This document shows, piece by piece, positions 1 through 64,000 of a DNA stretch of 64,000 nucleotides. A model generated the notes under the pieces. It saw only the letters and a program-made list of their open reading frames with translations. It had not been told where the DNA came from and made no database searches. Each line of letters opens with the position of its first letter. Position 1 is the stretch's first letter. Origin of the DNA: Deltaproteobacteria bacterium (GTDB taxonomy: Bacteria > Myxococcota > Myxococcia > Myxococcales > 40CM-4-68-19); assembly GCA_025358085.1 (NCBI GenBank), contig JANYKT010000159.1:1484-65483 (forward strand), in the 5' to 3' direction. The translations under genes and the position numbers were made by a program.

Positions 1-210
1 GAGCCCTCGAAGAACGAAGGTCTTGTCCTCGACGCCGAGAATGACCAGGCCGCCATCCCGAAGGTTGGCCATTGCAGCGACTGCCGGCGCAATTTTTCGA
101 GCGCCCTTTTCGCCGACGCTCTCTTTCAATTCCACGTCGCGTTGTTCCCCTCGGGTCGCAAGGGCCAGCAGCTCGTCGACAGTGCGAGGGACGGAGGCTC
201 GAGTGCTCAT
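1..210 (-). CDS. AlbA_2/Schlafen-like putative DNA-binding (ATP-binding) protein, N-terminal part; truncated by window edge
   Basis: Not in the ORF track; translated by hand from ATG at 210: MSTRASVPRTVDELLALATRGEQRDVELKESVGEKGARKIAPAVAAMANLRDGGLVILGVED. The ExxxVELK...AAMANxxGGxVILGVED pattern is typical of AlbA_2. Confidence 0.7.
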   Translation of the reverse strand, partial: MSTRASVPRTVDELLALATRGEQRDVELKESVGEKGARKIAPAVAAMANLRDGGLVILGVEDKTFVLRGL

Positions 211-330
211 CGTGGAGCTACTGTACTCGGCTAAGCAAGAGGAATGCATCGCGGCGGACATGCAGACCAATCTGATGCGAATAGCCGGAGATACAACTCC
301 ACCCCAGATGGGTTGGCGGTGCCAACGCGT

Positions 331-1160
331 CTACGCTGGGTCCGTGCCTTCGGAAGTCGACGCGCCGGCCGGTTGACTCCGGATCGAGTCGAGTCCGGCC
401 TGGAAGGCGTCGACCACGGCGTCGAGTTGCGCATCCGAATCCACGTCCCCGACGCGCCACCTGTCCGGTCCCTTCTGCTTGATCCTGGAGCGAGTTGTAT
501 CCGTGCCCACGCCCCGCAATCGCTCGATGAATCGGGCGGTCCCTGCGCGCTCCGATTCATCGAGGAGCGGCGCCAAGTTGCGCCCGAGTAGGAACGCGGG
601 GCGGCATTCGAAAGCGATGGTCTCGGGCACCGCGTCGCCGAAGCGTCGGGGGTCGTCGGCTGGAACGTAGTCTTCCAAGATCTGGCCGATGTCTTCGAGA
701 TCCCGCTCTCGATCGTGCGGGCGGTCTAGATACGCCACCATCTTCAGAAGCGCGATGACCCGCAACGGGGCGACGCGCACGGAGAGGTCGGATGCAATCC
801 TCACCGGCGCCGCGTGCGCCATTGCGTGGCGCATTCCGAGCAAGCTCATCTGGTGTCCACTCTGCCAGGTGATACGACCCAGCCGGCGCCAGCCGGGAGT
901 AGATCGACTTGAACCCGACCGGGGCCGTGCCACTCGTGCTCCCGCGTCTCGTGCCTTGACCACCCGGCGAGCTTGTCGAGCCCAGCTGGAAAGGCGTCGA
1001 GGTCGACGGCGAGGACCAGGTCGATGTCGCCGGTCTGGCGCCAGCGCAAGTCGAGATGGCAGGCGAGGGCCGAGGCCCCGATCATGCACCAGTCGGTGCC
1101 CGGCCACAGCGCCGACAGGCTCCGTAGCGCCGCGATCTGATCGTCAGTGAAGGTAATCAC
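331..1160 (-). pseudogene. AbiEii-like nucleotidyltransferase toxin (type IV TA), frameshifted near 878-895
   Basis: The N-half (ORF 846-1160) has IGASAL...RQTGDIDL...VDLLP. The C-half (frame of ORF 331-1107) continues GRITW...MSLLG...LLKMVAYLDRPHDRERDLEDI. The frames switch at an 8-bp direct repeat (ccagccgg at 879-886 and 889-896). Overlaps the antitoxin stop by 4 bp. Confidence 0.75.
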
Positions 1161-2185
1161 GCGAACCCAGGCAGATAGCGTGCGCGAACGATCTCTGCTG
1201 CTTCGCGGGCGCGCTCGCCGCCGGTGATCAGCAGCTCAGCGTAGACGAGCGCTGCCGGCGCCGTCCCCGGCAGCGGCATCTCATCGAACATCAGCGTGCT
1301 CGGCGCCTGCAGCACGGTCAAGATGCCCTGCGGGCTCGGCGCGAGCCGGAGCTCGCGCGCGAGCTCCGGGACTGGCCGTTCAAGATGCACCGCCGCGGTA
1401 TCCCCACGGTAATGGCCTGTTAGCCGCTGTGCAGCGACGCCGCCGGTGAAAGCCCAGCGGACTCCTCGGCGCCTCAGAGCCTCCTCACACTTGGCTTCAA
1501 GAGCCACCAGATTTTTATCCGCGGGCTGGTAGCGCGCGAGCACCATCGATGGGCGAAGCTGATCGGCATAGCCCGCGACCCAGCGATCGAGCAGCTGGCT
1601 TCCTTCCAGCACCCTCCCTTTCTTGGTCTCATGAAGCAGGCCCGCTGCTGCAAGCGCACGCAGTGCGTCCGCCGCGGTACTCTTGGAAACACCTGCCTTC
1701 GCAGCCAGCTCGCGAACGGTGGCGTCGGCAAGGCGCGGTGCGATGAGAAGAGCCAGGAGCACCCGGTAGCCGTTGAGTGTGAGCGCGGTGCTCGCCCCGC
1801 GCAGCGGGGGTGAGCGGCCGACGACGTGGATGAGCCCCCCCGGCGGCAGCTCGAGGTGGCAATTGCCAACCTGATCCATGAAGTTCACGTGGTGAGCGGC
1901 GAGTTGCTCGGCCAGCCGAGGCGTGACGTAAGGCGCCAACAAGATCCAGGTCGACGCCGCGCTCTGCTCGAGGATGGAAAGCACGCGCTCAGCCATTGCG
2001 GCGTTGAGCGTGCCTCGCTTCTCTTCGACAAGGAAGTGGTGACGTCCGCTGGCCGTGTGGATGTCCACCTCCCCGTCCCAGCCCCGATCGCCGGAGGTCT
2101 CGGCGATCTGGCCGCCGGTCACCTTGCGCACTGCGGGGAGCAGGCGAAGGTTTTCGAGGTAGACTGGCCAGTGCCCGGGAGCCAT
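1157..2185 (-). CDS. Type IV toxin-antitoxin AbiEi-family antitoxin (HTH-containing)
   Basis: 342 aa; ILLAPYVT...NFMDQVGNC motif, HTH TVRELAAKAGVSKSTA, LLDRWVAGY, C-terminal LVYAELL; directly upstream of an AbiEii-like gene. Confidence 0.75.
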   Translation of the reverse strand: MAPGHWPVYLENLRLLPAVRKVTGGQIAETSGDRGWDGEVDIHTASGRHHFLVEEKRGTLNAAMAERVLSILEQSAASTWILLAPYVTPRLAEQLAAHHVNFMDQVGNCHLELPPGGLIHVVGRSPPLRGASTALTLNGYRVLLALLIAPRLADATVRELAAKAGVSKSTAADALRALAAAGLLHETKKGRVLEGSQLLDRWVAGYADQLRPSMVLARYQPADKNLVALEAKCEEALRRRGVRWAFTGGVAAQRLTGHYRGDTAAVHLERPVPELARELRLAPSPQGILTVLQAPSTLMFDEMPLPGTAPAALVYAELLITGGERAREAAEIVRARYLPGFA

Positions 2186-2314
2186 CTGTCCTACAATATA
2201 CGCTGTCCGAGTCGATCGGACAAGTTACTCGTAGGAGCCAACGAAGCTGTCCTGCCCACTCGGACACGGCTTATCGCCGGACAAGTTTCGGCAGCGCCGG
2301 TGCTACGTTGGACA

Positions 2315-2640
2315 TCAATACGTTGCTTGGACCCGCTGAAAGTACCAATCGAATACCGCGAGGAAAGCGTCCCAGCGTAGCCCCATCTGCGAGCCTCGAG
2401 ATCGGGAAACTCGGATAGACACCGAGTTTGACGTCCGGGATCTCAACGCCGGGAATCTGATTCAGCCGCTGCTGAAGCTCCCGCCGCAGCTCATCGTTAT
2501 CGAACGCTGGTCGCCTGGCCTCTGCGAGCGCGGCGAGATACCACACTACCGAGACCTGCAGAACGCGATCCGGTTCGACTGCCGGGCGTTGGGCAGGGCA
2601 CTGGGACTCAACCTGCAACGGCCATGACGTTGCGACGGGC
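2315..2640 (-). pseudogene. Degenerate fragment of a hypothetical protein
   Basis: RPAFDNDELRRELQQRLNQIPGVEIPDVKLGVYPSFPI looks protein-like. Removing one G from the GGGG run (cccc at 2381-2384) gives the natural-looking end LRWDAFLAVFDWYFQRVQATY*. No clear start. Confidence 0.35.
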
Positions 2641-3026
2641 GATCCCTGAATCGAGGTGGCCGTGGGCGAACGCTAGCGCGAGGAACTGCGGATGGAGAAA
2701 GTAGCCAGCACGGGCGGCGCATCATCGTCTTGCCGTGGAGCACGCTCTGCGGCAGCGTACACGAACAGGCACAACCGGCTCGCCGGCTCCAATCCGCCGA
2801 GCGAACCACCCAGTGACGAGCACGCGCGAAGCTCCCGGTGGCGAACTCGACCAGCACGTCGGACATCTGCGGGAGCGCAGGCACCGCCGCCTGAGCTGCC
2901 AGAGCGCAGCTCGCACTTTCTCTCGATCGCAGGACCCGCGTTCCACCACAACCGATGCAAGTCGAGGCGGAGCGCGTCAGCGCGGAAGACCAAGGCCGGA
3001 TCTTCCGCGCGTGACTTTCGCTCAGG

Positions 3027-4910
3027 TCAGGGCGCGCGAACGTCCGGCGCAACGCTGAGCACGAGCCGCGAAGGATGGTCCTCGTCATGCAGGACGGTCT
3101 GCCTCGCCACCGCCGTCTCCGACGTGAAGTTTGAGTTCTCGCCGGTATTCAGGTTGCGCGCGTAATGCGGAAAGTTGGACGACGAGATCTCCAGGCGGAT
3201 GAGATGGCCCTTCCTGAAAATCGTCCCCGCGTTCCCGAGCGCGATGGTGTACTCGTACGACTTGCCCGACTCGATCTTATCCGGGGGGAGCTTCGAGCCG
3301 TTTCGAAGGCTCGCCCGCACGACGCGATCGAGCACGTTGTGCGAGACGCCATCGAGGTGCACGTCGACGAGCTTGGCGGTGAAGTCGGTGTCCGGTGCTG
3401 ACGAGCGCGCCCACAGCTTCACCTGGACCGGTCCGATCGCGGCCACGTCCGCACCAAGCGGCCCCGTCGAATAGACGAGGACGTCCTTGCGCTGCTCCAC
3501 CGCGGTCTGATCTTGGGCGCCGTTGGGGACCAGCACGCCGTTGCAGCACATGTTCCCCCCGGTCGTCGGGACCGGGTCCGCCGGATCGAAGTCGAAATAG
3601 TCCGGGCGGCCATGCTCTGCCGGCGCGCCGACCAGCCGACCGTCGCCTTTGCTGCTGTTCGCGTGGCCGCCGCTCGCGAGGTACAGATCGAGGGTCTCAC
3701 TGCCGGGCAGCGGATACGAGGCGCCCGTGAGATAAAAGCCGCTCCCGGTGTTCCCGGTATCGGGCGGAACGAGCACGTACATCTTCACGTTGGGCGTGTT
3801 CTCCCAGCCATTGTCGATCCCTTTCAGGTAGCGGTCGTAGAAGGCGACCAGGGTATCGGTGGGGAGGAGCGCCGCGTCGCTGCCGAAGGTGGGCTTGCCG
3901 CTGTCGCCCGCATGGCCATAGGCGCCCACGTACAATTTCGTCCCGGCCCGCGCGGAGGCGGTGCCTCCCGAGGCGCGCATTCCGTGGTAGTTGCGGAACG
4001 AGCCCACCTGGAAGATGTCGAACCAGTCGGAGACGACGAGCGCGGGCACTTTCACGTCCGGATAACGCCTCTCCACGTCGAGCGCGGCCCAGTATTGGTC
4101 ATAGAAGGCATGATCGACCCAATCATAGAAATAGGGGGCCATGGTCGTGAGCGGAGTGAAATTGGTGAGCGGCAACTGCCAGGCCCAGGTGGTGGTCAGG
4201 TTTGCGTTCGCATTGGCGTTGAACTGCGCCTCGATCGAGTCGGCCTGGCCCGGGGGCCAGTTGTTCGCGCGGCCGAAACGCTGCACCTGGTCGCCGGCGA
4301 AGGCGAGGGTCGGCCAGCTCATGCCGAACCAGAGATCGAAGACGCCGTTCACGTATTGCCAGTTGTCGTGGTAGTCGCTCGCCGTGATCTGCGGATTGAT
4401 GGCGGCGAGATGCGGCGGCGCATGGATCGCGGGCTGCCATTGGGTCAGGCCCAGATAGGACCCGCTCGTCATGCCGACCTTGCCGGTGCTCCAGGTCTGC
4501 GTGCCGGCCCACTCGATGGCGTCGTAGCCGTCCTGGGCCTCCTGCACCATCTCGCGGAAGGGGCCATGCGCGGTGCTGGTGCCGCGGCATTCCTGGGCCA
4601 GTGCGTGGTAGCCGTGCTGGACGAGCGGCGCCAGGCTTCCCCCGAGGCCCTTGAAGCAGCCGGTGCCGATCAGGTGGCCATAAGGATTGCGCAGCATGAT
4701 CACGGGCAATCTGCCGCCCGACGTCGGGCTGTACTTGTCAGTGGTGAGCAGCGTGCCGTCGCGCATCGGCACCTGGATGGTTTCGCAGACCACTCCCGGG
4801 AAGTTGGGATTGGTCTCGGCGCGTGCGGCGGCGAGGACAGCACCGAGCACCAAACTGAGAGCCAACATTGCCAGCTGTGCCCGTGCCACGCGGATCCGAT
4901 TGAGTCTCAT
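3027..4910 (-). CDS. Secreted CocE/NonD family hydrolase (peptidase S15-like)
   Basis: Signal peptide; VPMRDGTLL; GSYLG nucleophile motif; FDLWF; GAYGH; DTDFTAKLVDV; SSSNFPHYARN. Start at 4910 has a GGGGGA RBS. Confidence 0.9.
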   Translation of the reverse strand: MRLNRIRVARAQLAMLALSLVLGAVLAAARAETNPNFPGVVCETIQVPMRDGTLLTTDKYSPTSGGRLPVIMLRNPYGHLIGTGCFKGLGGSLAPLVQHGYHALAQECRGTSTAHGPFREMVQEAQDGYDAIEWAGTQTWSTGKVGMTSGSYLGLTQWQPAIHAPPHLAAINPQITASDYHDNWQYVNGVFDLWFGMSWPTLAFAGDQVQRFGRANNWPPGQADSIEAQFNANANANLTTTWAWQLPLTNFTPLTTMAPYFYDWVDHAFYDQYWAALDVERRYPDVKVPALVVSDWFDIFQVGSFRNYHGMRASGGTASARAGTKLYVGAYGHAGDSGKPTFGSDAALLPTDTLVAFYDRYLKGIDNGWENTPNVKMYVLVPPDTGNTGSGFYLTGASYPLPGSETLDLYLASGGHANSSKGDGRLVGAPAEHGRPDYFDFDPADPVPTTGGNMCCNGVLVPNGAQDQTAVEQRKDVLVYSTGPLGADVAAIGPVQVKLWARSSAPDTDFTAKLVDVHLDGVSHNVLDRVVRASLRNGSKLPPDKIESGKSYEYTIALGNAGTIFRKGHLIRLEISSSNFPHYARNLNTGENSNFTSETAVARQTVLHDEDHPSRLVLSVAPDVRAP

Positions 4911-5179
4911 TTGTTGATCCCCCTGCAGGTCGTCTTGCTGTTGCGGATTCACTCGAGCAAAAGACTCGCACCCGCGCCTCGATCCTGTGATGCATAGTTG
5001 CGGCTCACCAAAGTGAGCCCGTCGCGCGTTTTAACCGCCGAACGATTCTTGAAGTCAAGCCACGGTGCGTTGCGTGGGCTCCCGGCGCAACGATATACGC
5101 TCAGTCCGTATGCGACCGAGCACAGGCCGCACGCGGCCTTAGCTCCAGCAGTAAGGTACGGGGGTAACACTGCTGCGCA

Positions 5180-6535
5180 TCAAGAGATCCTGGAGCCCGG
5201 CGCGTGCAACTGCAACAGGTCGGAAATGGCTAGTGGTTCTGAGAGAGCGGCAACGGCGCGCAGGGGAGCGCAACTGCCACAACGTAGAGCGCGATTGACG
5301 TCGACGCGCGCCAGACGAGCGGCGTGATGAGCGGCGGCGAGCTTCGAAGGGATCTCGGCGCCAGTCGCGAAGTACACCTCGTCGGGAGTCTGGCCGTGAA
5401 ACGCGGAGTGAGGCATCACGGTGTTGTGCTGCTCGACGTAGAACGCGACGAGACGCTCGAGGGCGGCGAAACTATCGAGCGTGTTGAGGAACAACCAGTT
5501 GTGCTTGAGGGATCGCCACCAAGCCTCGATCATCGAGTTCGAGAAGGTGACTTCGACTTGTGCGAGGACGCGGCGGAGATCACCGAGTCCCAGAAGCGTG
5601 TCGACCTCGCCGTTGACGTTCTCGACGCCGGAGTCGGCGACCACGGTCGCGGTCTCTGGGTCAAGGCCCGCGGCAGCTGCGGAGAGAACCGCGCACGTCG
5701 TCCGAGGCTCGAGCCGCAATGCGAGCTTCCACGCCAGAATGCGCCGGCTGAAGTTGTCGATCACCGCGTGCAGGTAGACGCGCGTTCCGTCGAGCAGCCG
5801 GATGATGGTCACGTCGATGTGCCAGTACTCGTTGGGCCTGGTCGCGCGGAGGCCTAACTTTGGCGTCGCAGGATGAACGCGAGTTCGCGGCCGGAGCCAG
5901 CCGCGCGCGCGAATGAACCTTCCCCAGGTCGCGGGCGCGGCGAACACCTGACCGAGCCGCTGCGCGTGGAGAGCGAGGCCGCGGATGGTCAGGTGGCGAT
6001 GGTCGCGGCTCAGTGTGAGCTCGCGCATGGTGCGCATCTCATTGGGCGTCAGCTCGGTCGGCGTCTCGCGCGGACAGGAGCTGCGGTCGTCGAGCTGGCA
6101 GAGGCGCGCCGGGCGGTTCCAGGCGTAGTAGCGCGACGTCGAAATTCCGAGCACACGCAGCGCGACGGTGAGCGAGATGCTGGCACGCGCTCGGGTGATT
6201 GCCGCGAGCACCCTGCTTTTCGCGGCGCCGTCGGGCAGGCGCGTGTCGTCGAGAGCTACGCCAGCGAGGCGAACGAGCAGTACGTATCGCCGGACGATGG
6301 CGAGGAGGATCTCGTTGCGACGACGGAGCCGCGGGACTTCGGCTTGGAGCGCAGCCTCGCCTTTGGTGACAACGTCAAGCGTGACGACCGCGCGCGGCCC
6401 GCGGCGTCGCCAGCTGGCGGCCGTCGCGCGTGGCACCACGTCGGGCGCAAGCAGGCGCGAGGCCCCCTCCTCGTAAACCATGTTCCGCAGGCGGTGGTCG
6501 TAGGCGCGGCGGCTGGCCGGCACGGCGTCGATCAT
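5180..6535 (-). CDS. DDE transposase with integrase core (rve) domain
   Basis: PNEYWHIDVT, AVIDNFSRRILAW, VADSGVEN, NSMIEAWWRSLK, HNxxxPHSAFHGQTPDEVY. Confidence 0.9.
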   Translation of the reverse strand: MIDAVPASRRAYDHRLRNMVYEEGASRLLAPDVVPRATAASWRRRGPRAVVTLDVVTKGEAALQAEVPRLRRRNEILLAIVRRYVLLVRLAGVALDDTRLPDGAAKSRVLAAITRARASISLTVALRVLGISTSRYYAWNRPARLCQLDDRSSCPRETPTELTPNEMRTMRELTLSRDHRHLTIRGLALHAQRLGQVFAAPATWGRFIRARGWLRPRTRVHPATPKLGLRATRPNEYWHIDVTIIRLLDGTRVYLHAVIDNFSRRILAWKLALRLEPRTTCAVLSAAAAGLDPETATVVADSGVENVNGEVDTLLGLGDLRRVLAQVEVTFSNSMIEAWWRSLKHNWLFLNTLDSFAALERLVAFYVEQHNTVMPHSAFHGQTPDEVYFATGAEIPSKLAAAHHAARLARVDVNRALRCGSCAPLRAVAALSEPLAISDLLQLHAPGSRIS

Positions 6536-6609
6536 CCTTGGATCCTACCTGCGCGCAACTTCGGCTGGTCTCGAAAAGGCCGAGTCAACTTCGGCCTGTT
6601 GCAGTTGCA
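5205..6609. mobile_element. Insertion sequence (~1405 bp, single-ORF DDE; IS3/IS481-like)
   Basis: Perfect 15-bp terminal inverted repeats TGCAACTGCAACAGG (5205-5219) and CCTGTTGCAGTTGCA (6595-6609), extending imperfectly to ~27 bp; TG...CA ends. No target-site duplication seen. Confidence 0.85.
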
Positions 6610-6759
6610 ACCCCTTTCCTCCACGATGTCTTCAGGCGCAGCATGGCAGCGCTCCAGAGGACGGCCTTCCCACGCCGTTCTGATCCGGTTCTCTGCAACC
6701 GCTTGAGTACGGCGCGAGGGGGGGGTCCTTGGTGCACTCAGGGACCTGAGTCAGGTACT

Positions 6760-6790
6760 TCGTTCGGGCACTTTCAGAAACCCGAACGAG
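6760..6790 (-). terminator. Hairpin just downstream of tmRNA (possible terminator or processing stem)
   Basis: TCGTTCGGG (6761-6769) and CCCGAACGA (6781-6789) form a 9-bp stem; no U-tail. Confidence 0.35.
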
Positions 6791-6804
6791 GCCGAGACCT
6801 TAAT

Positions 6805-7170
6805 TGGTGGAGGCGGCGGGAATCGAACCCGCGTCCGAAAGAACTCTCCCTGGTAGCACTACATGCTTGTTCCGTGCTTTGTCGTCATCCGGCGGGGCGA
6901 ACACGGACACTCTCCCCGCTGGACCATCCCCGATAGAATCTCGCCAAGCGCCGTCAGGGTTCCACGCTCAGCCAGCCCACTTTTTTGTCAAAGCTTGCCG
7001 GCGCCATGGGCTGGGCTCCGGGGCTTCGTCGCTGGGCGGCTTTTTAGGCGGCCAGAGCGAGCTCAACGTTGTCGTTGGCTTTTATTGCGTTACCCGTTTT
7101 TTAAAGAGGTCCAGGTTTCCCCTGCATGCGCTCCAGGCTTCGTATCCCTCGTCGAAACCGGTTCGCCCCC
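6805..7170 (-). ncRNA. ssrA: tmRNA (one-piece, ~366 nt); tag peptide ANDNVELALAA at 7044-7079
   Basis: 5' GGGGGCGAACCGGUUUCGAC; 3' GGGUUCGAUUCCCGCCGCCUCCACCA. Acceptor stem GGGGGCG/CGCCUCC with G3-U wobble; internal ORF ending ALAA*; smpB 1 kb away. Confidence 0.97.
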
Positions 7171-7299
7171 ATGACGAATCCGTCGAGCGCAAGATAACCG
7201 CGGGCGCGCGGACGTCAAGGACCGTGGCTCCTTTTCTGACTGATTGGCTTGTGAGCAAGCCCCTTGCAATCGGTCCGCTTGTCCGCGACCCTGTCCCCA

Positions 7300-7872
7300 A
7301 TGAGCGATCAGCGCGACTACATCGGTCAAGTCGTACGTGTCACCCTCGACTTCATCGACGAGCGCGGCTACGGGCCCGAGGTGCGCGCCAAGGTCTCGCC
7401 CGAAACGGCGCGCATCCTGGCCAAGCCGCCGTGGCCGTTTGCCTGGGTTCCGGCCGGCGTCATGGACGAACTCGAGACCATCGTAGCCTCGGTGGGAGGG
7501 AAGCAGGCCTGCGTCGATCTCGGTCTCACTGCAGGTCGCAAGGTCGGAGGCACGATGATGGAACCGGTGATCCGCATGGCTATGAGTTTCTTCGGCAGCA
7601 CGCCAGCGATCCTCTTTTCCCATCTGGACCGCTTCTATTCAATCGCCACCCGCGGCTGGCACTTTGAGTATGAGCCGCTCACGGACAATAGCGGCATCAT
7701 CGATGCTCGCACTGAAAGCGCGGGTGTACCTGAAGCCATCCTCGACGTGATGCGCGGGAATTTTCTCTACGTTTTTGAAATATGCGGCACCGACGGTGAA
7801 ATCGACCCGCCCTTGGTCGTCCGCCATGATCCGGCCGGAGCCTACCTGCGCTTTACCGCTCGCTGGCACTGA
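7300..7872 (+). CDS. Hypothetical protein, possibly DUF2378/TIGR02265-like myxobacterial family
   Basis: 190 aa with plausible composition (WVPAGVMDEL, LFSHLDRFY); family assignment by resemblance only. Confidence 0.55.
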   Translation: MSDQRDYIGQVVRVTLDFIDERGYGPEVRAKVSPETARILAKPPWPFAWVPAGVMDELETIVASVGGKQACVDLGLTAGRKVGGTMMEPVIRMAMSFFGSTPAILFSHLDRFYSIATRGWHFEYEPLTDNSGIIDARTESAGVPEAILDVMRGNFLYVFEICGTDGEIDPPLVVRHDPAGAYLRFTARWH

Positions 7873-7952
7873 ACTGATTGGGGCCACCTCACGCAACTCG
7901 GTCCGACTGGAGAGTTGGCACGGTGAGCTGCGTTTGGTGTCCCTGTCCAACC

Positions 7953-8144
7953 TCAGCGCGTCTGCGCGTGCGACGACTCGTCGTGAATCAGGCCCTCGAC
8001 TTTCTTCGCCAGCTCGGGAGTCACCTGCATCTTGTGCTCGTTCGTAGCGTGCGTCGCCACCTGGGACATGATCTCCTTGTTGTCGTTGCCTTTGGCAACG
8101 AAGTCGCAATCGAGCCCTGCGTCGCGGCAGTGGAAGTCCTTCAT
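7953..8144 (-). CDS. DUF1059 small metal-binding protein
   Basis: MKDFHCRDAGLDCDF...HATNEH; AGGAG RBS. Confidence 0.8.
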   Translation of the reverse strand: MKDFHCRDAGLDCDFVAKGNDNKEIMSQVATHATNEHKMQVTPELAKKVEGLIHDESSHAQTR

Positions 8145-8218
8145 TGAGCGTCTCCTTGCAGTTGGCGCTACCAGCAGCGCTGAAAGAATGTGCATGGCGA
8201 ACGGCTCGAACGCAAGGC

Positions 8219-8689
8219 TCAGCGCTTGAGCGCCCGGTCCATCTCGCGCCTGGCGTCCCGCTCGGCGATCGAGTTCCGCTTGTCGACGCCCGCCTTTCCC
8301 TTGCAGACGCCGAGCTCCACCTTGCAGCGGCCATCCTTGAAATAGAGGCTCAAGGGAATGAGTGCGTAACCGGACTTCTGCTGCTGCTCAAAGAGCTTGT
8401 CGATCTCACGCCGGTGCAGCAGCAGCTTGCGCTGCCGTTTCGGCAGATGGTTCTGCAGCGGCCCGGCCGGCTTGTACTGGGTGATCTGGAGATTCATCAA
8501 ATAGAGTTCGCCGTGCTGCTCGACCGCGTAGGCGTCGGACATCTGCGCAGAGCCTTCACGCAGCGACTTCACCTCGGTGCCGGTGAGCTGGATGCCGCAC
8601 TCGACCCGGCTCTCGACATGGTAGTCGTAGCGCGCACGCCGGTTGTTGGTAATGACTTTGATATGCTCTTTTTTTGGAGCGTCCGACAT
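8219..8689 (-). CDS. smpB: SsrA-binding protein
   Basis: NRRARYDY, GIQLTGTEVKSLR, RKLLLHRREI, IPLSLYFK, KGK...DKR. Confidence 0.97.
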   Translation of the reverse strand: MSDAPKKEHIKVITNNRRARYDYHVESRVECGIQLTGTEVKSLREGSAQMSDAYAVEQHGELYLMNLQITQYKPAGPLQNHLPKRQRKLLLHRREIDKLFEQQQKSGYALIPLSLYFKDGRCKVELGVCKGKAGVDKRNSIAERDARREMDRALKR

Positions 8690-8690
8690 A

Positions 8691-9545
8691 TCAGCCTGCT
8701 TCTCCCAGCGCGCCGTTGTCGATGAGCCGGGTCTTGCCGACGAACGCTGCCAGGAAGAGCCGTGAGGTCGGGTCGGCGCGCTGCTCGAGGGGAAGCAACT
8801 CGACAGGATCGCGCAGATCGCAATAGTCAATGCGCAGACCGTCCAGCGCGGCGCGCGCGGCTCCGACGATCTGCTGGCCGCTCCGCTCGCCCGCTGCAAA
8901 CGCCGCGCGCGCTGCACCGAGCGCATTCCAGAGTGCCACTGCTTTCGACCTTTCCTCAGCCGACAGATAGGAGTTGCGCGATGACAAGGCGAGTCCATCG
9001 GGCTCTCGCACGATGGGCCGGCCAATCACTTCGGTGCCCAAATCGAGGTCGGCGGCCATGCGCCGGATCACGGCCAGCTGCTGGTAATCCTTTTCGCCAA
9101 ACAACGCACAATCCGCGCGGCTCAACGCGAAGAGCTTGGCGACCACCGTACAGACGCCGCGGAAATGGCCGGGCCGCCTCTCGCCGTCGAGCGGTCCGGC
9201 CAGAGCGCCAGGCTCGATATAGGTTTGATATCCAGCCGGATACATCTCGCCGGGTCCCTCGGGCGCGAAGACGAGCGACGCGCCGGCCTCGGCGCACTTG
9301 CGTAAATCACCGTCCAGATCGCTCGGATAGCGGGAGAGATCTTCAGCAGGCCCGAACTGCATGGGATTGACGAAGACGGTTGCGGCCACCGTCTTCGCCC
9401 GCTTCGCACCTTCGCGAATCAGCGATTGATGGCCAGCGTGCAGAAAGCCCATGGTGGGGACGAGCGCAAGCGTCCCGGCCTGCCGCGCCTCCTGGCAGGC
9501 GCGGCGAAAATCGCGGGCGGTGCGGACCAGGCTCGCTTGGATCAT
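8691..9545 (-). CDS. panC: Pantoate--beta-alanine ligase
   Basis: VPTMGFLHAGH, FVNPMQF, RPGHFRGV, FGEKDYQQL, REPDGLALSSRN, RLIDN. Confidence 0.96.
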   Translation of the reverse strand: MIQASLVRTARDFRRACQEARQAGTLALVPTMGFLHAGHQSLIREGAKRAKTVAATVFVNPMQFGPAEDLSRYPSDLDGDLRKCAEAGASLVFAPEGPGEMYPAGYQTYIEPGALAGPLDGERRPGHFRGVCTVVAKLFALSRADCALFGEKDYQQLAVIRRMAADLDLGTEVIGRPIVREPDGLALSSRNSYLSAEERSKAVALWNALGAARAAFAAGERSGQQIVGAARAALDGLRIDYCDLRDPVELLPLEQRADPTSRLFLAAFVGKTRLIDNGALGEAG

Positions 9546-10417
9546 CAGCCCTTGCCGGGTACCGAATACAGCTGAAGCACCGGCGCTCCGGCAGCCACTG
9601 CTGGCTTCGGGATTTCGCTCGAGAAGGTGTGCTCGGCCGCGGGGAACTCCTGCGACCTGACCTCTTCCTGATAGCGGCCCACCGCCTCGCCGATGACACG
9701 GGCGAGGTCGACGAACTTCTTGACGAACCTGGGCTGGAAGGTCGGATTCATTCCGAGCAGGTCGTAGCACACGAGCACCTGACCGTCGCAGTCCGCGCCG
9801 GCACCGATGCCGATGGTGGGAATGGTCAGCGCGCGGGTAACCTCGCCGCCCAGGTCCGCCGGGATCACCTCGAGCACCAGGCTGTAGCAGCCCGCCGCCT
9901 CGAGCGCGCGGGCGTCAGCCAGCAGCCTTGCCGCCTTGTCGTCGCCGCGTCCCTGCACGACGTAGCCACCGAGCTTGTGCACCGACTGGGGCGTGAGCCC
10001 GAGGTGGCCCATCACCGGCACGCCCGCCCGCACGATGCGCGAGATGACCTCCGCGTATTCGGCGCCGCCCTCGAGCTTGACGGCCTCCATGCCGCCCTCG
10101 GCGACAATCCTCATTGCGTTCCTGACCGCTTCGTCCGCGCTTGCCTGGTAACTTCCGAAGGGCATGTCGCCAACCAGGTGCGCCCGTCTGGACCCGCGCG
10201 CCACCGCGGCGCAGTGGTAGACGGTCTGGTCCATCGTCACCTTCAGGGTGGAGTCGTGGCCCTGGACGACCATGCCGAGCGAGTCGCCGACCAGCAGCGC
10301 GTCAATTCCGGCGGCGTCGAAGAGGCGGGCGAAGGTCGCGTCATAGGCGGTGAGCATGGTGATGCGCTCGCCAGCCTGCTTCATCTTGCGCAGCGTGTGG
10401 ATGGTAACCTTCTTCAA
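9545..10417 (-). CDS. panB: 3-methyl-2-oxobutanoate hydroxymethyltransferase
   Basis: [49 protein letters not shown]. Confidence 0.97.
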
Positions 10418-10575
10418 GGTTCACCTCCTGGTTGTGGCCTTTCAGCGTGACCTGCTGTGGTCGTCTCTCTGTCTTGAATTCTGTCGAGATGAGACGCCGC
10501 GGCCCGCCGTGGGGCGTGAACTGAAAAGAATAGCACTGCGCCGGGGTTGCGCCAGTGGCGATGCACGGTCTCTAT

Positions 10576-10612
10576 CCGGAGCTGGACGGCCGGAGCTGGA
10601 CGGCCGGAGCTG
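10576..10612. repeat. 14-bp tandem repeat (CCGGAGCTGGACGG x ~2.6)
   Basis: Read directly from the intergenic sequence between panB and the kinase gene. Confidence 0.8.
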
Positions 10613-10647
10613 AACCCGACGCATCGGCGCAGGCAGGCCGGCCGCCG

Positions 10648-11298
10648 TCAGATGCGCGTGCCCATGGGCTGGTAGTAGTGGGTGCCGGCCTTGGTGGCGG
10701 CGATGGCGCGGACCAACTCGTCGATGTCCTTCTCGCTGCCCTCGAAATCGACGTCGCTGGTGTTGATGACCAGCAGAGGCGTCTCGTCGTACCGGTGGAA
10801 GAAATCGTTGTAGGTGCGCGACAGCTCCGCCAGATACTCAGCGTCGAACTTGCGCTCGAACTCGCGGCCGCGCTTGCGGATGCGGGAGAGCAGCACCTCC
10901 TGCCGCGCTTGCAGATAGATGACCAGGTCGGGCTTCATCACCCGCGGGCCGAGGTGCTCGTAGATGCGCTCGTACAGCCCCAGCTCATTGGGATCGAGCG
11001 TGACGCTGGCGAAGATGCGGTCCTTCGCGAAGAGGTAATCGCTGACGGTCATCTGCGAGAAAAGGTCCTGCTGGAACAGGTCCTGCTGTTGCTTGAAGCG
11101 GCTGAGCAGGAAGAAAAGCTGGGTCTGAAAGGCGAACTTGTTCTTGTCCTGGTAGAAATTTTCCAGGAAAGGATTCTCCTCGACGATCTCGAAGACGGTG
11201 CGCGCGCCGAAGCGACGGGCGAGCGCGCGCGTGAGCGTGGTCTTCCCCACGCCGATGGGCCCTTCGATGACAATGTACTTGTGCTTGAGTAGATCCAT
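10648..11298 (-). CDS. Deoxynucleoside kinase family protein
   Basis: IEGPIGVGKTT P-loop; FQTQLFFLLSR; DRIFA; PDLVIYLQA; RIRKRGREFE. Confidence 0.92.
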   Translation of the reverse strand: MDLLKHKYIVIEGPIGVGKTTLTRALARRFGARTVFEIVEENPFLENFYQDKNKFAFQTQLFFLLSRFKQQQDLFQQDLFSQMTVSDYLFAKDRIFASVTLDPNELGLYERIYEHLGPRVMKPDLVIYLQARQEVLLSRIRKRGREFERKFDAEYLAELSRTYNDFFHRYDETPLLVINTSDVDFEGSEKDIDELVRAIAATKAGTHYYQPMGTRI

Positions 11299-11413
11299 CG
11301 GCGGTCCCTTAAGGCGGCGGAATCAAGCACAGAAACGGTATCGGATCCACGGTTGACAATCTGCACGATTCGAGCTTGCCGCGCGCGGGCGGGCGACGCA
11401 GGATTCGCGCCCT

Positions 11414-12805
11414 ATGGACACCTTCCAGATCGACAACCCCTACAGCGGCGAAGTCGTTGCCGAGCGCAAGTTTCTCCGGGCGAGCGAGGTCGAGGGTCTG
11501 GTCGCGCGGGCCCACCGGGCGCAGAAGGCGTGGGCCAGGACAGCGCTGCCCGAGCGGCTGGCCCTCTGCGAGCGCTTCTGCGTCGAGTTCGAGAAGGACG
11601 CGGACCGGATCGCGCGCGAGGTGACGGCACAGACCGGAAAGCCGCTCGGCAACGCGCGCGGCGAAGTCAAGACTGCGCTGGTGCGCGCGCGCGCCATGAT
11701 GTCATTCGCCACCGACGCGCTGCGGGACGAGCAGCTGGCCCCCCTGCCCGGCTTCACGCGATTCATCCGCCACGAGCCCATCGGCGTGGTGCTGGACATC
11801 AGTGCCTGGAATTATCCGCTCTTGATTACCGTCAACATCGTCGTCCCCGCGGTGCTGGCGGGCGATGCGGTGCTGATCAAGAGCGCCGCCCGGACTGCGC
11901 TCTGCGGCGAAGCCTTCGCGCGCGCATTCGAAAGGGCCGGCGCGCCGGAAAACCTCGTCACCGCCATCGACGCCACGCATGAAGTCTGCGCTCAGATCAT
12001 CGCCCGGCCCGAGGTGGGATTCGTCAGCTTCACCGGTTCGGTGCGCGGTGGCCACGAGGTGTATCGAGAGGGCGCCAAACGCTTTATCGATATCGGCCTG
12101 GAGCTCGGGGGCAAGGACCCTGCTTATATCGCGCCGGACGCCGACCTTGAATATGCCATCGCCAATACCGTGGACGGCGCGTTCTTCAATGCCGGGCAGA
12201 GCTGCTGCGGTATCGAGCGTATCTATGTTCACGCAACTCTCTATGATCGCTTTGTCGAGGGCGCACTCGCCGAGGTCCGCAAGTACCAGCTGGGAGATCC
12301 GATGGATTCGACCACTTCAATGGGACCGATGGCCACGCCGGGCGCTCCCGAGAAGCTCTCGCTGCAAGTCGAGGAAGCGCGCAGCAAGGGTGGCCGCGTG
12401 CTCTGCGGCGGCAAGCCGGTGCACGATGCCAAAGGTAAAGGCCGCTTCTTCGATCCATGCTTGATCGTGGATGCCAATCACCAGATGCACGGCCTGATGG
12501 TCGAGGAATCATTCGGCCCGATTGTCGGTGTGCAGAAAGTCGCCGACGACGACGAGGCGGTGCGGCTGATGAATGACAGCCCTTATGGCCTGACCGCGTC
12601 GATCTGGACTCGCGATCAGGAGCGCGCCTTTCGCGTGGGCGCGCAAATCGAGACTGGCACCTTCTATATGAACCGCTGCGATTACCTCGACCCGGCGCTG
12701 CCCTGGACGGGTGTGAAGGACACCGGCAAGGGCGTGTCGCTGTCGCGCTACGGCTTCCTCTCGCTCACCCGCCGCAAGTCATTCCACCTGCGCACGCAGA
12801 CCTGA
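11414..12805 (+). CDS. Aldehyde dehydrogenase family protein
   Basis: AWNYP, FTGS, LELGGKDP, GQSCCGIER, EESFGP, YGLTASIWT. Confidence 0.95.
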   Translation: MDTFQIDNPYSGEVVAERKFLRASEVEGLVARAHRAQKAWARTALPERLALCERFCVEFEKDADRIAREVTAQTGKPLGNARGEVKTALVRARAMMSFATDALRDEQLAPLPGFTRFIRHEPIGVVLDISAWNYPLLITVNIVVPAVLAGDAVLIKSAARTALCGEAFARAFERAGAPENLVTAIDATHEVCAQIIARPEVGFVSFTGSVRGGHEVYREGAKRFIDIGLELGGKDPAYIAPDADLEYAIANTVDGAFFNAGQSCCGIERIYVHATLYDRFVEGALAEVRKYQLGDPMDSTTSMGPMATPGAPEKLSLQVEEARSKGGRVLCGGKPVHDAKGKGRFFDPCLIVDANHQMHGLMVEESFGPIVGVQKVADDDEAVRLMNDSPYGLTASIWTRDQERAFRVGAQIETGTFYMNRCDYLDPALPWTGVKDTGKGVSLSRYGFLSLTRRKSFHLRTQT

Positions 12806-13082
12806 CCTGCCTTGCCGAGCTCTCTATCTCGAACGGTCATTCAGGCGTCGCCTGGGCGGTGATTCGATTTGATGCGCAATGTCGAAGCATATGAGTCCTC
12901 GACGCCGGGACAGGTGAGCGCGCCGTCGCAGGCATCCCTGCGGTCGACGCCGTACTCATTCTGCGGCGGGACGAGGCGAGCGAGCCGCTGATCGAGCTCG
13001 TCGCCGCCCAGGCTCGTGGCCAAGCGCCCCAGCGCGCCCTTGAGACGGCCGAAGAGGCCGCGCGGGGGCTCAAAGCACGCGA

Positions 13083-13553
13083 CTACAACCGGGTTAGAGT
13101 TCCCGAATCATTACATCCGATATTTCCACAATTCGCAGTGTAACTGGTGTCGTTCGCGTTCAGGACAATCCCGTTCAGCACCTTGAAGGGAGCAAGGCTG
13201 TTGCCATTGGTGAGCGTCATGGTCATCGCGGTCGCATCTTCTGTCCACGTGAAGGGCGAACCCCCGACGCCATTCCAGGTCGAGTTGACATTGGCTGCAT
13301 ACGTCCCGGTGCCGCTGGTGGTCGTCGAGGAAGCGAAGACCAGTGCGTAGAACGCACCGCGGTTGCCGCTGTCAGGGCAAGACCAATAAGTACCAGACGC
13401 ATTGACGAGATAGAGCGCACTGTCTTTGACGCAGACGGAATTCCCGTTGTCGTGCGTGCCCGCGCCGCAAGTCGTCGGGGCCGATGAACTGCCGCCACAT
13501 GCACCAACTGCAACGGTAAAGAGTATTGCGATCAGGAACTCAATTCTTCTCAT
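13083..13553 (-). CDS. Predicted lipoprotein, Thr/Ser/Asn-rich, unknown function
   Basis: GGAGG RBS; lipobox AVGAC; 156 aa; locally low GC (27/60 G+C at 13081-13140). Confidence 0.75.
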   Translation of the reverse strand: MRRIEFLIAILFTVAVGACGGSSSAPTTCGAGTHDNGNSVCVKDSALYLVNASGTYWSCPDSGNRGAFYALVFASSTTTSGTGTYAANVNSTWNGVGGSPFTWTEDATAMTMTLTNGNSLAPFKVLNGIVLNANDTSYTANCGNIGCNDSGTLTRL

Positions 13554-13628
13554 GGAACCTCCTCGAGACACCTGCAAGGACCATGGAACAAACAAGTGGA
13601 GCATCGACGCCATCATTGATGGTCTCCA

Positions 13629-14042
13629 TCAACAACAAGGCGTGTAGCAGGTGCAGTTTGTGCCAGTGCAACAGGGCTGGGAACCCGGCGTGCAGGTTGA
13701 GTAACAACGACCATTGCACTCGTACAGTCCGCCGCAGCAGACCCTCGCGGTGCAGCCGCCGCCTCCGCCGCCTCCGCCTCCGCCGCAGCAATACACACCT
13801 CCGGCCGAGGGCGCGCTGCAGTTGCCGCTCGGCTTGGTCGTGCAGACGGTCCCGGCGATGCAGGGGCCGTAGCAAACGCCGTCCGAGCCTGCGCACTCGC
13901 CGGTCCCGCACGATCCGGATCCACAGCCGGTGGAGAGCAAAGCGATCGCCGAGAAGCAGAATGCAGCCGCGAGGACGAATCGCACCATCGAGCCCAGCCG
14001 GCGCTGGCCGAGACTCTCAATTTTATTCTTGCCGAATACCAT
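13629..14042 (-). CDS. Cys-rich predicted lipoprotein with Gly10 linker
   Basis: AGGAGG RBS before 14042 (alternative ATG at 13988); lipobox LSTGC; 22 Cys in total; ends YTPCC. Confidence 0.7.
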   Translation of the reverse strand: MVFGKNKIESLGQRRLGSMVRFVLAAAFCFSAIALLSTGCGSGSCGTGECAGSDGVCYGPCIAGTVCTTKPSGNCSAPSAGGVYCCGGGGGGGGGGCTARVCCGGLYECNGRCYSTCTPGSQPCCTGTNCTCYTPCC

Positions 14043-14500
14043 CTTCGGAAGCCCTCCTGGATGCAGAGATACAAATTAGGGCGAAAATTACAAGGGCGCT
14101 CGTGTCGGCGACGCGTGGCAGGCTGCAATGTTCGCTCTTCAGATTCGCCCTCCTCGAGGAGGTCTTCGCGGTCGAGATCCTCCTCTCGGTGATCGAGGAA
14201 GGGCCGGTGGCCCGCAAGATCCTGGGGCCGTCTCGGTCTGCCCTCCGCGCCTCCCGTTCGCGCGCCCGTCGGGGACCCTCCGAATCCAGAGCTACCTCTG
14301 CCTCCCAGACGCCCACGACGTGTTCGCGAGCGCCTGAGTCCCCCTCAACGATTTTCCCCGCAAAAGCCCGCTCCGCTCGCCCGGGCATGGGTCTGCCCTC
14401 TGCGTCGCACTTCGCCCCGCCTGCTGCTGCAGAGCCTGCCCTCTTGAACGCCTTATCCGCACGAAAGCCTTGCGGCGCGGCGACGAATCCGTGCGCGGCG

Positions 14501-14932
14501 TCAGCGGACGACGGTAACAGGCTTCGGGCAAATCTGAACCAGCCGATCGGCGACGCTGCCCAGGAGACCTCGCGCGAGAGCGCCGCGCCCGCGGTGTCCA
14601 ACCACGACCAGATCGTGGCCCTCGCGGCTCGCGAGATCGGCCAGCATCTCCGCCGGCGACCCTGCCAGGATCTGCGTGTCGACGACGACGCCCGGGATCG
14701 TGATCTCGGCGGCGATCGAGTTGAGCACCACCTTTAGACGCGTGGCCGCCTCGCCCTGCCATTGGCTGACCTGCGCCATCAACTCGGGCGCTCCGAGAGC
14801 CTCGGGCAGATCGACGACGCCAGCGAGCGTGATTCGCGATCCATGTTCCCTCCCGAGCTGCGCCGCAAACTGCACCGCGTTACGCGATTCCTTCGACCCA
14901 TCAACACCGACCAGAATCCGCTTCATCTGCAT
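14501..14932 (-). CDS. Universal stress protein (UspA family)
   Basis: KRILVGVDGS...GSPAEML...DLVVVGHRGRG...LLGSVADRLV; AGGAGG RBS. Confidence 0.93.
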   Translation of the reverse strand: MQMKRILVGVDGSKESRNAVQFAAQLGREHGSRITLAGVVDLPEALGAPELMAQVSQWQGEAATRLKVVLNSIAAEITIPGVVVDTQILAGSPAEMLADLASREGHDLVVVGHRGRGALARGLLGSVADRLVQICPKPVTVVR

Positions 14933-15185
14933 GACGACCTCCTGCACGCCAGGGCGTGCTCTCTGCCCATGTACGCAATGCGGATGCCATCGTCTCCGCT
15001 CTGGCTTAGCGAGAGCGGGACCCCGACAATGAGCCCGACAATTCCGACGCGCAGGTTCTGCGTCCGCGACTCGTCGCGCCCGCAGGGATTGCGCGGGTGC
15101 ATCCGGCCGACGCCCGGAGCGACGACCCTGATCATCTCGCTGGGCGTCATCACGCGCTGAGCCTCAGGCTGTAGTTACCTGAACT

Positions 15186-15854
15186 CTACTCCCCGGGTGA
15201 GAACTCGATGAGCGTCTCGGCCAGCGGCCGCCGCGTGAGGTCCGGAACGCGGCAGCCTTCGGCGGGATATCCGACCGGCAACAGCAGATAGGCGTGCTCG
15301 CTTTTCGGGCGGCCGAGCAATGTCGCGAGGAACTCCATCGGGCTGGGCGTGTGCGTGAGCGTGACCAACCCTGCGTGGTGGAGCGCGGCGATGAGAAAGC
15401 CGCACGCGATGCCCACTGATTCGCTGACGTAGTAGTGCTTGTGGCCGGTCGCTTCTTCCCAGCGGCGCGAGAAGACGGCAATCAGGGCGGGCGCGACGTC
15501 GAGAAAGTCCTTCTCCGGGCCGGTCTGGAGCGGCGCCAGATCCGCGAGCCACTCGGGCGTCGCGCGCCGCGTATAGAACTCGGTCTCCTCCTTCTCCGCG
15601 GCCACGCGGATGCGGTGCTTCAGCGCAGGATCGGTGACGAGCGCGAACGTCCAGGGCTGCTTGTTCGCGCCCGAGGGCGCCTGCGCCGCGGCCTCGATGC
15701 AGCGCACCAGAACATCGCGCGGAACCGGCTCGCTGCTGAACTCGCGCACCGAGCGGCGCTCGCGCACCTCGTCCAGGAACGAGGCGGCGCGCGCACGCAT
15801 CTCGGCGGGATCGAAGCGGCGAGGCGCGAGGGGTCGGGTCCTGTACTCGGTCAT
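15186..15854 (-). CDS. Nitroreductase family protein, iodotyrosine deiodinase (IYD)-like
   Basis: RRSVREFS, APSGANKQPW, AAEKEETEFY, YYVSESVGIACGFL, LTHTPSPM, LLLPVGYP. Confidence 0.85.
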   Translation of the reverse strand: MTEYRTRPLAPRRFDPAEMRARAASFLDEVRERRSVREFSSEPVPRDVLVRCIEAAAQAPSGANKQPWTFALVTDPALKHRIRVAAEKEETEFYTRRATPEWLADLAPLQTGPEKDFLDVAPALIAVFSRRWEEATGHKHYYVSESVGIACGFLIAALHHAGLVTLTHTPSPMEFLATLLGRPKSEHAYLLLPVGYPAEGCRVPDLTRRPLAETLIEFSPGE

Positions 15855-15902
15855 GGCGGAACACTCCGGGCGGTGGCGCGCCTGGATAGGGCGGAATGGC
15901 GC

Positions 15903-15918
15903 CGCAAAAGAAGCGCCG
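15903..15918 (-). promoter_or_regulatory. Candidate sigma-54 promoter for the nitroreductase
   Basis: Minus strand CGGCGCTTCTTTTGC: GG-N10-GC with TTGC, ~50 bp upstream of the ATG. Confidence 0.4.
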
Positions 15919-16085
15919 TTTGGGACCGGCTCCGTGAAACGTCGGGCCGACGCGGAGTCGTCCGTGCCCATTGGCGACGGGCGGGAAGTGGAGCCTGCAG
16001 ATTGTCTGGCGCTCGCCCGCGCAGAGTTACAAGATCCGCGCGGTGCCTGACAAGTCTTCGATGCGCTGCCTGCGAACGGAGCTGA

Positions 16086-16820
16086 ATGCCGCGGATCAAT
16101 GAGCTTCCGCTCTGGCTGCGCGGCGTCCTGTTCGCGTATCCGTGGCGCCGCATCGATCCAGTGCCGCTCGCGCGCCTGCGCAAGCCGCTCCGGGAGTGCA
16201 GGGTCGCGCTGGTGACCACGGCGGGCCTTGTATCCCCGGGCGAAGAGCCCTTCGACAACGATATCCGCGGTGGCGACGCTTCGTATCGGGTCATCCGGGC
16301 GGATGCTCCGTTGGCGCTGCTCGAGGAACACCACCGCAGCGAGTCGTTCGATCATGCGGGCATCGAGCGCGACCGGAACCTCGCGCTGCCTCTCGATCGG
16401 CTGCGGGAGCTCGTCGCCGGGGGCCTCATCGGTGAGGTCGCGCCCCGGCACTTGTCCTTCATGGGCTCGATCACCGCACCCGGGCGCCTCGTCCGCGACA
16501 CGGCGCCTCCTGCAGCGGCGCTGCTGGAAGCGGACGGAGTGGATGTGGCGCTGCTCTTTCCGGTCTGACCCTTCTGCAACCAGGCGGTCGGCCTGGTCCA
16601 GGCGGAGATCGAGCGGCGCGGCATCGCGACCGCGTCGGTGACCCTCCTGCGGGAGATCACCGAGAAGGTGCACCCGCCGCGCGCGCTGTCCGTGCCGTGG
16701 CCGCTGGGCTTCCCCCTCGGCGCGCCGGACGACGCCCCGCTGCAGCGCAAGGTGCTCCTGCAGTTGCTGGCGCTCCTGCCGCGCGAGGACGTTCCCGTCC
16801 TCGAGGAGTTCGTCCCATGA
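16086..16820 (+). CDS. Selenoprotein B (GrdB/PrdB-like glycine/betaine/sarcosine/D-proline reductase family); Sec at UGA 16566-16568
   Basis: ORF 16086-16568 ([36 protein letters not shown]) continues in frame as [23 protein letters not shown]...[15 protein letters not shown], giving a UxxC motif. SECIS-like hairpin 11 nt after the UGA. Confidence 0.9.
16580..16596 (+). promoter_or_regulatory. Bacterial SECIS element
   Basis: CCAGGC-GGUCG-GCCUGG: 6-bp stem (7 with the flanking A-U pair), GGUC-containing loop, exactly 11 nt after the UGA. This is the geometry of the minimal E. coli fdhF SECIS. Confidence 0.8.
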
Positions 16821-16830
16821 GCCGGCGCGC

Positions 16831-18174
16831 ATGATCGCGCTGGCGCTCGCGCTCTCGGCCGCGGCAGCGCTCCGTTACGAAGTGACCGCGAGCGCGGACG
16901 CCCGTGTTCTCACCGTCGATGCGCAAATCGCCGCCTTCCCCGATCGCAGCGGCGAGCTGAGCGTGAACGGCGGCGCCGAGGAGTTCGTGCGCGACGTCGC
17001 GATGCTCTCCGCGAAGGGTGCGCTGCCACTCGAGCGGCGCGGCGACTCGTGGTTTGCTCCCGGCTGTGCCGCACGCGGTTGTGCGGTCCGCTACAGCTTC
17101 GCGCTGCGCGAAGCAGCCGCCGCGCGCAATGACGACGACGTTGCCGCCCTCCATGGAGACGTCGTCGAGTCGCCGCCCGGCTCCTGGCTCCTGCGCCCCA
17201 TGCATGCGACTGGGAACGCCAAGGCAGAGCTGAGCGTCACCATGCCGGAGGGCCTTCGCTTCGCCGCCGGCCTGCCGCGAGGTCCGCTGACTGTAGACGC
17301 CATCGCCGAGCTGCCCTATGCGGCTTTCGGAAACCTGCGCGTCGAGAAGCTGGACCTCGACGGCGTCTCCGTGACCGTCGCGATCGCCAAAGGGCCGCGA
17401 CGCCAGACCGGGGAGGAATTGCTCTCGTGGCTCCGGGACTCCGCCGCGCTGACCGCAAGCTACTTCGGGCGCTTCCCCACCGCCGGCGCGCTGCTCCTGG
17501 TCCTGCCAGCAATAGGCAGCGAGGTCCACGGCCGGGCCCGCGGGACCTTTGCCGCGTCGATCCTTTTGTTCCTCGGCACCGATCTCGACAATGCCCAGGC
17601 GCGCGCTAGCTGGGAGCTCGTCCACGAGCTCGTTCATCTCGGCTTCCCTTCCTTGCGCCGCGAGCATCATTGGGCAGAGGAGGGTCTCGCGACCTACGTG
17701 GAGCCGATCGCGCGGGCGCGGGCCGGCGAATTGAGCGCTGCAAAAGTGTGGGGCGACCTGGTGCGCGGTCTTCCGCAAGGACTTCCGCAGCCCGGGGACG
17801 AGGGCCTCGACCGGACGCAGACCTGGGGCCGCACCTATTGGGGCGGCGCGCTGTTCTGGTTGCTCGCCGACGTCCAGATCCGCGAGCGCACGGGAAATCG
17901 CCGTGGCCTCGAGCACGCGCTCCGGGCCGTGGTTTCGCACGGCGGCAGCATCGCGGAGAGCTGGCCGCTCCGGCGCGCGCTCGAGGTCGGCGACCGCGCG
18001 GTGGGAACCACGGTCCTTCAGGATCTCTACGCGAAGCTGGGCATGGCCCCCGGGGACGTCGATCTGCAAACGCTCTTCCGCAAGCTCGGTGTCGTGATGA
18101 ACGGAAACTCAGTCGAATTCGACGACCGCGCGCCGATCGCAAATATCCGCCGCGCCATCACCGGGGTGCAATGA
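16831..18174 (+). CDS. Secreted gluzincin-type zinc metallopeptidase (M61/M1-like)
   Basis: Signal peptide; HELVH followed by WAEEGLATY; TYWGGALF. Confidence 0.8.
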
Positions 18175-18186
18175 GCGGAGGCGCCG

Positions 18187-18660
18187 TTGTCGCGCACGCG
18201 CAACGGGTGCACCGCTGCCGCGGCTAGTCTCGAAAGCGGAGAGGGACCGACTGAGCCGTCGAGCAAAGGGGCAGGTTCTCGCCGCAGGATCTGCGGGCGA
18301 GCGCAATCGCTGCGGCCTGGCGCAATCGCTGCGGCCTGGCGCGGCTCCCCGTGTGAGCGAGAGGGTCGAGGCACGTGTCTTGCTCTTGCGATCGGGAACA
18401 TGCTCGCCTCGCTTGCAGCGCTGTCGATGCTGGCGGCTCCGACCGGAGGAACCGGCGGGTTGCTCTGCGTCGATGTTTTTCAAAACCGCGGGATGGGCCC
18501 CGCCTTGTCGTCACGGCTGGTTCAGGTCGGCCGCGACAGGGGCATGGAGCGGATCACCGCGGAAATCGTGCGCCGCAACGAACCGATGCAGAGACTTTGC
18601 CGCAAGCTCGGGTTCGAGCTGCACGCTTCCGAGAGGGTCCGCGCGGTCAAGACGCTCTGA
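18187..18660 (+). pseudogene. Degraded GNAT acetyltransferase domain
   Basis: C-terminal DVFQNRGMG...GRDRGMERITAEIVRRNEPMQRLCRKLGF is GNAT motif A/B. The upstream part is scrambled and includes a 19-bp tandem duplication (GCGCAATCGCTGCGGCCTG, 18301-18338). Confidence 0.6.
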
Positions 18661-18684
18661 GCTGTCTCGAAAAGGAGGCGAACC

Positions 18685-19989
18685 TTGCAGATCGACATGC
18701 GCTACGGAAAATCGGCGCTGCGCGTCCACCTTCCGGACGAACTGGCGGTGAACCTCATCCGCAAGCCGCCGATGCCGGTGGCGAACGATCCGCGGAGGGC
18801 CGTCCTCGATGCGCTGGCTCACCCCGTCGCGGCACGGTCCGTTCGCGAGGAGGCCCGGGGGAAGACGAGCGCGTGCATCCTCATCTGCGACATCACCCGG
18901 CCGGTGCCCAATGGACTGTTGCTGCAGCCGATCATCCGCGAGCTGATCGAGGGTGGGATCGATCGCGCGCGGGTGACTGTGCTGGTCGCCACCGGACTGC
19001 ACCGGCCGAATATCGGTGCTGAGCTGGAGGAGCTGATCGGGGACCCGTGGGTGCTTCAGTCCGTGAGGGTCGTGAATCACGACGCGCGCAGCGACGCGGA
19101 TCACATGGACCTGGGGTTCACTTCCCACGGAACGCCAGTCAAGCTCGATCGCCGCTTCGTCGAGGCCGATCTCAAGATCGTCACCGGTCTGGTCGAGCCG
19201 CACTTCATGGCCGGCTATTCCGGAGGCCGCAAGGTGATCGCCCCCGGTATCGCGCACAAGGACACGATCACGACCTTCCACAGCGCGCGCTTCATGGCCG
19301 ACCCAAACGCGGAGAACTGCGTGCTCGAGGGAAATCCTCTTCACCGCGAGCAGCTCGAGATCGCGGCGATGCTCGGCCGCGTGCTCGCGGTGAATACCGT
19401 CATCGACGAGGACCGCCGCCTGTCATTCGTGAACTATGGCGAGGTCATCGAGAGCCACCTGCAGGCGGTGGCGTTCGTCGAAGGGTATGTCCGGGTCCCG
19501 GTTCCCCGGCGCTACCGGACCGTGCTGACCAGCGCCGCGGGATATCCGCTGGACAAGACCTATTACCAGACGGTCAAGGGAATGGTCTCGCCGATCGATG
19601 TCGTTGAACCCGGGGGTAACCTGATCATCGTTTCGGAATGTTCGGAGGGAATGGGGTCGCCCGAGTTCGTCGCGTCGCAGAGAAAGCTCCTCGCCCTCGG
19701 CTCCGATGGTTTTTTGCGAGACATCGAGAAGAAGCGGTTCGCCGGTGTCGATGAGTGGGAAACGCAGATGCAGCTCAAGGCGATGCGCTCCTGCCGCATC
19801 CAGCTCTATGCCGGCGGTCTCTCCCCCGCGGACCGCGAGCTGACTGGCGTTGGCGCGATCGACTCGGTGGAGGAAGCGGTGTTGGCGAGCGTTCGTGAGA
19901 CCGGTGACGCGAACGTCGCCGTCATTCCAGAAGGACCGTATGTCGTGCCGATGATTCGCTCCTCCGCGCAGCGGAGGGATCCGCGGTGA
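18685..19989 (+). CDS. larA: Nickel-pincer lactate racemase family protein (LarA)
   Basis: ICDITRPVPN, ATGLHRPN, VEPHFMAGYSGGRK, GYPLDKTYYQTVKGM. Confidence 0.88.
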   Translation: MQIDMRYGKSALRVHLPDELAVNLIRKPPMPVANDPRRAVLDALAHPVAARSVREEARGKTSACILICDITRPVPNGLLLQPIIRELIEGGIDRARVTVLVATGLHRPNIGAELEELIGDPWVLQSVRVVNHDARSDADHMDLGFTSHGTPVKLDRRFVEADLKIVTGLVEPHFMAGYSGGRKVIAPGIAHKDTITTFHSARFMADPNAENCVLEGNPLHREQLEIAAMLGRVLAVNTVIDEDRRLSFVNYGEVIESHLQAVAFVEGYVRVPVPRRYRTVLTSAAGYPLDKTYYQTVKGMVSPIDVVEPGGNLIIVSECSEGMGSPEFVASQRKLLALGSDGFLRDIEKKRFAGVDEWETQMQLKAMRSCRIQLYAGGLSPADRELTGVGAIDSVEEAVLASVRETGDANVAVIPEGPYVVPMIRSSAQRRDPR

Positions 19990-20100
19990 AGAAGGCGATG
20001 CAGGCCGTGCCTCAATTCACCGTCCGCACGGTGCCGGCTCCCGCCGTGGCCAAGGTGATCGCGGCATAGCCGTCCGCATGGGTTTCCAAGCGCTACGAAG

Positions 20101-21987
20101 TTGGCGCTCGAGGTGGCCGTGGCGAATCGCGCGAGAGGGCGCATCGGGTTCGTCGCCGGGGCACTGCTCGCGGGCGGTTCCGCCGCCATTGCCGGGGCCG
20201 TCGCCGGAGCGCTGCTCTCCGGCAACCTCGCCATGGCTGCCCCCGGCCGCCCCGGGCCCGACGCCTGCCTGGGCTGCCACTCCAGCGTCACGGGGCTCGA
20301 GCACGGCCACGACCCGGCGGTGATTGGCTGCTCCGCGTGTCACGGTGGGCGCCCGGGCGCGACGACCGCCGTCGAGGCACACAAAGGGCTCGTGCGCGTC
20401 CCCGGCAACCTCGCCGACCTGCCGCGGACGTGCGCTTCTTCGGAGTGCCACGCGCAGGAGGGCAAGCGCCTCGGCAACTCCCTGATGGCGACGATGGCCG
20501 GGGTGGTGGCCGTCGACCGCTGGGTGTTCGGCGAGGCGAGGCGCCCCGGAGGCGCAAACCCGGTCACCGCGCTTGGGCAATCGAAGGCCGACAACCACCT
20601 GCGAAATCTCTGCGCCTCGTGCCACCTCGGCAACCCGAAGGTCGATTGGGGCCCCATCGGGGAAATGTCGCGGGGCGGGGGCTGCCTTGCCTGCCACCTC
20701 GTCTACAGGCAGGACGCGGACAAAGCGCTCGCGAGCTACCGCGCCGCTCCCGCTGCAGGCTTTCGCGCGACGGTCCATCCAGCACTCTCTTCGCACGTCG
20801 ACGACACGCACTGCTTCGGCTGCCACTCGCGCAGCGGCCGCATCTCGCTGAACTACACCGGCTGGCGCGAAGCCTCCGCTGATGGCCTGCCGCCCGCTTC
20901 GACGCCAAAGCGCATTCTCGCGGACGGACGGACCGTCTATGCGGCGCCGGCCGACGTCCATTCCGAGGCGGGCATGAGTTGCGCCGACTGCCACACGCTG
21001 CGCGAGGTGATGGGCGACGGCGTGCGCCACGAGCACGAGGAACAACAATCGGTCGTGGCCTGCGACGACTGCCACCGGCGCGCAGGGGGGATCGGAGGAG
21101 CCAACTCCTCCGGCAACGGGCGAAGCCCGGGCGGAGCATCGATCGCGCTGCGTGGAAACGAGCGCTTCAGCGGGGTCTTGACGGTCGCGGACGGGCGCGA
21201 AGCGCTGCGGCATACGCTGGTGCGAGACGGAGCCGTGTTCGTCGTGCCGGCCGGCTCGAAGCGCGAGCTGCGGGTCCGGCCCCAAGCCGCCGCCTGCGCG
21301 AGAGGGCGAGCCCACGAGAACGTCGCGTGTACCGCGTGCCACGACGCCTGGGCTCCGACCTGCCTCAGCTGCCATACGACCTACGACCCCGGGGGGCGGA
21401 TGGTCGACTTGCTGTCCAACCGCGAGGCCCGCGGCGAGTGGCACGAATCGGGTGGCGCCATGCTCGCGGAGCCGGCTTCTCTCGGCGTGCGGGTCGGCCC
21501 GGGAGGCAAGCGGCGGGTGCAGGAGTTCGTGCCCGGGATGATCCTCACCATCGATCGCGGCGCCCACGAAGCGCCGCTCTTCCGACGGCTCTTCGCGCCG
21601 ACCTCTCCGCACACGATCCGCCGCGAAGCGCGCTCGTGCGCGGGGTGTCATTCGGACCCGGTCGCGCTCGGGTACGGCCGTGGCAAGCTCGACCTCCGCG
21701 TCACCGGCGGCGCGGCGCGCTGGACGTTCGCGCCCGCGCGGCCCCGGGTGGAGGCGGACGGACTTCCCGAGGACGCCTGGCTGGGCTTTCTCGGCGCGCG
21801 CGGCGTGGAGGCGACGACCCGGGAAGACGCGCGACCCTTCACTCCCGAAGAGCAGCGACGCGTGCTGACCGTTGGAGCGTGCCTGTCCTGTCACGACGGT
21901 GCCAGCGGGGTGATGCTCGCGGCGCAGGAAGACTTCGCGGCAACGCTGGCGCGGCGCTCGAGCCGGTGCGTGGTCCCGACTTTCTAG
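20101..21987 (+). CDS. Multiheme c-type cytochrome (11 CxxCH + 1 CX4CH)
   Basis: CLGCH, CSACH, CASSECH, CASCH, CLACH, CFGCH, CADCH, CDDCH, CTACH, CLSCH, CAGCH, CLSCH; hydrophobic N-terminus; start uncertain. Confidence 0.9.
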   Translation: MALEVAVANRARGRIGFVAGALLAGGSAAIAGAVAGALLSGNLAMAAPGRPGPDACLGCHSSVTGLEHGHDPAVIGCSACHGGRPGATTAVEAHKGLVRVPGNLADLPRTCASSECHAQEGKRLGNSLMATMAGVVAVDRWVFGEARRPGGANPVTALGQSKADNHLRNLCASCHLGNPKVDWGPIGEMSRGGGCLACHLVYRQDADKALASYRAAPAAGFRATVHPALSSHVDDTHCFGCHSRSGRISLNYTGWREASADGLPPASTPKRILADGRTVYAAPADVHSEAGMSCADCHTLREVMGDGVRHEHEEQQSVVACDDCHRRAGGIGGANSSGNGRSPGGASIALRGNERFSGVLTVADGREALRHTLVRDGAVFVVPAGSKRELRVRPQAAACARGRAHENVACTACHDAWAPTCLSCHTTYDPGGRMVDLLSNREARGEWHESGGAMLAEPASLGVRVGPGGKRRVQEFVPGMILTIDRGAHEAPLFRRLFAPTSPHTIRREARSCAGCHSDPVALGYGRGKLDLRVTGGAARWTFAPARPRVEADGLPEDAWLGFLGARGVEATTREDARPFTPEEQRRVLTVGACLSCHDGASGVMLAAQEDFAATLARRSSRCVVPTF

Positions 21988-22234
21988 CATCATCCGACAG
22001 CCTCTCCAGATGCGCTCGCAGCCGAGGCCCGGCGCTCGTGCGGCGAGGAATTGCATTTGCTCCAAGTTCAGCCTCTCCTGGATGGCGGCCAAACAGGTCG
22101 ATGCGCTCAAGGGAATCCAGAAGCTCGTCAAGGACGTGCTCGCCGACATGAAGCAAAGAACGAGGCGTCTCCCTGAACCGGCGGATCAGCGCCAAGCTTG
22201 CAGCCGGCTGAGCGCCGGGGCGCGGACGAAGCGG

Positions 22235-23560
22235 TCAGCATCCCTCCTTCTTCTTCGCCCCCGAAGCCGACGGAGCGGCCGGTGCAACTGGCGCAGGTGG
22301 CGTAACGACTTGCGGCGGCGGCGTTGCGATTTGCCGGGGCGACGCAACCTGCGTCGGCGCGACTTGAGCGGCGGGCGACACCCCGGGCGTCAGGCCCAGC
22401 GCCGCCGCCGCCAGGGGAATTCGCGCAGCCCCGCCAAAGTGCGCCGCGATCGCGCGCTCGCGCTCCGCCTCGAGACGCGCGACCTCGTCCTTTGGCTCGG
22501 GCAAGGTGGGCGACAGCACCTGCTCGCGCCATCCCGCATAGCCGCCGGCGAGCGTGGACACGCGCGGGAAGCCGCGCGCCTTGAGATAGAGCCACGCCTG
22601 CGCAGCACGCTCGCCGTCTTCGCTGTAGAGGAGGACGGGCTCGGTCGGCGTCCAGAGGGCGGCCGGCAGCGCGGTCATCGACACATTCTCGGCGCCGGGA
22701 ATGTGGTCTTTCAAGTAGGCCTCGGGAGACCGCAGGTCGATCAGCCGGTATTCATTGGTGCCTGCGATCAGGCGATCGGCGAGAGTGGCAGGCGAGACGT
22801 GGTCCGCGCCGGTGGCCGCCGTGCGACCGAGAGCGTTCCCGTCCAACGTGACCCGCGGGCCTCGGTAGGGCGAACCCGCGAGCGCGGCGACAAAGGCGAG
22901 GCCCAGGAGTCCGAGGAACAGGCCCCAGGTGCGCGTCAGCTTGTGCACCCCGAACAACGACTGCTCCGCGAGGGCGCGTCCGCCGCTCTTCACCTCGCCC
23001 CACTCCGCGGCGACGAAGGCAACGATGGCCATCACCACGACCAGTGCGACGATGACGCCGTACGGGATCCCGGAAAGCCCGGGAAGCGTCGCCGGCCCGA
23101 GTGCGTTGGCGTTTACCCAGCCTTCGAGCGACGGCCAGGCGAAGCCGACCGCGCCCATGCCGGAGACCATGCCCATGAGGTACACCATCGCGTCGATGCG
23201 GCCGGTCGCCGCCGCGACGACCGAGGTTCCGGGGCAGTAGCCGCCGATGACGAACCCGATGCCCAGGAGCAATCCCCCCACCATGTTCGCCAGGGGCCTG
23301 GTCGGGACGAGGTAGACGAGAGAGAGGTCGAGGAACCCGACGCGCGAGAGCCAGTAGACGCCGACCATGGCGGTGATGATGCCGGTGAACATGACCTTCA
23401 GCACCGCCATGTCCTTGAAGTAGAACTGCGCGGCGAGCTTGCGTCCGCTGCCGAAGCCGCCGCGCTCGAGGAAGAAGCCGAAGGCAATGCCGATGGCGAA
23501 CGCCACCACGAGCGAGGTGTCGTCGCCGAAGAGGCCGTACTTGAAGAAGGGGGCATTCAT
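22235..23560 (-). CDS. YeeE/YedE thiosulfate-transporter domain fused to a rhodanese-like domain
   Basis: GIAFGFFLERGGF, GYCPGTS, then LIDLRSPEAYLKDHIPGAENV...LAGGYAGW; Pro/Ala tail ending KKKEGC. Confidence 0.88.
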   Translation of the reverse strand: MNAPFFKYGLFGDDTSLVVAFAIGIAFGFFLERGGFGSGRKLAAQFYFKDMAVLKVMFTGIITAMVGVYWLSRVGFLDLSLVYLVPTRPLANMVGGLLLGIGFVIGGYCPGTSVVAAATGRIDAMVYLMGMVSGMGAVGFAWPSLEGWVNANALGPATLPGLSGIPYGVIVALVVVMAIVAFVAAEWGEVKSGGRALAEQSLFGVHKLTRTWGLFLGLLGLAFVAALAGSPYRGPRVTLDGNALGRTAATGADHVSPATLADRLIAGTNEYRLIDLRSPEAYLKDHIPGAENVSMTALPAALWTPTEPVLLYSEDGERAAQAWLYLKARGFPRVSTLAGGYAGWREQVLSPTLPEPKDEVARLEAERERAIAAHFGGAARIPLAAAALGLTPGVSPAAQVAPTQVASPRQIATPPPQVVTPPAPVAPAAPSASGAKKKEGC

Positions 23561-23570
23561 GGCGAGCCTC

Positions 23571-24092
23571 TCAGGTCCACTGCTTGCGGACGAAATAGGC
23601 GATGCCGTAGGCGCCGGCGAACATCGTGCCCATGAAGAGCCAGCTCCCGGCGTTGAGCAGCGCGCCGCCGGTGAGACCCTGGCCACTGGTGCAGCCGCCG
23701 GCGATCTTCGCGCCGAAGGCCATGATCGCGCCGCCGCCAAAGGCGAAGACAAGGCGCTTGGCGTTCGTCCACCGCGGCCCGTGCTCGATGGTGAGGCGGG
23801 TCCGATTCGCCAGCAGGCCAGAGACGAGCCCGCCGAGGAAGACCCCCATGACCTCGAAGACGAGCCACTCCTTGAACGGGTTCCCGGTCGCGTAGTCGGC
23901 GAAGTAGGCGTGGTGCTTCGCGAACTCGGGCGCGACGGCGGAGACGCCCGCGCCGGCGAACGCCGCGAACGCGCTCGACGCGCCCAGCCCGCGGCCCATG
24001 AAGACGAAGGCGGCCAGGAGCGCGAGCCCGACGCCGAATCCGGCCAGGTAGGGATTCCAGTACGGCTGCGGTGCGTGGGTATTGTTCGACAT
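23571..24092 (-). CDS. YeeE/YedE family thiosulfate transporter subunit
   Basis: YWNPYLAG, GRGLGAS, GAKIAGGCTSGQGLTG. Confidence 0.9.
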   Translation of the reverse strand: MSNNTHAPQPYWNPYLAGFGVGLALLAAFVFMGRGLGASSAFAAFAGAGVSAVAPEFAKHHAYFADYATGNPFKEWLVFEVMGVFLGGLVSGLLANRTRLTIEHGPRWTNAKRLVFAFGGGAIMAFGAKIAGGCTSGQGLTGGALLNAGSWLFMGTMFAGAYGIAYFVRKQWT

Positions 24093-24103
24093 GGAAGGTC
24101 CTT

Positions 24104-25117
24104 TCACCAATGGCTGCCTTGGCCGGCCCCGACGACGATGAAGCGCAGGAAGAAGCCGCCGAACAGCACCAGGAGCGGTGGGATCACCGTGTGTCGTATC
24201 CGTCCGATGAACTCGAAGTGTTGCAACACGAGCGGGGCGACGAGCCCGGTCAGCACCACGAGCGACCAGAACTGGGGCGCCCACGCGCCCGACAACAGCA
24301 GCGCCGCGGCGGCCCGGTGCGCGGTCGTGGAGGTGAGGAGGCCAATCATCCAGAGCCCGATCAACGCCAGCTCGATGGTCATGAACGACTGGTCGTAGCG
24401 GACCATCGAGCTCTTTCCGGTGTCCTTGTTCAGCAGGCGGACCAGACCCGACAGGAGAAGGTCGCCGAAGCTGTCCTGCTTCGCGTTCGCCCCGACCATC
24501 GACAGGAGGTGGAGCACCGCCGCCGCGGTGGACATGCCGCTGATGAGAAAGAGCGGCCCGAGGATGGCGCTGTTCCACAGCGGCCGCGCGCCGAGCGTCC
24601 CGAGGAGGACGCCGGTGTAAAGGCCCAGCGCCGCGCCGCCGGCGAGGTTGGCAATGCCGATCCCCTGCACCAGACGCGGGCGCGCGTGGACCCACTCGGA
24701 CCAGGCGCGCACGCGCGCGAGCGGCGCGTTGCCGAACGGGACCCGCTCGGGCGGGTACAGAAGCGCGGCCGCCAGCATCGCCGGGTAGACGAGGAGCAGG
24801 ATCCACGCGCCCCAGGACATGGGCGAGGTCGGCTGGAAGGTCAGGTACAGCCGCCCTACGGAGAGCTTATGGCCGAGGTCGAGGAACAAGGCACCCATGC
24901 CGAGCGACAGCAGCAGAACGCCGAGCAGCGGCCCCCACGGGTAGCTCTCGCCGGCCTGCCGGCGCGGGCTCTTCAGCACCCGGTAGCCGCCGAGGATGAG
25001 CGATCCCGCGACGAGGCCGCCGAGGAACAGGTAGACCGCGATCTCCCAGCCCCAGGCGTTGAGGAGCGGGTCGATTCCGGGGTTGTGCCGATTGCTGGTG
25101 AGCTCGAGCACGGTCAT
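24104..25117 (-). CDS. psrC: Polysulfide/thiosulfate reductase membrane subunit (NrfD/PsrC family)
   Basis: WGWEIAVYLFLGGL, LFLDLG, SPMSWGAWIL, YTGVLLG...RPLWNS; multiple TM segments. Confidence 0.88.
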   Translation of the reverse strand: MTVLELTSNRHNPGIDPLLNAWGWEIAVYLFLGGLVAGSLILGGYRVLKSPRRQAGESYPWGPLLGVLLLSLGMGALFLDLGHKLSVGRLYLTFQPTSPMSWGAWILLLVYPAMLAAALLYPPERVPFGNAPLARVRAWSEWVHARPRLVQGIGIANLAGGAALGLYTGVLLGTLGARPLWNSAILGPLFLISGMSTAAAVLHLLSMVGANAKQDSFGDLLLSGLVRLLNKDTGKSSMVRYDQSFMTIELALIGLWMIGLLTSTTAHRAAAALLLSGAWAPQFWSLVVLTGLVAPLVLQHFEFIGRIRHTVIPPLLVLFGGFFLRFIVVGAGQGSHW

Positions 25118-25662
25118 TACCGGCCTCGCGTCAGGTAGAACACGTTGGGTTGCGTCCCCGCCTCGGGGGTGAGGACGTGGTACGGCCTGGAGCGCACGAG
25201 CTGCGTGACCTCACTCTCGGGATCGTCGAGATCGCCGAAGTGCATGCAGTGGGTCGGGCACACCGCCACGCACGCCGGCAGCAGCCCCTTCTCGACCCGG
25301 TGGATGCAGAAGGTGCACTTGTCGGCGTAGCCGTCCGGGTGCGAAAAGCGCGCGTCATAGGGGCACGCTTCGATGCACGCCTTGCAGCCGATGCACTTCC
25401 CGTGATCGACGAGCACCACGCCGCCTTCGTGCACGTGGCTCGCGCCGGTGGGGCAGCAGCTGACGCAGGGCGGGCTCGAGCAGTGGTTGCACCGCGACGA
25501 GTGGATGGTCAGCTGCACGGTGGGGAAGGTTCCGCGAACCTCTTCCTCGATCCAGTCGCGGCAGAAGCCTTCGGGGACATCGTTCTCGGTCTTGCACGCG
25601 ACCACGCAGTCGGAGCAGCCGACGCAGAGTGCGGTGTCGATGACCATTGCGAAGCGTGCCAT
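25117..25662 (-). CDS. psrB: 4Fe-4S dicluster electron-transfer subunit (PsrB/PhsB/NrfC)
   Basis: CVGCSDCVVAC, CNHCSSPPCVSCCP, CIGCKACIEACP, KCTFC...CVAVCP. Confidence 0.92.
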   Translation of the reverse strand: MARFAMVIDTALCVGCSDCVVACKTENDVPEGFCRDWIEEEVRGTFPTVQLTIHSSRCNHCSSPPCVSCCPTGASHVHEGGVVLVDHGKCIGCKACIEACPYDARFSHPDGYADKCTFCIHRVEKGLLPACVAVCPTHCMHFGDLDDPESEVTQLVRSRPYHVLTPEAGTQPNVFYLTRGR

Positions 25663-25670
25663 GGCGGGCC

Positions 25671-27881
25671 TCAGACCGGGACGACGGAAACGAAGTTGTC
25701 GTTGAGGCCGGTGCCGCCCATCAACGGATCGACCTTGATGCGGGTCAGAAGCTGCACGTCGCTCGCCCCTTTGTGGAAGGCGCGCGTCAGACCCTTCGCG
25801 GTGTGGCCGAAGCCGTGGACCATGAAGACACAGTCGGCGCGGATACGCTCGGTGGCTTTGAGCAGGATAGGTAGGCTCTCGATGCCCTCCTGGTTGCGCA
25901 GCTTCACCCGATCGCCCGAGCGCAGGCCGAGGCGGCTGGCCTCGCCGGCGTTCAGCCACAGCTCGTTCTCCGGCATCACGTCGTGCAGGATCGGATTGGT
26001 CTGGGTGCGGCCGAACGAGTGCACCGGCGCGCGGCCGAAGAGCAGCCGGTACGCGCCCGAAGGACACGGCTCGGGCGGCTCGTAGCGCGGCACCGGATCG
26101 AAGCCCTTCACGCCGGGATGCGCGTCGGCGTGCTGCTGGAGCTGGCTCGACCAGAACTCGATCTTCTTCGACGGCGTCGCGAACTCCGCCGGCGCGCCGT
26201 CCTCGAAGTAGATTGGCTGCTTCTTGCCGAGGACGATGCCGTCGCGCTTCAAGTCGGCGAGGTGGTAGCCGCGCTTCTCGAGGCGCGTCGAGAGGTACTC
26301 CTCGATGTCCTTCCAGGGATAGTAGCGCGCGAGCCCGAGCTTCAGTGCGAGCTCGCGCGCGATCCACCAGTTGGGTTTCTGGTCGTCGGGTGACTCCACC
26401 ACGGGCTGGCGAAGGCCGATGAAGGGTTCGCGGAACAGCTCGACATTGAGATCGTCGTACCGTTCGAGATAGGTGCTCTCCGGCAAAACGATATCAGCCC
26501 AGCCGGCGGTCTCGGACGGAATCACGTCCACCACCGCGAGCAGGTCGAGTTCCTGGATGGCCGCGAGCGTCAGACGCTCGTCGGGCAGCGCCCGCACCAG
26601 GTTGGTCGCGTAGACCATCCAGCCCTTGATTGGGTAGGGCTTGCCGGTGATGGTTGCTTCGCGGATTCCGGTGGTGAGTGCCTCGTAAGCGAAGGGATGG
26701 CGCTGGTCGGGGTTGTCGACCTTGGCCTTGGTCGACTTGGGATAAGGCGGGTACGGGTAACCCGGCAGATCCATCTGGGCCGGGACATAGAAGCCGCCGC
26801 GGCGCCCCCACGAACCGAGCAGCGCGTTGAGCAGCGCGACCGCGCGCGACCGCTGGGTGTCGTGGCCGTACCAGTTGGAGTGCCGCCCGGGGTGCACGAG
26901 CGTCGCCGGACGATGGCGCGCCATCTCGCGCGCGGTCTCGCGGATGATCTCCGGCGCGATGCAGGTCTCGGGATAGGCCCACTCGGGCGTGAACTCCGCC
27001 AGCGAAGCGGCGAAGGGCTCGAAACCGTAGCCGTACTTGCCAACGTACTCGGCGTCGTACAGCTTCTCGGTCACCAGCACGTTCATCCAGGCGAGCAGGA
27101 GCGCGGTGTCGGTGCCGGGCCGGATGGGCAGGTAATGCTTTGCCTTGCTGGCGGCGACCGAGAAGCGTGGATCGACCACGATGATGGTCGCGCCGCTCCC
27201 GACCGCCTGCGCGAACTCCTGCACCTGGGTGTTGTGCATGTTCTCGCCGAGGTGCGAGCCAATCAGCACCAGGCAGCGCGCGTTGGCGATGTCGGTGCGC
27301 TCGGGCGAGCCGGGGTCGTCACCAAAGGTCAGCCGAAAGCCGACGTCGCGCGGACCGCGGCATTGCGCGAACGACGGAGCCGCGATGTTGGTGGTGCCAT
27401 ACGCCTTCAGCGTGTGCTTGAGGAAGTTCCCGCCGAGGCCGTGAGAGAACATCGCCATCGACTCGGGCCCGTGCGCAGCTTTGATCGCCTCGAGCTTCAG
27501 GGCGAGGTAACCGAGCGCGTCGTCCCACGAGACGGCGTTCCATTTCTCTTCGCCGCGAACCCTGGCGCGCAAGAGCGGCCGGCGCAGGCGATCGGGATCA
27601 AAAGTCGCGCCGACGCCGCCGGTGCCGCGGGGACACAGCCGGCCGCGGCTGAGCGGGTCGAGCGGGTTGCCTTCGATCTTCCACAGCTTGCCGTCCCGGA
27701 GGGTCGCGACCGCGCCGCATTTCCAGAAGCACAGATCGCAAAACGTCGGGATGGTACGGAGGCCGCTCTTGGCGAGGGTGGCCGCGCGCGCGCGCTCGCC
27801 GCCGAGGATTGAAGTGAGGCCGGCCGCCGCGAGCGCGCCCGCTCCAATGCCGAGAAACTGCCGCCGGTTCATTGGTACCAT
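25671..27881 (-). CDS. psrA: Tat-exported molybdopterin oxidoreductase, polysulfide/thiosulfate reductase subunit A
   Basis: NRRQFL Tat motif; CDLCFWKC...GRLCPRG; SFAQCRGPR (Cys ligand region); DIVLPESTYLER; HSFGRTQTN. Alternative start at 27872. Confidence 0.9.
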   Translation of the reverse strand: MVPMNRRQFLGIGAGALAAAGLTSILGGERARAATLAKSGLRTIPTFCDLCFWKCGAVATLRDGKLWKIEGNPLDPLSRGRLCPRGTGGVGATFDPDRLRRPLLRARVRGEEKWNAVSWDDALGYLALKLEAIKAAHGPESMAMFSHGLGGNFLKHTLKAYGTTNIAAPSFAQCRGPRDVGFRLTFGDDPGSPERTDIANARCLVLIGSHLGENMHNTQVQEFAQAVGSGATIIVVDPRFSVAASKAKHYLPIRPGTDTALLLAWMNVLVTEKLYDAEYVGKYGYGFEPFAASLAEFTPEWAYPETCIAPEIIRETAREMARHRPATLVHPGRHSNWYGHDTQRSRAVALLNALLGSWGRRGGFYVPAQMDLPGYPYPPYPKSTKAKVDNPDQRHPFAYEALTTGIREATITGKPYPIKGWMVYATNLVRALPDERLTLAAIQELDLLAVVDVIPSETAGWADIVLPESTYLERYDDLNVELFREPFIGLRQPVVESPDDQKPNWWIARELALKLGLARYYPWKDIEEYLSTRLEKRGYHLADLKRDGIVLGKKQPIYFEDGAPAEFATPSKKIEFWSSQLQQHADAHPGVKGFDPVPRYEPPEPCPSGAYRLLFGRAPVHSFGRTQTNPILHDVMPENELWLNAGEASRLGLRSGDRVKLRNQEGIESLPILLKATERIRADCVFMVHGFGHTAKGLTRAFHKGASDVQLLTRIKVDPLMGGTGLNDNFVSVVPV

Positions 27882-27932
27882 CTCAGGGCCCCACGCAGGC
27901 GTAGCTGCATCGAAGAATGTGATGGATTAGGT

Positions 27933-27948
27933 TGCAAGGCGCGTACCG
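27933..27948 (-). promoter_or_regulatory. Sigma-54 (-24/-12) promoter for the psr operon
   Basis: Minus strand CGGTACGCGCCTTGCA matches TGGCACG-N4-TTGCA with correct GG-N10-GC spacing, ~50 bp before psrA. Confidence 0.65.
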
Positions 27949-28129
27949 ACTTTCTGCCGTCGCTCGACCAAAGCATTGGAACGCAATGGATGCAGCGGGG
28001 CTTGCTGCGCGCGCAGGAATTGCCGGCGCACGGCCGGCAGTCGATCGAGTGAATGCTCGGGCCGGGATGAAGGCGTGCTTGCGCATACGCGTTGAGAGCC
28101 AACCGCGCTCCGAATGGTTCCGCTTGCTG

Positions 28130-28400
28130 CTGGATTCGGCCGCCTGCGGCGAAATGATCTTCCTTCGGCGCGAGCTGCATCACGGTGCTCCCGGGCGGCA
28201 CCGAGGTCGTCAGCCAGACGTTGCCGCCGATGTTCGAGCCGCAGCCGATGGTCACGCGACCCAGGATCGGACGCGCCCGCATAGATGACGACGTCGCCTG
28301 AGATGATTGGGTGGCGGTCGCGTCCCTTCGCGCGGTGCCCGTGCGCGTATTGCGATTCCTCCAGGGGTCGAGGCGATTGGTCACTCGCGGCGCCAGGCAG
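28130..28400 (-). pseudogene. Serine O-acetyltransferase (CysE/EpsC-type) C-terminal remnant
   Basis: KGRDRHPIISGDVVIYAGA, then a +1 frameshift near 28269, then ILGRVTIGCGSNIGGNVWLTTSVPPGSTV. No intact N-terminus. Confidence 0.75.
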
Positions 28401-29063
28401 CGCAAGCACGGCGGCTCGCCAGGATGAGTCATTCGTGCACCGCCTGCGCGCAGAGCGCATTCAGCTCATCGTCTGCGCATCGTTCGCCTCGGCCACCAGC
28501 GTTGCCGGACGCAAGCCCGATGCACGCTCTTGAGCATGAACCCGCCCGCCCGAATTTTTCGCGAGGCCAGCGAGAAGCAAGGACCTCCGTACCTTTTCCA
28601 CAAGTTCACAGGCTCTACTGGTACGCGCAATTGGGATACTTTCATGCATATCAATCGATTCATCCCTGCAGCAGGCGATTGCCTCGCAATCGCGGGTCCC
28701 GCCGCCGCCACCAACGGGATGCGCATGACGGTTTTTTGCCCGGTGCAAAACTCGATGGGCGAGGTTGGCGTAGGCGCCACGCTCGACGGTGCGAGCATGC
28801 TTTCCAATCAGGCGGTCTGACCGAGCAGGAATTCGGCGTTCAACGACCGCTTCCCTCTCAAAATCGCCGTGAACGCGATGCTCGCGCAGATGAAGTGGGA
28901 CGTCGCGAAATGCTTCGAGTCTCGCCCGAGCGGCCCACCGATCTTGCGCGACGTCGCGGCGCTACGTTGTCTCCATGCCGGGAGCGAACACGCCGTCGCA
29001 GCGGCGCTACGGGCCCGGCTGGACGCGGCTGCGGGATCGCGCAACGGGGTGCGGCGTAGGGCC

Positions 29064-29100
29064 AAAAAAAACCGCGCCGGCCCAGGAGGGACGGCGCGGC
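29064..29100 (-). terminator. Rho-independent terminator after the amidase
   Basis: Minus strand CCGCGCCG...CGGCGCGG stem followed by a run of 8 T. Confidence 0.8.
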
Positions 29101-29128
29101 TCTGTTGCGGCTTGGGCTTTGCCGGTCT

Positions 29129-30958
29129 CTACAGGTGATGCATTTGGCGCACGGTGTCGTTGCGCTGGCTGCTCTTTACGCTCGCGTTGCGAGCTCCGTT
29201 GTTGACGGGTTTCGCGACCAGCGGCGGCTCGGCGACGCTGCTGTCCGGGATGTGCTGCAGCAGCTTGGGCAGGTTCTTCGCGCGCGCCTGTGAGACCGCT
29301 TCAAAGCCCGAGGCCAGCGTGATGAGCTTGCCCTCGCTGAATGCCGTGCCGAAGAAGCTGATCCCGAACGGCACGCCGAAGACGTTGCCCGCCGGCACCT
29401 GAACGATGGGATAGCCGGGTCCAGCCGCCAGGCCGGAGGTGCCGAAGAGAAAGTGGTCGCCATAGATGAAATCGGTCGCCCAGGCCGGGTTGTCGGTGGC
29501 AGAGACCACGGCGTCCAGATCGTACTGCTTCAGCACGTCATCCATGCTGACGCCCGCCGCCTGATCGAGGTCGAGCGAGATGTTGTACGAGGCCTTGCCC
29601 TTGGCATCCGAGCCGAAGACTGCCGGGTTCTGCGGGCCGTTCGGGTCGGTGGTGTTGAGCGAGTTGGAGAAGTCGAAGAGATCCTGGCTGAAGAACGGCA
29701 TCTCCGCCGCGGCGTGTGCGTTGTTGAAGTCGATGGCGGTCTGCAACGTCCCGCCCGCCACCGGCACGCCGACGCGGGTGGCGAAGTAGGCCGCCACGTC
29801 ATTCTTGAACTCGTAGTACAGCACGCCCCCTTCGCCGAACGCGGGCGTGAACGCGGCGCCGGCGGCGTCGAGGTCAATCACGGTCGCGCCTGCGTCAGTC
29901 AGCTTCTGGAAGGCCGCGTCGATAGCCGCGAGCACGCCTGGAGGGGTGGCGAAGTAAAAGGGCGGCAAGCCATTGTTATTCACCGAGCCAAAACCGGCGA
30001 GGCCCGCCCTGGTGATGCCGATGCGCGCGCCCATGAGCCCGTTGGGATTGACGAACTTCGTATAGTCGGTGGGGATATCGGCAGGGCGCGGGAAGCGCGC
30101 GCGCCAGCCGAGCGGCACGCTGCCCGTCGCGGCATCGCGACCGTCCGAGGTGCGGCTCTGGATCACGCTGAGCGCGGCGGCGGCGTCGGCCACCGTGCGC
30201 GCGTGCGGCCCCACCGTGTCCTGCGTGTGCGAGATCGGGACGACGCCCGCGCGGCTGGTAAGGCCCACGGTCGGCTTGATTGCCACTACGCCGTTGGCAT
30301 TTCCAGGACAGACGATGCTGCCGTCGGTCTCGCTGCCGAAGGACACCGCGGCGAAGTTCGCCGAGGCGGCGGCGGCCGAGCCCGAGCTGGAGCCGCACGG
30401 ATTAAGGTCCATGAAGTACGCGTTGTGCGTCTGCCCTCCGCGGCCGGACCAGCCGCTGAACGACTCGAACGACCGGAAGTTGGCCCACTCCGAGAGGTTG
30501 GTCTTGCCGAGGATGACGGCGCCGCCGTCGCGCAGGTTCTTGGCGACCGTCGAATCGCGCAGCGCCGGCTGGCCGACCAGCGCGAACGAACCGGCCGAGG
30601 TCTGCATCTTGTCGCCGGTGTCGATGTTGTCCTTGAGGAGCACGGGCAGGCCGTGCAGCGGCCCCAGGACCTTGCCGGCCTTGCGGAGCTTGTCGGCCTT
30701 CCTCGCCATGTCGAGAGCGTCGGGGTTGAGCTCGATGATGGCGTTGACGCCTGGGCCGTTCTCATCGAGCGCGATGATGCGCTTGAGGTAATAGCGGGTC
30801 AGCTCCACCGAGGTGAGCTCGCCCGACGCCATCATCGCCTGGAGCTGCGCGACGGTGGCTTCATTGAATTGGGTGGGGACCGCGTCGTCCTTGCGCTCGG
30901 CGCGGACCGACGATGACGACGCAAGGACCGCGGCGGCAAACAGCAGCTTCATCTTCAT
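29129..30958 (-). CDS. Secreted amidase-signature family enzyme
   Basis: Signal peptide; LLKDNIDT; GKTNLSEW; GSSSGS; GSETDGSIVCP (Ser-cisSer-Lys triad). Confidence 0.93.
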   Translation of the reverse strand: MKMKLLFAAAVLASSSSVRAERKDDAVPTQFNEATVAQLQAMMASGELTSVELTRYYLKRIIALDENGPGVNAIIELNPDALDMARKADKLRKAGKVLGPLHGLPVLLKDNIDTGDKMQTSAGSFALVGQPALRDSTVAKNLRDGGAVILGKTNLSEWANFRSFESFSGWSGRGGQTHNAYFMDLNPCGSSSGSAAAASANFAAVSFGSETDGSIVCPGNANGVVAIKPTVGLTSRAGVVPISHTQDTVGPHARTVADAAAALSVIQSRTSDGRDAATGSVPLGWRARFPRPADIPTDYTKFVNPNGLMGARIGITRAGLAGFGSVNNNGLPPFYFATPPGVLAAIDAAFQKLTDAGATVIDLDAAGAAFTPAFGEGGVLYYEFKNDVAAYFATRVGVPVAGGTLQTAIDFNNAHAAAEMPFFSQDLFDFSNSLNTTDPNGPQNPAVFGSDAKGKASYNISLDLDQAAGVSMDDVLKQYDLDAVVSATDNPAWATDFIYGDHFLFGTSGLAAGPGYPIVQVPAGNVFGVPFGISFFGTAFSEGKLITLASGFEAVSQARAKNLPKLLQHIPDSSVAEPPLVAKPVNNGARNASVKSSQRNDTVRQMHHL

Positions 30959-31029
30959 GTAGTGCCTCCTCCTGAAACAGAGGCGGTGAACTCAGCGCGC
31001 CGGACGACGCGAAGTCAACACGCGCAGCG

Positions 31030-31857
31030 TCAGCGCGAGTGCATCAGGGGCTCGAAAGCGCGTTCGATGGAGGCAAACTCTTCCACGCTGAGCGTCTCTG
31101 CGCGGCGCATCGGGTCGATTCCTGCTTTGCTGAGCGCCTCGCGCGCACCGGCGAGGGGCTTGATTGAATTCCAGACAGTCTTGCGCCGCTGCTGGAACGC
31201 GGCTTTGACCAGCACGCGGAAGCGCTTCTCGTCGATGACCTTCGCGCGCGGCTCGGGAAGGAAGTCGAGCACCAGCGCCGAACTCTCCACCTCCGGCGGC
31301 GGCGTAAAGGCGGTGCGCGGGACCTCGAGCCCGATGCGCGTGTCGGCGACGTGCTGGACCAATACGCTGAGGAGACCGTAGGTGCGGCTGCCGGGCGGCT
31401 CGGCCACGCGAACTGCCACCTCGCGCTGCAGCAGCAGCACCGCGCGGCGCAGCGCCTTCCGCTGATCGAGCAGGTGGAAGAGGATGGGCGAGCTCAAGTG
31501 GTACGGCAGGTTCCCGCAGAGGACGATGGGCTTGCCGGCGCGGTCCGCGATTGCCTGCAGGTCGAAGGATTTCGCGTCGGCCTCGACCACTTCGACGCCG
31601 GGAAGCTCCTCGCGGAGAATGGGCGCGAGCTCGCGATCGCGCTCGACCGCGATGACGTGGGCGCCGGTGGCCGCGAGCGCGCGCGTGAAGTGGCCGAGGC
31701 CGGCACCCAGCTCGACCACGGTGTCGCCCGCTTGCGCGCCGGAAAGCGCGGCCAGTTCTTCGAGGATGTCCTCGTCGCCGAGGAAGTTCTGGCCCCAGTC
31801 CTTCTTGGGAACCAGGTGGTGCTTGCGGAGCAGCTGCGCAGGATTCAAAGCCGCCAT
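31030..31857 (-). CDS. rsmA: 16S rRNA m6,2A dimethyltransferase
   Basis: KKDWGQNFL, VELGAGLG, GNLPYHLSSPIL, YGLLSV, FTPPPEVES, RRKT, RAETL. Confidence 0.96.
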   Translation of the reverse strand: MAALNPAQLLRKHHLVPKKDWGQNFLGDEDILEELAALSGAQAGDTVVELGAGLGHFTRALAATGAHVIAVERDRELAPILREELPGVEVVEADAKSFDLQAIADRAGKPIVLCGNLPYHLSSPILFHLLDQRKALRRAVLLLQREVAVRVAEPPGSRTYGLLSVLVQHVADTRIGLEVPRTAFTPPPEVESSALVLDFLPEPRAKVIDEKRFRVLVKAAFQQRRKTVWNSIKPLAGAREALSKAGIDPMRRAETLSVEEFASIERAFEPLMHSR

Positions 31858-32873
31858 CCAGGGTCGGCGGAGAGGTTTGCGCTCGGCTCCGACCACCGCT
31901 CGCCGCGGGCCAGGTGCGAGGCGCCGGCCATGGCAATCATCGCGCCGTTGTCGGTGCAGAGCCGCGGCGGCGGCAAAAAGAGCGCGATGCCCTCGGCGGT
32001 GCAGCGCTCGTGCGCCAGCGCGCGCAGGCGGGAATTGGCCGCCACGCCGCCGCAGAGCACCAGCTGCGTCAGCCCGGCGTGCTTCGCGGCGCGGACCGCG
32101 CGGAGGGTGAGCGCGTCGCAGACGGCTTCCTGGAAAGACGCGCACAGGTCGGGCAGCGCGTCGTCGCGGTGCGAAGCGACGTGCGTGGCGACCGCGGTCT
32201 TGAGGCCGCTGAAGGAGAAATCGAAGACGTCGCGCCGCTTGCGGGAGAGCCCGCGCGGGAAGGCGAAGGCCCTGCGGTCGCCGTCTTTCGATAACGAATC
32301 GATAACCGCGCCGCCCGGGTACGGTAACCCGAGCAGCTTGGCAACTTTATCGAAAGCCTCGCCGGCCGCGTCGTCGAGCGTGTGGCCGAGCGCGCGGTAT
32401 TCGCCAATGCGGCTGACCGCGTAGAGCGAGGTGTGGCCGCCCGAGACCACCAGGCCAAGGAAGGGCGGCGCGGGCGCGTCGTCCGACAGCAGCACCGCCA
32501 GCAGGTGCCCTTCGAGGTGGTTGACGCCCACCAGCGGCTTTCCTGTGGCAAAGGCGAAAGACTTCGCGACCTGCACGCCGACCAGGAGCGCGCCGATCAG
32601 CCCCGGACCGCGCGTGACACTGATGCCGTCGATCTCGTCCAGGGTGACCCCGGCGCCGCGCAGCGCTTCATCGATGACCGGAAGCACCCGCTGCAGGTGG
32701 TCACGCGAGGCAAGCTCGGGGACGACGCCGCCGAAGCGCGCGTGGGTGGCGGCCTGCGTGTGGACGATGTCCGAGAGCGCGCGGCCGCGCGGGCGCTCAC
32801 TCGCGGCGTTCTCCACAGCGACGACGGCGCAGGCCGTTTCGTCGCAGCTCGTCTCCAGTCCCAGGATCAGCAC
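31845..32873 (-). CDS. tsaD: tRNA N6-threonylcarbamoyladenosine synthesis protein
   Basis: LGLETSCDET, GGVVPELASRDH, VNHLEGH, VSGGHT, DDAAGEAFDK, GGVAANSRLR, CTDNGAMIA. Confidence 0.97.
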   Translation of the reverse strand: MLILGLETSCDETACAVVAVENAASERPRGRALSDIVHTQAATHARFGGVVPELASRDHLQRVLPVIDEALRGAGVTLDEIDGISVTRGPGLIGALLVGVQVAKSFAFATGKPLVGVNHLEGHLLAVLLSDDAPAPPFLGLVVSGGHTSLYAVSRIGEYRALGHTLDDAAGEAFDKVAKLLGLPYPGGAVIDSLSKDGDRRAFAFPRGLSRKRRDVFDFSFSGLKTAVATHVASHRDDALPDLCASFQEAVCDALTLRAVRAAKHAGLTQLVLCGGVAANSRLRALAHERCTAEGIALFLPPPRLCTDNGAMIAMAGASHLARGERWSEPSANLSADPGWRL

Positions 32874-32889
32874 GGGCGGCGTTGTATCG

Positions 32890-35556
32890 TCAGGGTGCCA
32901 GATTTGCGAGGATGCTGCGCACGTCGCGTGAGAACTCGCCCGCCGGATCGAGTGCGAGGTAGCGCTGGTAGGCCTTCACTGCCTCGGGATTCTTGCCCAG
33001 GCTCTGCCAGGCGGTGCCGAGCAGCAGCTGGGCACGGCCGCTCCTCGGGTCCAGCGCAGCGGCCTTTTGCAGCGGCTTCAGCGCGTTCCGGGGCGCGTCG
33101 CCTTCGAGCCAGGCGTCGCCGAGCGCGAGCAGTGCCGGGACCGACTCTGGATTGTGCTTCAAGGCGACCTTGAACTCGATGGCGGCCTGGCGGTAGCGGC
33201 CGCGCTTGAGGAGCTTTTCTCCAGTGTCGAGCGCCCGGGCGTAGTCGTCGGTCTCCGGTGCCGGGGTCAGGCTGGCAGCGGCGACGGGGAGCGCGCCGGG
33301 CGCTGCATCGCCCGCCTTCGGAGGCTGGGCGGGGGCGACATTTCCGGGCAACGGAGCGATCGCTTGCGCGGGGACAGCCTGCAACGCGCGAGTCGCCGGC
33401 ACCGAAGATTGAATCATTGAAGATGACGTCGCTCGGTCCACTTTCGCGGAAGCTGGTGTCGCGGGCGCGCTGGGCTCTGCGCCGACCAGCCACGGTGAGT
33501 CCTTCTTGTCCGTCGCCGGCTGGGGGCGCAGCAGGAAAACGAGCGCAGCCGCGGCAGCGACCGCTCCAGCTGCCCACGGCCAGCGGCGGCGGTGGCTCGA
33601 GGCCGCGCCGACGTCGGCCTTGAGATCGTCGGCTTCCGAGGGAGCGGCCGGAGCCATGGCGACTTCTGCGGCCGCGGCGCGCTGCGCAACTACAGGCTCG
33701 ACAAGAGCGGGCGCGGCAAGAGCAGGCGCGGCAAGGGCGCGCGCGGCAAGTGCGGGCACAGCGGACGGTGCGCCCGCGACCTGCTCCGAGGCGAGCGAGG
33801 GAGCTTGATCTCCTGCTGCTGCGGCGCGAGCACCTGGAGGCGCAACGGTCTCAACGTGCAGAGCGGCCCCCGGTCGAGCAACTTCCAGACCGGCCGCGGG
33901 CGCAGCAAGCTCACGAGCAGCCTTTCGCGCAGCTGCCTCGCCATCGTCTGCCGGCGTTGACGTTTCCGGGGGCGAGGAAAGCGCCGCGACCTCGGCGGAT
34001 GCTGCCTGGGCGAACTCCAACTCCGGAAACGACGCGGAAGACTGTTCGTCGTCAGCGCCGGACGGCGGCGCGAACCCGGTCGCCTGGGGCGCGCGGAAGC
34101 CCGGGTCAGTAGCCACCTCCGACAGCGGCACCTCCGGGGCGAGCGCGACGTCTTTGCGGGTGAAGCCCTGCAGCGCCGCCACCGGCAAATCAGGCGCAAA
34201 CTTTCTCGCCGCCTCGCCCACCGCGGGCGACATGCGGCGGACGCCGGGCGAGAGTTCATCCGCGCCCCCGGAGCGGAAGACTGGGAGCTCGACGACGCGA
34301 GAGAGACGCAGCACCCCGCCCGCGGTGAGTTGGGCGCGCGCCTCGTCCGCCTCGCGCCGCAGCCGCTCGCGACGGACACCGCGCAAGGGAGGAAAGCGCA
34401 CCAGCTCAAGAGTCTTGACTGGCGCAGCGTGCGACTCCGCGAGGGCGGCGGTTGGCGCGAGCAGAACTGGGGCAACTTGCGATCGGTCCGGCGGCCGCGG
34501 ATCACTCGCGCGCTCGTCGTCCGGCGAAAAGACGAACCCGCTTCGCTCGGGCGGCGGCGCGGACACCAGCGCGGCACCCAGCCATTGCTGCAAGGATGGC
34601 TTCTGCAGCGGCGCGCGCGCCCTGGTGTTTCGCAAAATGCTGTCGGCGATCAGGCGCTGCACCACCGCGAGTGTGCTGAGATCGTCGAGTGGAGAGTCGT
34701 CGAGTGCCTGACCCAGCGACCGCTTTCCGTCGAAGAGCTTGAGGATCCCGTTCACCTCATCGGGCAGTTCGCCGAGCTTCTGCGCCAGCACGGCAATCTC
34801 CACCGCGAGCCGGGTGTCGAGCGGTAAAGTCTCGAGCGCGCGGCCCAGCTCGTCGACACGCCGCATCGCCTCCATCAGCAGGCCCGCGGTGCCGAGGTCG
34901 AGCACCGCTTCGCGCGCGACTGCGCCGAACTCGACGCGGAAAGAGCCAGTCTCCCAATTGAGCACGCGATAGAAAGCCGCCTCACCGCTCAGCGGGGCCG
35001 CCGCGGCGTCGATGACTTGCCCGTCGCGCACCCAGACCACCGCCGCGCGGCCCTCGCTTTCGCAGGACACGGTTGCGCTCTTGCGCCAGTTGTCGAGCGA
35101 CTGGAAGAGATCGACCAGGCCCAGCTCGCCCAGCGTTCCGGTGAGCGCAGCGGGCGACTCGCGCTGCGCGTTGCGCTGCGTCTCGCGGCGCTCGAGCAGC
35201 AGGCGCACGCGGGTCACCAGCTCTTTGATGAGCAGCGGCTTGGCGAGGAAGTCGTCGGCGCCCGCCTCGATGACCCGCGCCTGTTGCGAGGGTGTCTTGT
35301 CCGCGCTCGTCATCAGGATGAGCATGCCGGCGATGCGCTCATCCGCCCGCACGGCGCGGCAGAGCGAGAGGCCGTCCTGTCCGGGCAGTGTCACCTCGCA
35401 GACCACCAGGTCGGGCGGGCTGCGCTGGATGCGGCGGAGAGCTTCGGCGCCGTCCACCGCGGTGGCAACGGTGAAGCCGGCCTTGCGCAGCGCCACTTCC
35501 AGGATCCGCAGGCTGCGGGGGTCCGCGTCAGCAACGAGCAGGCTCTGCTTTGCCAA
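32890..35556 (-). CDS. Receiver (atypical)-DUF4388-low-complexity linker-TM-TPR protein
   Basis: N-terminal receiver; LTGTLGELGLVDLFQ (DUF4388-like); Ala/Pro/Glu linker; TM segment; C-terminal TPRs. Confidence 0.8.
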   Translation of the reverse strand: MAKQSLLVADADPRSLRILEVALRKAGFTVATAVDGAEALRRIQRSPPDLVVCEVTLPGQDGLSLCRAVRADERIAGMLILMTSADKTPSQQARVIEAGADDFLAKPLLIKELVTRVRLLLERRETQRNAQRESPAALTGTLGELGLVDLFQSLDNWRKSATVSCESEGRAAVVWVRDGQVIDAAAAPLSGEAAFYRVLNWETGSFRVEFGAVAREAVLDLGTAGLLMEAMRRVDELGRALETLPLDTRLAVEIAVLAQKLGELPDEVNGILKLFDGKRSLGQALDDSPLDDLSTLAVVQRLIADSILRNTRARAPLQKPSLQQWLGAALVSAPPPERSGFVFSPDDERASDPRPPDRSQVAPVLLAPTAALAESHAAPVKTLELVRFPPLRGVRRERLRREADEARAQLTAGGVLRLSRVVELPVFRSGGADELSPGVRRMSPAVGEAARKFAPDLPVAALQGFTRKDVALAPEVPLSEVATDPGFRAPQATGFAPPSGADDEQSSASFPELEFAQAASAEVAALSSPPETSTPADDGEAAARKAARELAAPAAGLEVARPGAALHVETVAPPGARAAAAGDQAPSLASEQVAGAPSAVPALAARALAAPALAAPALVEPVVAQRAAAAEVAMAPAAPSEADDLKADVGAASSHRRRWPWAAGAVAAAAALVFLLRPQPATDKKDSPWLVGAEPSAPATPASAKVDRATSSSMIQSSVPATRALQAVPAQAIAPLPGNVAPAQPPKAGDAAPGALPVAAASLTPAPETDDYARALDTGEKLLKRGRYRQAAIEFKVALKHNPESVPALLALGDAWLEGDAPRNALKPLQKAAALDPRSGRAQLLLGTAWQSLGKNPEAVKAYQRYLALDPAGEFSRDVRSILANLAP

Positions 35557-35625
35557 GGTGACTCTCGCGCCAGAGAAGGGCGAACATCGTCCCCCTGCCG
35601 TCCAAGCGCTGTCAATCGAAAGCGG

Positions 35626-37677
35626 CTACTTGCGCTTGCCGAACAGCAGGCCCGACAGCACGCCACCGCCGGGCTTTTGCGCCTTGCCCCGGCGCGACTC
35701 CAACAAGCGCAGCTCCAGCGACGCGTCCGGATGATTTGCGTCCAGCTCCAGCGCCTTGCGAAACGCGTCCACCGCCGAGTCCGGATCGCGGGTACGCCAG
35801 ATCACGCCCGCCACATAGTAGGTCCGCGCGGTCAGCCCAGGCGCGCGCAGGGCGCGATTGACCAGCGCCGCCGCCTCCTCCTTGGCCGCGGGCACCTGCT
35901 TGGGGTCGCAGATCAGGCCCCACGCCAGCGCCGCCAGGGCGTCCGCGTTCGGTTCGAGTTCAACCGCGCGACGCAACTTGAGGAGCGCGGCATCGAAGTC
36001 GCGCTTCTTCAGCAGCGCATCGCCCTGCTTGAGCGCCGTAGCCGCCTCGTCCTTGCGTGAGGCGGGCTTGGCCGCCTCTCTCCGGACCTTCTCTGCTGCG
36101 TCGTAGCGCGCGCGCACCTCGGCGGTGGCGATCAGGTCGTAAGCGTCCTTCATCCAGCTGAAGAGGGTCTGCAATTCGGCCTGCAGCGGCTCGAGACCAG
36201 GCGACGTGCTGGCGCGGTCGGGGTGGTACCGCTTCGCGGCCTGGAGGTAGCCAGCCTTGATCTGATCGCTGCTGCTCTGCTGCGTCAGATTGAGCCGCTC
36301 GTAGGCGGTCTGCGCGGGCGCGGCGCGCAGCCGGGCGCGAACCTCCTCCACGAACTTGCGCTCGTCCGCACTGAGCGCGCTGACGGCGACGAGGCCCGCG
36401 GCTGGCGTCTCGTCGATGACCGCACCCCGCGCGGCCGGCTCCTGCGGACCGGGCAGGGAGCCCAGGTTCCGCAGTCCCCTCTGCAGCAACCTCTTGCGCA
36501 TCTCCTTGCCGCGCGCATCGTCCGGTCGGGGCGACTGGCTCTCGAGACCCGGCGGCGGCTCGTCGGGGCTGCCGCCGAAGTGCGAGGACGCAGGCCTTTC
36601 AAGAGGAGCCGAAGGCGGGTCGTCAGGCGAGAGGTCCAGTTCCTCGTGCGGCGAAGACTGGGCCTGCCGGCTCGAGGCAGGGGGCGCGCTTAGATCTTCG
36701 ATCGAGAGAGAGTCGAGCCGTGCGAACGCCTCCTGCTCGTTGACCGGATTGGGTCTCGAGTCAGGTTCTTGAAGGTGGGCACCGGACTGCTGCTCCAGGG
36801 CCTCGGAAAGCCCGCGCACGGGGAACGTCTCCAGCTCCTCGGGCGGCAGCGGCTCGAGTTCGGTCGAGGCGTCGAGTGGCAGCTCCTCCATGAGAAGTTC
36901 ATCGGCCGGGGGTTCGCCCTCCGCTGGCTGGGTCGAAAGACCCGGCTGCGGCTCCACCCCGCCCGCCAACAACAGCGCGGCCAGCAGCGCTTCAGCCCGG
37001 CTCAACGGAAGCCGCGAGGCCTGGACGAATTCGCTCAATCGCCGCGGCAGCGCCAGCAGCGCCGCGGCTCGCCGGTCGATGGGGAGCAGGTCGATGCGGC
37101 CCTGTAGTTCGGGCCAGTCCACCGAGAGCCGCGCTGCGCTGTCGCCCAGCCAGGCCATGATGCGCTGCCGGCGCGGCGCGGCCTGCTCGGCTTCCAGCGC
37201 ATCGACGATGCAGCCCACCGGGTCGATCAGCACCTCCCGTGCCCAGGCCGGCGGTGGCTCCCAGCCGCGCCAGTCGTACCTGCCCGAGGTCAGCGAGAGG
37301 ACGGTGGCGAGGTTTTTTCGATGCTGCGCGGCCAGCGCGGAGCGCAGCTGCTCAGGGGTGAGCAGGCCTTGCTCCACCAGCACCTCGCCGTGGCGCCTGC
37401 GCTGCACTTCAGCCACACCCCGGCTCGAATCGATGTCCAGCGCGTTGACCCAGTCGTTGATCAACAGGACATGCGCGAGCGTCTGGAAGCCCGAGAACGA
37501 GCCAGTGCCGCACATATCCCCGGCTCGGAAGAAGAGGCGAATCTCGGAGCCGTCCCGGGTCTCGAGCCAGAGCGTCCCGCTGGCGCGCGACCGGAAAACC
37601 GCGGCCACCAACTCTGGTGCGCTCGTCTCGGCCAGCTCTCCCTGAGCAAGCGAAGGCAGGAGCTCGAACGTGTCCAC
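35626..37677 (-). CDS. DUF4388-like / J-domain (DnaJ) / TPR protein
   Basis: N-terminal GELAETSAPELV; J-domain AYERL...AAKRYHPD; C-terminal TPRs. Confidence 0.8.
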   Translation of the reverse strand: MDTFELLPSLAQGELAETSAPELVAAVFRSRASGTLWLETRDGSEIRLFFRAGDMCGTGSFSGFQTLAHVLLINDWVNALDIDSSRGVAEVQRRRHGEVLVEQGLLTPEQLRSALAAQHRKNLATVLSLTSGRYDWRGWEPPPAWAREVLIDPVGCIVDALEAEQAAPRRQRIMAWLGDSAARLSVDWPELQGRIDLLPIDRRAAALLALPRRLSEFVQASRLPLSRAEALLAALLLAGGVEPQPGLSTQPAEGEPPADELLMEELPLDASTELEPLPPEELETFPVRGLSEALEQQSGAHLQEPDSRPNPVNEQEAFARLDSLSIEDLSAPPASSRQAQSSPHEELDLSPDDPPSAPLERPASSHFGGSPDEPPPGLESQSPRPDDARGKEMRKRLLQRGLRNLGSLPGPQEPAARGAVIDETPAAGLVAVSALSADERKFVEEVRARLRAAPAQTAYERLNLTQQSSSDQIKAGYLQAAKRYHPDRASTSPGLEPLQAELQTLFSWMKDAYDLIATAEVRARYDAAEKVRREAAKPASRKDEAATALKQGDALLKKRDFDAALLKLRRAVELEPNADALAALAWGLICDPKQVPAAKEEAAALVNRALRAPGLTARTYYVAGVIWRTRDPDSAVDAFRKALELDANHPDASLELRLLESRRGKAQKPGGGVLSGLLFGKRK

Positions 37678-37686
37678 GCTGCCACT

Positions 37687-38184
37687 CTACCCCGAGTTCG
37701 AGGGCCGCGCGGGCGGAACTTGCCGCGCCCCTTCTACCTGCCTGAGCGCTTCATAGAGGACAATCCCGGTGCAGGTGGAGAGATTCAGGCTGCGCGCGGA
37801 CGGATTGGCGATCATCGGCACCCGCACCGTCCGGTCGGCGTAGTAGGTCAGCAACGCCTCGGGCAGGCCACGCGCTTCTTCGCCGAGCACCAGAAAGTCG
37901 CCGGCGCGGAACCGGGCTTGCCAGAGCGTGCAGCGAGCGCGCGCGGTAAATAAATGCAGGCGCTCGGGAGCAACACTTTCGCTCTCCAACAGCTCCTCGA
38001 ACGAGGCATGCGTCGAGGCGTGGACCTTGTCCCAGTAGTCCAGGCCCGCACGGCGCAGGAGCTTGTCATCGAGCGAGAAGCCGAGGGGCGCGATCAGGTG
38101 CAGCCGCGATCCCGTCACCGCGCAGAGCCGCGCGACGTTGCCGGTGTTGGGCGGAATCTGTGGCTGCACCAGCACCACGTTCAT
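37687..38184 (-). CDS. trmL: tRNA (cytidine/uridine(34)-2'-O)-methyltransferase
   Basis: PQIPPNTGNVARLC, RRAGLDYW, LGEEARGLP, RSLNLS. Confidence 0.93.
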   Translation of the reverse strand: MNVVLVQPQIPPNTGNVARLCAVTGSRLHLIAPLGFSLDDKLLRRAGLDYWDKVHASTHASFEELLESESVAPERLHLFTARARCTLWQARFRAGDFLVLGEEARGLPEALLTYYADRTVRVPMIANPSARSLNLSTCTGIVLYEALRQVEGARQVPPARPSNSG

Positions 38185-38230
38185 CGGGATTGCTGGCTCG
38201 ATGTTCCAGTCTGCGGTATGCGCGTCGGTC

Positions 38231-39169
38231 ATGGCGGGGCTCCAGATCATCGCGAATCCCCACGCGCACCGCAATCGTCTCTGGCCTCTCGCCTCCGAAG
38301 CACTGCGCAAGGCGGCGGGGGGCGCTCGGCTGTTCGAGACCCGGGACCCGCGCGAACTTGCGGCCGCGGCGCGCGCGATGGCGAAAGACCGGCCCAGCGT
38401 GCTCGCCATCGCCGGCGGGGACGGCACGGTGACCAACACGGTGACCGCGCTCGCCGAGGCGATGGGCAACCAGCTGCCGCCGCTCGCGCTTTTGGGCGGC
38501 GGCGCCTACGACTCGCTTGCCCCGCTCGGCGGCCCAGGCGACGCAGAGGACCGGCTGCGGCGGCTGGCCGAGTCGGTGGCCGCGGGCGTGGACCTGCTCG
38601 TTGAAGAACGCGACACGCTGCGGGTGCTGGTGCCAGGCGGCCCTGCGAGATGTGGCTTTCGCTTCGGTGTCGGGCTCGCTGTCCGCTTCATCGAAGCCAT
38701 CTACGCGCAGGGAAAGGGCGGGCCATGGACGAGCGCGCGGGTGTTCCTGCGGGCGCTCGGCTCCAGCCTGATCGGCGGCAAGTTCTCGAGGAAGCTGTAC
38801 GAGCCGCTCGAACTACGCGTCTCGCTCGACGGCGACGAGTGGCCCCGCGTGCCCATCTATGGCCTCGTCTGCTCGAGCGTCGCCGAGGCAGGCCTGGGCC
38901 TCCGGCCGTTTCGTCGCGCCACCGAGCAGCCCGGCGCCTTCGAGGTGCTGGGCCTGACCGCACAGCCGCGGCAGCTGGCGCTGGAGATCCCGCGGCTCTT
39001 GCTGGGCCGTCACGCGCGGCGCGACCGGCTGCTGGGCGGCATCGCTGAAAAGGTGGAGCTGTCCGCGGCGCTCCCGCTCGACTGGTTCCTCGACGGCGAG
39101 GTCTACCCGGCCACCAGCAAGCGGCTCACCATCGGACTTGGCCCGCGCGTCCGGCTGGTGCGCGCATGA
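38231..39169 (+). CDS. Diacylglycerol/lipid kinase family protein
   Basis: IIANPHA, AGGDGTV, C-terminal LDGEVY. Confidence 0.8.
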   Translation: MAGLQIIANPHAHRNRLWPLASEALRKAAGGARLFETRDPRELAAAARAMAKDRPSVLAIAGGDGTVTNTVTALAEAMGNQLPPLALLGGGAYDSLAPLGGPGDAEDRLRRLAESVAAGVDLLVEERDTLRVLVPGGPARCGFRFGVGLAVRFIEAIYAQGKGGPWTSARVFLRALGSSLIGGKFSRKLYEPLELRVSLDGDEWPRVPIYGLVCSSVAEAGLGLRPFRRATEQPGAFEVLGLTAQPRQLALEIPRLLLGRHARRDRLLGGIAEKVELSAALPLDWFLDGEVYPATSKRLTIGLGPRVRLVRA

Positions 39170-39525
39170 CCCGCCTTTTGAATCGCAGGAACGGGGCGCT
39201 GATCGCCTCGGATGTCGAGCACGCCCGCAGCGTACGCGAGCGACTCCAGGGCCTGCTCGGCCGCGACAGTCTTCCCCAGGGCCGCGCCCTGGTGATCGCG
39301 CCCTGCACCTCCATCCACACCTTCTTCATGCGCTTTACAATCGACGTCCTGTTCGTCGACAACAGCAGCCGGATCGTGCGCGCCGTCGGCAGCATGCGGC
39401 CGTGGCGAGCGACTCGCGTCTACCCGACCGCAACCCTGGTGGTGGAGCTTCCGGCCGGCTCGATCGCGCGCAGCCACACGCTGGAGGGCGATCCGGTCCT
39501 GTTCGAGGACAGCAATCGAGTTTGA
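39166..39525 (+). CDS. DUF192 domain protein
   Basis: RLQGLLGR, SIHTFFMRFTIDVLF, VELPAG. Confidence 0.9.
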   Translation: MTRLLNRRNGALIASDVEHARSVRERLQGLLGRDSLPQGRALVIAPCTSIHTFFMRFTIDVLFVDNSSRIVRAVGSMRPWRATRVYPTATLVVELPAGSIARSHTLEGDPVLFEDSNRV

Positions 39526-39609
39526 TCGCGAGCTAGAGCTTTGCTACCGTGTCGCCCCGTCGTACAAGAACCGTTACCTCTTCAGCCGTCCGAGCACTCA
39601 AGAAAGCCC

Positions 39610-40389
39610 ATGCGAATCCAACACGCAGCGAAGACCGACGTGGGCATGAAGCGCGACAACAACGAAGACAACATGCTCGTGTTCCCCGAGCAGAACGTCT
39701 TCGCGGTGTTCGACGGTATGGGTGGTCACGCCGCGGGCGAGGTCGCGAGCGCCATCGCTTCCACCGAGGTGAAGGAGTTCTTCAGCTTTACCGGCAAGGA
39801 CGAAGAAGCCACCTGGCCCTTCAAGGGCGACCGCACCAAGAGCTACGACGAGAACCGCTGCGTCACTGCCATCAAGCTTGCCAACGCGCGTATCATCGAG
39901 GCGAGCGAGCAGGATGGCGCCAAGAAGAACATGGGCACCACCGCGGTGCTGGTGCACTTCGTCGAGCGCAACGGCACCGGGCCCAAGGCGCTGGTGGCGC
40001 ACGTCGGAGACAGCCGCGTCTACCTCTTCCGGCAGGGCCGGCTCGAGCGCATCACCATCGACCACTCGCTGGTGGAAGAGTATCTGCGCATGGGCAAGAT
40101 CACGCAGGAAGAGGCGAAGAACTTCCCGCAGAAGAACATCATCCTGCGCGCGCTCGGCCAGCAGAAGGTGGTCGATGTCGAGATCAACGCTTACGCGCCC
40201 CAGCCGGGCGATATCTTTCTCGCCTGCTCCGACGGCCTCTCGGGCATGGTCACCGATGAAGTCATGCAGGCGATCCTGCAGAAGACTCCCAATCTCGAAG
40301 CGGCGACCAAGAAGCTGATCGACACCACCAACGCCAACGGCGGCGTGGACAACGTCACGGTCATCCTGGCGCAGTACCAGCCGCAGTAG
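39610..40389 (+). CDS. PP2C-family Ser/Thr protein phosphatase
   Basis: TDVGMKRDNNED, FDGMGGHAAGEVAS, MGTT, AHVGDSR, DHS, NIILRALG, CSDGL, GGVDNVT. Confidence 0.95.
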   Translation: MRIQHAAKTDVGMKRDNNEDNMLVFPEQNVFAVFDGMGGHAAGEVASAIASTEVKEFFSFTGKDEEATWPFKGDRTKSYDENRCVTAIKLANARIIEASEQDGAKKNMGTTAVLVHFVERNGTGPKALVAHVGDSRVYLFRQGRLERITIDHSLVEEYLRMGKITQEEAKNFPQKNIILRALGQQKVVDVEINAYAPQPGDIFLACSDGLSGMVTDEVMQAILQKTPNLEAATKKLIDTTNANGGVDNVTVILAQYQPQ

Positions 40390-40407
40390 GGTGCGGCGGG
40401 CGCAAAG

Positions 40408-41436
40408 TCAGGCGTCGAGCCGTACGCCCGGCGAAGCGATCTGATTCTCGATCCGCTCGCCCGGCGCGACGTGCGTGTTGTCCCAGCACACCGCGCGGAT
40501 GACCGAGGCGCCGGCGTCTACGCGGACGTCCTTGCCCAGCACCGCGTCGGGGCCCACCTGCGCGCCGGCCGCCACCACCGCGCCGGCATGGATGAGCGCC
40601 GGCGCGACCAGCAGCGCCTGGGGGTCGATGCGAGCGCCGTCGTGCACGCGCACTCCCGGCAGCAGCTCTTTCGCGCCCTCGAACGGGTCGGCGCCGGGGC
40701 GGAACCGGTCGAGTGGCACCCGGCCCTCCATCACGTCGAGGTTTGCACGCAGGAGGCTCCGCGGCGCGCCCAGGTCGCCCCAGTAACCGCTCTGCAGATA
40801 GCCGTGCACCTTGGCGCCGTCATGGATGAGGCGGACATAGGCGGTGCGGTTGATGTCGCTTTCACCTTCGGGGGGCAGGCGCGAGATCAGCTCAGGCTCG
40901 ACGATGTGCACCCCGGTGAAGTGCATGCGGGTCAGGCCGGGCTCGACCACGGCGCCCCGCCCCGCGATGCGCCGCACGTTCATACCGGCGTCGGTCTCGA
41001 CCGCGCCGTAGCTGGCGCCCCGCGGATAGGGCGCGAGCACCATGGTGGCGACCGCTCCGGCGGCGCGGTGGGACTGCAGCGCCGCGGCCAGATCGACGTC
41101 GAAGAGCATGTCGCCATTGAGCAGGAAGAACGTGCCCGCGCCCAGCAGCGCCGCGGCTTTGCGCACGCCGCCGCCGGTGCCGAGGATATGCTTCTCCTCG
41201 CGCGAGACTTCGAGATCAAGCCCGAGGGCGCTGGCGATCGCGCGCGCGCCCTTCTCCATCTCGGCACCGAGATGATGGGTGTTGATGACGATGGAAGTGA
41301 CGCCCGCGCCCTTGAGCAGCGCAAGGTTGTAGCGCAGCAGCGGCAAGCCGCAGAGGGGGACCATCGGCTTGGGGATCTTGTCGGTCAGCGGACGCAGGCG
41401 CGTGACGAAGCCCGCGCAGAGGACCATCGCTTTCAC
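40408..41436 (-). CDS. NDP-sugar synthase (mannose-1-P guanylyltransferase-like nucleotidyltransferase)
   Basis: AMVLCAG..TRLRPLT..PKPM, LGTGGG, NGD, WGDLG; C-terminal hexapeptide repeats. Confidence 0.9.
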   Translation of the reverse strand: MKAMVLCAGFVTRLRPLTDKIPKPMVPLCGLPLLRYNLALLKGAGVTSIVINTHHLGAEMEKGARAIASALGLDLEVSREEKHILGTGGGVRKAAALLGAGTFFLLNGDMLFDVDLAAALQSHRAAGAVATMVLAPYPRGASYGAVETDAGMNVRRIAGRGAVVEPGLTRMHFTGVHIVEPELISRLPPEGESDINRTAYVRLIHDGAKVHGYLQSGYWGDLGAPRSLLRANLDVMEGRVPLDRFRPGADPFEGAKELLPGVRVHDGARIDPQALLVAPALIHAGAVVAAGAQVGPDAVLGKDVRVDAGASVIRAVCWDNTHVAPGERIENQIASPGVRLDA

Positions 41437-41464
41437 AGGCCGGACGATATCATGCCGAGCGGAG

Positions 41465-42979
41465 CTATCCGTCGATCGCGGTCTGTGCGTCGGCGGCTGG
41501 GCGCCGGAACCACTTGAGCAGCGCAGCGCCGCGCCCCTGCAGCAGGCTGACGAAGCCCACGTAGAAGAAGCCCCACTGGAACAGCAGCAGGAAAGGAAGC
41601 GAGAACCACACGCCCTTGTCGAGCGCGAACCAGATGGCCGACGTCAGGTACGCGCCCAGCGCCAACTCGAGCAACGGCTGCGCGCCACCGAGGATGCGGT
41701 AGCGCTGCTTGACCCAGGTCTTGTCGCGGCCCTGCGTGCCAGTCTTGGGTGTGCGGGTAAAGCCGGTTTCGTAGCCCACCAGCGCCTCGATCACAGCCTT
41801 CGCCTGGTTCACACACATGCCGATGCCGAGCGCCATGATGAAGGGCAGGTACTTGACCCGGTGCCAGCGGGGCATGCCGATCTCGCGCTGCGAGGCGACA
41901 TAGAACATCACCACGCTCATGGTAGCCGTCCAGAAGAAGGGCAGATCGAGCATGAGCACTTCGTACCAGCCGTGCTTGAAGCGGATGACCATGCTGACCG
42001 GCATCAAGACCGTGAGCAGGATCATCAGCGGATAGGTCAAGTTGGCAGTGAGGTGGAAAAACGCCTCGACCTTCACGGCACGAGGAAGGTCGGACTTGAG
42101 GATGCGCGGGAGCAGCTTGCGCGCGGTCTGGATGGAGCCCTTGGCCCAGCGGTGCTGCTGGGACTTGAAGGCATTCATCTCGACTGGCACTTCGGCGGGA
42201 GAGACGACGTCGGGCAGGTAGATGAACTTCCAGCCGTTGAGCTGGGCGCGATACGAGAGGTCCAGGTCTTCAGTAAGGGTGTCGTGCTGCCAGCCGCCCG
42301 CGTCGGCGATGGTGGCGCGGCGCCAGACGCCGGCGGTGCCGTTGAAGTTGAAGAAACGGCCGCTGCGGTTGCGAGCCGTGTGCTCGATGACGAAATGGCC
42401 GTCGAGAAAGATGGCCTGGACCTGGGTCAGATGGCTGTAGTCGCGGTTGAGGTGGTCCCACCGGACCTGCACCATGCCGATTTGCGAATCGGTAAAGAAA
42501 TTGATCGATTTCAATAAGAAATCTTGCTTGGGGACAAAGTCGGCGTCGAAGACGGCAATGAACTCGCCGCTCGCGACCTTGAGGCCTTCCTGGAGCGCGC
42601 CCGCCTTATAGCCGACGCGGTTGTCGCGGTGCAGGTAGACGATGTCGAGTCCGGCGCTACGGGCGCGTCCCACCGCGGCGCGCGCGATTCCCTGCGTCTC
42701 GTCGATGGAGTCATCGAGCACCTGCACTTCGAGCAGGTCGCGCGGATATTCGATCTTGCTGACAGCCTCGATGAGCCGCTCGACGACGTACATCTCATTG
42801 AAGATCGGTAATTGAATGGTAACGCGCGGAAGCTTTTCCCAGCGCGCCTTCGGAGCCGGCTTGTTGCCCTTATACTTGTAATAAAGGTACGCCATGACAT
42901 ACCGGTGCGATCCGTAGATGGAAAGCACCAGCAGCACCAGGAAGTAGGTCGTGAGGAAAACGCCCTCAACCCAGGTCAT
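41465..42979 (-). CDS. Membrane GT2 glycosyltransferase (cellulose-synthase-like)
   Basis: QLPIFNE, LDDS, YKAGAL, FDADF, TEDLDLS, QQHRWAKG (QxxRW). Confidence 0.93.
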   Translation of the reverse strand: MTWVEGVFLTTYFLVLLVLSIYGSHRYVMAYLYYKYKGNKPAPKARWEKLPRVTIQLPIFNEMYVVERLIEAVSKIEYPRDLLEVQVLDDSIDETQGIARAAVGRARSAGLDIVYLHRDNRVGYKAGALQEGLKVASGEFIAVFDADFVPKQDFLLKSINFFTDSQIGMVQVRWDHLNRDYSHLTQVQAIFLDGHFVIEHTARNRSGRFFNFNGTAGVWRRATIADAGGWQHDTLTEDLDLSYRAQLNGWKFIYLPDVVSPAEVPVEMNAFKSQQHRWAKGSIQTARKLLPRILKSDLPRAVKVEAFFHLTANLTYPLMILLTVLMPVSMVIRFKHGWYEVLMLDLPFFWTATMSVVMFYVASQREIGMPRWHRVKYLPFIMALGIGMCVNQAKAVIEALVGYETGFTRTPKTGTQGRDKTWVKQRYRILGGAQPLLELALGAYLTSAIWFALDKGVWFSLPFLLLFQWGFFYVGFVSLLQGRGAALLKWFRRPAADAQTAIDG

Positions 42980-43044
42980 CGTGTATCGCTCCAGTCCTGC
43001 GTAATCATTGAGGAATTTAGTGCTTCGGCTCGCGAACGGCGCGC

Positions 43045-43081
43045 ACTGTACGAGATGCCCTTCTGCTTGTCAAACAAGCAG
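43045..43081 (-). promoter_or_regulatory. Sigma-70-type promoter for the GT2 gene with a palindrome over the -35 box
   Basis: Minus strand TTGACA-N17-TACAGT; palindrome CTGCTTGT-N3-ACAAGCAG at 43063-43081. Confidence 0.6.
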
Positions 43082-43126
43082 CCAGGCGGTACGCGCACCG
43101 GTTATCGGCAACCGGCGCCGCGCTAT

Positions 43127-44527
43127 CTAGCGTGCGCCCGCGGCCGGCACAAGAGGTTCCCATCCGGGCGCCGCGGGTCTTTCCAGTTTTCGATAAGTCA
43201 GCGTCGCTTTCCGGTCCAGGCCGAGCTGGATCAGTGTCAGGGCTTCCTGCGAAAACGCGAAGAAGTTTCGAGCCAGCGCGGCATCATCCGCATAAGCCCG
43301 TTTGATTTCGACCAGCGACCAGGAGCTGGGAAAGGGTCGATAACGAAGTGGCGGCTCGCGCAGCCACCAATCGGTAAAGCGGTATCTCGCATGCAAGCCC
43401 TCATAGATCTGCGTTCCCGGATAGGGGACCAGGACCCCGCGCGCATTGAAGCCGGCGGCCAGCGGCGCGGCTTGCTCGATGAATGCGAGCGTGGTTCGCA
43501 GCTCGTCGATGGTCTCGTCGGGCCAGCCGAACATGATGTTCAGCATGCAGTGCAGGCCCAGGTCCCGGGACCAGGCCAGCACGTCGAGCACCCGGTTGAC
43601 GGTCACGCCCTTGCCGATGCGCAACAGCATCTCCGGGTCGCCGCTCTCCATGCCGATGTCCACGCCGCAGCAGCCCGCAGCCTGCATGCGGCGCAGGATG
43701 TCGCGGTCGAGGTGGGCCGGATGCGCGGTGCAAGTCCATTGCACGCGAAGGCCGGTGAGTGCATCGCACAGCTCCTCCATGCGCCGCCGGCCGACCGCGA
43801 ACGAGTCGTCGAAAAAGCTGAAGGCGACGAAGCCGCGGCGCGCCTGCAGCTCTTGAATCTCGCTGCGGATGCTCTGAGCGCTGCGGTACCGGAAGCGGCG
43901 GCCGGTGACGTTGTTGGAGCAGAAGGTGCAAGCGGCCGGGCAGCCCCGGCTGGCGAGCAGGCCCGCGGGGACCAGCGTGTTGGCGGCCGTGCCGTACCAG
44001 CTGGCGTCGAAGAGCTCGAGCGCGTCCAGCGGGTTCGCCAGCGCATCGAGGTCGAGCAGGAAGCCACGCGCGGGGGTGACTTGCGGCCCGGCGTTTCCTT
44101 TGAACACCAGCGATCGGACGCTGTCGAAAGTGCGCTTGCCGTCGAGCGCATCGCACAGCTCGACCAGCGTCTCCTCGCCTTCCCCGCGCACCGAAAAATC
44201 GAAGCCGTGAGCCAGCGCTTCGAGCGGCGCGACCGTGGGGTGTGGCCCGCCAGCGACGAGCGGCACCCGGCCCGCGAAGGCCTTGGCCAGCGCATAGGCG
44301 TCCTGCACGTAAAGCGTCTTGACGTGGAGTCCGACCAGGTCCGGATTGAAGGACATTGCGCGGTCAACGATCTCGTCGTGCGCGTGCGGCGCATGCGGGG
44401 CGCTGGCGTCGAGCAGCGCCACCTCGTGCCCCGCGCGGCGCAGCGAGGCGGCGAGGTACATAAACGACAACAACGGCGTCCGCACCGTTTCGTCAGTCGG
44501 CGGATTGATCAGAAAGACGCGGGCCAC
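43127..44527 (-). CDS. B12-binding-domain radical SAM protein
   Basis: N-terminal cobalamin-binding domain (GGPHPT); SRGCPAACTFC; FFDDSF; GMESG. Confidence 0.92.
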   Translation of the reverse strand: MARVFLINPPTDETVRTPLLSFMYLAASLRRAGHEVALLDASAPHAPHAHDEIVDRAMSFNPDLVGLHVKTLYVQDAYALAKAFAGRVPLVAGGPHPTVAPLEALAHGFDFSVRGEGEETLVELCDALDGKRTFDSVRSLVFKGNAGPQVTPARGFLLDLDALANPLDALELFDASWYGTAANTLVPAGLLASRGCPAACTFCSNNVTGRRFRYRSAQSIRSEIQELQARRGFVAFSFFDDSFAVGRRRMEELCDALTGLRVQWTCTAHPAHLDRDILRRMQAAGCCGVDIGMESGDPEMLLRIGKGVTVNRVLDVLAWSRDLGLHCMLNIMFGWPDETIDELRTTLAFIEQAAPLAAGFNARGVLVPYPGTQIYEGLHARYRFTDWWLREPPLRYRPFPSSWSLVEIKRAYADDAALARNFFAFSQEALTLIQLGLDRKATLTYRKLERPAAPGWEPLVPAAGAR

Positions 44528-44581
44528 ATCCGGACCCTACCCGCTTTTGCCTTTCACCCGCAGCCGCGCACGACAATGTGG

Positions 44582-44649
44582 AAAATGTGGGGACACCATA
44601 TCCATTTCCAGAGCCGGGCCACGAAATGGGTATGGTGTCCCCATATTTC
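44582..44649. repeat. REP/REPIN-like long inverted repeat (27-bp arms, 14-bp spacer)
   Basis: AAAATGTGGGGACACCATATCCATTTC versus GAAATGGGTATGGTGTCCCCATATTTC; AT-rich relative to the flanks. Confidence 0.75.
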
Positions 44650-44675
44650 GCCGACAGAAGCGACGAACTCGAGGA

Positions 44676-46076
44676 TCAAGGCGCGGTGGCGCGCGGCTTG
44701 TTGAAGATCTGCCAGGTGCGCAGCGTGTCGAGGGCTGTCTTCAGCTGGAAGTCATCCTGCGGATCGCCGGGCGCCCGAGGCAGCGAGGGGAGCGGTCGCG
44801 CGGTTGTCGAGACCGCCGCCACCGGTTGCGCGGCCTCGGCCAGCTCTTCTCCCTTGAAGTGGCCCGGCAAGCTCTTCTCGCGCGGGCCCTCGTCATCGGC
44901 CGCGGCCACTGCGTCCGCGGCAGCCGGCTTGACCACCAGATCCGGCGTGATGCCCTTCTCCTGGATGCTGCGCCCCGACGGCGTGTAATAGCGCGCGATG
45001 GTGAGCTTCAAGCCCGACCCATCCTCCAGTTCAATGACCGTCTGCACGCTGCCCTTCCCGAAAGTCTGCGTCCCCATCACCACTGCGCGGCCGTGGTCCT
45101 GCAGCGCGCCCGCCACGATTTCGCTCGCGCTCGCCGTCCCGCCGTCCACCAAAACGATCATCGGATAGGATGGCTCCGTGTCGCGCGCGTGCGCCCGCTC
45201 GACCTCGACGTGCTTGCCTCCGCGCCCCTTGGTGGTGACGATGACGCCGTCGGTGAGAAAGCGGTCGGAGACTTTCACCGCCTGCTCCAGCAAGCCGCCC
45301 GGGTTGTGCCGCAAGTCGAGCACCAGGCCGGAAAGCTGGCCCGAAGAGGTCTGGGCGCGCATGCTGTCGAGCGCCTTCTTCAAGTAGAGATCGCTGCGAT
45401 CCTGGAAGCTCTTGATCTTCACGTATCCGAAGCGTTTGTCGAACAGCTTGTCCTCGACCGAGACAATGCGAATCACGTCGCGAATGAGCGTGAAGCTCTT
45501 CGGCTCGGTCCAGCCAGCGCGCGAGGCCTTGATCACGCACCGCGTACCCGGCGGGCCCATCAGCGCGTGGACCGCCTCGGCTTCCTTCCAGCCGCGCGTC
45601 GAAGTGCCGTCCACCTCGAGCAGCTTGTCCCCGGGCGCGAAGCCTGCGCGCGAGGCGGGCGTGTCGTCCAGTGGCGAGACCACCACCAGGTCGTCGCCCT
45701 TGCTCGCGACCTCGAGACCGATGCCGCCGTACTCGCCGTCAGTCTCCTGCTTGAGGGCCGAATAGGAGCGCGGGTCCATGAAGGTGGAGTGCGGGTCGAG
45801 GGTGCGGACCATGCCGTCGATGGCGCCATAGAGCAGCTTGGATTCATCGATGCTCTCGACGTAGTTGTTCTGGATCAGTGAGAGTACGTGACTGAAGACG
45901 TCCAGCTTCCGGTAGGGGCCCGCGGGGTCGTGCGCGGCCTCGGCGACGCGGACTGCGAACAAGCCGCCGAAGAAAGCGCAGAGCAGGAACAGCATGAATC
46001 CTGGCCGTCGCGGAGGGGGCGAGCGCGGCTCTTCAGGGACGGGCGGCAGCATGGAGTTCGATTGTACTCCGGTCAT
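44676..46076 (-). CDS. ctpA: S41 carboxyl-terminal processing protease
   Basis: LDPHS; PDZ (YGGIGL); LDLRHNPGGLL; TASASEIVAGALQD; TFGKGSVQ; IQEKGITPD. Confidence 0.92.
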   Translation of the reverse strand: MTGVQSNSMLPPVPEEPRSPPPRRPGFMLFLLCAFFGGLFAVRVAEAAHDPAGPYRKLDVFSHVLSLIQNNYVESIDESKLLYGAIDGMVRTLDPHSTFMDPRSYSALKQETDGEYGGIGLEVASKGDDLVVVSPLDDTPASRAGFAPGDKLLEVDGTSTRGWKEAEAVHALMGPPGTRCVIKASRAGWTEPKSFTLIRDVIRIVSVEDKLFDKRFGYVKIKSFQDRSDLYLKKALDSMRAQTSSGQLSGLVLDLRHNPGGLLEQAVKVSDRFLTDGVIVTTKGRGGKHVEVERAHARDTEPSYPMIVLVDGGTASASEIVAGALQDHGRAVVMGTQTFGKGSVQTVIELEDGSGLKLTIARYYTPSGRSIQEKGITPDLVVKPAAADAVAAADDEGPREKSLPGHFKGEELAEAAQPVAAVSTTARPLPSLPRAPGDPQDDFQLKTALDTLRTWQIFNKPRATAP

Positions 46077-47287
46077 CGAGCTGCTGCCCCTTTGCCGGCT
46101 GCCACCAACGACGCGGACCGGTGCAGGCGGGACAGCCAGCGCTCAGGATCGAGCGGCTTCTGGCCATCGCGCAATTCGAAATACAAATAGGCGCCCTTCA
46201 GGCTTCCCGTGTCTCCCACCGTGCCGACCTCATCGCCCGCCGCAACCTCGTCGCCGACCTCTTTCTCGAGCGCATCGAGGTGGGCCAGAAGCGAGAAGAT
46301 GCCGTCGCCGTGGTCGACGATGAGCAAGTTTCCATAGCCCCTGAACCAGCCCGCGTGGACCACCTTGCCCGGCCACACGGCGCGCACTTTGGTGCCCTGT
46401 GGCGAGCGGATGTCGATGCCGCGCTGGAGCGTGACCGTGCCGAAGCGATGGTCGACCGTACGGCCGAAGCGCGCTTCGATGCGCCCGTGCTCGACCGGGA
46501 ACAGCAGCTTGCCGCGCGCCTCGCGCACCGGAGTGAGCTCGATTTGCCGCGGAGGGACACTCCCGTCCTCGACTTGCGCCTGGGGCGATGCCTTCTCCAG
46601 CTCGGACAACTTGCCCGAAAGAGCGTGCGACGCCTCCGTCAGCTCGCGCACGGCCTGCTCGTGCACCGCTTTCTCCTGCTGCACCGATAGGAGCAACTTC
46701 TTCTGCTGCGCCACCCGGACCTCGAGCCCCGCGCGCTTGTCGCTCTCGGCCTGCGCGCTCTGGGCAAGTTCTGCCCGCGAGGCCTGCAGCTCATCGCGCG
46801 CAGCATTGGCGCCGTCGGATGCAAAGCGCAGCACCGCCAGCGCGTCGAGGTCTGACTCCAGCAATGCATTGAACAGTCGTTTACGCCGGAGCAAGTCCCC
46901 GATGGAACGCGCGCCGAGCAGGAAGCGCAGATAGCCTTCGCGGCCCATTCGATAGCGCGCGGTCAGGCGCGGCCCCAGCGCGTTGGTTGCGCGGTCGAGT
47001 GCGGCCCCGGCGAGTGTTGACTTCGCCTCGCTGGCCGAGAGGCGCGTGGTCGCCGCCCGCAGCCGCTGCTGCGCCGCGCGGACCGCGCGCGCCTCGATCT
47101 CCACCTGCCGCTCCTGCTCCGCCAGCCGCCCGAGAACTCCCGCTTCCTTCCCGGCGAGCTGCCGCGCGGCCGCGCGCTCCTTTTCGATACGCACCTCCAG
47201 CTGCGGAAGCGTCGGCGCGAGCAGGAGCAGCAAACTCCCCAGGGTCCCAAGGCTCCTGAAGCACCCAATCACCGCAGCCGAAATCAT
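46073..47287 (-). CDS. envC: Murein hydrolase activator (coiled coil + M23)
   Basis: Long coiled coil; degenerate M23 domain (GIDI, GYGNLLIVDHG, YLYFELR); follows ftsX. Confidence 0.88.
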   Translation of the reverse strand: MISAAVIGCFRSLGTLGSLLLLLAPTLPQLEVRIEKERAAARQLAGKEAGVLGRLAEQERQVEIEARAVRAAQQRLRAATTRLSASEAKSTLAGAALDRATNALGPRLTARYRMGREGYLRFLLGARSIGDLLRRKRLFNALLESDLDALAVLRFASDGANAARDELQASRAELAQSAQAESDKRAGLEVRVAQQKKLLLSVQQEKAVHEQAVRELTEASHALSGKLSELEKASPQAQVEDGSVPPRQIELTPVREARGKLLFPVEHGRIEARFGRTVDHRFGTVTLQRGIDIRSPQGTKVRAVWPGKVVHAGWFRGYGNLLIVDHGDGIFSLLAHLDALEKEVGDEVAAGDEVGTVGDTGSLKGAYLYFELRDGQKPLDPERWLSRLHRSASLVAAGKGAAAR

Positions 47288-48177
47288 GTCCGCAGGAACC
47301 GAGCTACCGCCAGCCAGCTGCCGAACAGCCCCACCAGCGCGCCGATGCCGAGCAGAAGGAGCGCGTGCGAGAGCAGGATCTGCGGCGCTGCCACTCCCGA
47401 GGCGAAGACAAAAGCTTGCTGCACGCGCGGCAAGAACCACCGGTCCGCCGCGGCCAGCGAACCGAGCGCGAGCCCCGCGCCTAGCAGACCCTGCAGCGCG
47501 CCCTCCAGCAAAAATGGCATCCGCACGTAGCCGTCGGTGGCGCCGACCAGCTTCATGATTTCGATCTCATCGCGCCGCGCGTACACCGCCAGGCGAATGG
47601 TGTTGGCGACCACCAGCAGCGCCGCGCCCAGGACGGCAATCAGTGACCCTAAGCCAAAGCCTCTCAAGGAGCGCCCCAGCGCGGTCAGCTTGTCCAGCCA
47701 CTCACGCCCGTAGTCGACCTGCGCGACCTGCGGAAGCCGCTGCAGTTGGGCTGCAATCACCCGCACCACAGCGGGTTCCGGCGAGCCCCGCGGCGTCACT
47801 TCGATGGTGGGCGGCAGCGGATTCTGCGCCAGGCCATCGAGCGCGCCAGCGAGGTCGCCCAGATCCACCCGAAGACGGCGCAGCGCCTGCGCGCGATCGA
47901 CGTAGACAGCGTCCGCATCGGGCTCGGACTCGAGCACCCGTGCGAGCAGCGCGCGCGCCTGGTCGTCGGTCGTCGCCGGGTCCAGATAAAGCGTGATGCT
48001 GGCCTGCGCGCCCCAGCTGACGAGGAGTGAGCGCGCGAAGGCGAGGCCGATGGCAAACGACATTCCGAGAAAGAGCGCCAGCGCAATGGTGAGCACCGAG
48101 ACCAGGCTGGGCAGCGGCGCGCGCCAGAGGTTGACGGCGGCGCGCCGCGAGAGCCGCCAGGCGACGTGGGCGATCAC
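47284..48177 (-). CDS. ftsX: Cell division permease
   Basis: NTIRLAVYARRDEIEIMKLVGAT...PFLLEG. Confidence 0.95.
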   Translation of the reverse strand: MIAHVAWRLSRRAAVNLWRAPLPSLVSVLTIALALFLGMSFAIGLAFARSLLVSWGAQASITLYLDPATTDDQARALLARVLESEPDADAVYVDRAQALRRLRVDLGDLAGALDGLAQNPLPPTIEVTPRGSPEPAVVRVIAAQLQRLPQVAQVDYGREWLDKLTALGRSLRGFGLGSLIAVLGAALLVVANTIRLAVYARRDEIEIMKLVGATDGYVRMPFLLEGALQGLLGAGLALGSLAAADRWFLPRVQQAFVFASGVAAPQILLSHALLLLGIGALVGLFGSWLAVARFLRT

Positions 48178-48187
48178 CTAAGACCAC

Positions 48188-48847
48188 CTATGCATCGGAG
48201 GTGACCTTGCCCTTGTCCAGTGCGATGGTCCGCTTGTGATAGCGCGACAGGAGCCCCCGGTCGTGCGTGGCCACGACCACCGTGGTGCCACGCGCGTTCG
48301 CGTCGAAGAGCAGCTGCAGGATGCTGTCGGTGAGGCCAGGGTCGAGGTTGCCGGTCGGCTCATCGGCCAGCAGGATGGTGGGCTCGTTGACCAGCGCACG
48401 CGCGATCGCCACGCGCTGCTGCTCCCCGCCCGACAGCCGCAGCGGCAGCGAGGTCGCCTTGTGCTTGAGGCCCACCTGCTCGAGGCGGCGCAGCGCGCGC
48501 TCGCGGATCTCGCTGTCGGAGGCGCCCAGCACCTCGAGCGCGTAGCCGACGTTCTCCACCACGGTGCGGTTCTCAAGCAGCTTGAAGTCCTGGAAGACGA
48601 CGCCGATGTTGCGCCGCAGGAACGGCACCCCGGCCTGCGTCAGGCGGCCGACGTTGCGGCCGCCCACCAGGATCTGTCCGCTGGTCGGCTGATCGGCGCA
48701 GAAAAGCAGCTTGAGCAGCGTGCTCTTGCCGGCACCCGACGGCCCGGTCAGCCAGACGAATTCACCCTTTTCGATTCGCAGCGTGACGTCATCGAGGACA
48801 GGCGCGTCGCCGGGATAGCACTTGCTGACGTGGAACAGCTGGATCAC
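48188..48847 (-). CDS. ftsE: Cell division ABC ATPase
   Basis: GPSGAGKST, GVVFQDFKLL, LSGGEQQRVAIARA, LADEPTGNLD. Confidence 0.96.
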   Translation of the reverse strand: MIQLFHVSKCYPGDAPVLDDVTLRIEKGEFVWLTGPSGAGKSTLLKLLFCADQPTSGQILVGGRNVGRLTQAGVPFLRRNIGVVFQDFKLLENRTVVENVGYALEVLGASDSEIRERALRRLEQVGLKHKATSLPLRLSGGEQQRVAIARALVNEPTILLADEPTGNLDPGLTDSILQLLFDANARGTTVVVATHDRGLLSRYHKRTIALDKGKVTSDA

Positions 48848-49368
48848 GGGCTGCAGCCTCCATCGGCCAGAAAGCTGTGACCGGGCCCACAAATCACGAT
48901 CGCGCAGGTCGTGCCGGGCCCGTTCTGGCAGGTGATGGTTCCAGGCAGCGCGGGAGCGGTGCAGGGGAACGTGCCGGCGGGCTCGTTGCAGCCGCCGTCG
49001 AACGAGTTACCGGCGTCGAGGAGGCCGGTGCAATACGGGATGCTGTCGAAGTAGAGCGTCCCGTTGCAGCCATTTGCCTGCAGAAAGAGCGTCTGCTGCT
49101 GCTGCGTAGTACCGCCGCGGCAAAAATCATTTACGATTCCGTTGAAGCTGGCGCAGGGGCCCGCGTCGCCGCCGTCGGCGCCAGCATCGCCTCCGTCGAC
49201 GCCTCCATCGCCTGCGTGGCCTGCGTCCCCCGCGTCGCCCGCATCCAGCGGGCCTCCGTTTCCCACGCAGTTGGGACCGGTGCAGGGATTGGTGATTTCA
49301 CCGCTGGTGTTCGACATGCAGGCGGCGACCAGGGAAAGACCGATCGCGACAGGGAAGCTTGAGCGCAT
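48844..49368 (-). CDS. Cys-rich predicted lipoprotein with DAG/DGG repeats
   Basis: Lipobox LVAAC; DAGDAG linker typical of myxobacterial lipoproteins; stop overlaps the ftsE start (GTGA). Confidence 0.75.
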   Translation of the reverse strand: MRSSFPVAIGLSLVAACMSNTSGEITNPCTGPNCVGNGGPLDAGDAGDAGHAGDGGVDGGDAGADGGDAGPCASFNGIVNDFCRGGTTQQQQTLFLQANGCNGTLYFDSIPYCTGLLDAGNSFDGGCNEPAGTFPCTAPALPGTITCQNGPGTTCAIVICGPGHSFLADGGCSP

Positions 49369-49376
49369 GGGACTTC

Positions 49377-50420
49377 CTATTTGTGCGGCTCTAGGTCCGC
49401 TGAAAGGAAAGCGAGAATCACTTCGTCGAGGCTCTTCTCGCTTATGAGCTCTTCCGCGAAGAGCGTAGGAAGATCCTCGTGAGCAGTCTCGATCGGCTGC
49501 TCCCCGAAGAGGCTGAGCGGAGCAGCCCAGGCTGGCGCGGACGGGCGCGGCGGCGCCGTCGCGGAGCCCAAGGTTCGCGGAACGGGCGGAGCTCCAACCG
49601 GCACCATCCTGGGCGGCGGCTGATTTTGTCGTGGCCCCTGCGGAGGAGGACGGGTCACGGGCGGAAGCGGCGCGCCCGGCTGGCGTGGAGCGGGAGCGGG
49701 AGACGCGCCCGGCGGCGCTGCCTGCCAGACCGGGGGCTGCTGCGGAGGCGCGCGCGGGAACGGGACCGGCGTTGGCCGTGGGGCGGGCGCTGCCGAAGGC
49801 AAGGAGGGCTGCAGCGTCGGAGTCTTGGGCGGTGCGGGCCGCATTGACGCGTGCTGAGATTGATTCGCCGGCGAGGGCCGGACTGCGCCCGGCTGCAGGA
49901 GCGACGGCGCAACCGGAGAGCGGGCGGCGGCAGGCTGCATCGGAGCCGGCGGCACTGCAGGCCTTGCCGGTGCCCCGAACGCGCGAGGCGTTGCCGCGGG
50001 GTTCACTGTTGGTGAAACCAGATTCACAGCTGGCGGCCTTCGCAAGGCAGAGGGCGCCGAGGGCGCGGCATTGACCGCCTCGGGCCCGGTCTGTCCCGTG
50101 GCCAGTACGCCAGGCTCGTAGTGCGTCGCTGCCAGCCGCTCGGCCAAGTCGTCGAACTCGCCCGAGACGAGCCGCTTGAGCATCTGCTTGTGCTGCGCCT
50201 CCATCAAGGAGCGCACGGTCTTCGCGAGGTCCACGTCGACAGCCTTGTCGGCATAACTCGTCTTGGTGCTGGCGACGATGTTGCCGCCGACGAACAGGTG
50301 CGTGATGTAGTGCGCGTGCGGCAGGCCCGAGTCCTCGGTCTGCACATGGTAGACCCGCGACCCGTACTTGACGTTGTGGTTGAAGCCGACGCCGGGGCCG
50401 ACAGGCTTGTTGGCGCTCAC
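49377..50420 (-). CDS. Hypothetical protein: globular N-domain, Pro-rich linker, acidic C-terminal motif
   Basis: GFNHNVKYGSRVYHVQTEDSG...THLFVGGNI; Pro-rich middle; ISEKSLDEVILAFL. GGAGG RBS before GTG 50420. Confidence 0.75.
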   Translation of the reverse strand: MSANKPVGPGVGFNHNVKYGSRVYHVQTEDSGLPHAHYITHLFVGGNIVASTKTSYADKAVDVDLAKTVRSLMEAQHKQMLKRLVSGEFDDLAERLAATHYEPGVLATGQTGPEAVNAAPSAPSALRRPPAVNLVSPTVNPAATPRAFGAPARPAVPPAPMQPAAARSPVAPSLLQPGAVRPSPANQSQHASMRPAPPKTPTLQPSLPSAAPAPRPTPVPFPRAPPQQPPVWQAAPPGASPAPAPRQPGAPLPPVTRPPPQGPRQNQPPPRMVPVGAPPVPRTLGSATAPPRPSAPAWAAPLSLFGEQPIETAHEDLPTLFAEELISEKSLDEVILAFLSADLEPHK

Positions 50421-50541
50421 GTTGCGGACTGCCTCCAGCAGGCGAGAAAGGTCTCTCTTCTTGCTCCGATGCTTAGCAGAACGCCCTCGGCTCCGCCACA
50501 GCGGCGGTCGAGGGGACTTAGGAGGCCTTGTCCTTGTAGTT

Positions 50542-51342
50542 TCAGACCAGATCGACCAGCTCCACGGTTCCGATCGGCCTTCCCAGAAACCGCTCCGCGA
50601 CGCCGCGAAACCGGTCAGGGAGGTCGGTACAAAGGGTTCGGTGGACAGCTTTTGCAGGCCCGGCCCGCAGCAGGGACCGGCCGGCGAGCAGGCGCAGCGC
50701 CGCCTCCGCGGTGGCCTCGGCGCTGTCGACCAGCGCGACCTGCGGGCCCATGACTTCCGCGATGGCGCGCGACAAGAGCGGATAGTGCGTGCAGCCGAGC
50801 AGCACCGTATCGGCGCCGCTCCTACGAAGGTCGCCCAGATATCGCTCGGCCACCAGGCGCGGCACTTCACCATCGACCCAGCCCTCCTCGGCGAGCGGCA
50901 CGAAAAGCGGGCACGCCCGCGAGACCAGCCGCGAGAGAGGCGAGAGGCGGCCGAGCGCTTTCTGGTACGCACCAGACGCGATGGTCGATGGCGTGCCCAG
51001 CACCACGATGGTCCCCCCGCGGGTCCTGGCCGCCGCCGACCGCGCCCCCGGCTCGATCACGCCCAGCACCGGAATGGGTAGCGCAGCGGCCAGCGCCGGA
51101 AGGCTGTGCGCCGAGACCGTGTTGCAGGCGATCACCAGCAGCTTGATCCGCTGCGCCGCGAGGTAGCGGCCCGACAGCAGTGCGTACCGCGTGACCACGT
51201 CGTGCGAGCGGGTCCCGTAGGGCACACGCGCGGTGTCGCCGAGATAGACGGTGTTCTCGAGCGGCAGCGCCGCCATCAGAGTTCGCAGCACCGTGAGCCC
51301 GCCGACGCCGCTGTCAAAGACGCCGATCGGCAGGTCGCGCAT
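50542..51342 (-). CDS. murI: Glutamate racemase
   Basis: FDSGVGGLTV, GDTARVPYG, ACNTVS, LGCTHYP. Confidence 0.97.
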   Translation of the reverse strand: MRDLPIGVFDSGVGGLTVLRTLMAALPLENTVYLGDTARVPYGTRSHDVVTRYALLSGRYLAAQRIKLLVIACNTVSAHSLPALAAALPIPVLGVIEPGARSAAARTRGGTIVVLGTPSTIASGAYQKALGRLSPLSRLVSRACPLFVPLAEEGWVDGEVPRLVAERYLGDLRRSGADTVLLGCTHYPLLSRAIAEVMGPQVALVDSAEATAEAALRLLAGRSLLRAGPAKAVHRTLCTDLPDRFRGVAERFLGRPIGTVELVDLV

Positions 51343-51391
51343 TGTGGGGACACCATACGCATTTCCCTGATCGGCGGCTCCGGGCTCAGGC

Positions 51392-52711
51392 TCAGTGCGC
51401 GGCGACGAAGACCACGTTGGCGCTCGAGTGCGCGTTGTCCGGCACCGCGAAAGACACGTTTTGCGCGGCGTAGCCCGACGTGCTGGCTGTGATGCTCCAG
51501 AGGCCGGGGGCTAGTCCGGGGCACTGCGCAGGCGAGCCTGGCCAGCAGAAGTCGATGCTGTTGCCCGCCGCTGGCCCGCACACCGCGGTGTCGCGGTGGG
51601 GATTCTTCATGGGATCGATCAGGGTGTACGTGATGTTCAGAGTCGTGCTGCTGCAGGACGGGCCGCCCGCCGGGAACTGCCAGACCAGCGCGGCGCCGCC
51701 CAAGCCGGGGCTGGCCGCGTCGGCCGAGACGTCGAGCGAGGTGGTGATGCCCGCCAGGAATCGCTCGGCGCGCGGCGGCGTATGCGTCACATAGACCAGC
51801 TTGTCGTTCGGCGTCGCGTGGCGCAGGCCGGTGATGGCCACGGTGTGATTCCCAGGCGCGAGGCCGTCGAAGGTGGCGCCATCCACGCCGGACGTGGCGC
51901 AAGGGACGGTCCCCGCGTCAACACCGCCGCTGCCGTCGGGCGCGGGGTCGAAAGCGACGTCGACGCTGTCCACCTGCGCCTGCGCGCAAGTCATGCCGTT
52001 GACGAAGCTCCAGGTGAGTTCGGCGCTGCCGGTGGTGGCCGCGGCCGGCGCCAGATCAGGAGTGACCGAGGTGTCCTGGCCATCGACGACCGTGACCGAA
52101 ATTCCCTGCAGCAAGTAGGCAACCTGTCCGTTGACCAGGCCCGTGACGTCGACGACATGGCCGCCGGCCGAAAGCGGCGAGACGCTGACCCCGTCGATGC
52201 CGCCCTGGCTGCAGGGCAGGTCGGCGTTGTTGTTAGCGTCCGCCAGCACCGCGCCGTCCACGCTCATGTGGACCACGTTGACGCCCGCCGCCGCGCAGCT
52301 CTTGCCGTTGAAGGTGTAGCGCAGCGTGGCCGAGCCGCCGGCGGTCGAGTGGGCAGGCACCGCGTCCAACGCGACGACGCTGCCGCCTCCGCGCACCGGT
52401 TCCACGGCGGTGGCTTGGTAAAGGACCGCCCCCTGCCCGTCGAGTCCGGTCAAGGTCAGGTTGTAATTTCCCAGCACATAGCTTCCAAGGTGAGCGCCCG
52501 TGTTGATGCTCTTGTCGGCGTTGCTGCAGGCGAATTGACCCGGCGAAAGCACCTCGCCCTGGATGTCAACCTGGATGGTCGCCACCCCGGCCTGGGCGCA
52601 AGTCTGCCCCGCAAAGGTCCAGTTGAGCGTGAGGTTCGCGCGTGAAGGCGCGCACGCCGCTGCAGCTAGAAAGAATCCGCCGACGACTAGTAGCCTGGGT
52701 GGCTTGCCCAT
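51392..52711 (-). CDS. Predicted lipoprotein with ~4 repeated Cys-paired beta domains
   Basis: Lipobox AAAAC; repeats LNWTFAGQTC, LRYTFNGKSC, LTWSFVNGMTC, LVWQFPAGGPSC. Confidence 0.75.
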   Translation of the reverse strand: MGKPPRLLVVGGFFLAAAACAPSRANLTLNWTFAGQTCAQAGVATIQVDIQGEVLSPGQFACSNADKSINTGAHLGSYVLGNYNLTLTGLDGQGAVLYQATAVEPVRGGGSVVALDAVPAHSTAGGSATLRYTFNGKSCAAAGVNVVHMSVDGAVLADANNNADLPCSQGGIDGVSVSPLSAGGHVVDVTGLVNGQVAYLLQGISVTVVDGQDTSVTPDLAPAAATTGSAELTWSFVNGMTCAQAQVDSVDVAFDPAPDGSGGVDAGTVPCATSGVDGATFDGLAPGNHTVAITGLRHATPNDKLVYVTHTPPRAERFLAGITTSLDVSADAASPGLGGAALVWQFPAGGPSCSSTTLNITYTLIDPMKNPHRDTAVCGPAAGNSIDFCWPGSPAQCPGLAPGLWSITASTSGYAAQNVSFAVPDNAHSSANVVFVAAH

Positions 52712-52850
52712 CGATCCTCCTGCACCCTCAGACGGCCCACGGGCGCTTGTCATTCAAGGCGGTGTCGCTTCTTGCGTCCCCGTAGAGGTCAAGCCCGAGG
52801 GGCTGCTCGTGCGTTGACACCGTGAACCGGCCATGCGAGGCACAGCGACC

Positions 52851-53555
52851 ATGAATGGCAGCTTGAATTACGTCGACGTAATCACACACGGCGGGCTCAT
52901 CGTCACCAGTGTGCTGGTGCTGCTGATCCTCACCTCCATCGCCAGCTGGACCATCATCTTCCGCAAGTGGTTGCACCTCCGGAAAGCCAGGCAGGAGAGC
53001 GTCGCCTTCCTCGAGACCTTCTGGCGTTCCAAGCGCCTCGACGACATCTTCACCGCGACCGAGGCCATGCCCGTCTCCCCCGTCGCGCAGGTCTTCCGCG
53101 CTGGCTACGTCGAGCTGTCCAAGGTGACTGCGGGCTCGCAGGCGGGTGCCTCGGATGATGCCGCAATGCACGACCAGCTGGGCGGCTTCGAAAACGTCGA
53201 GCGCGCTCTCGCCCGCGCCGCCAACGCCGAGTTGACCACGCTCGAAATGCAAGTCCCCTTCCTCGGCACCACCGCCGCCGCCGCACCGTTCGTCGGCCTC
53301 TTCGGCACCGTCTGGGGAATCATGGGCGCCTTCCGCGACATCTACGCGGCCGGCAATGCCAACCTCGCCACCGTGTCGAAGCCGATCAGCGAGGCGCTCA
53401 TCGCCACCGCGGTCGGCCTCTTCGCCGCCATCCCCGCGCTGGTCGCGTTCAACGCTTTCAACTCGAAGATCCGCGTGCTCGAGAACGAGATGCGAAACTT
53501 CTCAGCCGACTTCCTCAACATCATCAAGCGGCACATCTTCAAGAAGGTTGCTTAA
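52851..53555 (+). CDS. tolQ: TolQ (MotA/TolQ/ExbB family)
   Basis: AAPFVGLFGTVWGIM, ISEALIATAVGLFAAIPA. Confidence 0.92.
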   Translation: MNGSLNYVDVITHGGLIVTSVLVLLILTSIASWTIIFRKWLHLRKARQESVAFLETFWRSKRLDDIFTATEAMPVSPVAQVFRAGYVELSKVTAGSQAGASDDAAMHDQLGGFENVERALARAANAELTTLEMQVPFLGTTAAAAPFVGLFGTVWGIMGAFRDIYAAGNANLATVSKPISEALIATAVGLFAAIPALVAFNAFNSKIRVLENEMRNFSADFLNIIKRHIFKKVA

Positions 53556-53977
<422 letters not shown>

Positions 53978-53981
<4 letters not shown>

Positions 53982-54751
53982 ACGAACCCGGGCTCCACGG
54001 CAGCGCGCTCTTCGCCACGCCCCGCGTCGCACTGACGCCGGGTGTGCTGCTGGCGGTCGCGCTGCACGTGCTGGTGCTGGGCGGCGCGCTGCTGGCGCCG
54101 CACTTCGACCGCGCGCCCCCGCTGCGCAAGCCCATTCTCGCCAGGCTGGTCGCGCTGGGGAAGCCGCGCGACGCGAAGCTGCTGCCGCGTAAGGAATCGC
54201 CGGCCCCGCCCGCTCCTGCCTCCCCGAAGTCACCCGCGCCGGTCGCGCCTTTGGCGCCTCCGGCGGCACATTCGAAGCCGGGGCTTTTGCCGGCAGCCCC
54301 GGTTCCAAAACCTCGCGCGCCGACGCGCCAGGAGCTGATGGATCGCGCGCTGGCCAAAGCCGACGGCCACGCGCGGCCGTCGGCGTCAAAAGAGAAGCTC
54401 GCCCCCGACCCCGACCGCGCCGGCCAGACGAACGGCAGCGCGGCTGGCACCGCAGAGACGGCCGAAGCGGGCGAGAGGTATTTCACCGAAGTCCACGACG
54501 CCATCCTCGAGAACTATGTCGTCCCTTCGGTGATCTCCGAGCGCGAGCGGCTCTATCTCTCCGCCACCATCGTTGCCTGGATCAAGCCCGACGGCTCACT
54601 GCTCAAGCACCAATTGCAGAAGAGCTCGGGCAATCACTTCTTCGACGAGGCGCTGGAGCTCGCAGTCCAGAAGACCCGCCTGCCACCGCCGCCACCCGAA
54701 CTCGCCCGCTCCTTGCGCGACGAAGGCGTGGCATTGAACTTCAAGCCATGA
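53978..54751 (+). CDS. tolA: TolA/TonB-like protein
   Basis: TM segment with SxxxH-like VALH; Pro-rich linker; TonB_2-like C-domain (SSGNHFFD); between tolR and tolB. Confidence 0.8.
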
Positions 54752-56022
54752 AGAGAGGTCCCTTGCGCGGTCTCGTGTTTTCCTTGCTCGTCTCCTCCAG
54801 TGCGCTCGCAGCGCGGCCGGTGATTGATTTGAATGGCGCCCGCGTCCAGGCGTATCCCGTCGCGGTCGCACACGGTCTGGGCGACCCGCAGGCGGCCGCC
54901 ACCGTGCAGATGGTGCTGTCGCAGGACTTCGAGCACAGCGGGCTGTTCAAGCTGCTCGACCCCGCCTCGTTCCTCGCCAAGGATGGATTGACCGCCATCG
55001 ATTACCCCGCCTGGGCCAGCGTCGGAGCGCAGGGACTGGTGAAGCTCAGTTGCACCGCGGCGGTGACCTGCGAATTTCATCTCTTCGACGTGGGCTCTGC
55101 GCGTGAGCTTCTGCATGGCACCTATTCCGCAGCTCCGGCGGGGCTGCGGCAGGTGGCGCACCGATTCGGCGACGACGTGGTTCACTACTTCACCCAGGAG
55201 CCGGGCATCCTGCAGACGCGCATCGCCTATGTGCGCGAGACCGCGTCCGGCAAGCAGATCGTGGTCGCCGACTCCGATGGATATGGCCCACAGGCATTGA
55301 CCGGCGCCTCCATCAATCTATTGCCGGCGTGGACCCCGGACGGAAAGACCATCGCTTTCACCTCGCTGCGCGAGGGCAGCGGCGCTCATCTCTATTCAAT
55401 CGATGTATCGAGCCGGCAGATCCGCCCGCTCGTGCTGACGGGCGACTTCTCTTCGGGCTCGGTGTACTCGCCCGATGGCCTCAGGTTCACTTACTCATCA
55501 TCAGTGAATGACAACACCGATATTCATGTCGCGCAGGCTGACGGCTCAGCGGGGCGGCGACTGACTGACTCCCGCGCCATCGACGTCTCGGCCACCTGGA
55601 GCCCCGACGGCCGGCATATCGCGTTCATCTCCGATCGCGCGGGGACTCCGCAAGTCTATACGATGCTCGCCGATGGCACTGAACTGAAGCGGCTCACCTT
55701 TCAAGGCAACTACAACCAGGAGCCGGCCTGGTCGCCGAAGGGCGATTTGATTGCCTTCTCTGGCCGCGACGAGAAACGCAGCTTTGATGTTTATACGGTG
55801 AACCTCGAAACCGGGAAGGTCGCGCGCCTGACGCAGAATGCGGGCACCAACGAGAAGCCGGCTTGGTCGCCCAATGGGCGATATATCGTCTATTCATCGA
55901 CCCGTTCGGGAAAGCGGCAACTCTGGGTGATGAACTCTGATGGATCCAGCCAGCGGCAATTGACGGCTGAAAAAATGGGCGCGTCCGACCCGGCGTGGGG
56001 TCCGCTCTCCGAACTCAAATAG
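54748..56022 (+). CDS. tolB: TolB beta-propeller protein
   Basis: Signal peptide; N-domain (SGLFKLLD, AHRFGD); PD40 repeats (PAWTPDG, WSPDG, PAWSPKG, PAWSPNG). Confidence 0.92.
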   Translation: MKRGPLRGLVFSLLVSSSALAARPVIDLNGARVQAYPVAVAHGLGDPQAAATVQMVLSQDFEHSGLFKLLDPASFLAKDGLTAIDYPAWASVGAQGLVKLSCTAAVTCEFHLFDVGSARELLHGTYSAAPAGLRQVAHRFGDDVVHYFTQEPGILQTRIAYVRETASGKQIVVADSDGYGPQALTGASINLLPAWTPDGKTIAFTSLREGSGAHLYSIDVSSRQIRPLVLTGDFSSGSVYSPDGLRFTYSSSVNDNTDIHVAQADGSAGRRLTDSRAIDVSATWSPDGRHIAFISDRAGTPQVYTMLADGTELKRLTFQGNYNQEPAWSPKGDLIAFSGRDEKRSFDVYTVNLETGKVARLTQNAGTNEKPAWSPNGRYIVYSSTRSGKRQLWVMNSDGSSQRQLTAEKMGASDPAWGPLSELK

Positions 56023-56032
56023 ACAGACGGGT

Positions 56033-56246
56033 AAAAGACAAGGGGCGTGAGCAGGACCTTTGCAGGCTTAGCTCACGCCCCATCTCCGGTAGCCGCCGAA
56101 ACCCCCGTGTCGCCGGCTTCCTGGCCTTTGTGCCGCCCCCGCAGCGCAAAAGCTTTCGTGCACCCGCAAGCCTGCGAGGCGACGTTCCCCCGAACGCGGC
56201 CTCGAAAGACTTCTCTGCCCCCCTGTCGCCCTGGTTCCGCGACACC
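56033..56246 (-). ncRNA. Candidate sigma-54-dependent structured small RNA (~210 nt)
   Basis: Bounded by a near-consensus sigma-54 promoter and a strong terminator in a convergent intergenic gap. No ORF starts inside it. Its 5' end pairs with a segment ~135 nt downstream. Confidence 0.55.
56042..56081 (-). terminator. Intrinsic terminator (minus strand)
   Basis: 11-bp perfect stem GGGGCGUGAGC/GCUCACGCCCC; inner CCU-GCAA-AGG GNRA loop; followed by UUGUCUUUU. Confidence 0.75.
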
Positions 56247-56255
56247 AACGCATAG

Positions 56256-56272
56256 AGCAACCGCCGTGCCGG
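56256..56272 (-). promoter_or_regulatory. Sigma-54 (-24/-12) promoter
   Basis: Minus strand CCGGCACGGCGGTTGCT versus consensus TGGCACG-N4-TTGCW: one mismatch. Confidence 0.7.
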
Positions 56273-56422
56273 ACGGCAATGCCCACTAGTAAACTCGCGC
56301 CGTCAGTGAGTAGGAACACCCGTTCCGCGGCGGCGAAATGCGATGGGAACAGTGGAGAATGACGGCCCGGTGAGTAGAACCGCGGTGCGCCCGGATCAAA
56401 GAGAATCGATTCAGGAGCAGAT

Positions 56423-59400
56423 TCAAAGAGGATCGATCGAGAAGTACGGGCCGAAGCGCGCCTCGCCCAGCAGGTCATCGGGTCTCAGGTTCATCCCCAG
56501 GTCAATGGCCATGCGGCCAATCGGCGTCAGCCAGCGCACGCCTACGCCGACCGCGTCGCGCAGCACCAGGTTCTTCAGGAGGTTGGTCGGCGTCAGCCAG
56601 AGATTGCCGGCGTCATAGAAGACCGCCGCTTCGAAGGAGGTGGTGAAGGGCACGCGCAGTTCCGCGCCGAAGGCGACGAACTGGTCGCCGCCGGTGCTGG
56701 TGCCGCCCGCCGCCAGCAGGCGCGCATTGTTCGTGCAGCCCAGCTCGGAGAGGGTCGCCGTGCAGGCCTGCACCTGCCGGTGCAGTTGGTCGATGGTGTC
56801 CTGCGGCTGCACCGCGTCCTCGTGAAAGCCCCGCAGCGAGGTTGCGCCTCCCAGGTAGAAGCTGCGATCGCCGGGCGTCAACGACCGGTCGTCGAGCTGG
56901 AAGATGCGACCGCCGCGCGCCGAGACCACGATGGAAGAGAGGAACGGCAGAGGTAGATAGGCCGCCAGCAGTCCCTGCACCTTCAGCAGATTGACGTGGA
57001 TCAAGGCCAGCTTCGAGTCGGCGGTGGTGTCCTTCAGCGACTTGAGCAGATCGCCCGAGAGCTGCATCAGGAAGCCGGAGCGCGGCCGGGCAGGATCGTC
57101 GCGGAGATCCAGCGATGCGGTCGGCCGCAGCGACCCGTAATAGAAATGTCCCGAGGGCTGCCGGAACACCCCGCGATCTAAACCAGCGAGAATGTCCGGG
57201 ATGGACCGGGTCTCCAGCGTCAGCGCCTGGTAGCCGGCCTCGTACGCAAGACCCAGGGAGAACGGCCGCCGGCGCACCAGCTCGACCCCGACCTGCACGG
57301 CGTACTTGGTCAGATCGTAGGAGGCGCGGATGTCGCGCTCGCTGATCAGGTCGACGCCGCCGCGCAGCTTGTCGGTCAGCGGGTAGAAGCTCGGCACCGA
57401 GAGGCCGAAGTCGATCACGCGCTCCAGCGGATCGGAGGGGACTAGCGTCCGCGGGGTGCACAACCTGAGGTCCGAGGTCAGGCAGTTGGGGTCGTCGACG
57501 CGAAAGCGGGTGTACGGGAAGTCGGCCTTGCCCAGCGCGGTGAAGGTGAGGTTGCGCCCGAAGAGGTTTCCCTGCGTGAACTGCAAGGTGGTGCGCGGAC
57601 CGTCGGCGAGCGAGAAGCCGATGCTGGCCTGGAAGTCGCGCGTGGGCCGCTCGCGCAGCTGGACCTGCACGGTCTTCTCGGACTCGGCCACCTCCGGGTT
57701 GCGCGGCGTCAGCGTGGCCGAGAAGAAGAGCCCGGTGCGCAAGAGCGCCTGCTGGCCGCGGTCGAGCACGTCAGGCGTGAGCACGTCGCCGGGCCGCAAG
57801 CCGACCAGATCGAGGATCAGCGCCTCCTGCGTGCGCCGCTGGCCCACCACCTCGACGTAGCCGACCTTGACCACCGGGCCGGGCTGGATGCGGTAGCGGA
57901 CCTCGACCTTGCCGGTCCGCGCGCCCTCGGGCACGTCCTGGAAGACTTCCTCGTCCTCCACCCGCGCGTAAAGATGTCCGCGGCGGGTGAACAAGGAGGT
58001 CAGCGCGGAGCGGCCTTCCTCGGCTGACAAGTAGCTGAACGGCTGCCCCTGCCGGAGCACGATGGCCTGGTCCAGCTCGGCTGCGGGCACCTCGGTTCCG
58101 CCCTCCACCACCAGCCGCGCGACCAGCGTCTGCTCGCCCTCCGTGACCGGAATCAAGACCCGCAGCGAGTGCGGATCGCCCCCGATGTTGTCGAGCTTCG
58201 GAGGCCCCGCGCGGGCCGACAGGTACCCTTGCGACTTGTAGAGATCTTCCATCTGCTTCAGCGCGCGCGCGTACAGCACCGGCTCGTAGACGCTGTCCGG
58301 ATCGACCTTGTGCCGCGCAGCCTGCGGGTCGGGCACCGAGCCCATCACGCCCATCCGCAAGACCTCGCCGGGGTCGGTGCCGGAAGCCGGGTCGCGCGGG
58401 ATGTTGTCGCGAAGCTGGAGCAACAGGCGCTCCAGCAGCTGGGCGGTGGGGATGCCGCGATTGCCCGAGAAGCGGACCTGCTCGACCCGCACCGGCGTGT
58501 CCTCGTCGATGGCGAAGACGATCTCCACCGCGCCGTCGCGAGCGAGCATCTCGCGCTCGACCACGCGCGCGCGGTAGAAACCGGCCGCGACGTAGAAGCG
58601 CCGCAGCCGCGCCGCCATCTCCTGCGCGGCCTGCGCGTCGAGCAGCTCCTCCTGGTCAGCGCCCAGATGCGAGGCGAGCAGCGCGTCGGTGAAGGAGTGG
58701 TTGCCGCGAATGTGGAAGCGGACGAGCGGTCCCGCCTGCACCGGCACGATCACGCGCGCGCGCGACGGGTCCAGCTCTTCGACCACCGGCGGGTCCACGC
58801 GTGCCCGCAGCCGGCCCGCTCTTCGATAGTGTTCGCGCAACCCGCGCACGCCTTCATCGAGCGCGCCCAGGTTGAGTACGTCGCCTTTCTGGAGCTTGAA
58901 GGCGGCGGACAGCTCTTCGGAACGGAGGCCGAGGTCGCCAGTGAAGCGCAGCTCGACCACGCGGGTAGCCGGGCCTTCCTCGATGCGCAGATCGAGCGTG
59001 ACGCCGCCGGGCGCGACACCTTGCGAGGGGGTGACGCGGGCGCGTCGATAACCGATTCGATAATAAGCAGCGCGGATCGCTTCAATGGCGCGCGGTACCT
59101 GCTCGGGCTGGTACTCGGCGTTCGTCTGGAGATTGGCAGTCTGGTGCAGGATGCTCTCTGCCAGCGCCTCGTGACCGGGGAAGCTGACGGACAAAAGCTT
59201 TTCCACCGGCACCAGTACAAAGATGAGCCGGATGGCGCCGGGAGCGAGCGGCTCGACGTAAGCCGCCACCCGCGAGAAGCGCGCGCTCGCGTGCAGCGCG
59301 CGGATGGCGTCACGGACGTCTCGCGGGTCGAGCAAAGCGCCTTCCTGGAGCTCGACCAGGCCGCGCACCTGCGAGACGTCGGCGCCTTCGAAAGAGATCT

Positions 59401-59527
59401 GTCCGATGCGCGGCGCGCCCTCTGCCCCCGCGGGCTGCGCCCAGAGCGGCACCCTGAGCCGGAGCAGGTCGTCGGCCGGCTCCAGGCTCGCGGCAAAGAC
59501 CAGCGCCGCGAGGACCACCGCAAGCAC
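56423..59527 (-). CDS. BamA/TamA (Omp85) family outer-membrane protein with multiple POTRA domains
   Basis: Signal peptide; repeated POTRA motifs (FSGN, FTGD, IRGNHSF); LGGATSLRGF; FYDAGN; GVGVRWLTPIG. Confidence 0.92.
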   Translation of the reverse strand: MLAVVLAALVFAASLEPADDLLRLRVPLWAQPAGAEGAPRIGQISFEGADVSQVRGLVELQEGALLDPRDVRDAIRALHASARFSRVAAYVEPLAPGAIRLIFVLVPVEKLLSVSFPGHEALAESILHQTANLQTNAEYQPEQVPRAIEAIRAAYYRIGYRRARVTPSQGVAPGGVTLDLRIEEGPATRVVELRFTGDLGLRSEELSAAFKLQKGDVLNLGALDEGVRGLREHYRRAGRLRARVDPPVVEELDPSRARVIVPVQAGPLVRFHIRGNHSFTDALLASHLGADQEELLDAQAAQEMAARLRRFYVAAGFYRARVVEREMLARDGAVEIVFAIDEDTPVRVEQVRFSGNRGIPTAQLLERLLLQLRDNIPRDPASGTDPGEVLRMGVMGSVPDPQAARHKVDPDSVYEPVLYARALKQMEDLYKSQGYLSARAGPPKLDNIGGDPHSLRVLIPVTEGEQTLVARLVVEGGTEVPAAELDQAIVLRQGQPFSYLSAEEGRSALTSLFTRRGHLYARVEDEEVFQDVPEGARTGKVEVRYRIQPGPVVKVGYVEVVGQRRTQEALILDLVGLRPGDVLTPDVLDRGQQALLRTGLFFSATLTPRNPEVAESEKTVQVQLRERPTRDFQASIGFSLADGPRTTLQFTQGNLFGRNLTFTALGKADFPYTRFRVDDPNCLTSDLRLCTPRTLVPSDPLERVIDFGLSVPSFYPLTDKLRGGVDLISERDIRASYDLTKYAVQVGVELVRRRPFSLGLAYEAGYQALTLETRSIPDILAGLDRGVFRQPSGHFYYGSLRPTASLDLRDDPARPRSGFLMQLSGDLLKSLKDTTADSKLALIHVNLLKVQGLLAAYLPLPFLSSIVVSARGGRIFQLDDRSLTPGDRSFYLGGATSLRGFHEDAVQPQDTIDQLHRQVQACTATLSELGCTNNARLLAAGGTSTGGDQFVAFGAELRVPFTTSFEAAVFYDAGNLWLTPTNLLKNLVLRDAVGVGVRWLTPIGRMAIDLGMNLRPDDLLGEARFGPYFSIDPL

Positions 59528-62500
59528 CTACTCGCCTTCCCACTTGAGGTGCAGGTCGACGCCGAAGTCAGTGCCCACTTGCGGCTTTTCGTTGTCCAGC
59601 TGGAGCCGGGTGGAGAGCACGTCGGAGAGCTGGTAGCTGACCACGCCGCGGTAGCGCCGGCTGGTCAGGCCCTCGAGAACCTTCAAGTCGAGCTTGTCGT
59701 TGACCAGGTGCGAGGAGAAGCGCGCCATCGGCTCGAGCCGGTTGGTGTAAGAGGAGAAGTCGCTGGCGAAGTCGATGTTGGGGTCGCGCAGGATGGCGTT
59801 TTTGGGGATGAAGCGGCGCACCTCTTCGGAGAAGCCGGTCACCTTATTGAGCGCTTCCACGCCGATGGCCAGGCCCGAGTCGGCGGCGCTGAAGCTGGAT
59901 TGCTGCAGGTTGCTGGAGACGAAACCGAAAGTCAGGAGGAACCCCAGGTCAGCCTCGGCGAGCGCCGGATCGGACGAGAGCGCGAGGTGCGGCTCGGACG
60001 GAGTTCCGAAAGCGTGCATCCGGACCTTGTACTCCTTCACCTCCGAGGACGCCTGCACCTTCACTTCCGAGGACGCCTGGAAATCGAACGACGGCCGGAT
60101 GCGTTGGCGATCGGTGAAGCTCAGCACGCCCTGCTCGATCTGGAATTCGTTGCCGCGGAACTGGGCGGTGCCGTGCACGCAGTTGACCGACCCGAGCAGG
60201 CCCACCGCTCGTGAGTTGCCGGTGACCTTGAGGTCGCCCTTCAGGTCGGTGCGAGCGAGGTTGTTCTCCACGCGCACGCCGCGGGAGAGGTGGACGTCGA
60301 GGTCGAAGTGGACCAGCACCGGGCTCTTGGTGAGCACCCGCGGCGCGGGCGGCCGGCGCGAGAAGTCGAGCAGCGACCTCTCGATGTCGAGGTCCTCCGT
60401 GTATTTCATCCGGGAGACGATCAAGGACCCGCCCAGCACCGGCTCGAACGGCGGGCCGAAGAGGGTGAGGTCGCCGTCGAGCGTGGCGCCGAGGCTATCG
60501 TTGAGCTTGACGTTCACGTCGCTGACGTGGGCCGACATGTCGATGCGCGTGGGGCTCAGGTGGCTCAACTCGATGCCACCGGACAGCTTGGCCTCGCCGT
60601 TGTTGAGCTTGCCTTCCAACTCGTCGATGACGAGCGCGTCCTGCGAGAAGGAGATGCTGCCGTTCAGCGCCCGCGCCGACACCGGCAGCCCGCGCAGTTG
60701 CACGGCCGCGTCCTCGATGCGCAGGTTGCCGAGTACGGTGGGTGACTTCGCCGTTCCTCCGACCGCCGCCTGGACGAGCCAGGTCCCCGAGGCGTGCTCG
60801 ATGTCGGGCACCAGGCCCTGCAACAGCCTCCCGTCTACGCTGGCGCTGAGCCGCAAATCCAGCCTGCCTGCGCGACTGCGGCTGCCGGAGATCTGCGCGG
60901 TGGTGTACGGAGCGCGCACCGCGAGGCGCTGGATGGCGAACCCTGCGGGGCCAAAGGAGAGCTCACCGATGCCGTCGTTCTCGAAAGCGAGATCGTTGCG
61001 TACCATCTTCAGCTCCTTGAGCTGCACGGTGGCGGTGGTGTCGCGCCACTCGAGCAGCGAGCCTTCAAGTTGGAGGTCGGCCGCAGCCGACCCGCTCTGG
61101 ATCTCCGAGCCTGGCGCGAAGACGTCGAGGTAACTCACCAGGTCCGGTACCCGCAGCGAGACGCTCGAGCTGTAAGGAAACACGCCCAGCAGGGACGCCT
61201 TGCCGTCGAGCGCGTGCGTGCCGACGGTGCCGTGCCAGGTCATCGCCTTGCCATCGACTTTCAGCCAGAGGTCGCCGTCACCCAGTACAGCCTTGCCCGC
61301 CCTGCCATCGAAGAACTTCACCGAGGTTTCGATGAGCGGGTGATCCGCAATGCCCCCGATATGCACCGTTGCCGCCATGGGTCCTGTGAGCTTCGCCGCC
61401 TCGCCTGCGTCGAGGTCCGCGAGGGTAAATTTCTCGGTGCGCCCATCCAGGTCCAGCTTCCAGTCGGGCCCGAAGCGCCCCGCCAGCGAAAACCTTGCGT
61501 CGCCATGCTCGAGCACCAACTCGTCAATTTGCAGCCGCGGCTCCTGCCCGTGCAGCGTCATCCGGGCGCGGCCGGTCTTGAATGTCTCCTGCCACATAGA
61601 CAGGTCCGCGAAGTCGAGCCGGACGGTGGCGTCCGGGCTGGTGACCGGGCCATGGGCGTCGATCACTCCGCGGACGCGGCCGTCCAGGTCGCCGGGGTCG
61701 TTCACGCTCGAGAGCGTCGGCACCAGCCCCACCGCGAGATCGATGAGATCGTGCAGGTAAGCGTCGGGCAGTTCCAGGTGCGCGTCCACCAGGTTGCGCG
61801 GGTCGTTCAGGTCCAGCGCAACGCGGCCGAGGTAGTTGCTGCGGTCCTTGCGGCCGCGAATCTGGTCGAGCACGAGCTTCAGGTTCGCGGTGCGAAAATC
61901 GACCTGGGTAACAACGGTGCCGAGAGCGAGATCGAGCAGGTGGAAGTCCCGCACCGAAGCCTGTCCCTCGATGTGGAGGGCGTGGTAGGGACCGGTCACG
62001 CGGGCGGCGAAGGAAGAGGTTCCGCGCGCGGGCAGCGGGCCGATGTGTCCGCGGAAGTCGTCGAGGTCAAGCGCCTCGGTGTGGCCGAGGAGCAGCATGC
62101 CCTTCTCGACGTCGGTGAAGAAGGTTCCCTCGAGCTGCACGTGCGAGTGCCCCTTGAGGCCGAGGTCGAGCGCGGTCTTGCGCAGCACCACCTTGTCCTT
62201 TGAAATGGCGATGGCAGTCGCCAGGTGGCTGCGCGGAATCTCGAACAGGCGCACCGCCTGCGCGCGGTGTTCGTAGGGCCGGTCGAGCACGGCGAAGTCC
62301 GCGATGTCCAGCCCGACCTCGCCGCCCAGCAGCAGGGGCGAGAGCGTCCCCCTCAGCTGCGCCTTCCCCGACGAGCGCAGCACGGCAAGGCTGTGGGGGA
62401 TGCCCAGATTGCGCAGCACCTCGGAAAGCTCCACGTCACGCAACGCCAGGTCGGCGGTGACGGGGAGCATGGCCTCCGCGATGCCGATCTCGATGCTGCC

Positions 62501-63493
62501 CGAGACCAAACCCGAGACCAAACCCTTACCGATGGGCAACTCGAGCTTGTCGAGGCGCACGCCGGCCGCGCTGACACTGAAGCGCGTGCGCAGATCGCCG
62601 GGGAGGAAGCCTTCGAGTGCAAGGCCCTTGACCTTGAGGTCGCCCTTCACGCGCGGCTTGCCCTGCAAAATCGTGACACTCGCGTCGACGGAGAGCGCGC
62701 CCTGCACCCCGGTCAGCGCGCCCGGGAGCAGGCGAGCCGCGGCGACGGTGAGGTCATCGATGCGGACGGTGGTGGTCGCTTCGATGCGCGGATCGCACAG
62801 ATTTTCGAGCTTGCCGCTGATGAAGACGGACGCCTCCGAACCGATCAGGTCGGCCTTGACCAGCTCGATTGCCCCCTCGCCGTGCAGGTCCACCGTGCCG
62901 GCCGTGCGGCTGGAGATCAGTCCGAAACTGCGATCTTGTAGATTGATACCGCCCCCGCGCGTGGCGACCGCGACGCGCAGCAGCTCGCCGTTGCCCTTGA
63001 TAGAGATGCTGGCGTGCGGCACCTCAACGCGCACGCCGTCGCTGCTGATGGCGAGGCTTGCCTTGCGGACCTTGACCCGGCCGAGCTCGAAGCGGTCCAG
63101 CATTGTGGGAAGGCACCGGCCGCCGTTCATCGGTGGAGACAAGCCCGCCTGGTCGAGCGCGAGGTGGAGCTGGGGGTGATCGATCTCCAGCCGCTCCAGC
63201 CGGACCCGCTGCAGCAGGGGCCGGACCACGACGTGCACGAAGACGCGCGCGATTTTCAGATCCAGCCGGCCGCCGGGGTCGCCTACCTGCAGGCCCTCGA
63301 TGGTCAGCTTGCTGCCCGCGGGATCGACCGAGCACCGCGCCACCCGCACCTTCGCCGCGGTGACCTCTTCGATGGTGGCGACGGCGTACGCACAGAGGTT
63401 GTTGGCGACGAAGTCGGTGCGCAGAAAAGCGATCGCGCCGCCGGACACCAGGACGGCGGCGAGAGCGGTCGCGGTGAGGAGTCGGCTCAGCAT
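59528..63493 (-). CDS. tamB: TamB (DUF490) translocation/assembly module protein
   Basis: N-terminal TM; long beta-taco repeats; C-terminal DUF490-like region (GDLKVTG, FDFQA, LSSDP). Confidence 0.88.
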   Translation of the reverse strand: MLSRLLTATALAAVLVSGGAIAFLRTDFVANNLCAYAVATIEEVTAAKVRVARCSVDPAGSKLTIEGLQVGDPGGRLDLKIARVFVHVVVRPLLQRVRLERLEIDHPQLHLALDQAGLSPPMNGGRCLPTMLDRFELGRVKVRKASLAISSDGVRVEVPHASISIKGNGELLRVAVATRGGGINLQDRSFGLISSRTAGTVDLHGEGAIELVKADLIGSEASVFISGKLENLCDPRIEATTTVRIDDLTVAAARLLPGALTGVQGALSVDASVTILQGKPRVKGDLKVKGLALEGFLPGDLRTRFSVSAAGVRLDKLELPIGKGLVSGLVSGSIEIGIAEAMLPVTADLALRDVELSEVLRNLGIPHSLAVLRSSGKAQLRGTLSPLLLGGEVGLDIADFAVLDRPYEHRAQAVRLFEIPRSHLATAIAISKDKVVLRKTALDLGLKGHSHVQLEGTFFTDVEKGMLLLGHTEALDLDDFRGHIGPLPARGTSSFAARVTGPYHALHIEGQASVRDFHLLDLALGTVVTQVDFRTANLKLVLDQIRGRKDRSNYLGRVALDLNDPRNLVDAHLELPDAYLHDLIDLAVGLVPTLSSVNDPGDLDGRVRGVIDAHGPVTSPDATVRLDFADLSMWQETFKTGRARMTLHGQEPRLQIDELVLEHGDARFSLAGRFGPDWKLDLDGRTEKFTLADLDAGEAAKLTGPMAATVHIGGIADHPLIETSVKFFDGRAGKAVLGDGDLWLKVDGKAMTWHGTVGTHALDGKASLLGVFPYSSSVSLRVPDLVSYLDVFAPGSEIQSGSAAADLQLEGSLLEWRDTTATVQLKELKMVRNDLAFENDGIGELSFGPAGFAIQRLAVRAPYTTAQISGSRSRAGRLDLRLSASVDGRLLQGLVPDIEHASGTWLVQAAVGGTAKSPTVLGNLRIEDAAVQLRGLPVSARALNGSISFSQDALVIDELEGKLNNGEAKLSGGIELSHLSPTRIDMSAHVSDVNVKLNDSLGATLDGDLTLFGPPFEPVLGGSLIVSRMKYTEDLDIERSLLDFSRRPPAPRVLTKSPVLVHFDLDVHLSRGVRVENNLARTDLKGDLKVTGNSRAVGLLGSVNCVHGTAQFRGNEFQIEQGVLSFTDRQRIRPSFDFQASSEVKVQASSEVKEYKVRMHAFGTPSEPHLALSSDPALAEADLGFLLTFGFVSSNLQQSSFSAADSGLAIGVEALNKVTGFSEEVRRFIPKNAILRDPNIDFASDFSSYTNRLEPMARFSSHLVNDKLDLKVLEGLTSRRYRGVVSYQLSDVLSTRLQLDNEKPQVGTDFGVDLHLKWEGE

Positions 63494-63545
63494 CGGTCGT
63501 CAAAAAGCAACACGGCGTGGGAACGGCAGAGCGTCCCATGGGCGC

Positions 63546-64000
63546 TCAGGACGGCTTTGCGAGCCCCGCGAGGTAGCGATCGATCTCCCCGAGATCGACG
63601 GGCTTGGCTTTCTCCGCGTAAACAGCGGGCACCGCCGGAGTATTCGACGGCGCTGGCGAAGGCTTCTTCACCGCGGATAGTTCGACCGGCGTCGTGCCGC
63701 CATCGAGTCCGAGGTCCAGCGCTACGCGCTCGATCATGGCCTCGTCGATCATCGGGGCGCGGGCAACGTAACCTTCGAAGAGCGCGTTGTCGCAGAGCGT
63801 GTTGATGACCCTGGGCGTCCCGCTGGAGAAGCGATGCACCGCTTTGACCGCCTCGGGCGTGAGGGGCATGCGCGAAGCGCCAGCCAGCCGCAGACGGTGC
63901 TTGATGTACGCCTCGGTGCTCTCGAAATTCAGATGGTCGAGCCGGTACTTGATGGCTACGCGCTGCGCCAGCGGCGGGTCGAGCTTGAGGTTGCTCTCGA
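63546..64000 (-). CDS. ExeA-like AAA ATPase, C-terminal part; truncated by window edge
   Basis: PLAQRVAIKYRL...AYIKHRLRLAG...SSGTPRVINTLCDNAL. Confidence 0.85.
   Translation of the reverse strand, partial: ESNLKLDPPLAQRVAIKYRLDHLNFESTEAYIKHRLRLAGASRMPLTPEAVKAVHRFSSGTPRVINTLCDNALFEGYVARAPMIDEAMIERVALDLGLDGGTTPVELSAVKKPSPAPSNTPAVPAVYAEKAKPVDLGEIDRYLAGLAKPS

What the first reader, a model, noticed from the sequence alone, without database searches (positions are those of the whole stretch)
22235..23560. YeeE-rhodanese fusion whose catalytic Cys is lost but which ends in a tethered ...KKKEGC
Seen: the rhodanese active-site loop reads LLYSEDGERA, with Ser where YC is expected. A ~60-residue Pro/Ala linker then ends in a C-terminal Cys. 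The YeeE part keeps GYCPG, and the partner YeeE keeps GGCTSG. Established: YeeE/YedE transport thiosulfate via Cys relays, and SoxY carries sulfur on a flexible C-terminal Cys arm. Inference: a swinging-arm persulfide (or selenium) carrier delivering substrate between transporter and reductase. This would be an undescribed sulfur-relay design.
Basis: partly seen in the sequence, partly recalled or inferred. Interest (0 to 1): 0.65.

Follow-up and report, generated by a model that had tools for sequence, protein, structure and literature searches.

The report
Cysteine-tipped carrier arm on sulfur channel
One half of a two-piece YeeE-type membrane channel, encoded right after a polysulfide/thiosulfate-type reductase, carries a catalytically dead rhodanese domain on the outer face of the cell membrane, and its floppy tail always ends in Lys-Lys-Lys-Glu-Gly-Cys, which most likely makes it an undescribed arm that carries sulfur to or from the enzyme.

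Summary
Window 22235-23560 (-) encodes 441 aa: a YeeE N-half-type domain with GYCPG, two extra membrane helices, a rhodanese fold with Ser at the catalytic position, a 57-aa Pro/Ala-rich disordered linker, and AKKKEGC-stop.

- **Conservation:** all 119 full-length homologs (46-84% identity, several phyla) end in [KR]n-EGC. None has Cys at the rhodanese catalytic position.
- **True C-terminus:** stop codons after the Cys vary (TGA/TAG/TAA), so there is no selenocysteine read-through.
- **Topology:** homology to the N-out half of the solved YeeE, charge bias, and natural split versions with a signal-anchor all place the rhodanese domain and arm in the periplasm. That is the side of the Tat-exported PsrA.
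- **Synteny:** the order psrA-psrB-psrC-yeeEa-yeeEb/rhodanese holds in 62 of 64 non-redundant complete loci with enough upstream DNA.
- **Tip tracks the enzyme:** a sister clade ends in SoxY-like GGCG(G) and always sits behind an Otr-type octahaem operon (39 loci, no cross-combinations).

Best reading: a membrane-tethered, periplasmic sulfur-carrier arm, or possibly a selenium carrier, serving the reductase and channel. The chemistry and direction of transfer are inferred, not shown. The gene cluster was noted in 2022 with function unknown; I found no description of the arm.

The parts
22235..23560 (-). yeeEb-rhodanese-arm gene (P0001, 441 aa), the gene of the finding
   Evidence: ORF and translation. 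Pfam Sulf_transp plus Rhodanese. 508 homologs at E<=1e-5.
22877..23560 (-). Membrane part, residues 1-228. It holds a YeeE N-half-type repeat pair (TM, short helix, TM, twice) with GYCPG (C109, codon 23234-23236), then TM5 (the H7 equivalent) and an extra TM6 that returns the chain to the periplasm.
   Evidence: Pfam profile positions 1-193 of 310. Aligns to StYeeE 6-127 including C91. AF2 helices 13-33, 39-46, 52-74, 89-106, 110-118, 122-149, 167-191 and 210-228. Charge bias of the loops.
22430..22813 (-). Rhodanese-fold domain plus a packed C-terminal helix (residues about 250-377), predicted periplasmic and catalytically dead
   Evidence: Pfam. pLDDT mostly above 90. Foldseek matches to GlpE, TSTD1 and YgaP rhodaneses.
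22604..22633 (-). Active-site-loop equivalent LLYSEDGERA (residues 310-319). Ser313 (codon 22622-22624) sits where the catalytic Cys should be, and the loop is acidic rather than basic.
   Evidence: Alignment to the 5VE4 C314S structure. Family census S97/A17/G5 at position 313, and D/E in 82 of 119 at position 314.
22259..22429 (-). Disordered Pro/Ala-rich linker, residues 378-434
   Evidence: 51% Pro+Ala. Mean pLDDT per 10-residue block is 35-64 from about residue 381 onward. Length and sequence vary in homologs: 41-104 aa after the rhodanese core.
22238..22258 (-). Invariant tip AKKKEGC-COOH (residues 435-441). C441 is the only Cys outside the membrane part.
   Evidence: Tail logo [KR]-K-K-[KR]-E-G-C in 119 of 119. 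Stop codons vary.
23571..24092 (-). yeeEa (P0270, 173 aa), the C-half-type YeeE partner with GGCTSG (C133)
   Evidence: Translation. Pfam Sulf_transp profile 176-309 of 310. Aligns to StYeeE 229-325 including C293. Present directly upstream in related loci.
24104..25117 (-). psrC/phsC-type NrfD membrane quinol subunit
   Evidence: Pfam NrfD 123 bits. Syntenic in related loci.
25117..25662 (-). psrB/phsB-type 4x[4Fe-4S] subunit (181 aa from the ATG at 25662)
   Evidence: Pfam Fer4_11 and NCBIfam NrfC/TtrB-like hits. Start position.
25671..27881 (-). psrA/phsA-type Mo-bisPGD catalytic subunit with a twin-arginine signal (NRRQFLG)
   Evidence: Pfam and NCBIfam PhsA 485 bits, below the 694 cut-off. 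702 bits to Thermus thermophilus PsrA, 2VPW. N-terminus.
20101..21987 (+). ExtM-like 12-haem-motif c-type cytochrome, convergent with the operon. It is a frequent but not universal neighbour of the module.
   Evidence: NCBIfam ExtM 1e-59, below cut-off. 11 CXXCH plus 1 CX4CH. Found in about 30 of 86 related loci.

Best explanation
P0001 is one subunit of a split, heterodimeric YeeE/YedE-type channel. YeeEa is the C-half type with the periplasm-side Cys. YeeEb is the N-half type with the central Cys.

After its YeeE repeat, YeeEb has two further membrane helices that put the rest of the protein in the periplasm. That part consists of a rhodanese-fold domain that has lost its catalytic Cys and has an acidic loop, a roughly 57-residue disordered Pro/Ala linker, and an invariant polybasic tip ending in Glu-Gly-Cys-COOH.

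The terminal thiol most likely acts as a tethered carrier, like the SoxY or DsrC arm. It would take up sulfane sulfur (persulfide or polysulfide, possibly a thiosulfonate or a selenium adduct). It would then swing between the active-site funnel of the Tat-exported PsrA/PhsA-type molybdoenzyme and the periplasmic mouth of the YeeE channel. At the channel mouth it would extend the C133(YeeEa)-C109(YeeEb) cysteine line outward by one station.

The Lys run would attract anionic sulfur species and lower the thiol pKa. The dead rhodanese domain would serve as a docking or parking module.

Shown here: the anatomy, the conservation, the synteny and the match between tip and reductase type. Inferred: the topology (from homology, charge bias and split forms), all of the chemistry, and the direction of transfer.
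For: 1. **Invariance of the tip next to a freely varying linker.** [KR]n-EGC is present in 119 of 119 homologs and in about 77 non-redundant genome loci from Myxococcota, Acidobacteriota, Verrucomicrobiota, Planctomycetota, Ignavibacteriota/Bacteroidota and others.
2. **It is a true C-terminus.** Stop codons after the Cys are TGA 44, TAG 15 and TAA 18.
3. **Canonical sulfurtransferase chemistry is excluded.** The rhodanese catalytic Cys is absent in 119 of 119. C441 is the only Cys beyond TM6 in 79 of 119.
4. **Periplasmic placement.**
   - P0001 aligns to the N-half of StYeeE, whose N-terminus is outside, while YeeEa aligns to the C-half.
   - Net charge is +2.9 and +1.9 on the predicted cytoplasmic loops, against about 0 or negative on the predicted periplasmic ones, across 119 sequences.
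   - In many Ignavibacteriota/Bacteroidota genomes the gene is naturally split after TM5. The rhodanese-arm protein then starts with a Lys-rich n-region plus one hydrophobic helix, a signal-anchor.
5. **The client enzyme is on that face.** PsrA has a twin-arginine motif.
6. **Tight synteny.** The order psrABC-yeeEa-yeeEb holds in 62 of 64 non-redundant complete loci with enough upstream DNA.
7. **SoxY-like tips in relatives.** Distant relatives (32-45% identity) end in a basic run plus GGC, GGCG or GGCGG, which is the SoxY motif.
8. **Tip matches reductase type.** EGC with PsrABC in 62 loci, GGC(G) with an Otr-like octahaem, 7-haem and cytochrome b operon in 39 loci, and no cross-combinations.
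9. **Linker disorder.** The linker is predicted disordered while the rhodanese domain is confident.
10. **Shifted cysteine line.** The StYeeE C22 position is an invariant Gly here. The internal Cys line has therefore lost its cytoplasmic station while an external Cys is added.
Against: - No biochemical or genetic data exist for any member. I found no paper that describes the arm.
- AF2 gives no confident docking of the tip anywhere.
- The tip-reductase association involves two sequence clades, so shared ancestry could produce it without functional matching.
- The module can persist without adjacent psrAB. In L003/L004, psrAB are gone and psrC is truncated. In L065 the module stands alone, although a PsrA ortholog lies elsewhere in that genome.
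- The model does not explain why a channel is needed for a periplasmic reduction.
- Neighbours in relatives (ArsR-type regulators, TehB-like methyltransferases, RND efflux, an ExtM-like cytochrome) also fit selenite/tellurite or reactive-sulfur stress rather than respiration.
- No dedicated topology predictor or experiment was available.
Confidence: 0.6

Rival explanations
1. Same anatomy, but the cargo is selenium or tellurium. The arm would bind selenite-derived Se as a selenotrisulfide or perselenide. It would feed a PsrA-like selenite reductase (SrrABC-type), or the YedE-like channel for selenium assimilation or detoxification.
For: - NCBIfam's best YeeE-type hits are the YedE selenium-transporter models, though far below cut-off.
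- The neighbouring cytochrome resembles ExtM of the Geobacter selenite/tellurite cluster.
- The only known respiratory selenite reductase, SrrABC, is PsrABC-like and is encoded with two rhodanese-domain proteins.
- Relatives carry ArsR-type regulators, TehB/MetW-like methyltransferases, thioredoxin and RND efflux genes nearby.
- The window's own genome has SelD with an in-frame TGA.
Against: - PsrA is closest to the Thermus polysulfide reductase (702 bits) and to the PhsA model.
- The Geobacter ext cluster enzyme MccSep is now shown to be mainly a polysulfide reductase.
- No Sec-tipped variants were seen.
- ExtM-like genes accompany only about a third of loci.
Confidence: 0.15
2. The tail is not a cargo carrier. 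It would be a regulatory or assembly element instead. One option is a plug or redox gate that forms a disulfide with C133 at the channel mouth. The other is a docking peptide or metal ligand that holds the channel-rhodanese subunit on PsrABC.
For: - A single free Cys in the oxidising periplasm readily forms mixed disulfides.
- The acidic rhodanese loop (D/E at 314/315) and the basic tip could form an intramolecular latch.
- The module persists in loci without adjacent psrAB.
Against: - A long linker of variable length and sequence, with only Gly-Cys and basic residues fixed across 30-80% identity, is the pattern of known carrier arms. The sister clade reproduces SoxY's GGCGG exactly.
- A pure docking motif would not need the thiol to be the last or near-last residue in every clade.
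Confidence: 0.15
3. Cytoplasmic arm. The tethered Cys would replace the missing YeeD/TusA partner and accept thiosulfate or sulfur at the inner mouth of the channel.
For: No yeeD/tusA gene is in the operon. YeeD's Cys is essential for YeeE function in the characterised system (title and abstract of PMC11073785).
Against: - Topology evidence points the other way. P0001 has an N-out half plus an even number (two) of extra helices.
- Split forms carry a signal-anchor.
- The partner enzymes (Tat-exported PsrA, c-type cytochromes) are periplasmic.
Confidence: 0.04

Closest known systems
SoxY of the SoxYZ carrier (periplasmic thiosulfate oxidation)
   Same: Periplasmic protein whose single functional Cys sits at the end of a mobile C-terminal arm in a Gly-Cys context. 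The sister clade of this family ends in GGCG or GGCGG, as SoxY does. Cargo would be handed to partner enzymes.
   Different: There is no SoxY/SoxZ fold (no Pfam hit). The arm is about 57 disordered residues rather than a few. It is membrane-tethered to a channel subunit, has a polybasic EGC tip, and is linked to reductases (PsrABC, Otr-type) rather than to the oxidative Sox enzymes.
Sud, the periplasmic polysulfide-sulfur transferase of Wolinella succinogenes (PDB 1QXN)
   Same: Rhodanese fold (weak sequence match), periplasmic, and genetically and functionally tied to polysulfide reductase. From my own knowledge, it delivers protein-bound polysulfide sulfur to PsrA.
   Different: Sud uses the canonical active-site-loop Cys and is soluble. 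Here that Cys is absent in all members, and the only candidate thiol is at the tail tip of a membrane protein.
YeeE(TsuA)-YeeD(TsuB) thiosulfate uptake system (PDB 6LEO, 8J4C)
   Same: Same channel fold. C109 and C133 correspond to the two essential cysteines, C91 and C293. An accessory Cys protein works at one mouth of the channel.
   Different: The channel is split into two genes in the order C-half then N-half. The C22 position is Gly. There is no YeeD. The accessory Cys is fused and lies on the periplasmic rather than the cytoplasmic side.
PmpAB half-size YeeE/YedE pairs, and the phsABC-pmpAB-sulfurtransferase cluster noted in Ca. Electryonea, Ca. Lernaella and Caldithrix abyssi (PMC9324843; PMC11582611)
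   Same: Very probably the same gene cluster, including a Pmp-sulfurtransferase fusion, with the half-transporter heterodimer idea.
   Different: Those papers state that the function is unknown. They do not mention the loss of the catalytic Cys, the topology or the conserved Cys tip.
DsrC/TusE
   Same: Sulfur carrier with a flexible C-terminal arm bearing a near-terminal Cys that enters a reductase active site (own knowledge).
   Different: It is cytoplasmic, has a different fold and two arm cysteines, and partners DsrAB.
SrrABCDEF respiratory selenite reductase of Bacillus selenitireducens
   Same: PsrABC-like enzyme encoded with rhodanese-domain proteins.
   Different: No YeeE pieces are reported. 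Whether SrrE/F have Cys tails was not tested here.

Membership tests
YeeE/YedE (Pfam PF04143 Sulf_transp) | Profile match above the curated cut-off | tested here: met
   P0001 scores 63.1 bits against a cut-off of 27, profile positions 1-193 of 310. The partner P0270 scores 71.9 bits, profile positions 176-309.
YeeE/YedE (Pfam PF04143 Sulf_transp) | Conserved loop cysteines equivalent to StYeeE C91 and C293 | tested here: met
   C109 aligns with C91 and is present in 119 of 119. C133 of P0270 aligns with C293.
Full-length TsuA/YeeE thiosulfate transporter | Single chain of nine TM helices with three cysteines (C22 included) and a YeeD/TsuB partner | tested here: not met
   The channel is split into two genes. 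The C22 position is an invariant Gly37. The NCBIfam TsuA score is 24 bits against a cut-off of 400. No yeeD is in the operon.
Full-length TsuA/YeeE thiosulfate transporter | Thiosulfate uptake activity | not testable with these tools
   Needs a growth complementation or transport assay.
Rhodanese homology domain (PF00581) | Rhodanese alpha/beta fold | tested here: met
   Pfam 61 bits. The AF2 domain has pLDDT above 90. Foldseek matches GlpE (TM score normalised to target 0.75) and YgaP, among others.
Catalytic rhodanese / sulfurtransferase (including Sud) | Nucleophilic Cys at the start of the active-site loop (C-X4-5-R/T) | tested here: not met
   Ser313 here. The family census is S97/A17/G5 and never Cys. 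The loop is acidic rather than basic.
SoxY | SoxY beta-sandwich fold with a SoxZ partner | tested here: not met
   No SoxY or SoxZ Pfam/NCBIfam hit in P0001 or its neighbours.
SoxY | Carrier Cys in a GGCGG-COOH mobile arm, periplasmic | tested here: inconclusive
   The tip here is EGC-COOH, while GGCG/GGCGG occurs in the sister clade. The periplasmic location is inferred. Covalent cargo has not been tested.
PsrABC/PhsABC (context enzyme) | Tat-exported Mo-bisPGD subunit, four-cluster FeS subunit and NrfD membrane subunit | tested here: met
   Pfam and NCBIfam hits. 702 bits to the Thermus PsrA structure. RRQFLG motif. Substrate specificity has not been tested, and the PhsA model score is below its cut-off.

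The most novel reading that the evidence does not exclude
The physiological substrate of this widespread PsrABC clade would be sulfur, or possibly selenium, held covalently on the terminal cysteine of a membrane-tethered arm, not a free anion. By extension the same would hold for the Otr-type octahaem enzymes linked to the GGCG sister clade. The arm tips would be tuned to each enzyme's active site: EGC for the molybdoenzyme and GGCG for the haem enzyme. The same arm would also hand sulfur into a two-cysteine relay through the split YeeE channel. Together this would be a general 'tethered-substrate' principle for periplasmic sulfur reduction, mirroring SoxY in oxidation.
Probability: 0.18. Interest if true: 0.85.

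Novelty: new variant of a known kind. Interest (0 to 1): 0.62.

Why it matters
- **Substrate delivery to reductases:** polysulfide/thiosulfate reductases and Otr-type octahaem cytochromes are very common in anoxic soils, sediments and groundwater. How poorly soluble or unstable sulfur species reach their buried active sites is only understood for Wolinella Sud, and the physiological substrate of Otr is still debated.
- **A missing counterpart:** a conserved Cys-tipped arm whose tip matches the enzyme type would be the reductive counterpart of SoxY. It gives a concrete, easily mutated handle (one terminal Cys) for testing substrate delivery.
- **Annotation:** these genes are currently called 'rhodanese-related sulfurtransferase' or 'YeeE/YedE thiosulfate transporter'. 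The first name implies an active site that is not there.
- **Channel function:** the arm suggests that split YeeE channels can work with an external rather than an internal cysteine partner.

Tried and rejected
1. **My own frame error.** I first gave the partner gene as 23571-24090, which is out of frame. The 'no family' and 'no PDB hit' results for it, and the first row of alignment A3, are artefacts. They were corrected.
2. **Selenocysteine read-through of the TGA after Cys441.** Rejected. Relatives use TAA and TAG as often as expected, and the Cys codon is always TGC or TGT.
3. **Cytoplasmic YeeD/TusA-replacement model.** Rejected on topology.
4. **Docking of the tip by AF2.** I hoped the model would place the tip in the rhodanese loop or elsewhere. 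The tail has pLDDT 35-53, so nothing can be read from it.
5. **Literature searches.** Six term sets found no description of the arm. Only the 2022 note of the gene cluster turned up.
6. **Contexts of five distant representatives.** Four lay on contigs too short to show the reductase. Only L091 was informative, so I ran the metagenome scan.
7. **Sorting-signal or lipidation readings** (CAAX-like, -CTERM sorting). Set aside because nothing follows the Cys and there is no trailing TM helix. This is reasoning from the sequence, not a test.
8. **Sulfur versus selenium.** The presence of SelD in the genome is uninformative.
Full report
**Observation**

On the minus strand, an ATG at 23560 opens a 441-codon frame that ends with TGC-TGA at 22235-22240.
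- Pfam finds Sulf_transp (YeeE/YedE) over residues 33-228 and Rhodanese over 261-346, both well above their cut-offs.
- The string LLYSEDGERA is residues 310-319.
- In the phmmer alignment to the persulfide dioxygenase-rhodanese fusion, Ser313 lies on the residue that was mutated in the C314S structure 5VE4. That residue is the catalytic cysteine position.
- The protein has two cysteines only: C109 in GYCPG and the C-terminal C441.
- Residues 378-434 are 51% Pro+Ala and are followed by AKKKEGC.
- The upstream gene, at 23571-24092 (-), encodes a 173-aa YeeE-type protein with GGCTSG.

**Conservation**

A search of 5.8 billion clustered proteins gave 508 relatives at E<=1e-5. Every one of the 120 listed proteins ends in EGC, and 119 of them are full-length.
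- In the 119 full-length sequences the last seven positions read [KR]-K-K-[KR]-E-G-C, with E, G and C invariant. The preceding linker varies freely in length and sequence, at 41-104 residues after the rhodanese core.
- The catalytic position is Ser in 97, Ala in 17 and Gly in 5, and never Cys. A Cys one residue earlier occurs in only 37.
- The loop is acidic, with D/E at position 314 in 82 of 119. Sulfur-transferring rhodaneses have a basic loop there.
- The stop codon after the Cys is TGA 44, TAG 15 and TAA 18 among non-redundant loci. The protein therefore really ends at the Cys, and a selenocysteine read-through can be dismissed.

**What the membrane part is**

The two adjacent genes are complementary halves of the YeeE fold.
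- P0270 matches Pfam profile positions 176-309 of 310 and aligns to residues 229-325 of the solved Spirochaeta thermophila YeeE. Its Cys133 lies on the essential C293.
- P0001 matches profile positions 1-193 and aligns to StYeeE 6-127. Its Cys109 lies on the essential C91. The position of the dispensable C22 is a Gly that is invariant in the family.
- The AF2 model (mean pLDDT 82) shows the expected pattern of TM, short helix, TM, twice. It then shows two further long helices, 167-191 and 210-228.

**Topology**

The structure paper states that the StYeeE N-terminus is outside, that H1-H6 are followed by H7 which reverses the topology, and that the C-terminus is inside (PMC7449682).
- By homology, P0001 starts outside. 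It returns outside after four helices, goes in with TM5 (the H7 equivalent) and comes out again with TM6. This places the rhodanese domain and tail in the periplasm.
- The charge distribution over 119 homologs agrees. Net K+R minus D+E is +2.9 and +1.9 for the two loops predicted to be cytoplasmic. It is -1.0, 0.0 and +0.2 for the N-terminus and the two loops predicted to be periplasmic.
- Nature supplies an independent test. In many Ignavibacteriota, Bacteroidota and other genomes the gene is split after TM5. The separate 215-230-aa protein begins with a Lys-rich stretch and one hydrophobic helix (for example MKKFWSNLSLNKKLALIAITLGVIALFAGDPY). It then continues with the Cys-less rhodanese domain, a linker and KKKKEGC. 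Of 37 complete copies, 35 end in EGC and one in QGC. That N-terminus is a signal-anchor or signal peptide.

I had no dedicated topology predictor and no experiment, so the periplasmic placement is a well-supported inference and not a demonstration.

**Context**

- The window operon reads psrA (twin-arginine motif NRRQFLG, 702 bits to Thermus thermophilus PsrA), psrB, psrC (NrfD), yeeEa, then yeeEb-rhodanese-arm. Intergenic gaps are at most 11 bases.
The 80 best come from Myxococcota (an Anaeromyxobacteraceae MAG at 88% identity), Acidobacteriota, Verrucomicrobiota, Planctomycetota, Ignavibacteriota/Bacteroidota, Leptospira and others.
- tblastn with the window proteins shows the same gene order wherever enough upstream DNA is present. 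Of 64 non-redundant complete EGC loci with enough upstream DNA, 62 have PsrABC immediately upstream, and 13 more are too short to tell.
- The two exceptions are informative but do not break the link. In L003/L004, psrAB are lost and psrC is truncated while the channel pair and arm are intact. In L065 the module stands among unrelated genes, but that genome has a 69%-identical PsrA elsewhere.
- A 12-haem-motif cytochrome resembling Geobacter ExtM is next to the module in the window and in roughly a third of the loci.

**The wider family, and a test of who the arm serves**

An exhaustive HMMER search of 1.8 billion representatives found 290 clusters at E<=1e-30.
- Relatives at 32-45% identity still end in a basic run followed by GGC, GGCG, GGCGG, RRGC or REGC. 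GGCGG-COOH is the signature of the SoxY carrier arm.
- I then fetched 80 metagenome loci with a profile of the GGCG-type proteins and scored all loci for neighbouring reductases.
- GGC(G) tips sit behind an operon of an Otr-like octahaem cytochrome (Pfam Cytochrome_cB), a 7-haem cytochrome and a cytochrome b in 39 non-redundant loci. EGC tips sit behind PsrABC in 62. No cross-combination occurs.
- The GGCG clade has also largely lost the catalytic Cys: S16/G7/D3/C2/A1 at that position.
- The channel pair is constant while the tip changes with the enzyme. That is what one expects if the tip is recognised by the reductase. Because the two tips belong to two sequence clades, shared ancestry could give the same table, so this is supportive and not decisive.

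**Mechanism proposed**

The most economical reading is a membrane-tethered, periplasmic carrier arm.
- The terminal thiol, made more acidic and surrounded by anion-attracting lysines, would pick up sulfane sulfur as a persulfide or polysulfide. A thiosulfonate, as on SoxY, is also conceivable.
- The 57-residue disordered linker could span up to about 17 nm at about 0.3 nm per residue, which is my estimate of the upper bound. That would let the tip reach both the PsrA funnel above the membrane and the periplasmic vestibule of the YeeE pair. There C133 and then C109 form the internal cysteine line.
- Compared with the characterised YeeE-YeeD system, the cysteine line has lost its cytoplasmic station (C22 to Gly, and no YeeD) and gained an external one.
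- The Cys-less rhodanese domain is under strong constraint (AF2 pLDDT above 90, many invariant positions). It probably acts as a docking module or as a parking site for the basic tip on its acidic loop. That last point is speculation.
- Still unknown: whether sulfur flows from the environment to the enzyme (a tethered Sud), from the enzyme to the channel, or both. It is also unknown whether the cargo is sulfur or selenium.

**Rivals**

- **Selenium/tellurium version.** It is kept alive by the ExtM-like neighbour, weak YedE-model hits, the precedent of SrrABC with rhodanese proteins, and detoxification-type neighbours in relatives. Against it, PsrA is closest to polysulfide/thiosulfate enzymes, and the Geobacter ext enzyme itself turned out to be mainly a polysulfide reductase.
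- **Non-carrier role** (gate, latch or assembly peptide). It cannot be excluded without biochemistry.
- **Cytoplasmic YeeD-substitute model.** It is contradicted by the topology evidence.

**Comparison with the known, and novelty**

- The protein meets the profile and cysteine criteria of the YeeE/YedE family, but not those of a full-length TsuA transporter.
- It has the rhodanese fold but fails the defining catalytic-Cys test.
- It works like SoxY in concept but is not a SoxY family member.
- The gene cluster phsABC-pmpAB-sulfurtransferase, including a Pmp-sulfurtransferase fusion, was noted in Antarctic-lake MAGs and Caldithrix abyssi with the explicit statement that its function is unclear (PMC9324843). 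The half-transporter heterodimer idea is in PMC11582611.
- I found nothing on the dead active site, the outward topology, the conserved Cys tip or its match to the reductase type.
- Earlier AI notes of this scan describe the same kind of arm in other genomes. I treated them as leads and re-derived the Otr link, the split -EGC form and the literature pointer myself.

I class it as a new variant of a known kind (protein-tethered sulfur carriers). It is real, widespread and testable, and its chemistry is unproven.

Noticed in passing
window about 27933-27948 (-), 51 nt upstream of the psrA ATG: The sequence CGGTACG-N4-TTGCA is close to the sigma-54 -24/-12 consensus (TGGCACG-N4-TTGCW). An Otr-type sister locus (L091) has a sigma-54 activator gene just upstream of its operon.
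   Followed up: partly
window 20101-21987 (+): A 628-aa c-type cytochrome with 11 CXXCH and 1 CX4CH motifs, convergent with the operon. Its best NCBIfam hit is ExtM of the Geobacter selenite/tellurite cluster (1e-59, below cut-off). It recurs beside the module in roughly a third of related loci, and its role is unknown.
   Followed up: partly
window 18685-19989 (+): A LarA-family nickel-pincer racemase homolog (343 bits, below the LarA equivalog cut-off of 460) next to the cytochrome gene. No obvious link to the sulfur module.
   Followed up: no
own genome, G000:C203:11625-12554 (+), locus L090: selD (selenophosphate synthetase) with one in-frame TGA, so the organism very probably makes selenoproteins.
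   Followed up: no
L003 8932-11272 and L004 (Acidobacteriota, GCA_040959955.1): psrA and psrB are absent and psrC is truncated to 174-208 aa, yet yeeEa and the yeeEb-rhodanese-KKKEGC gene are intact beside an RND efflux operon. This is either recent decay or a Psr-independent use of the module.
   Followed up: partly
L093 833-3792: A relative with a short linker ending in LREGC is followed directly by a 577-aa Aminotran_5 (cysteine-desulfurase-like) gene. The contig is too short to see what lies upstream.
   Followed up: no
L001 (Opitutus terrae PB90-1, CP001032.1) 3730-21200: In this cultured strain the operon is embedded in an island. It holds two ArsR/HTH_5 regulators, a FadL/Toluene_X outer-membrane channel directly upstream of psrA, a MOSC-domain protein, YgaP-like TM and DUF6132 small membrane proteins, and an RND efflux system. 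It is a good experimental system.
   Followed up: no
window 15186-16832 (-): A 548-aa ORF with a C-terminal nitroreductase domain (residues 356-522) and a long unannotated N-terminal part.
   Followed up: no
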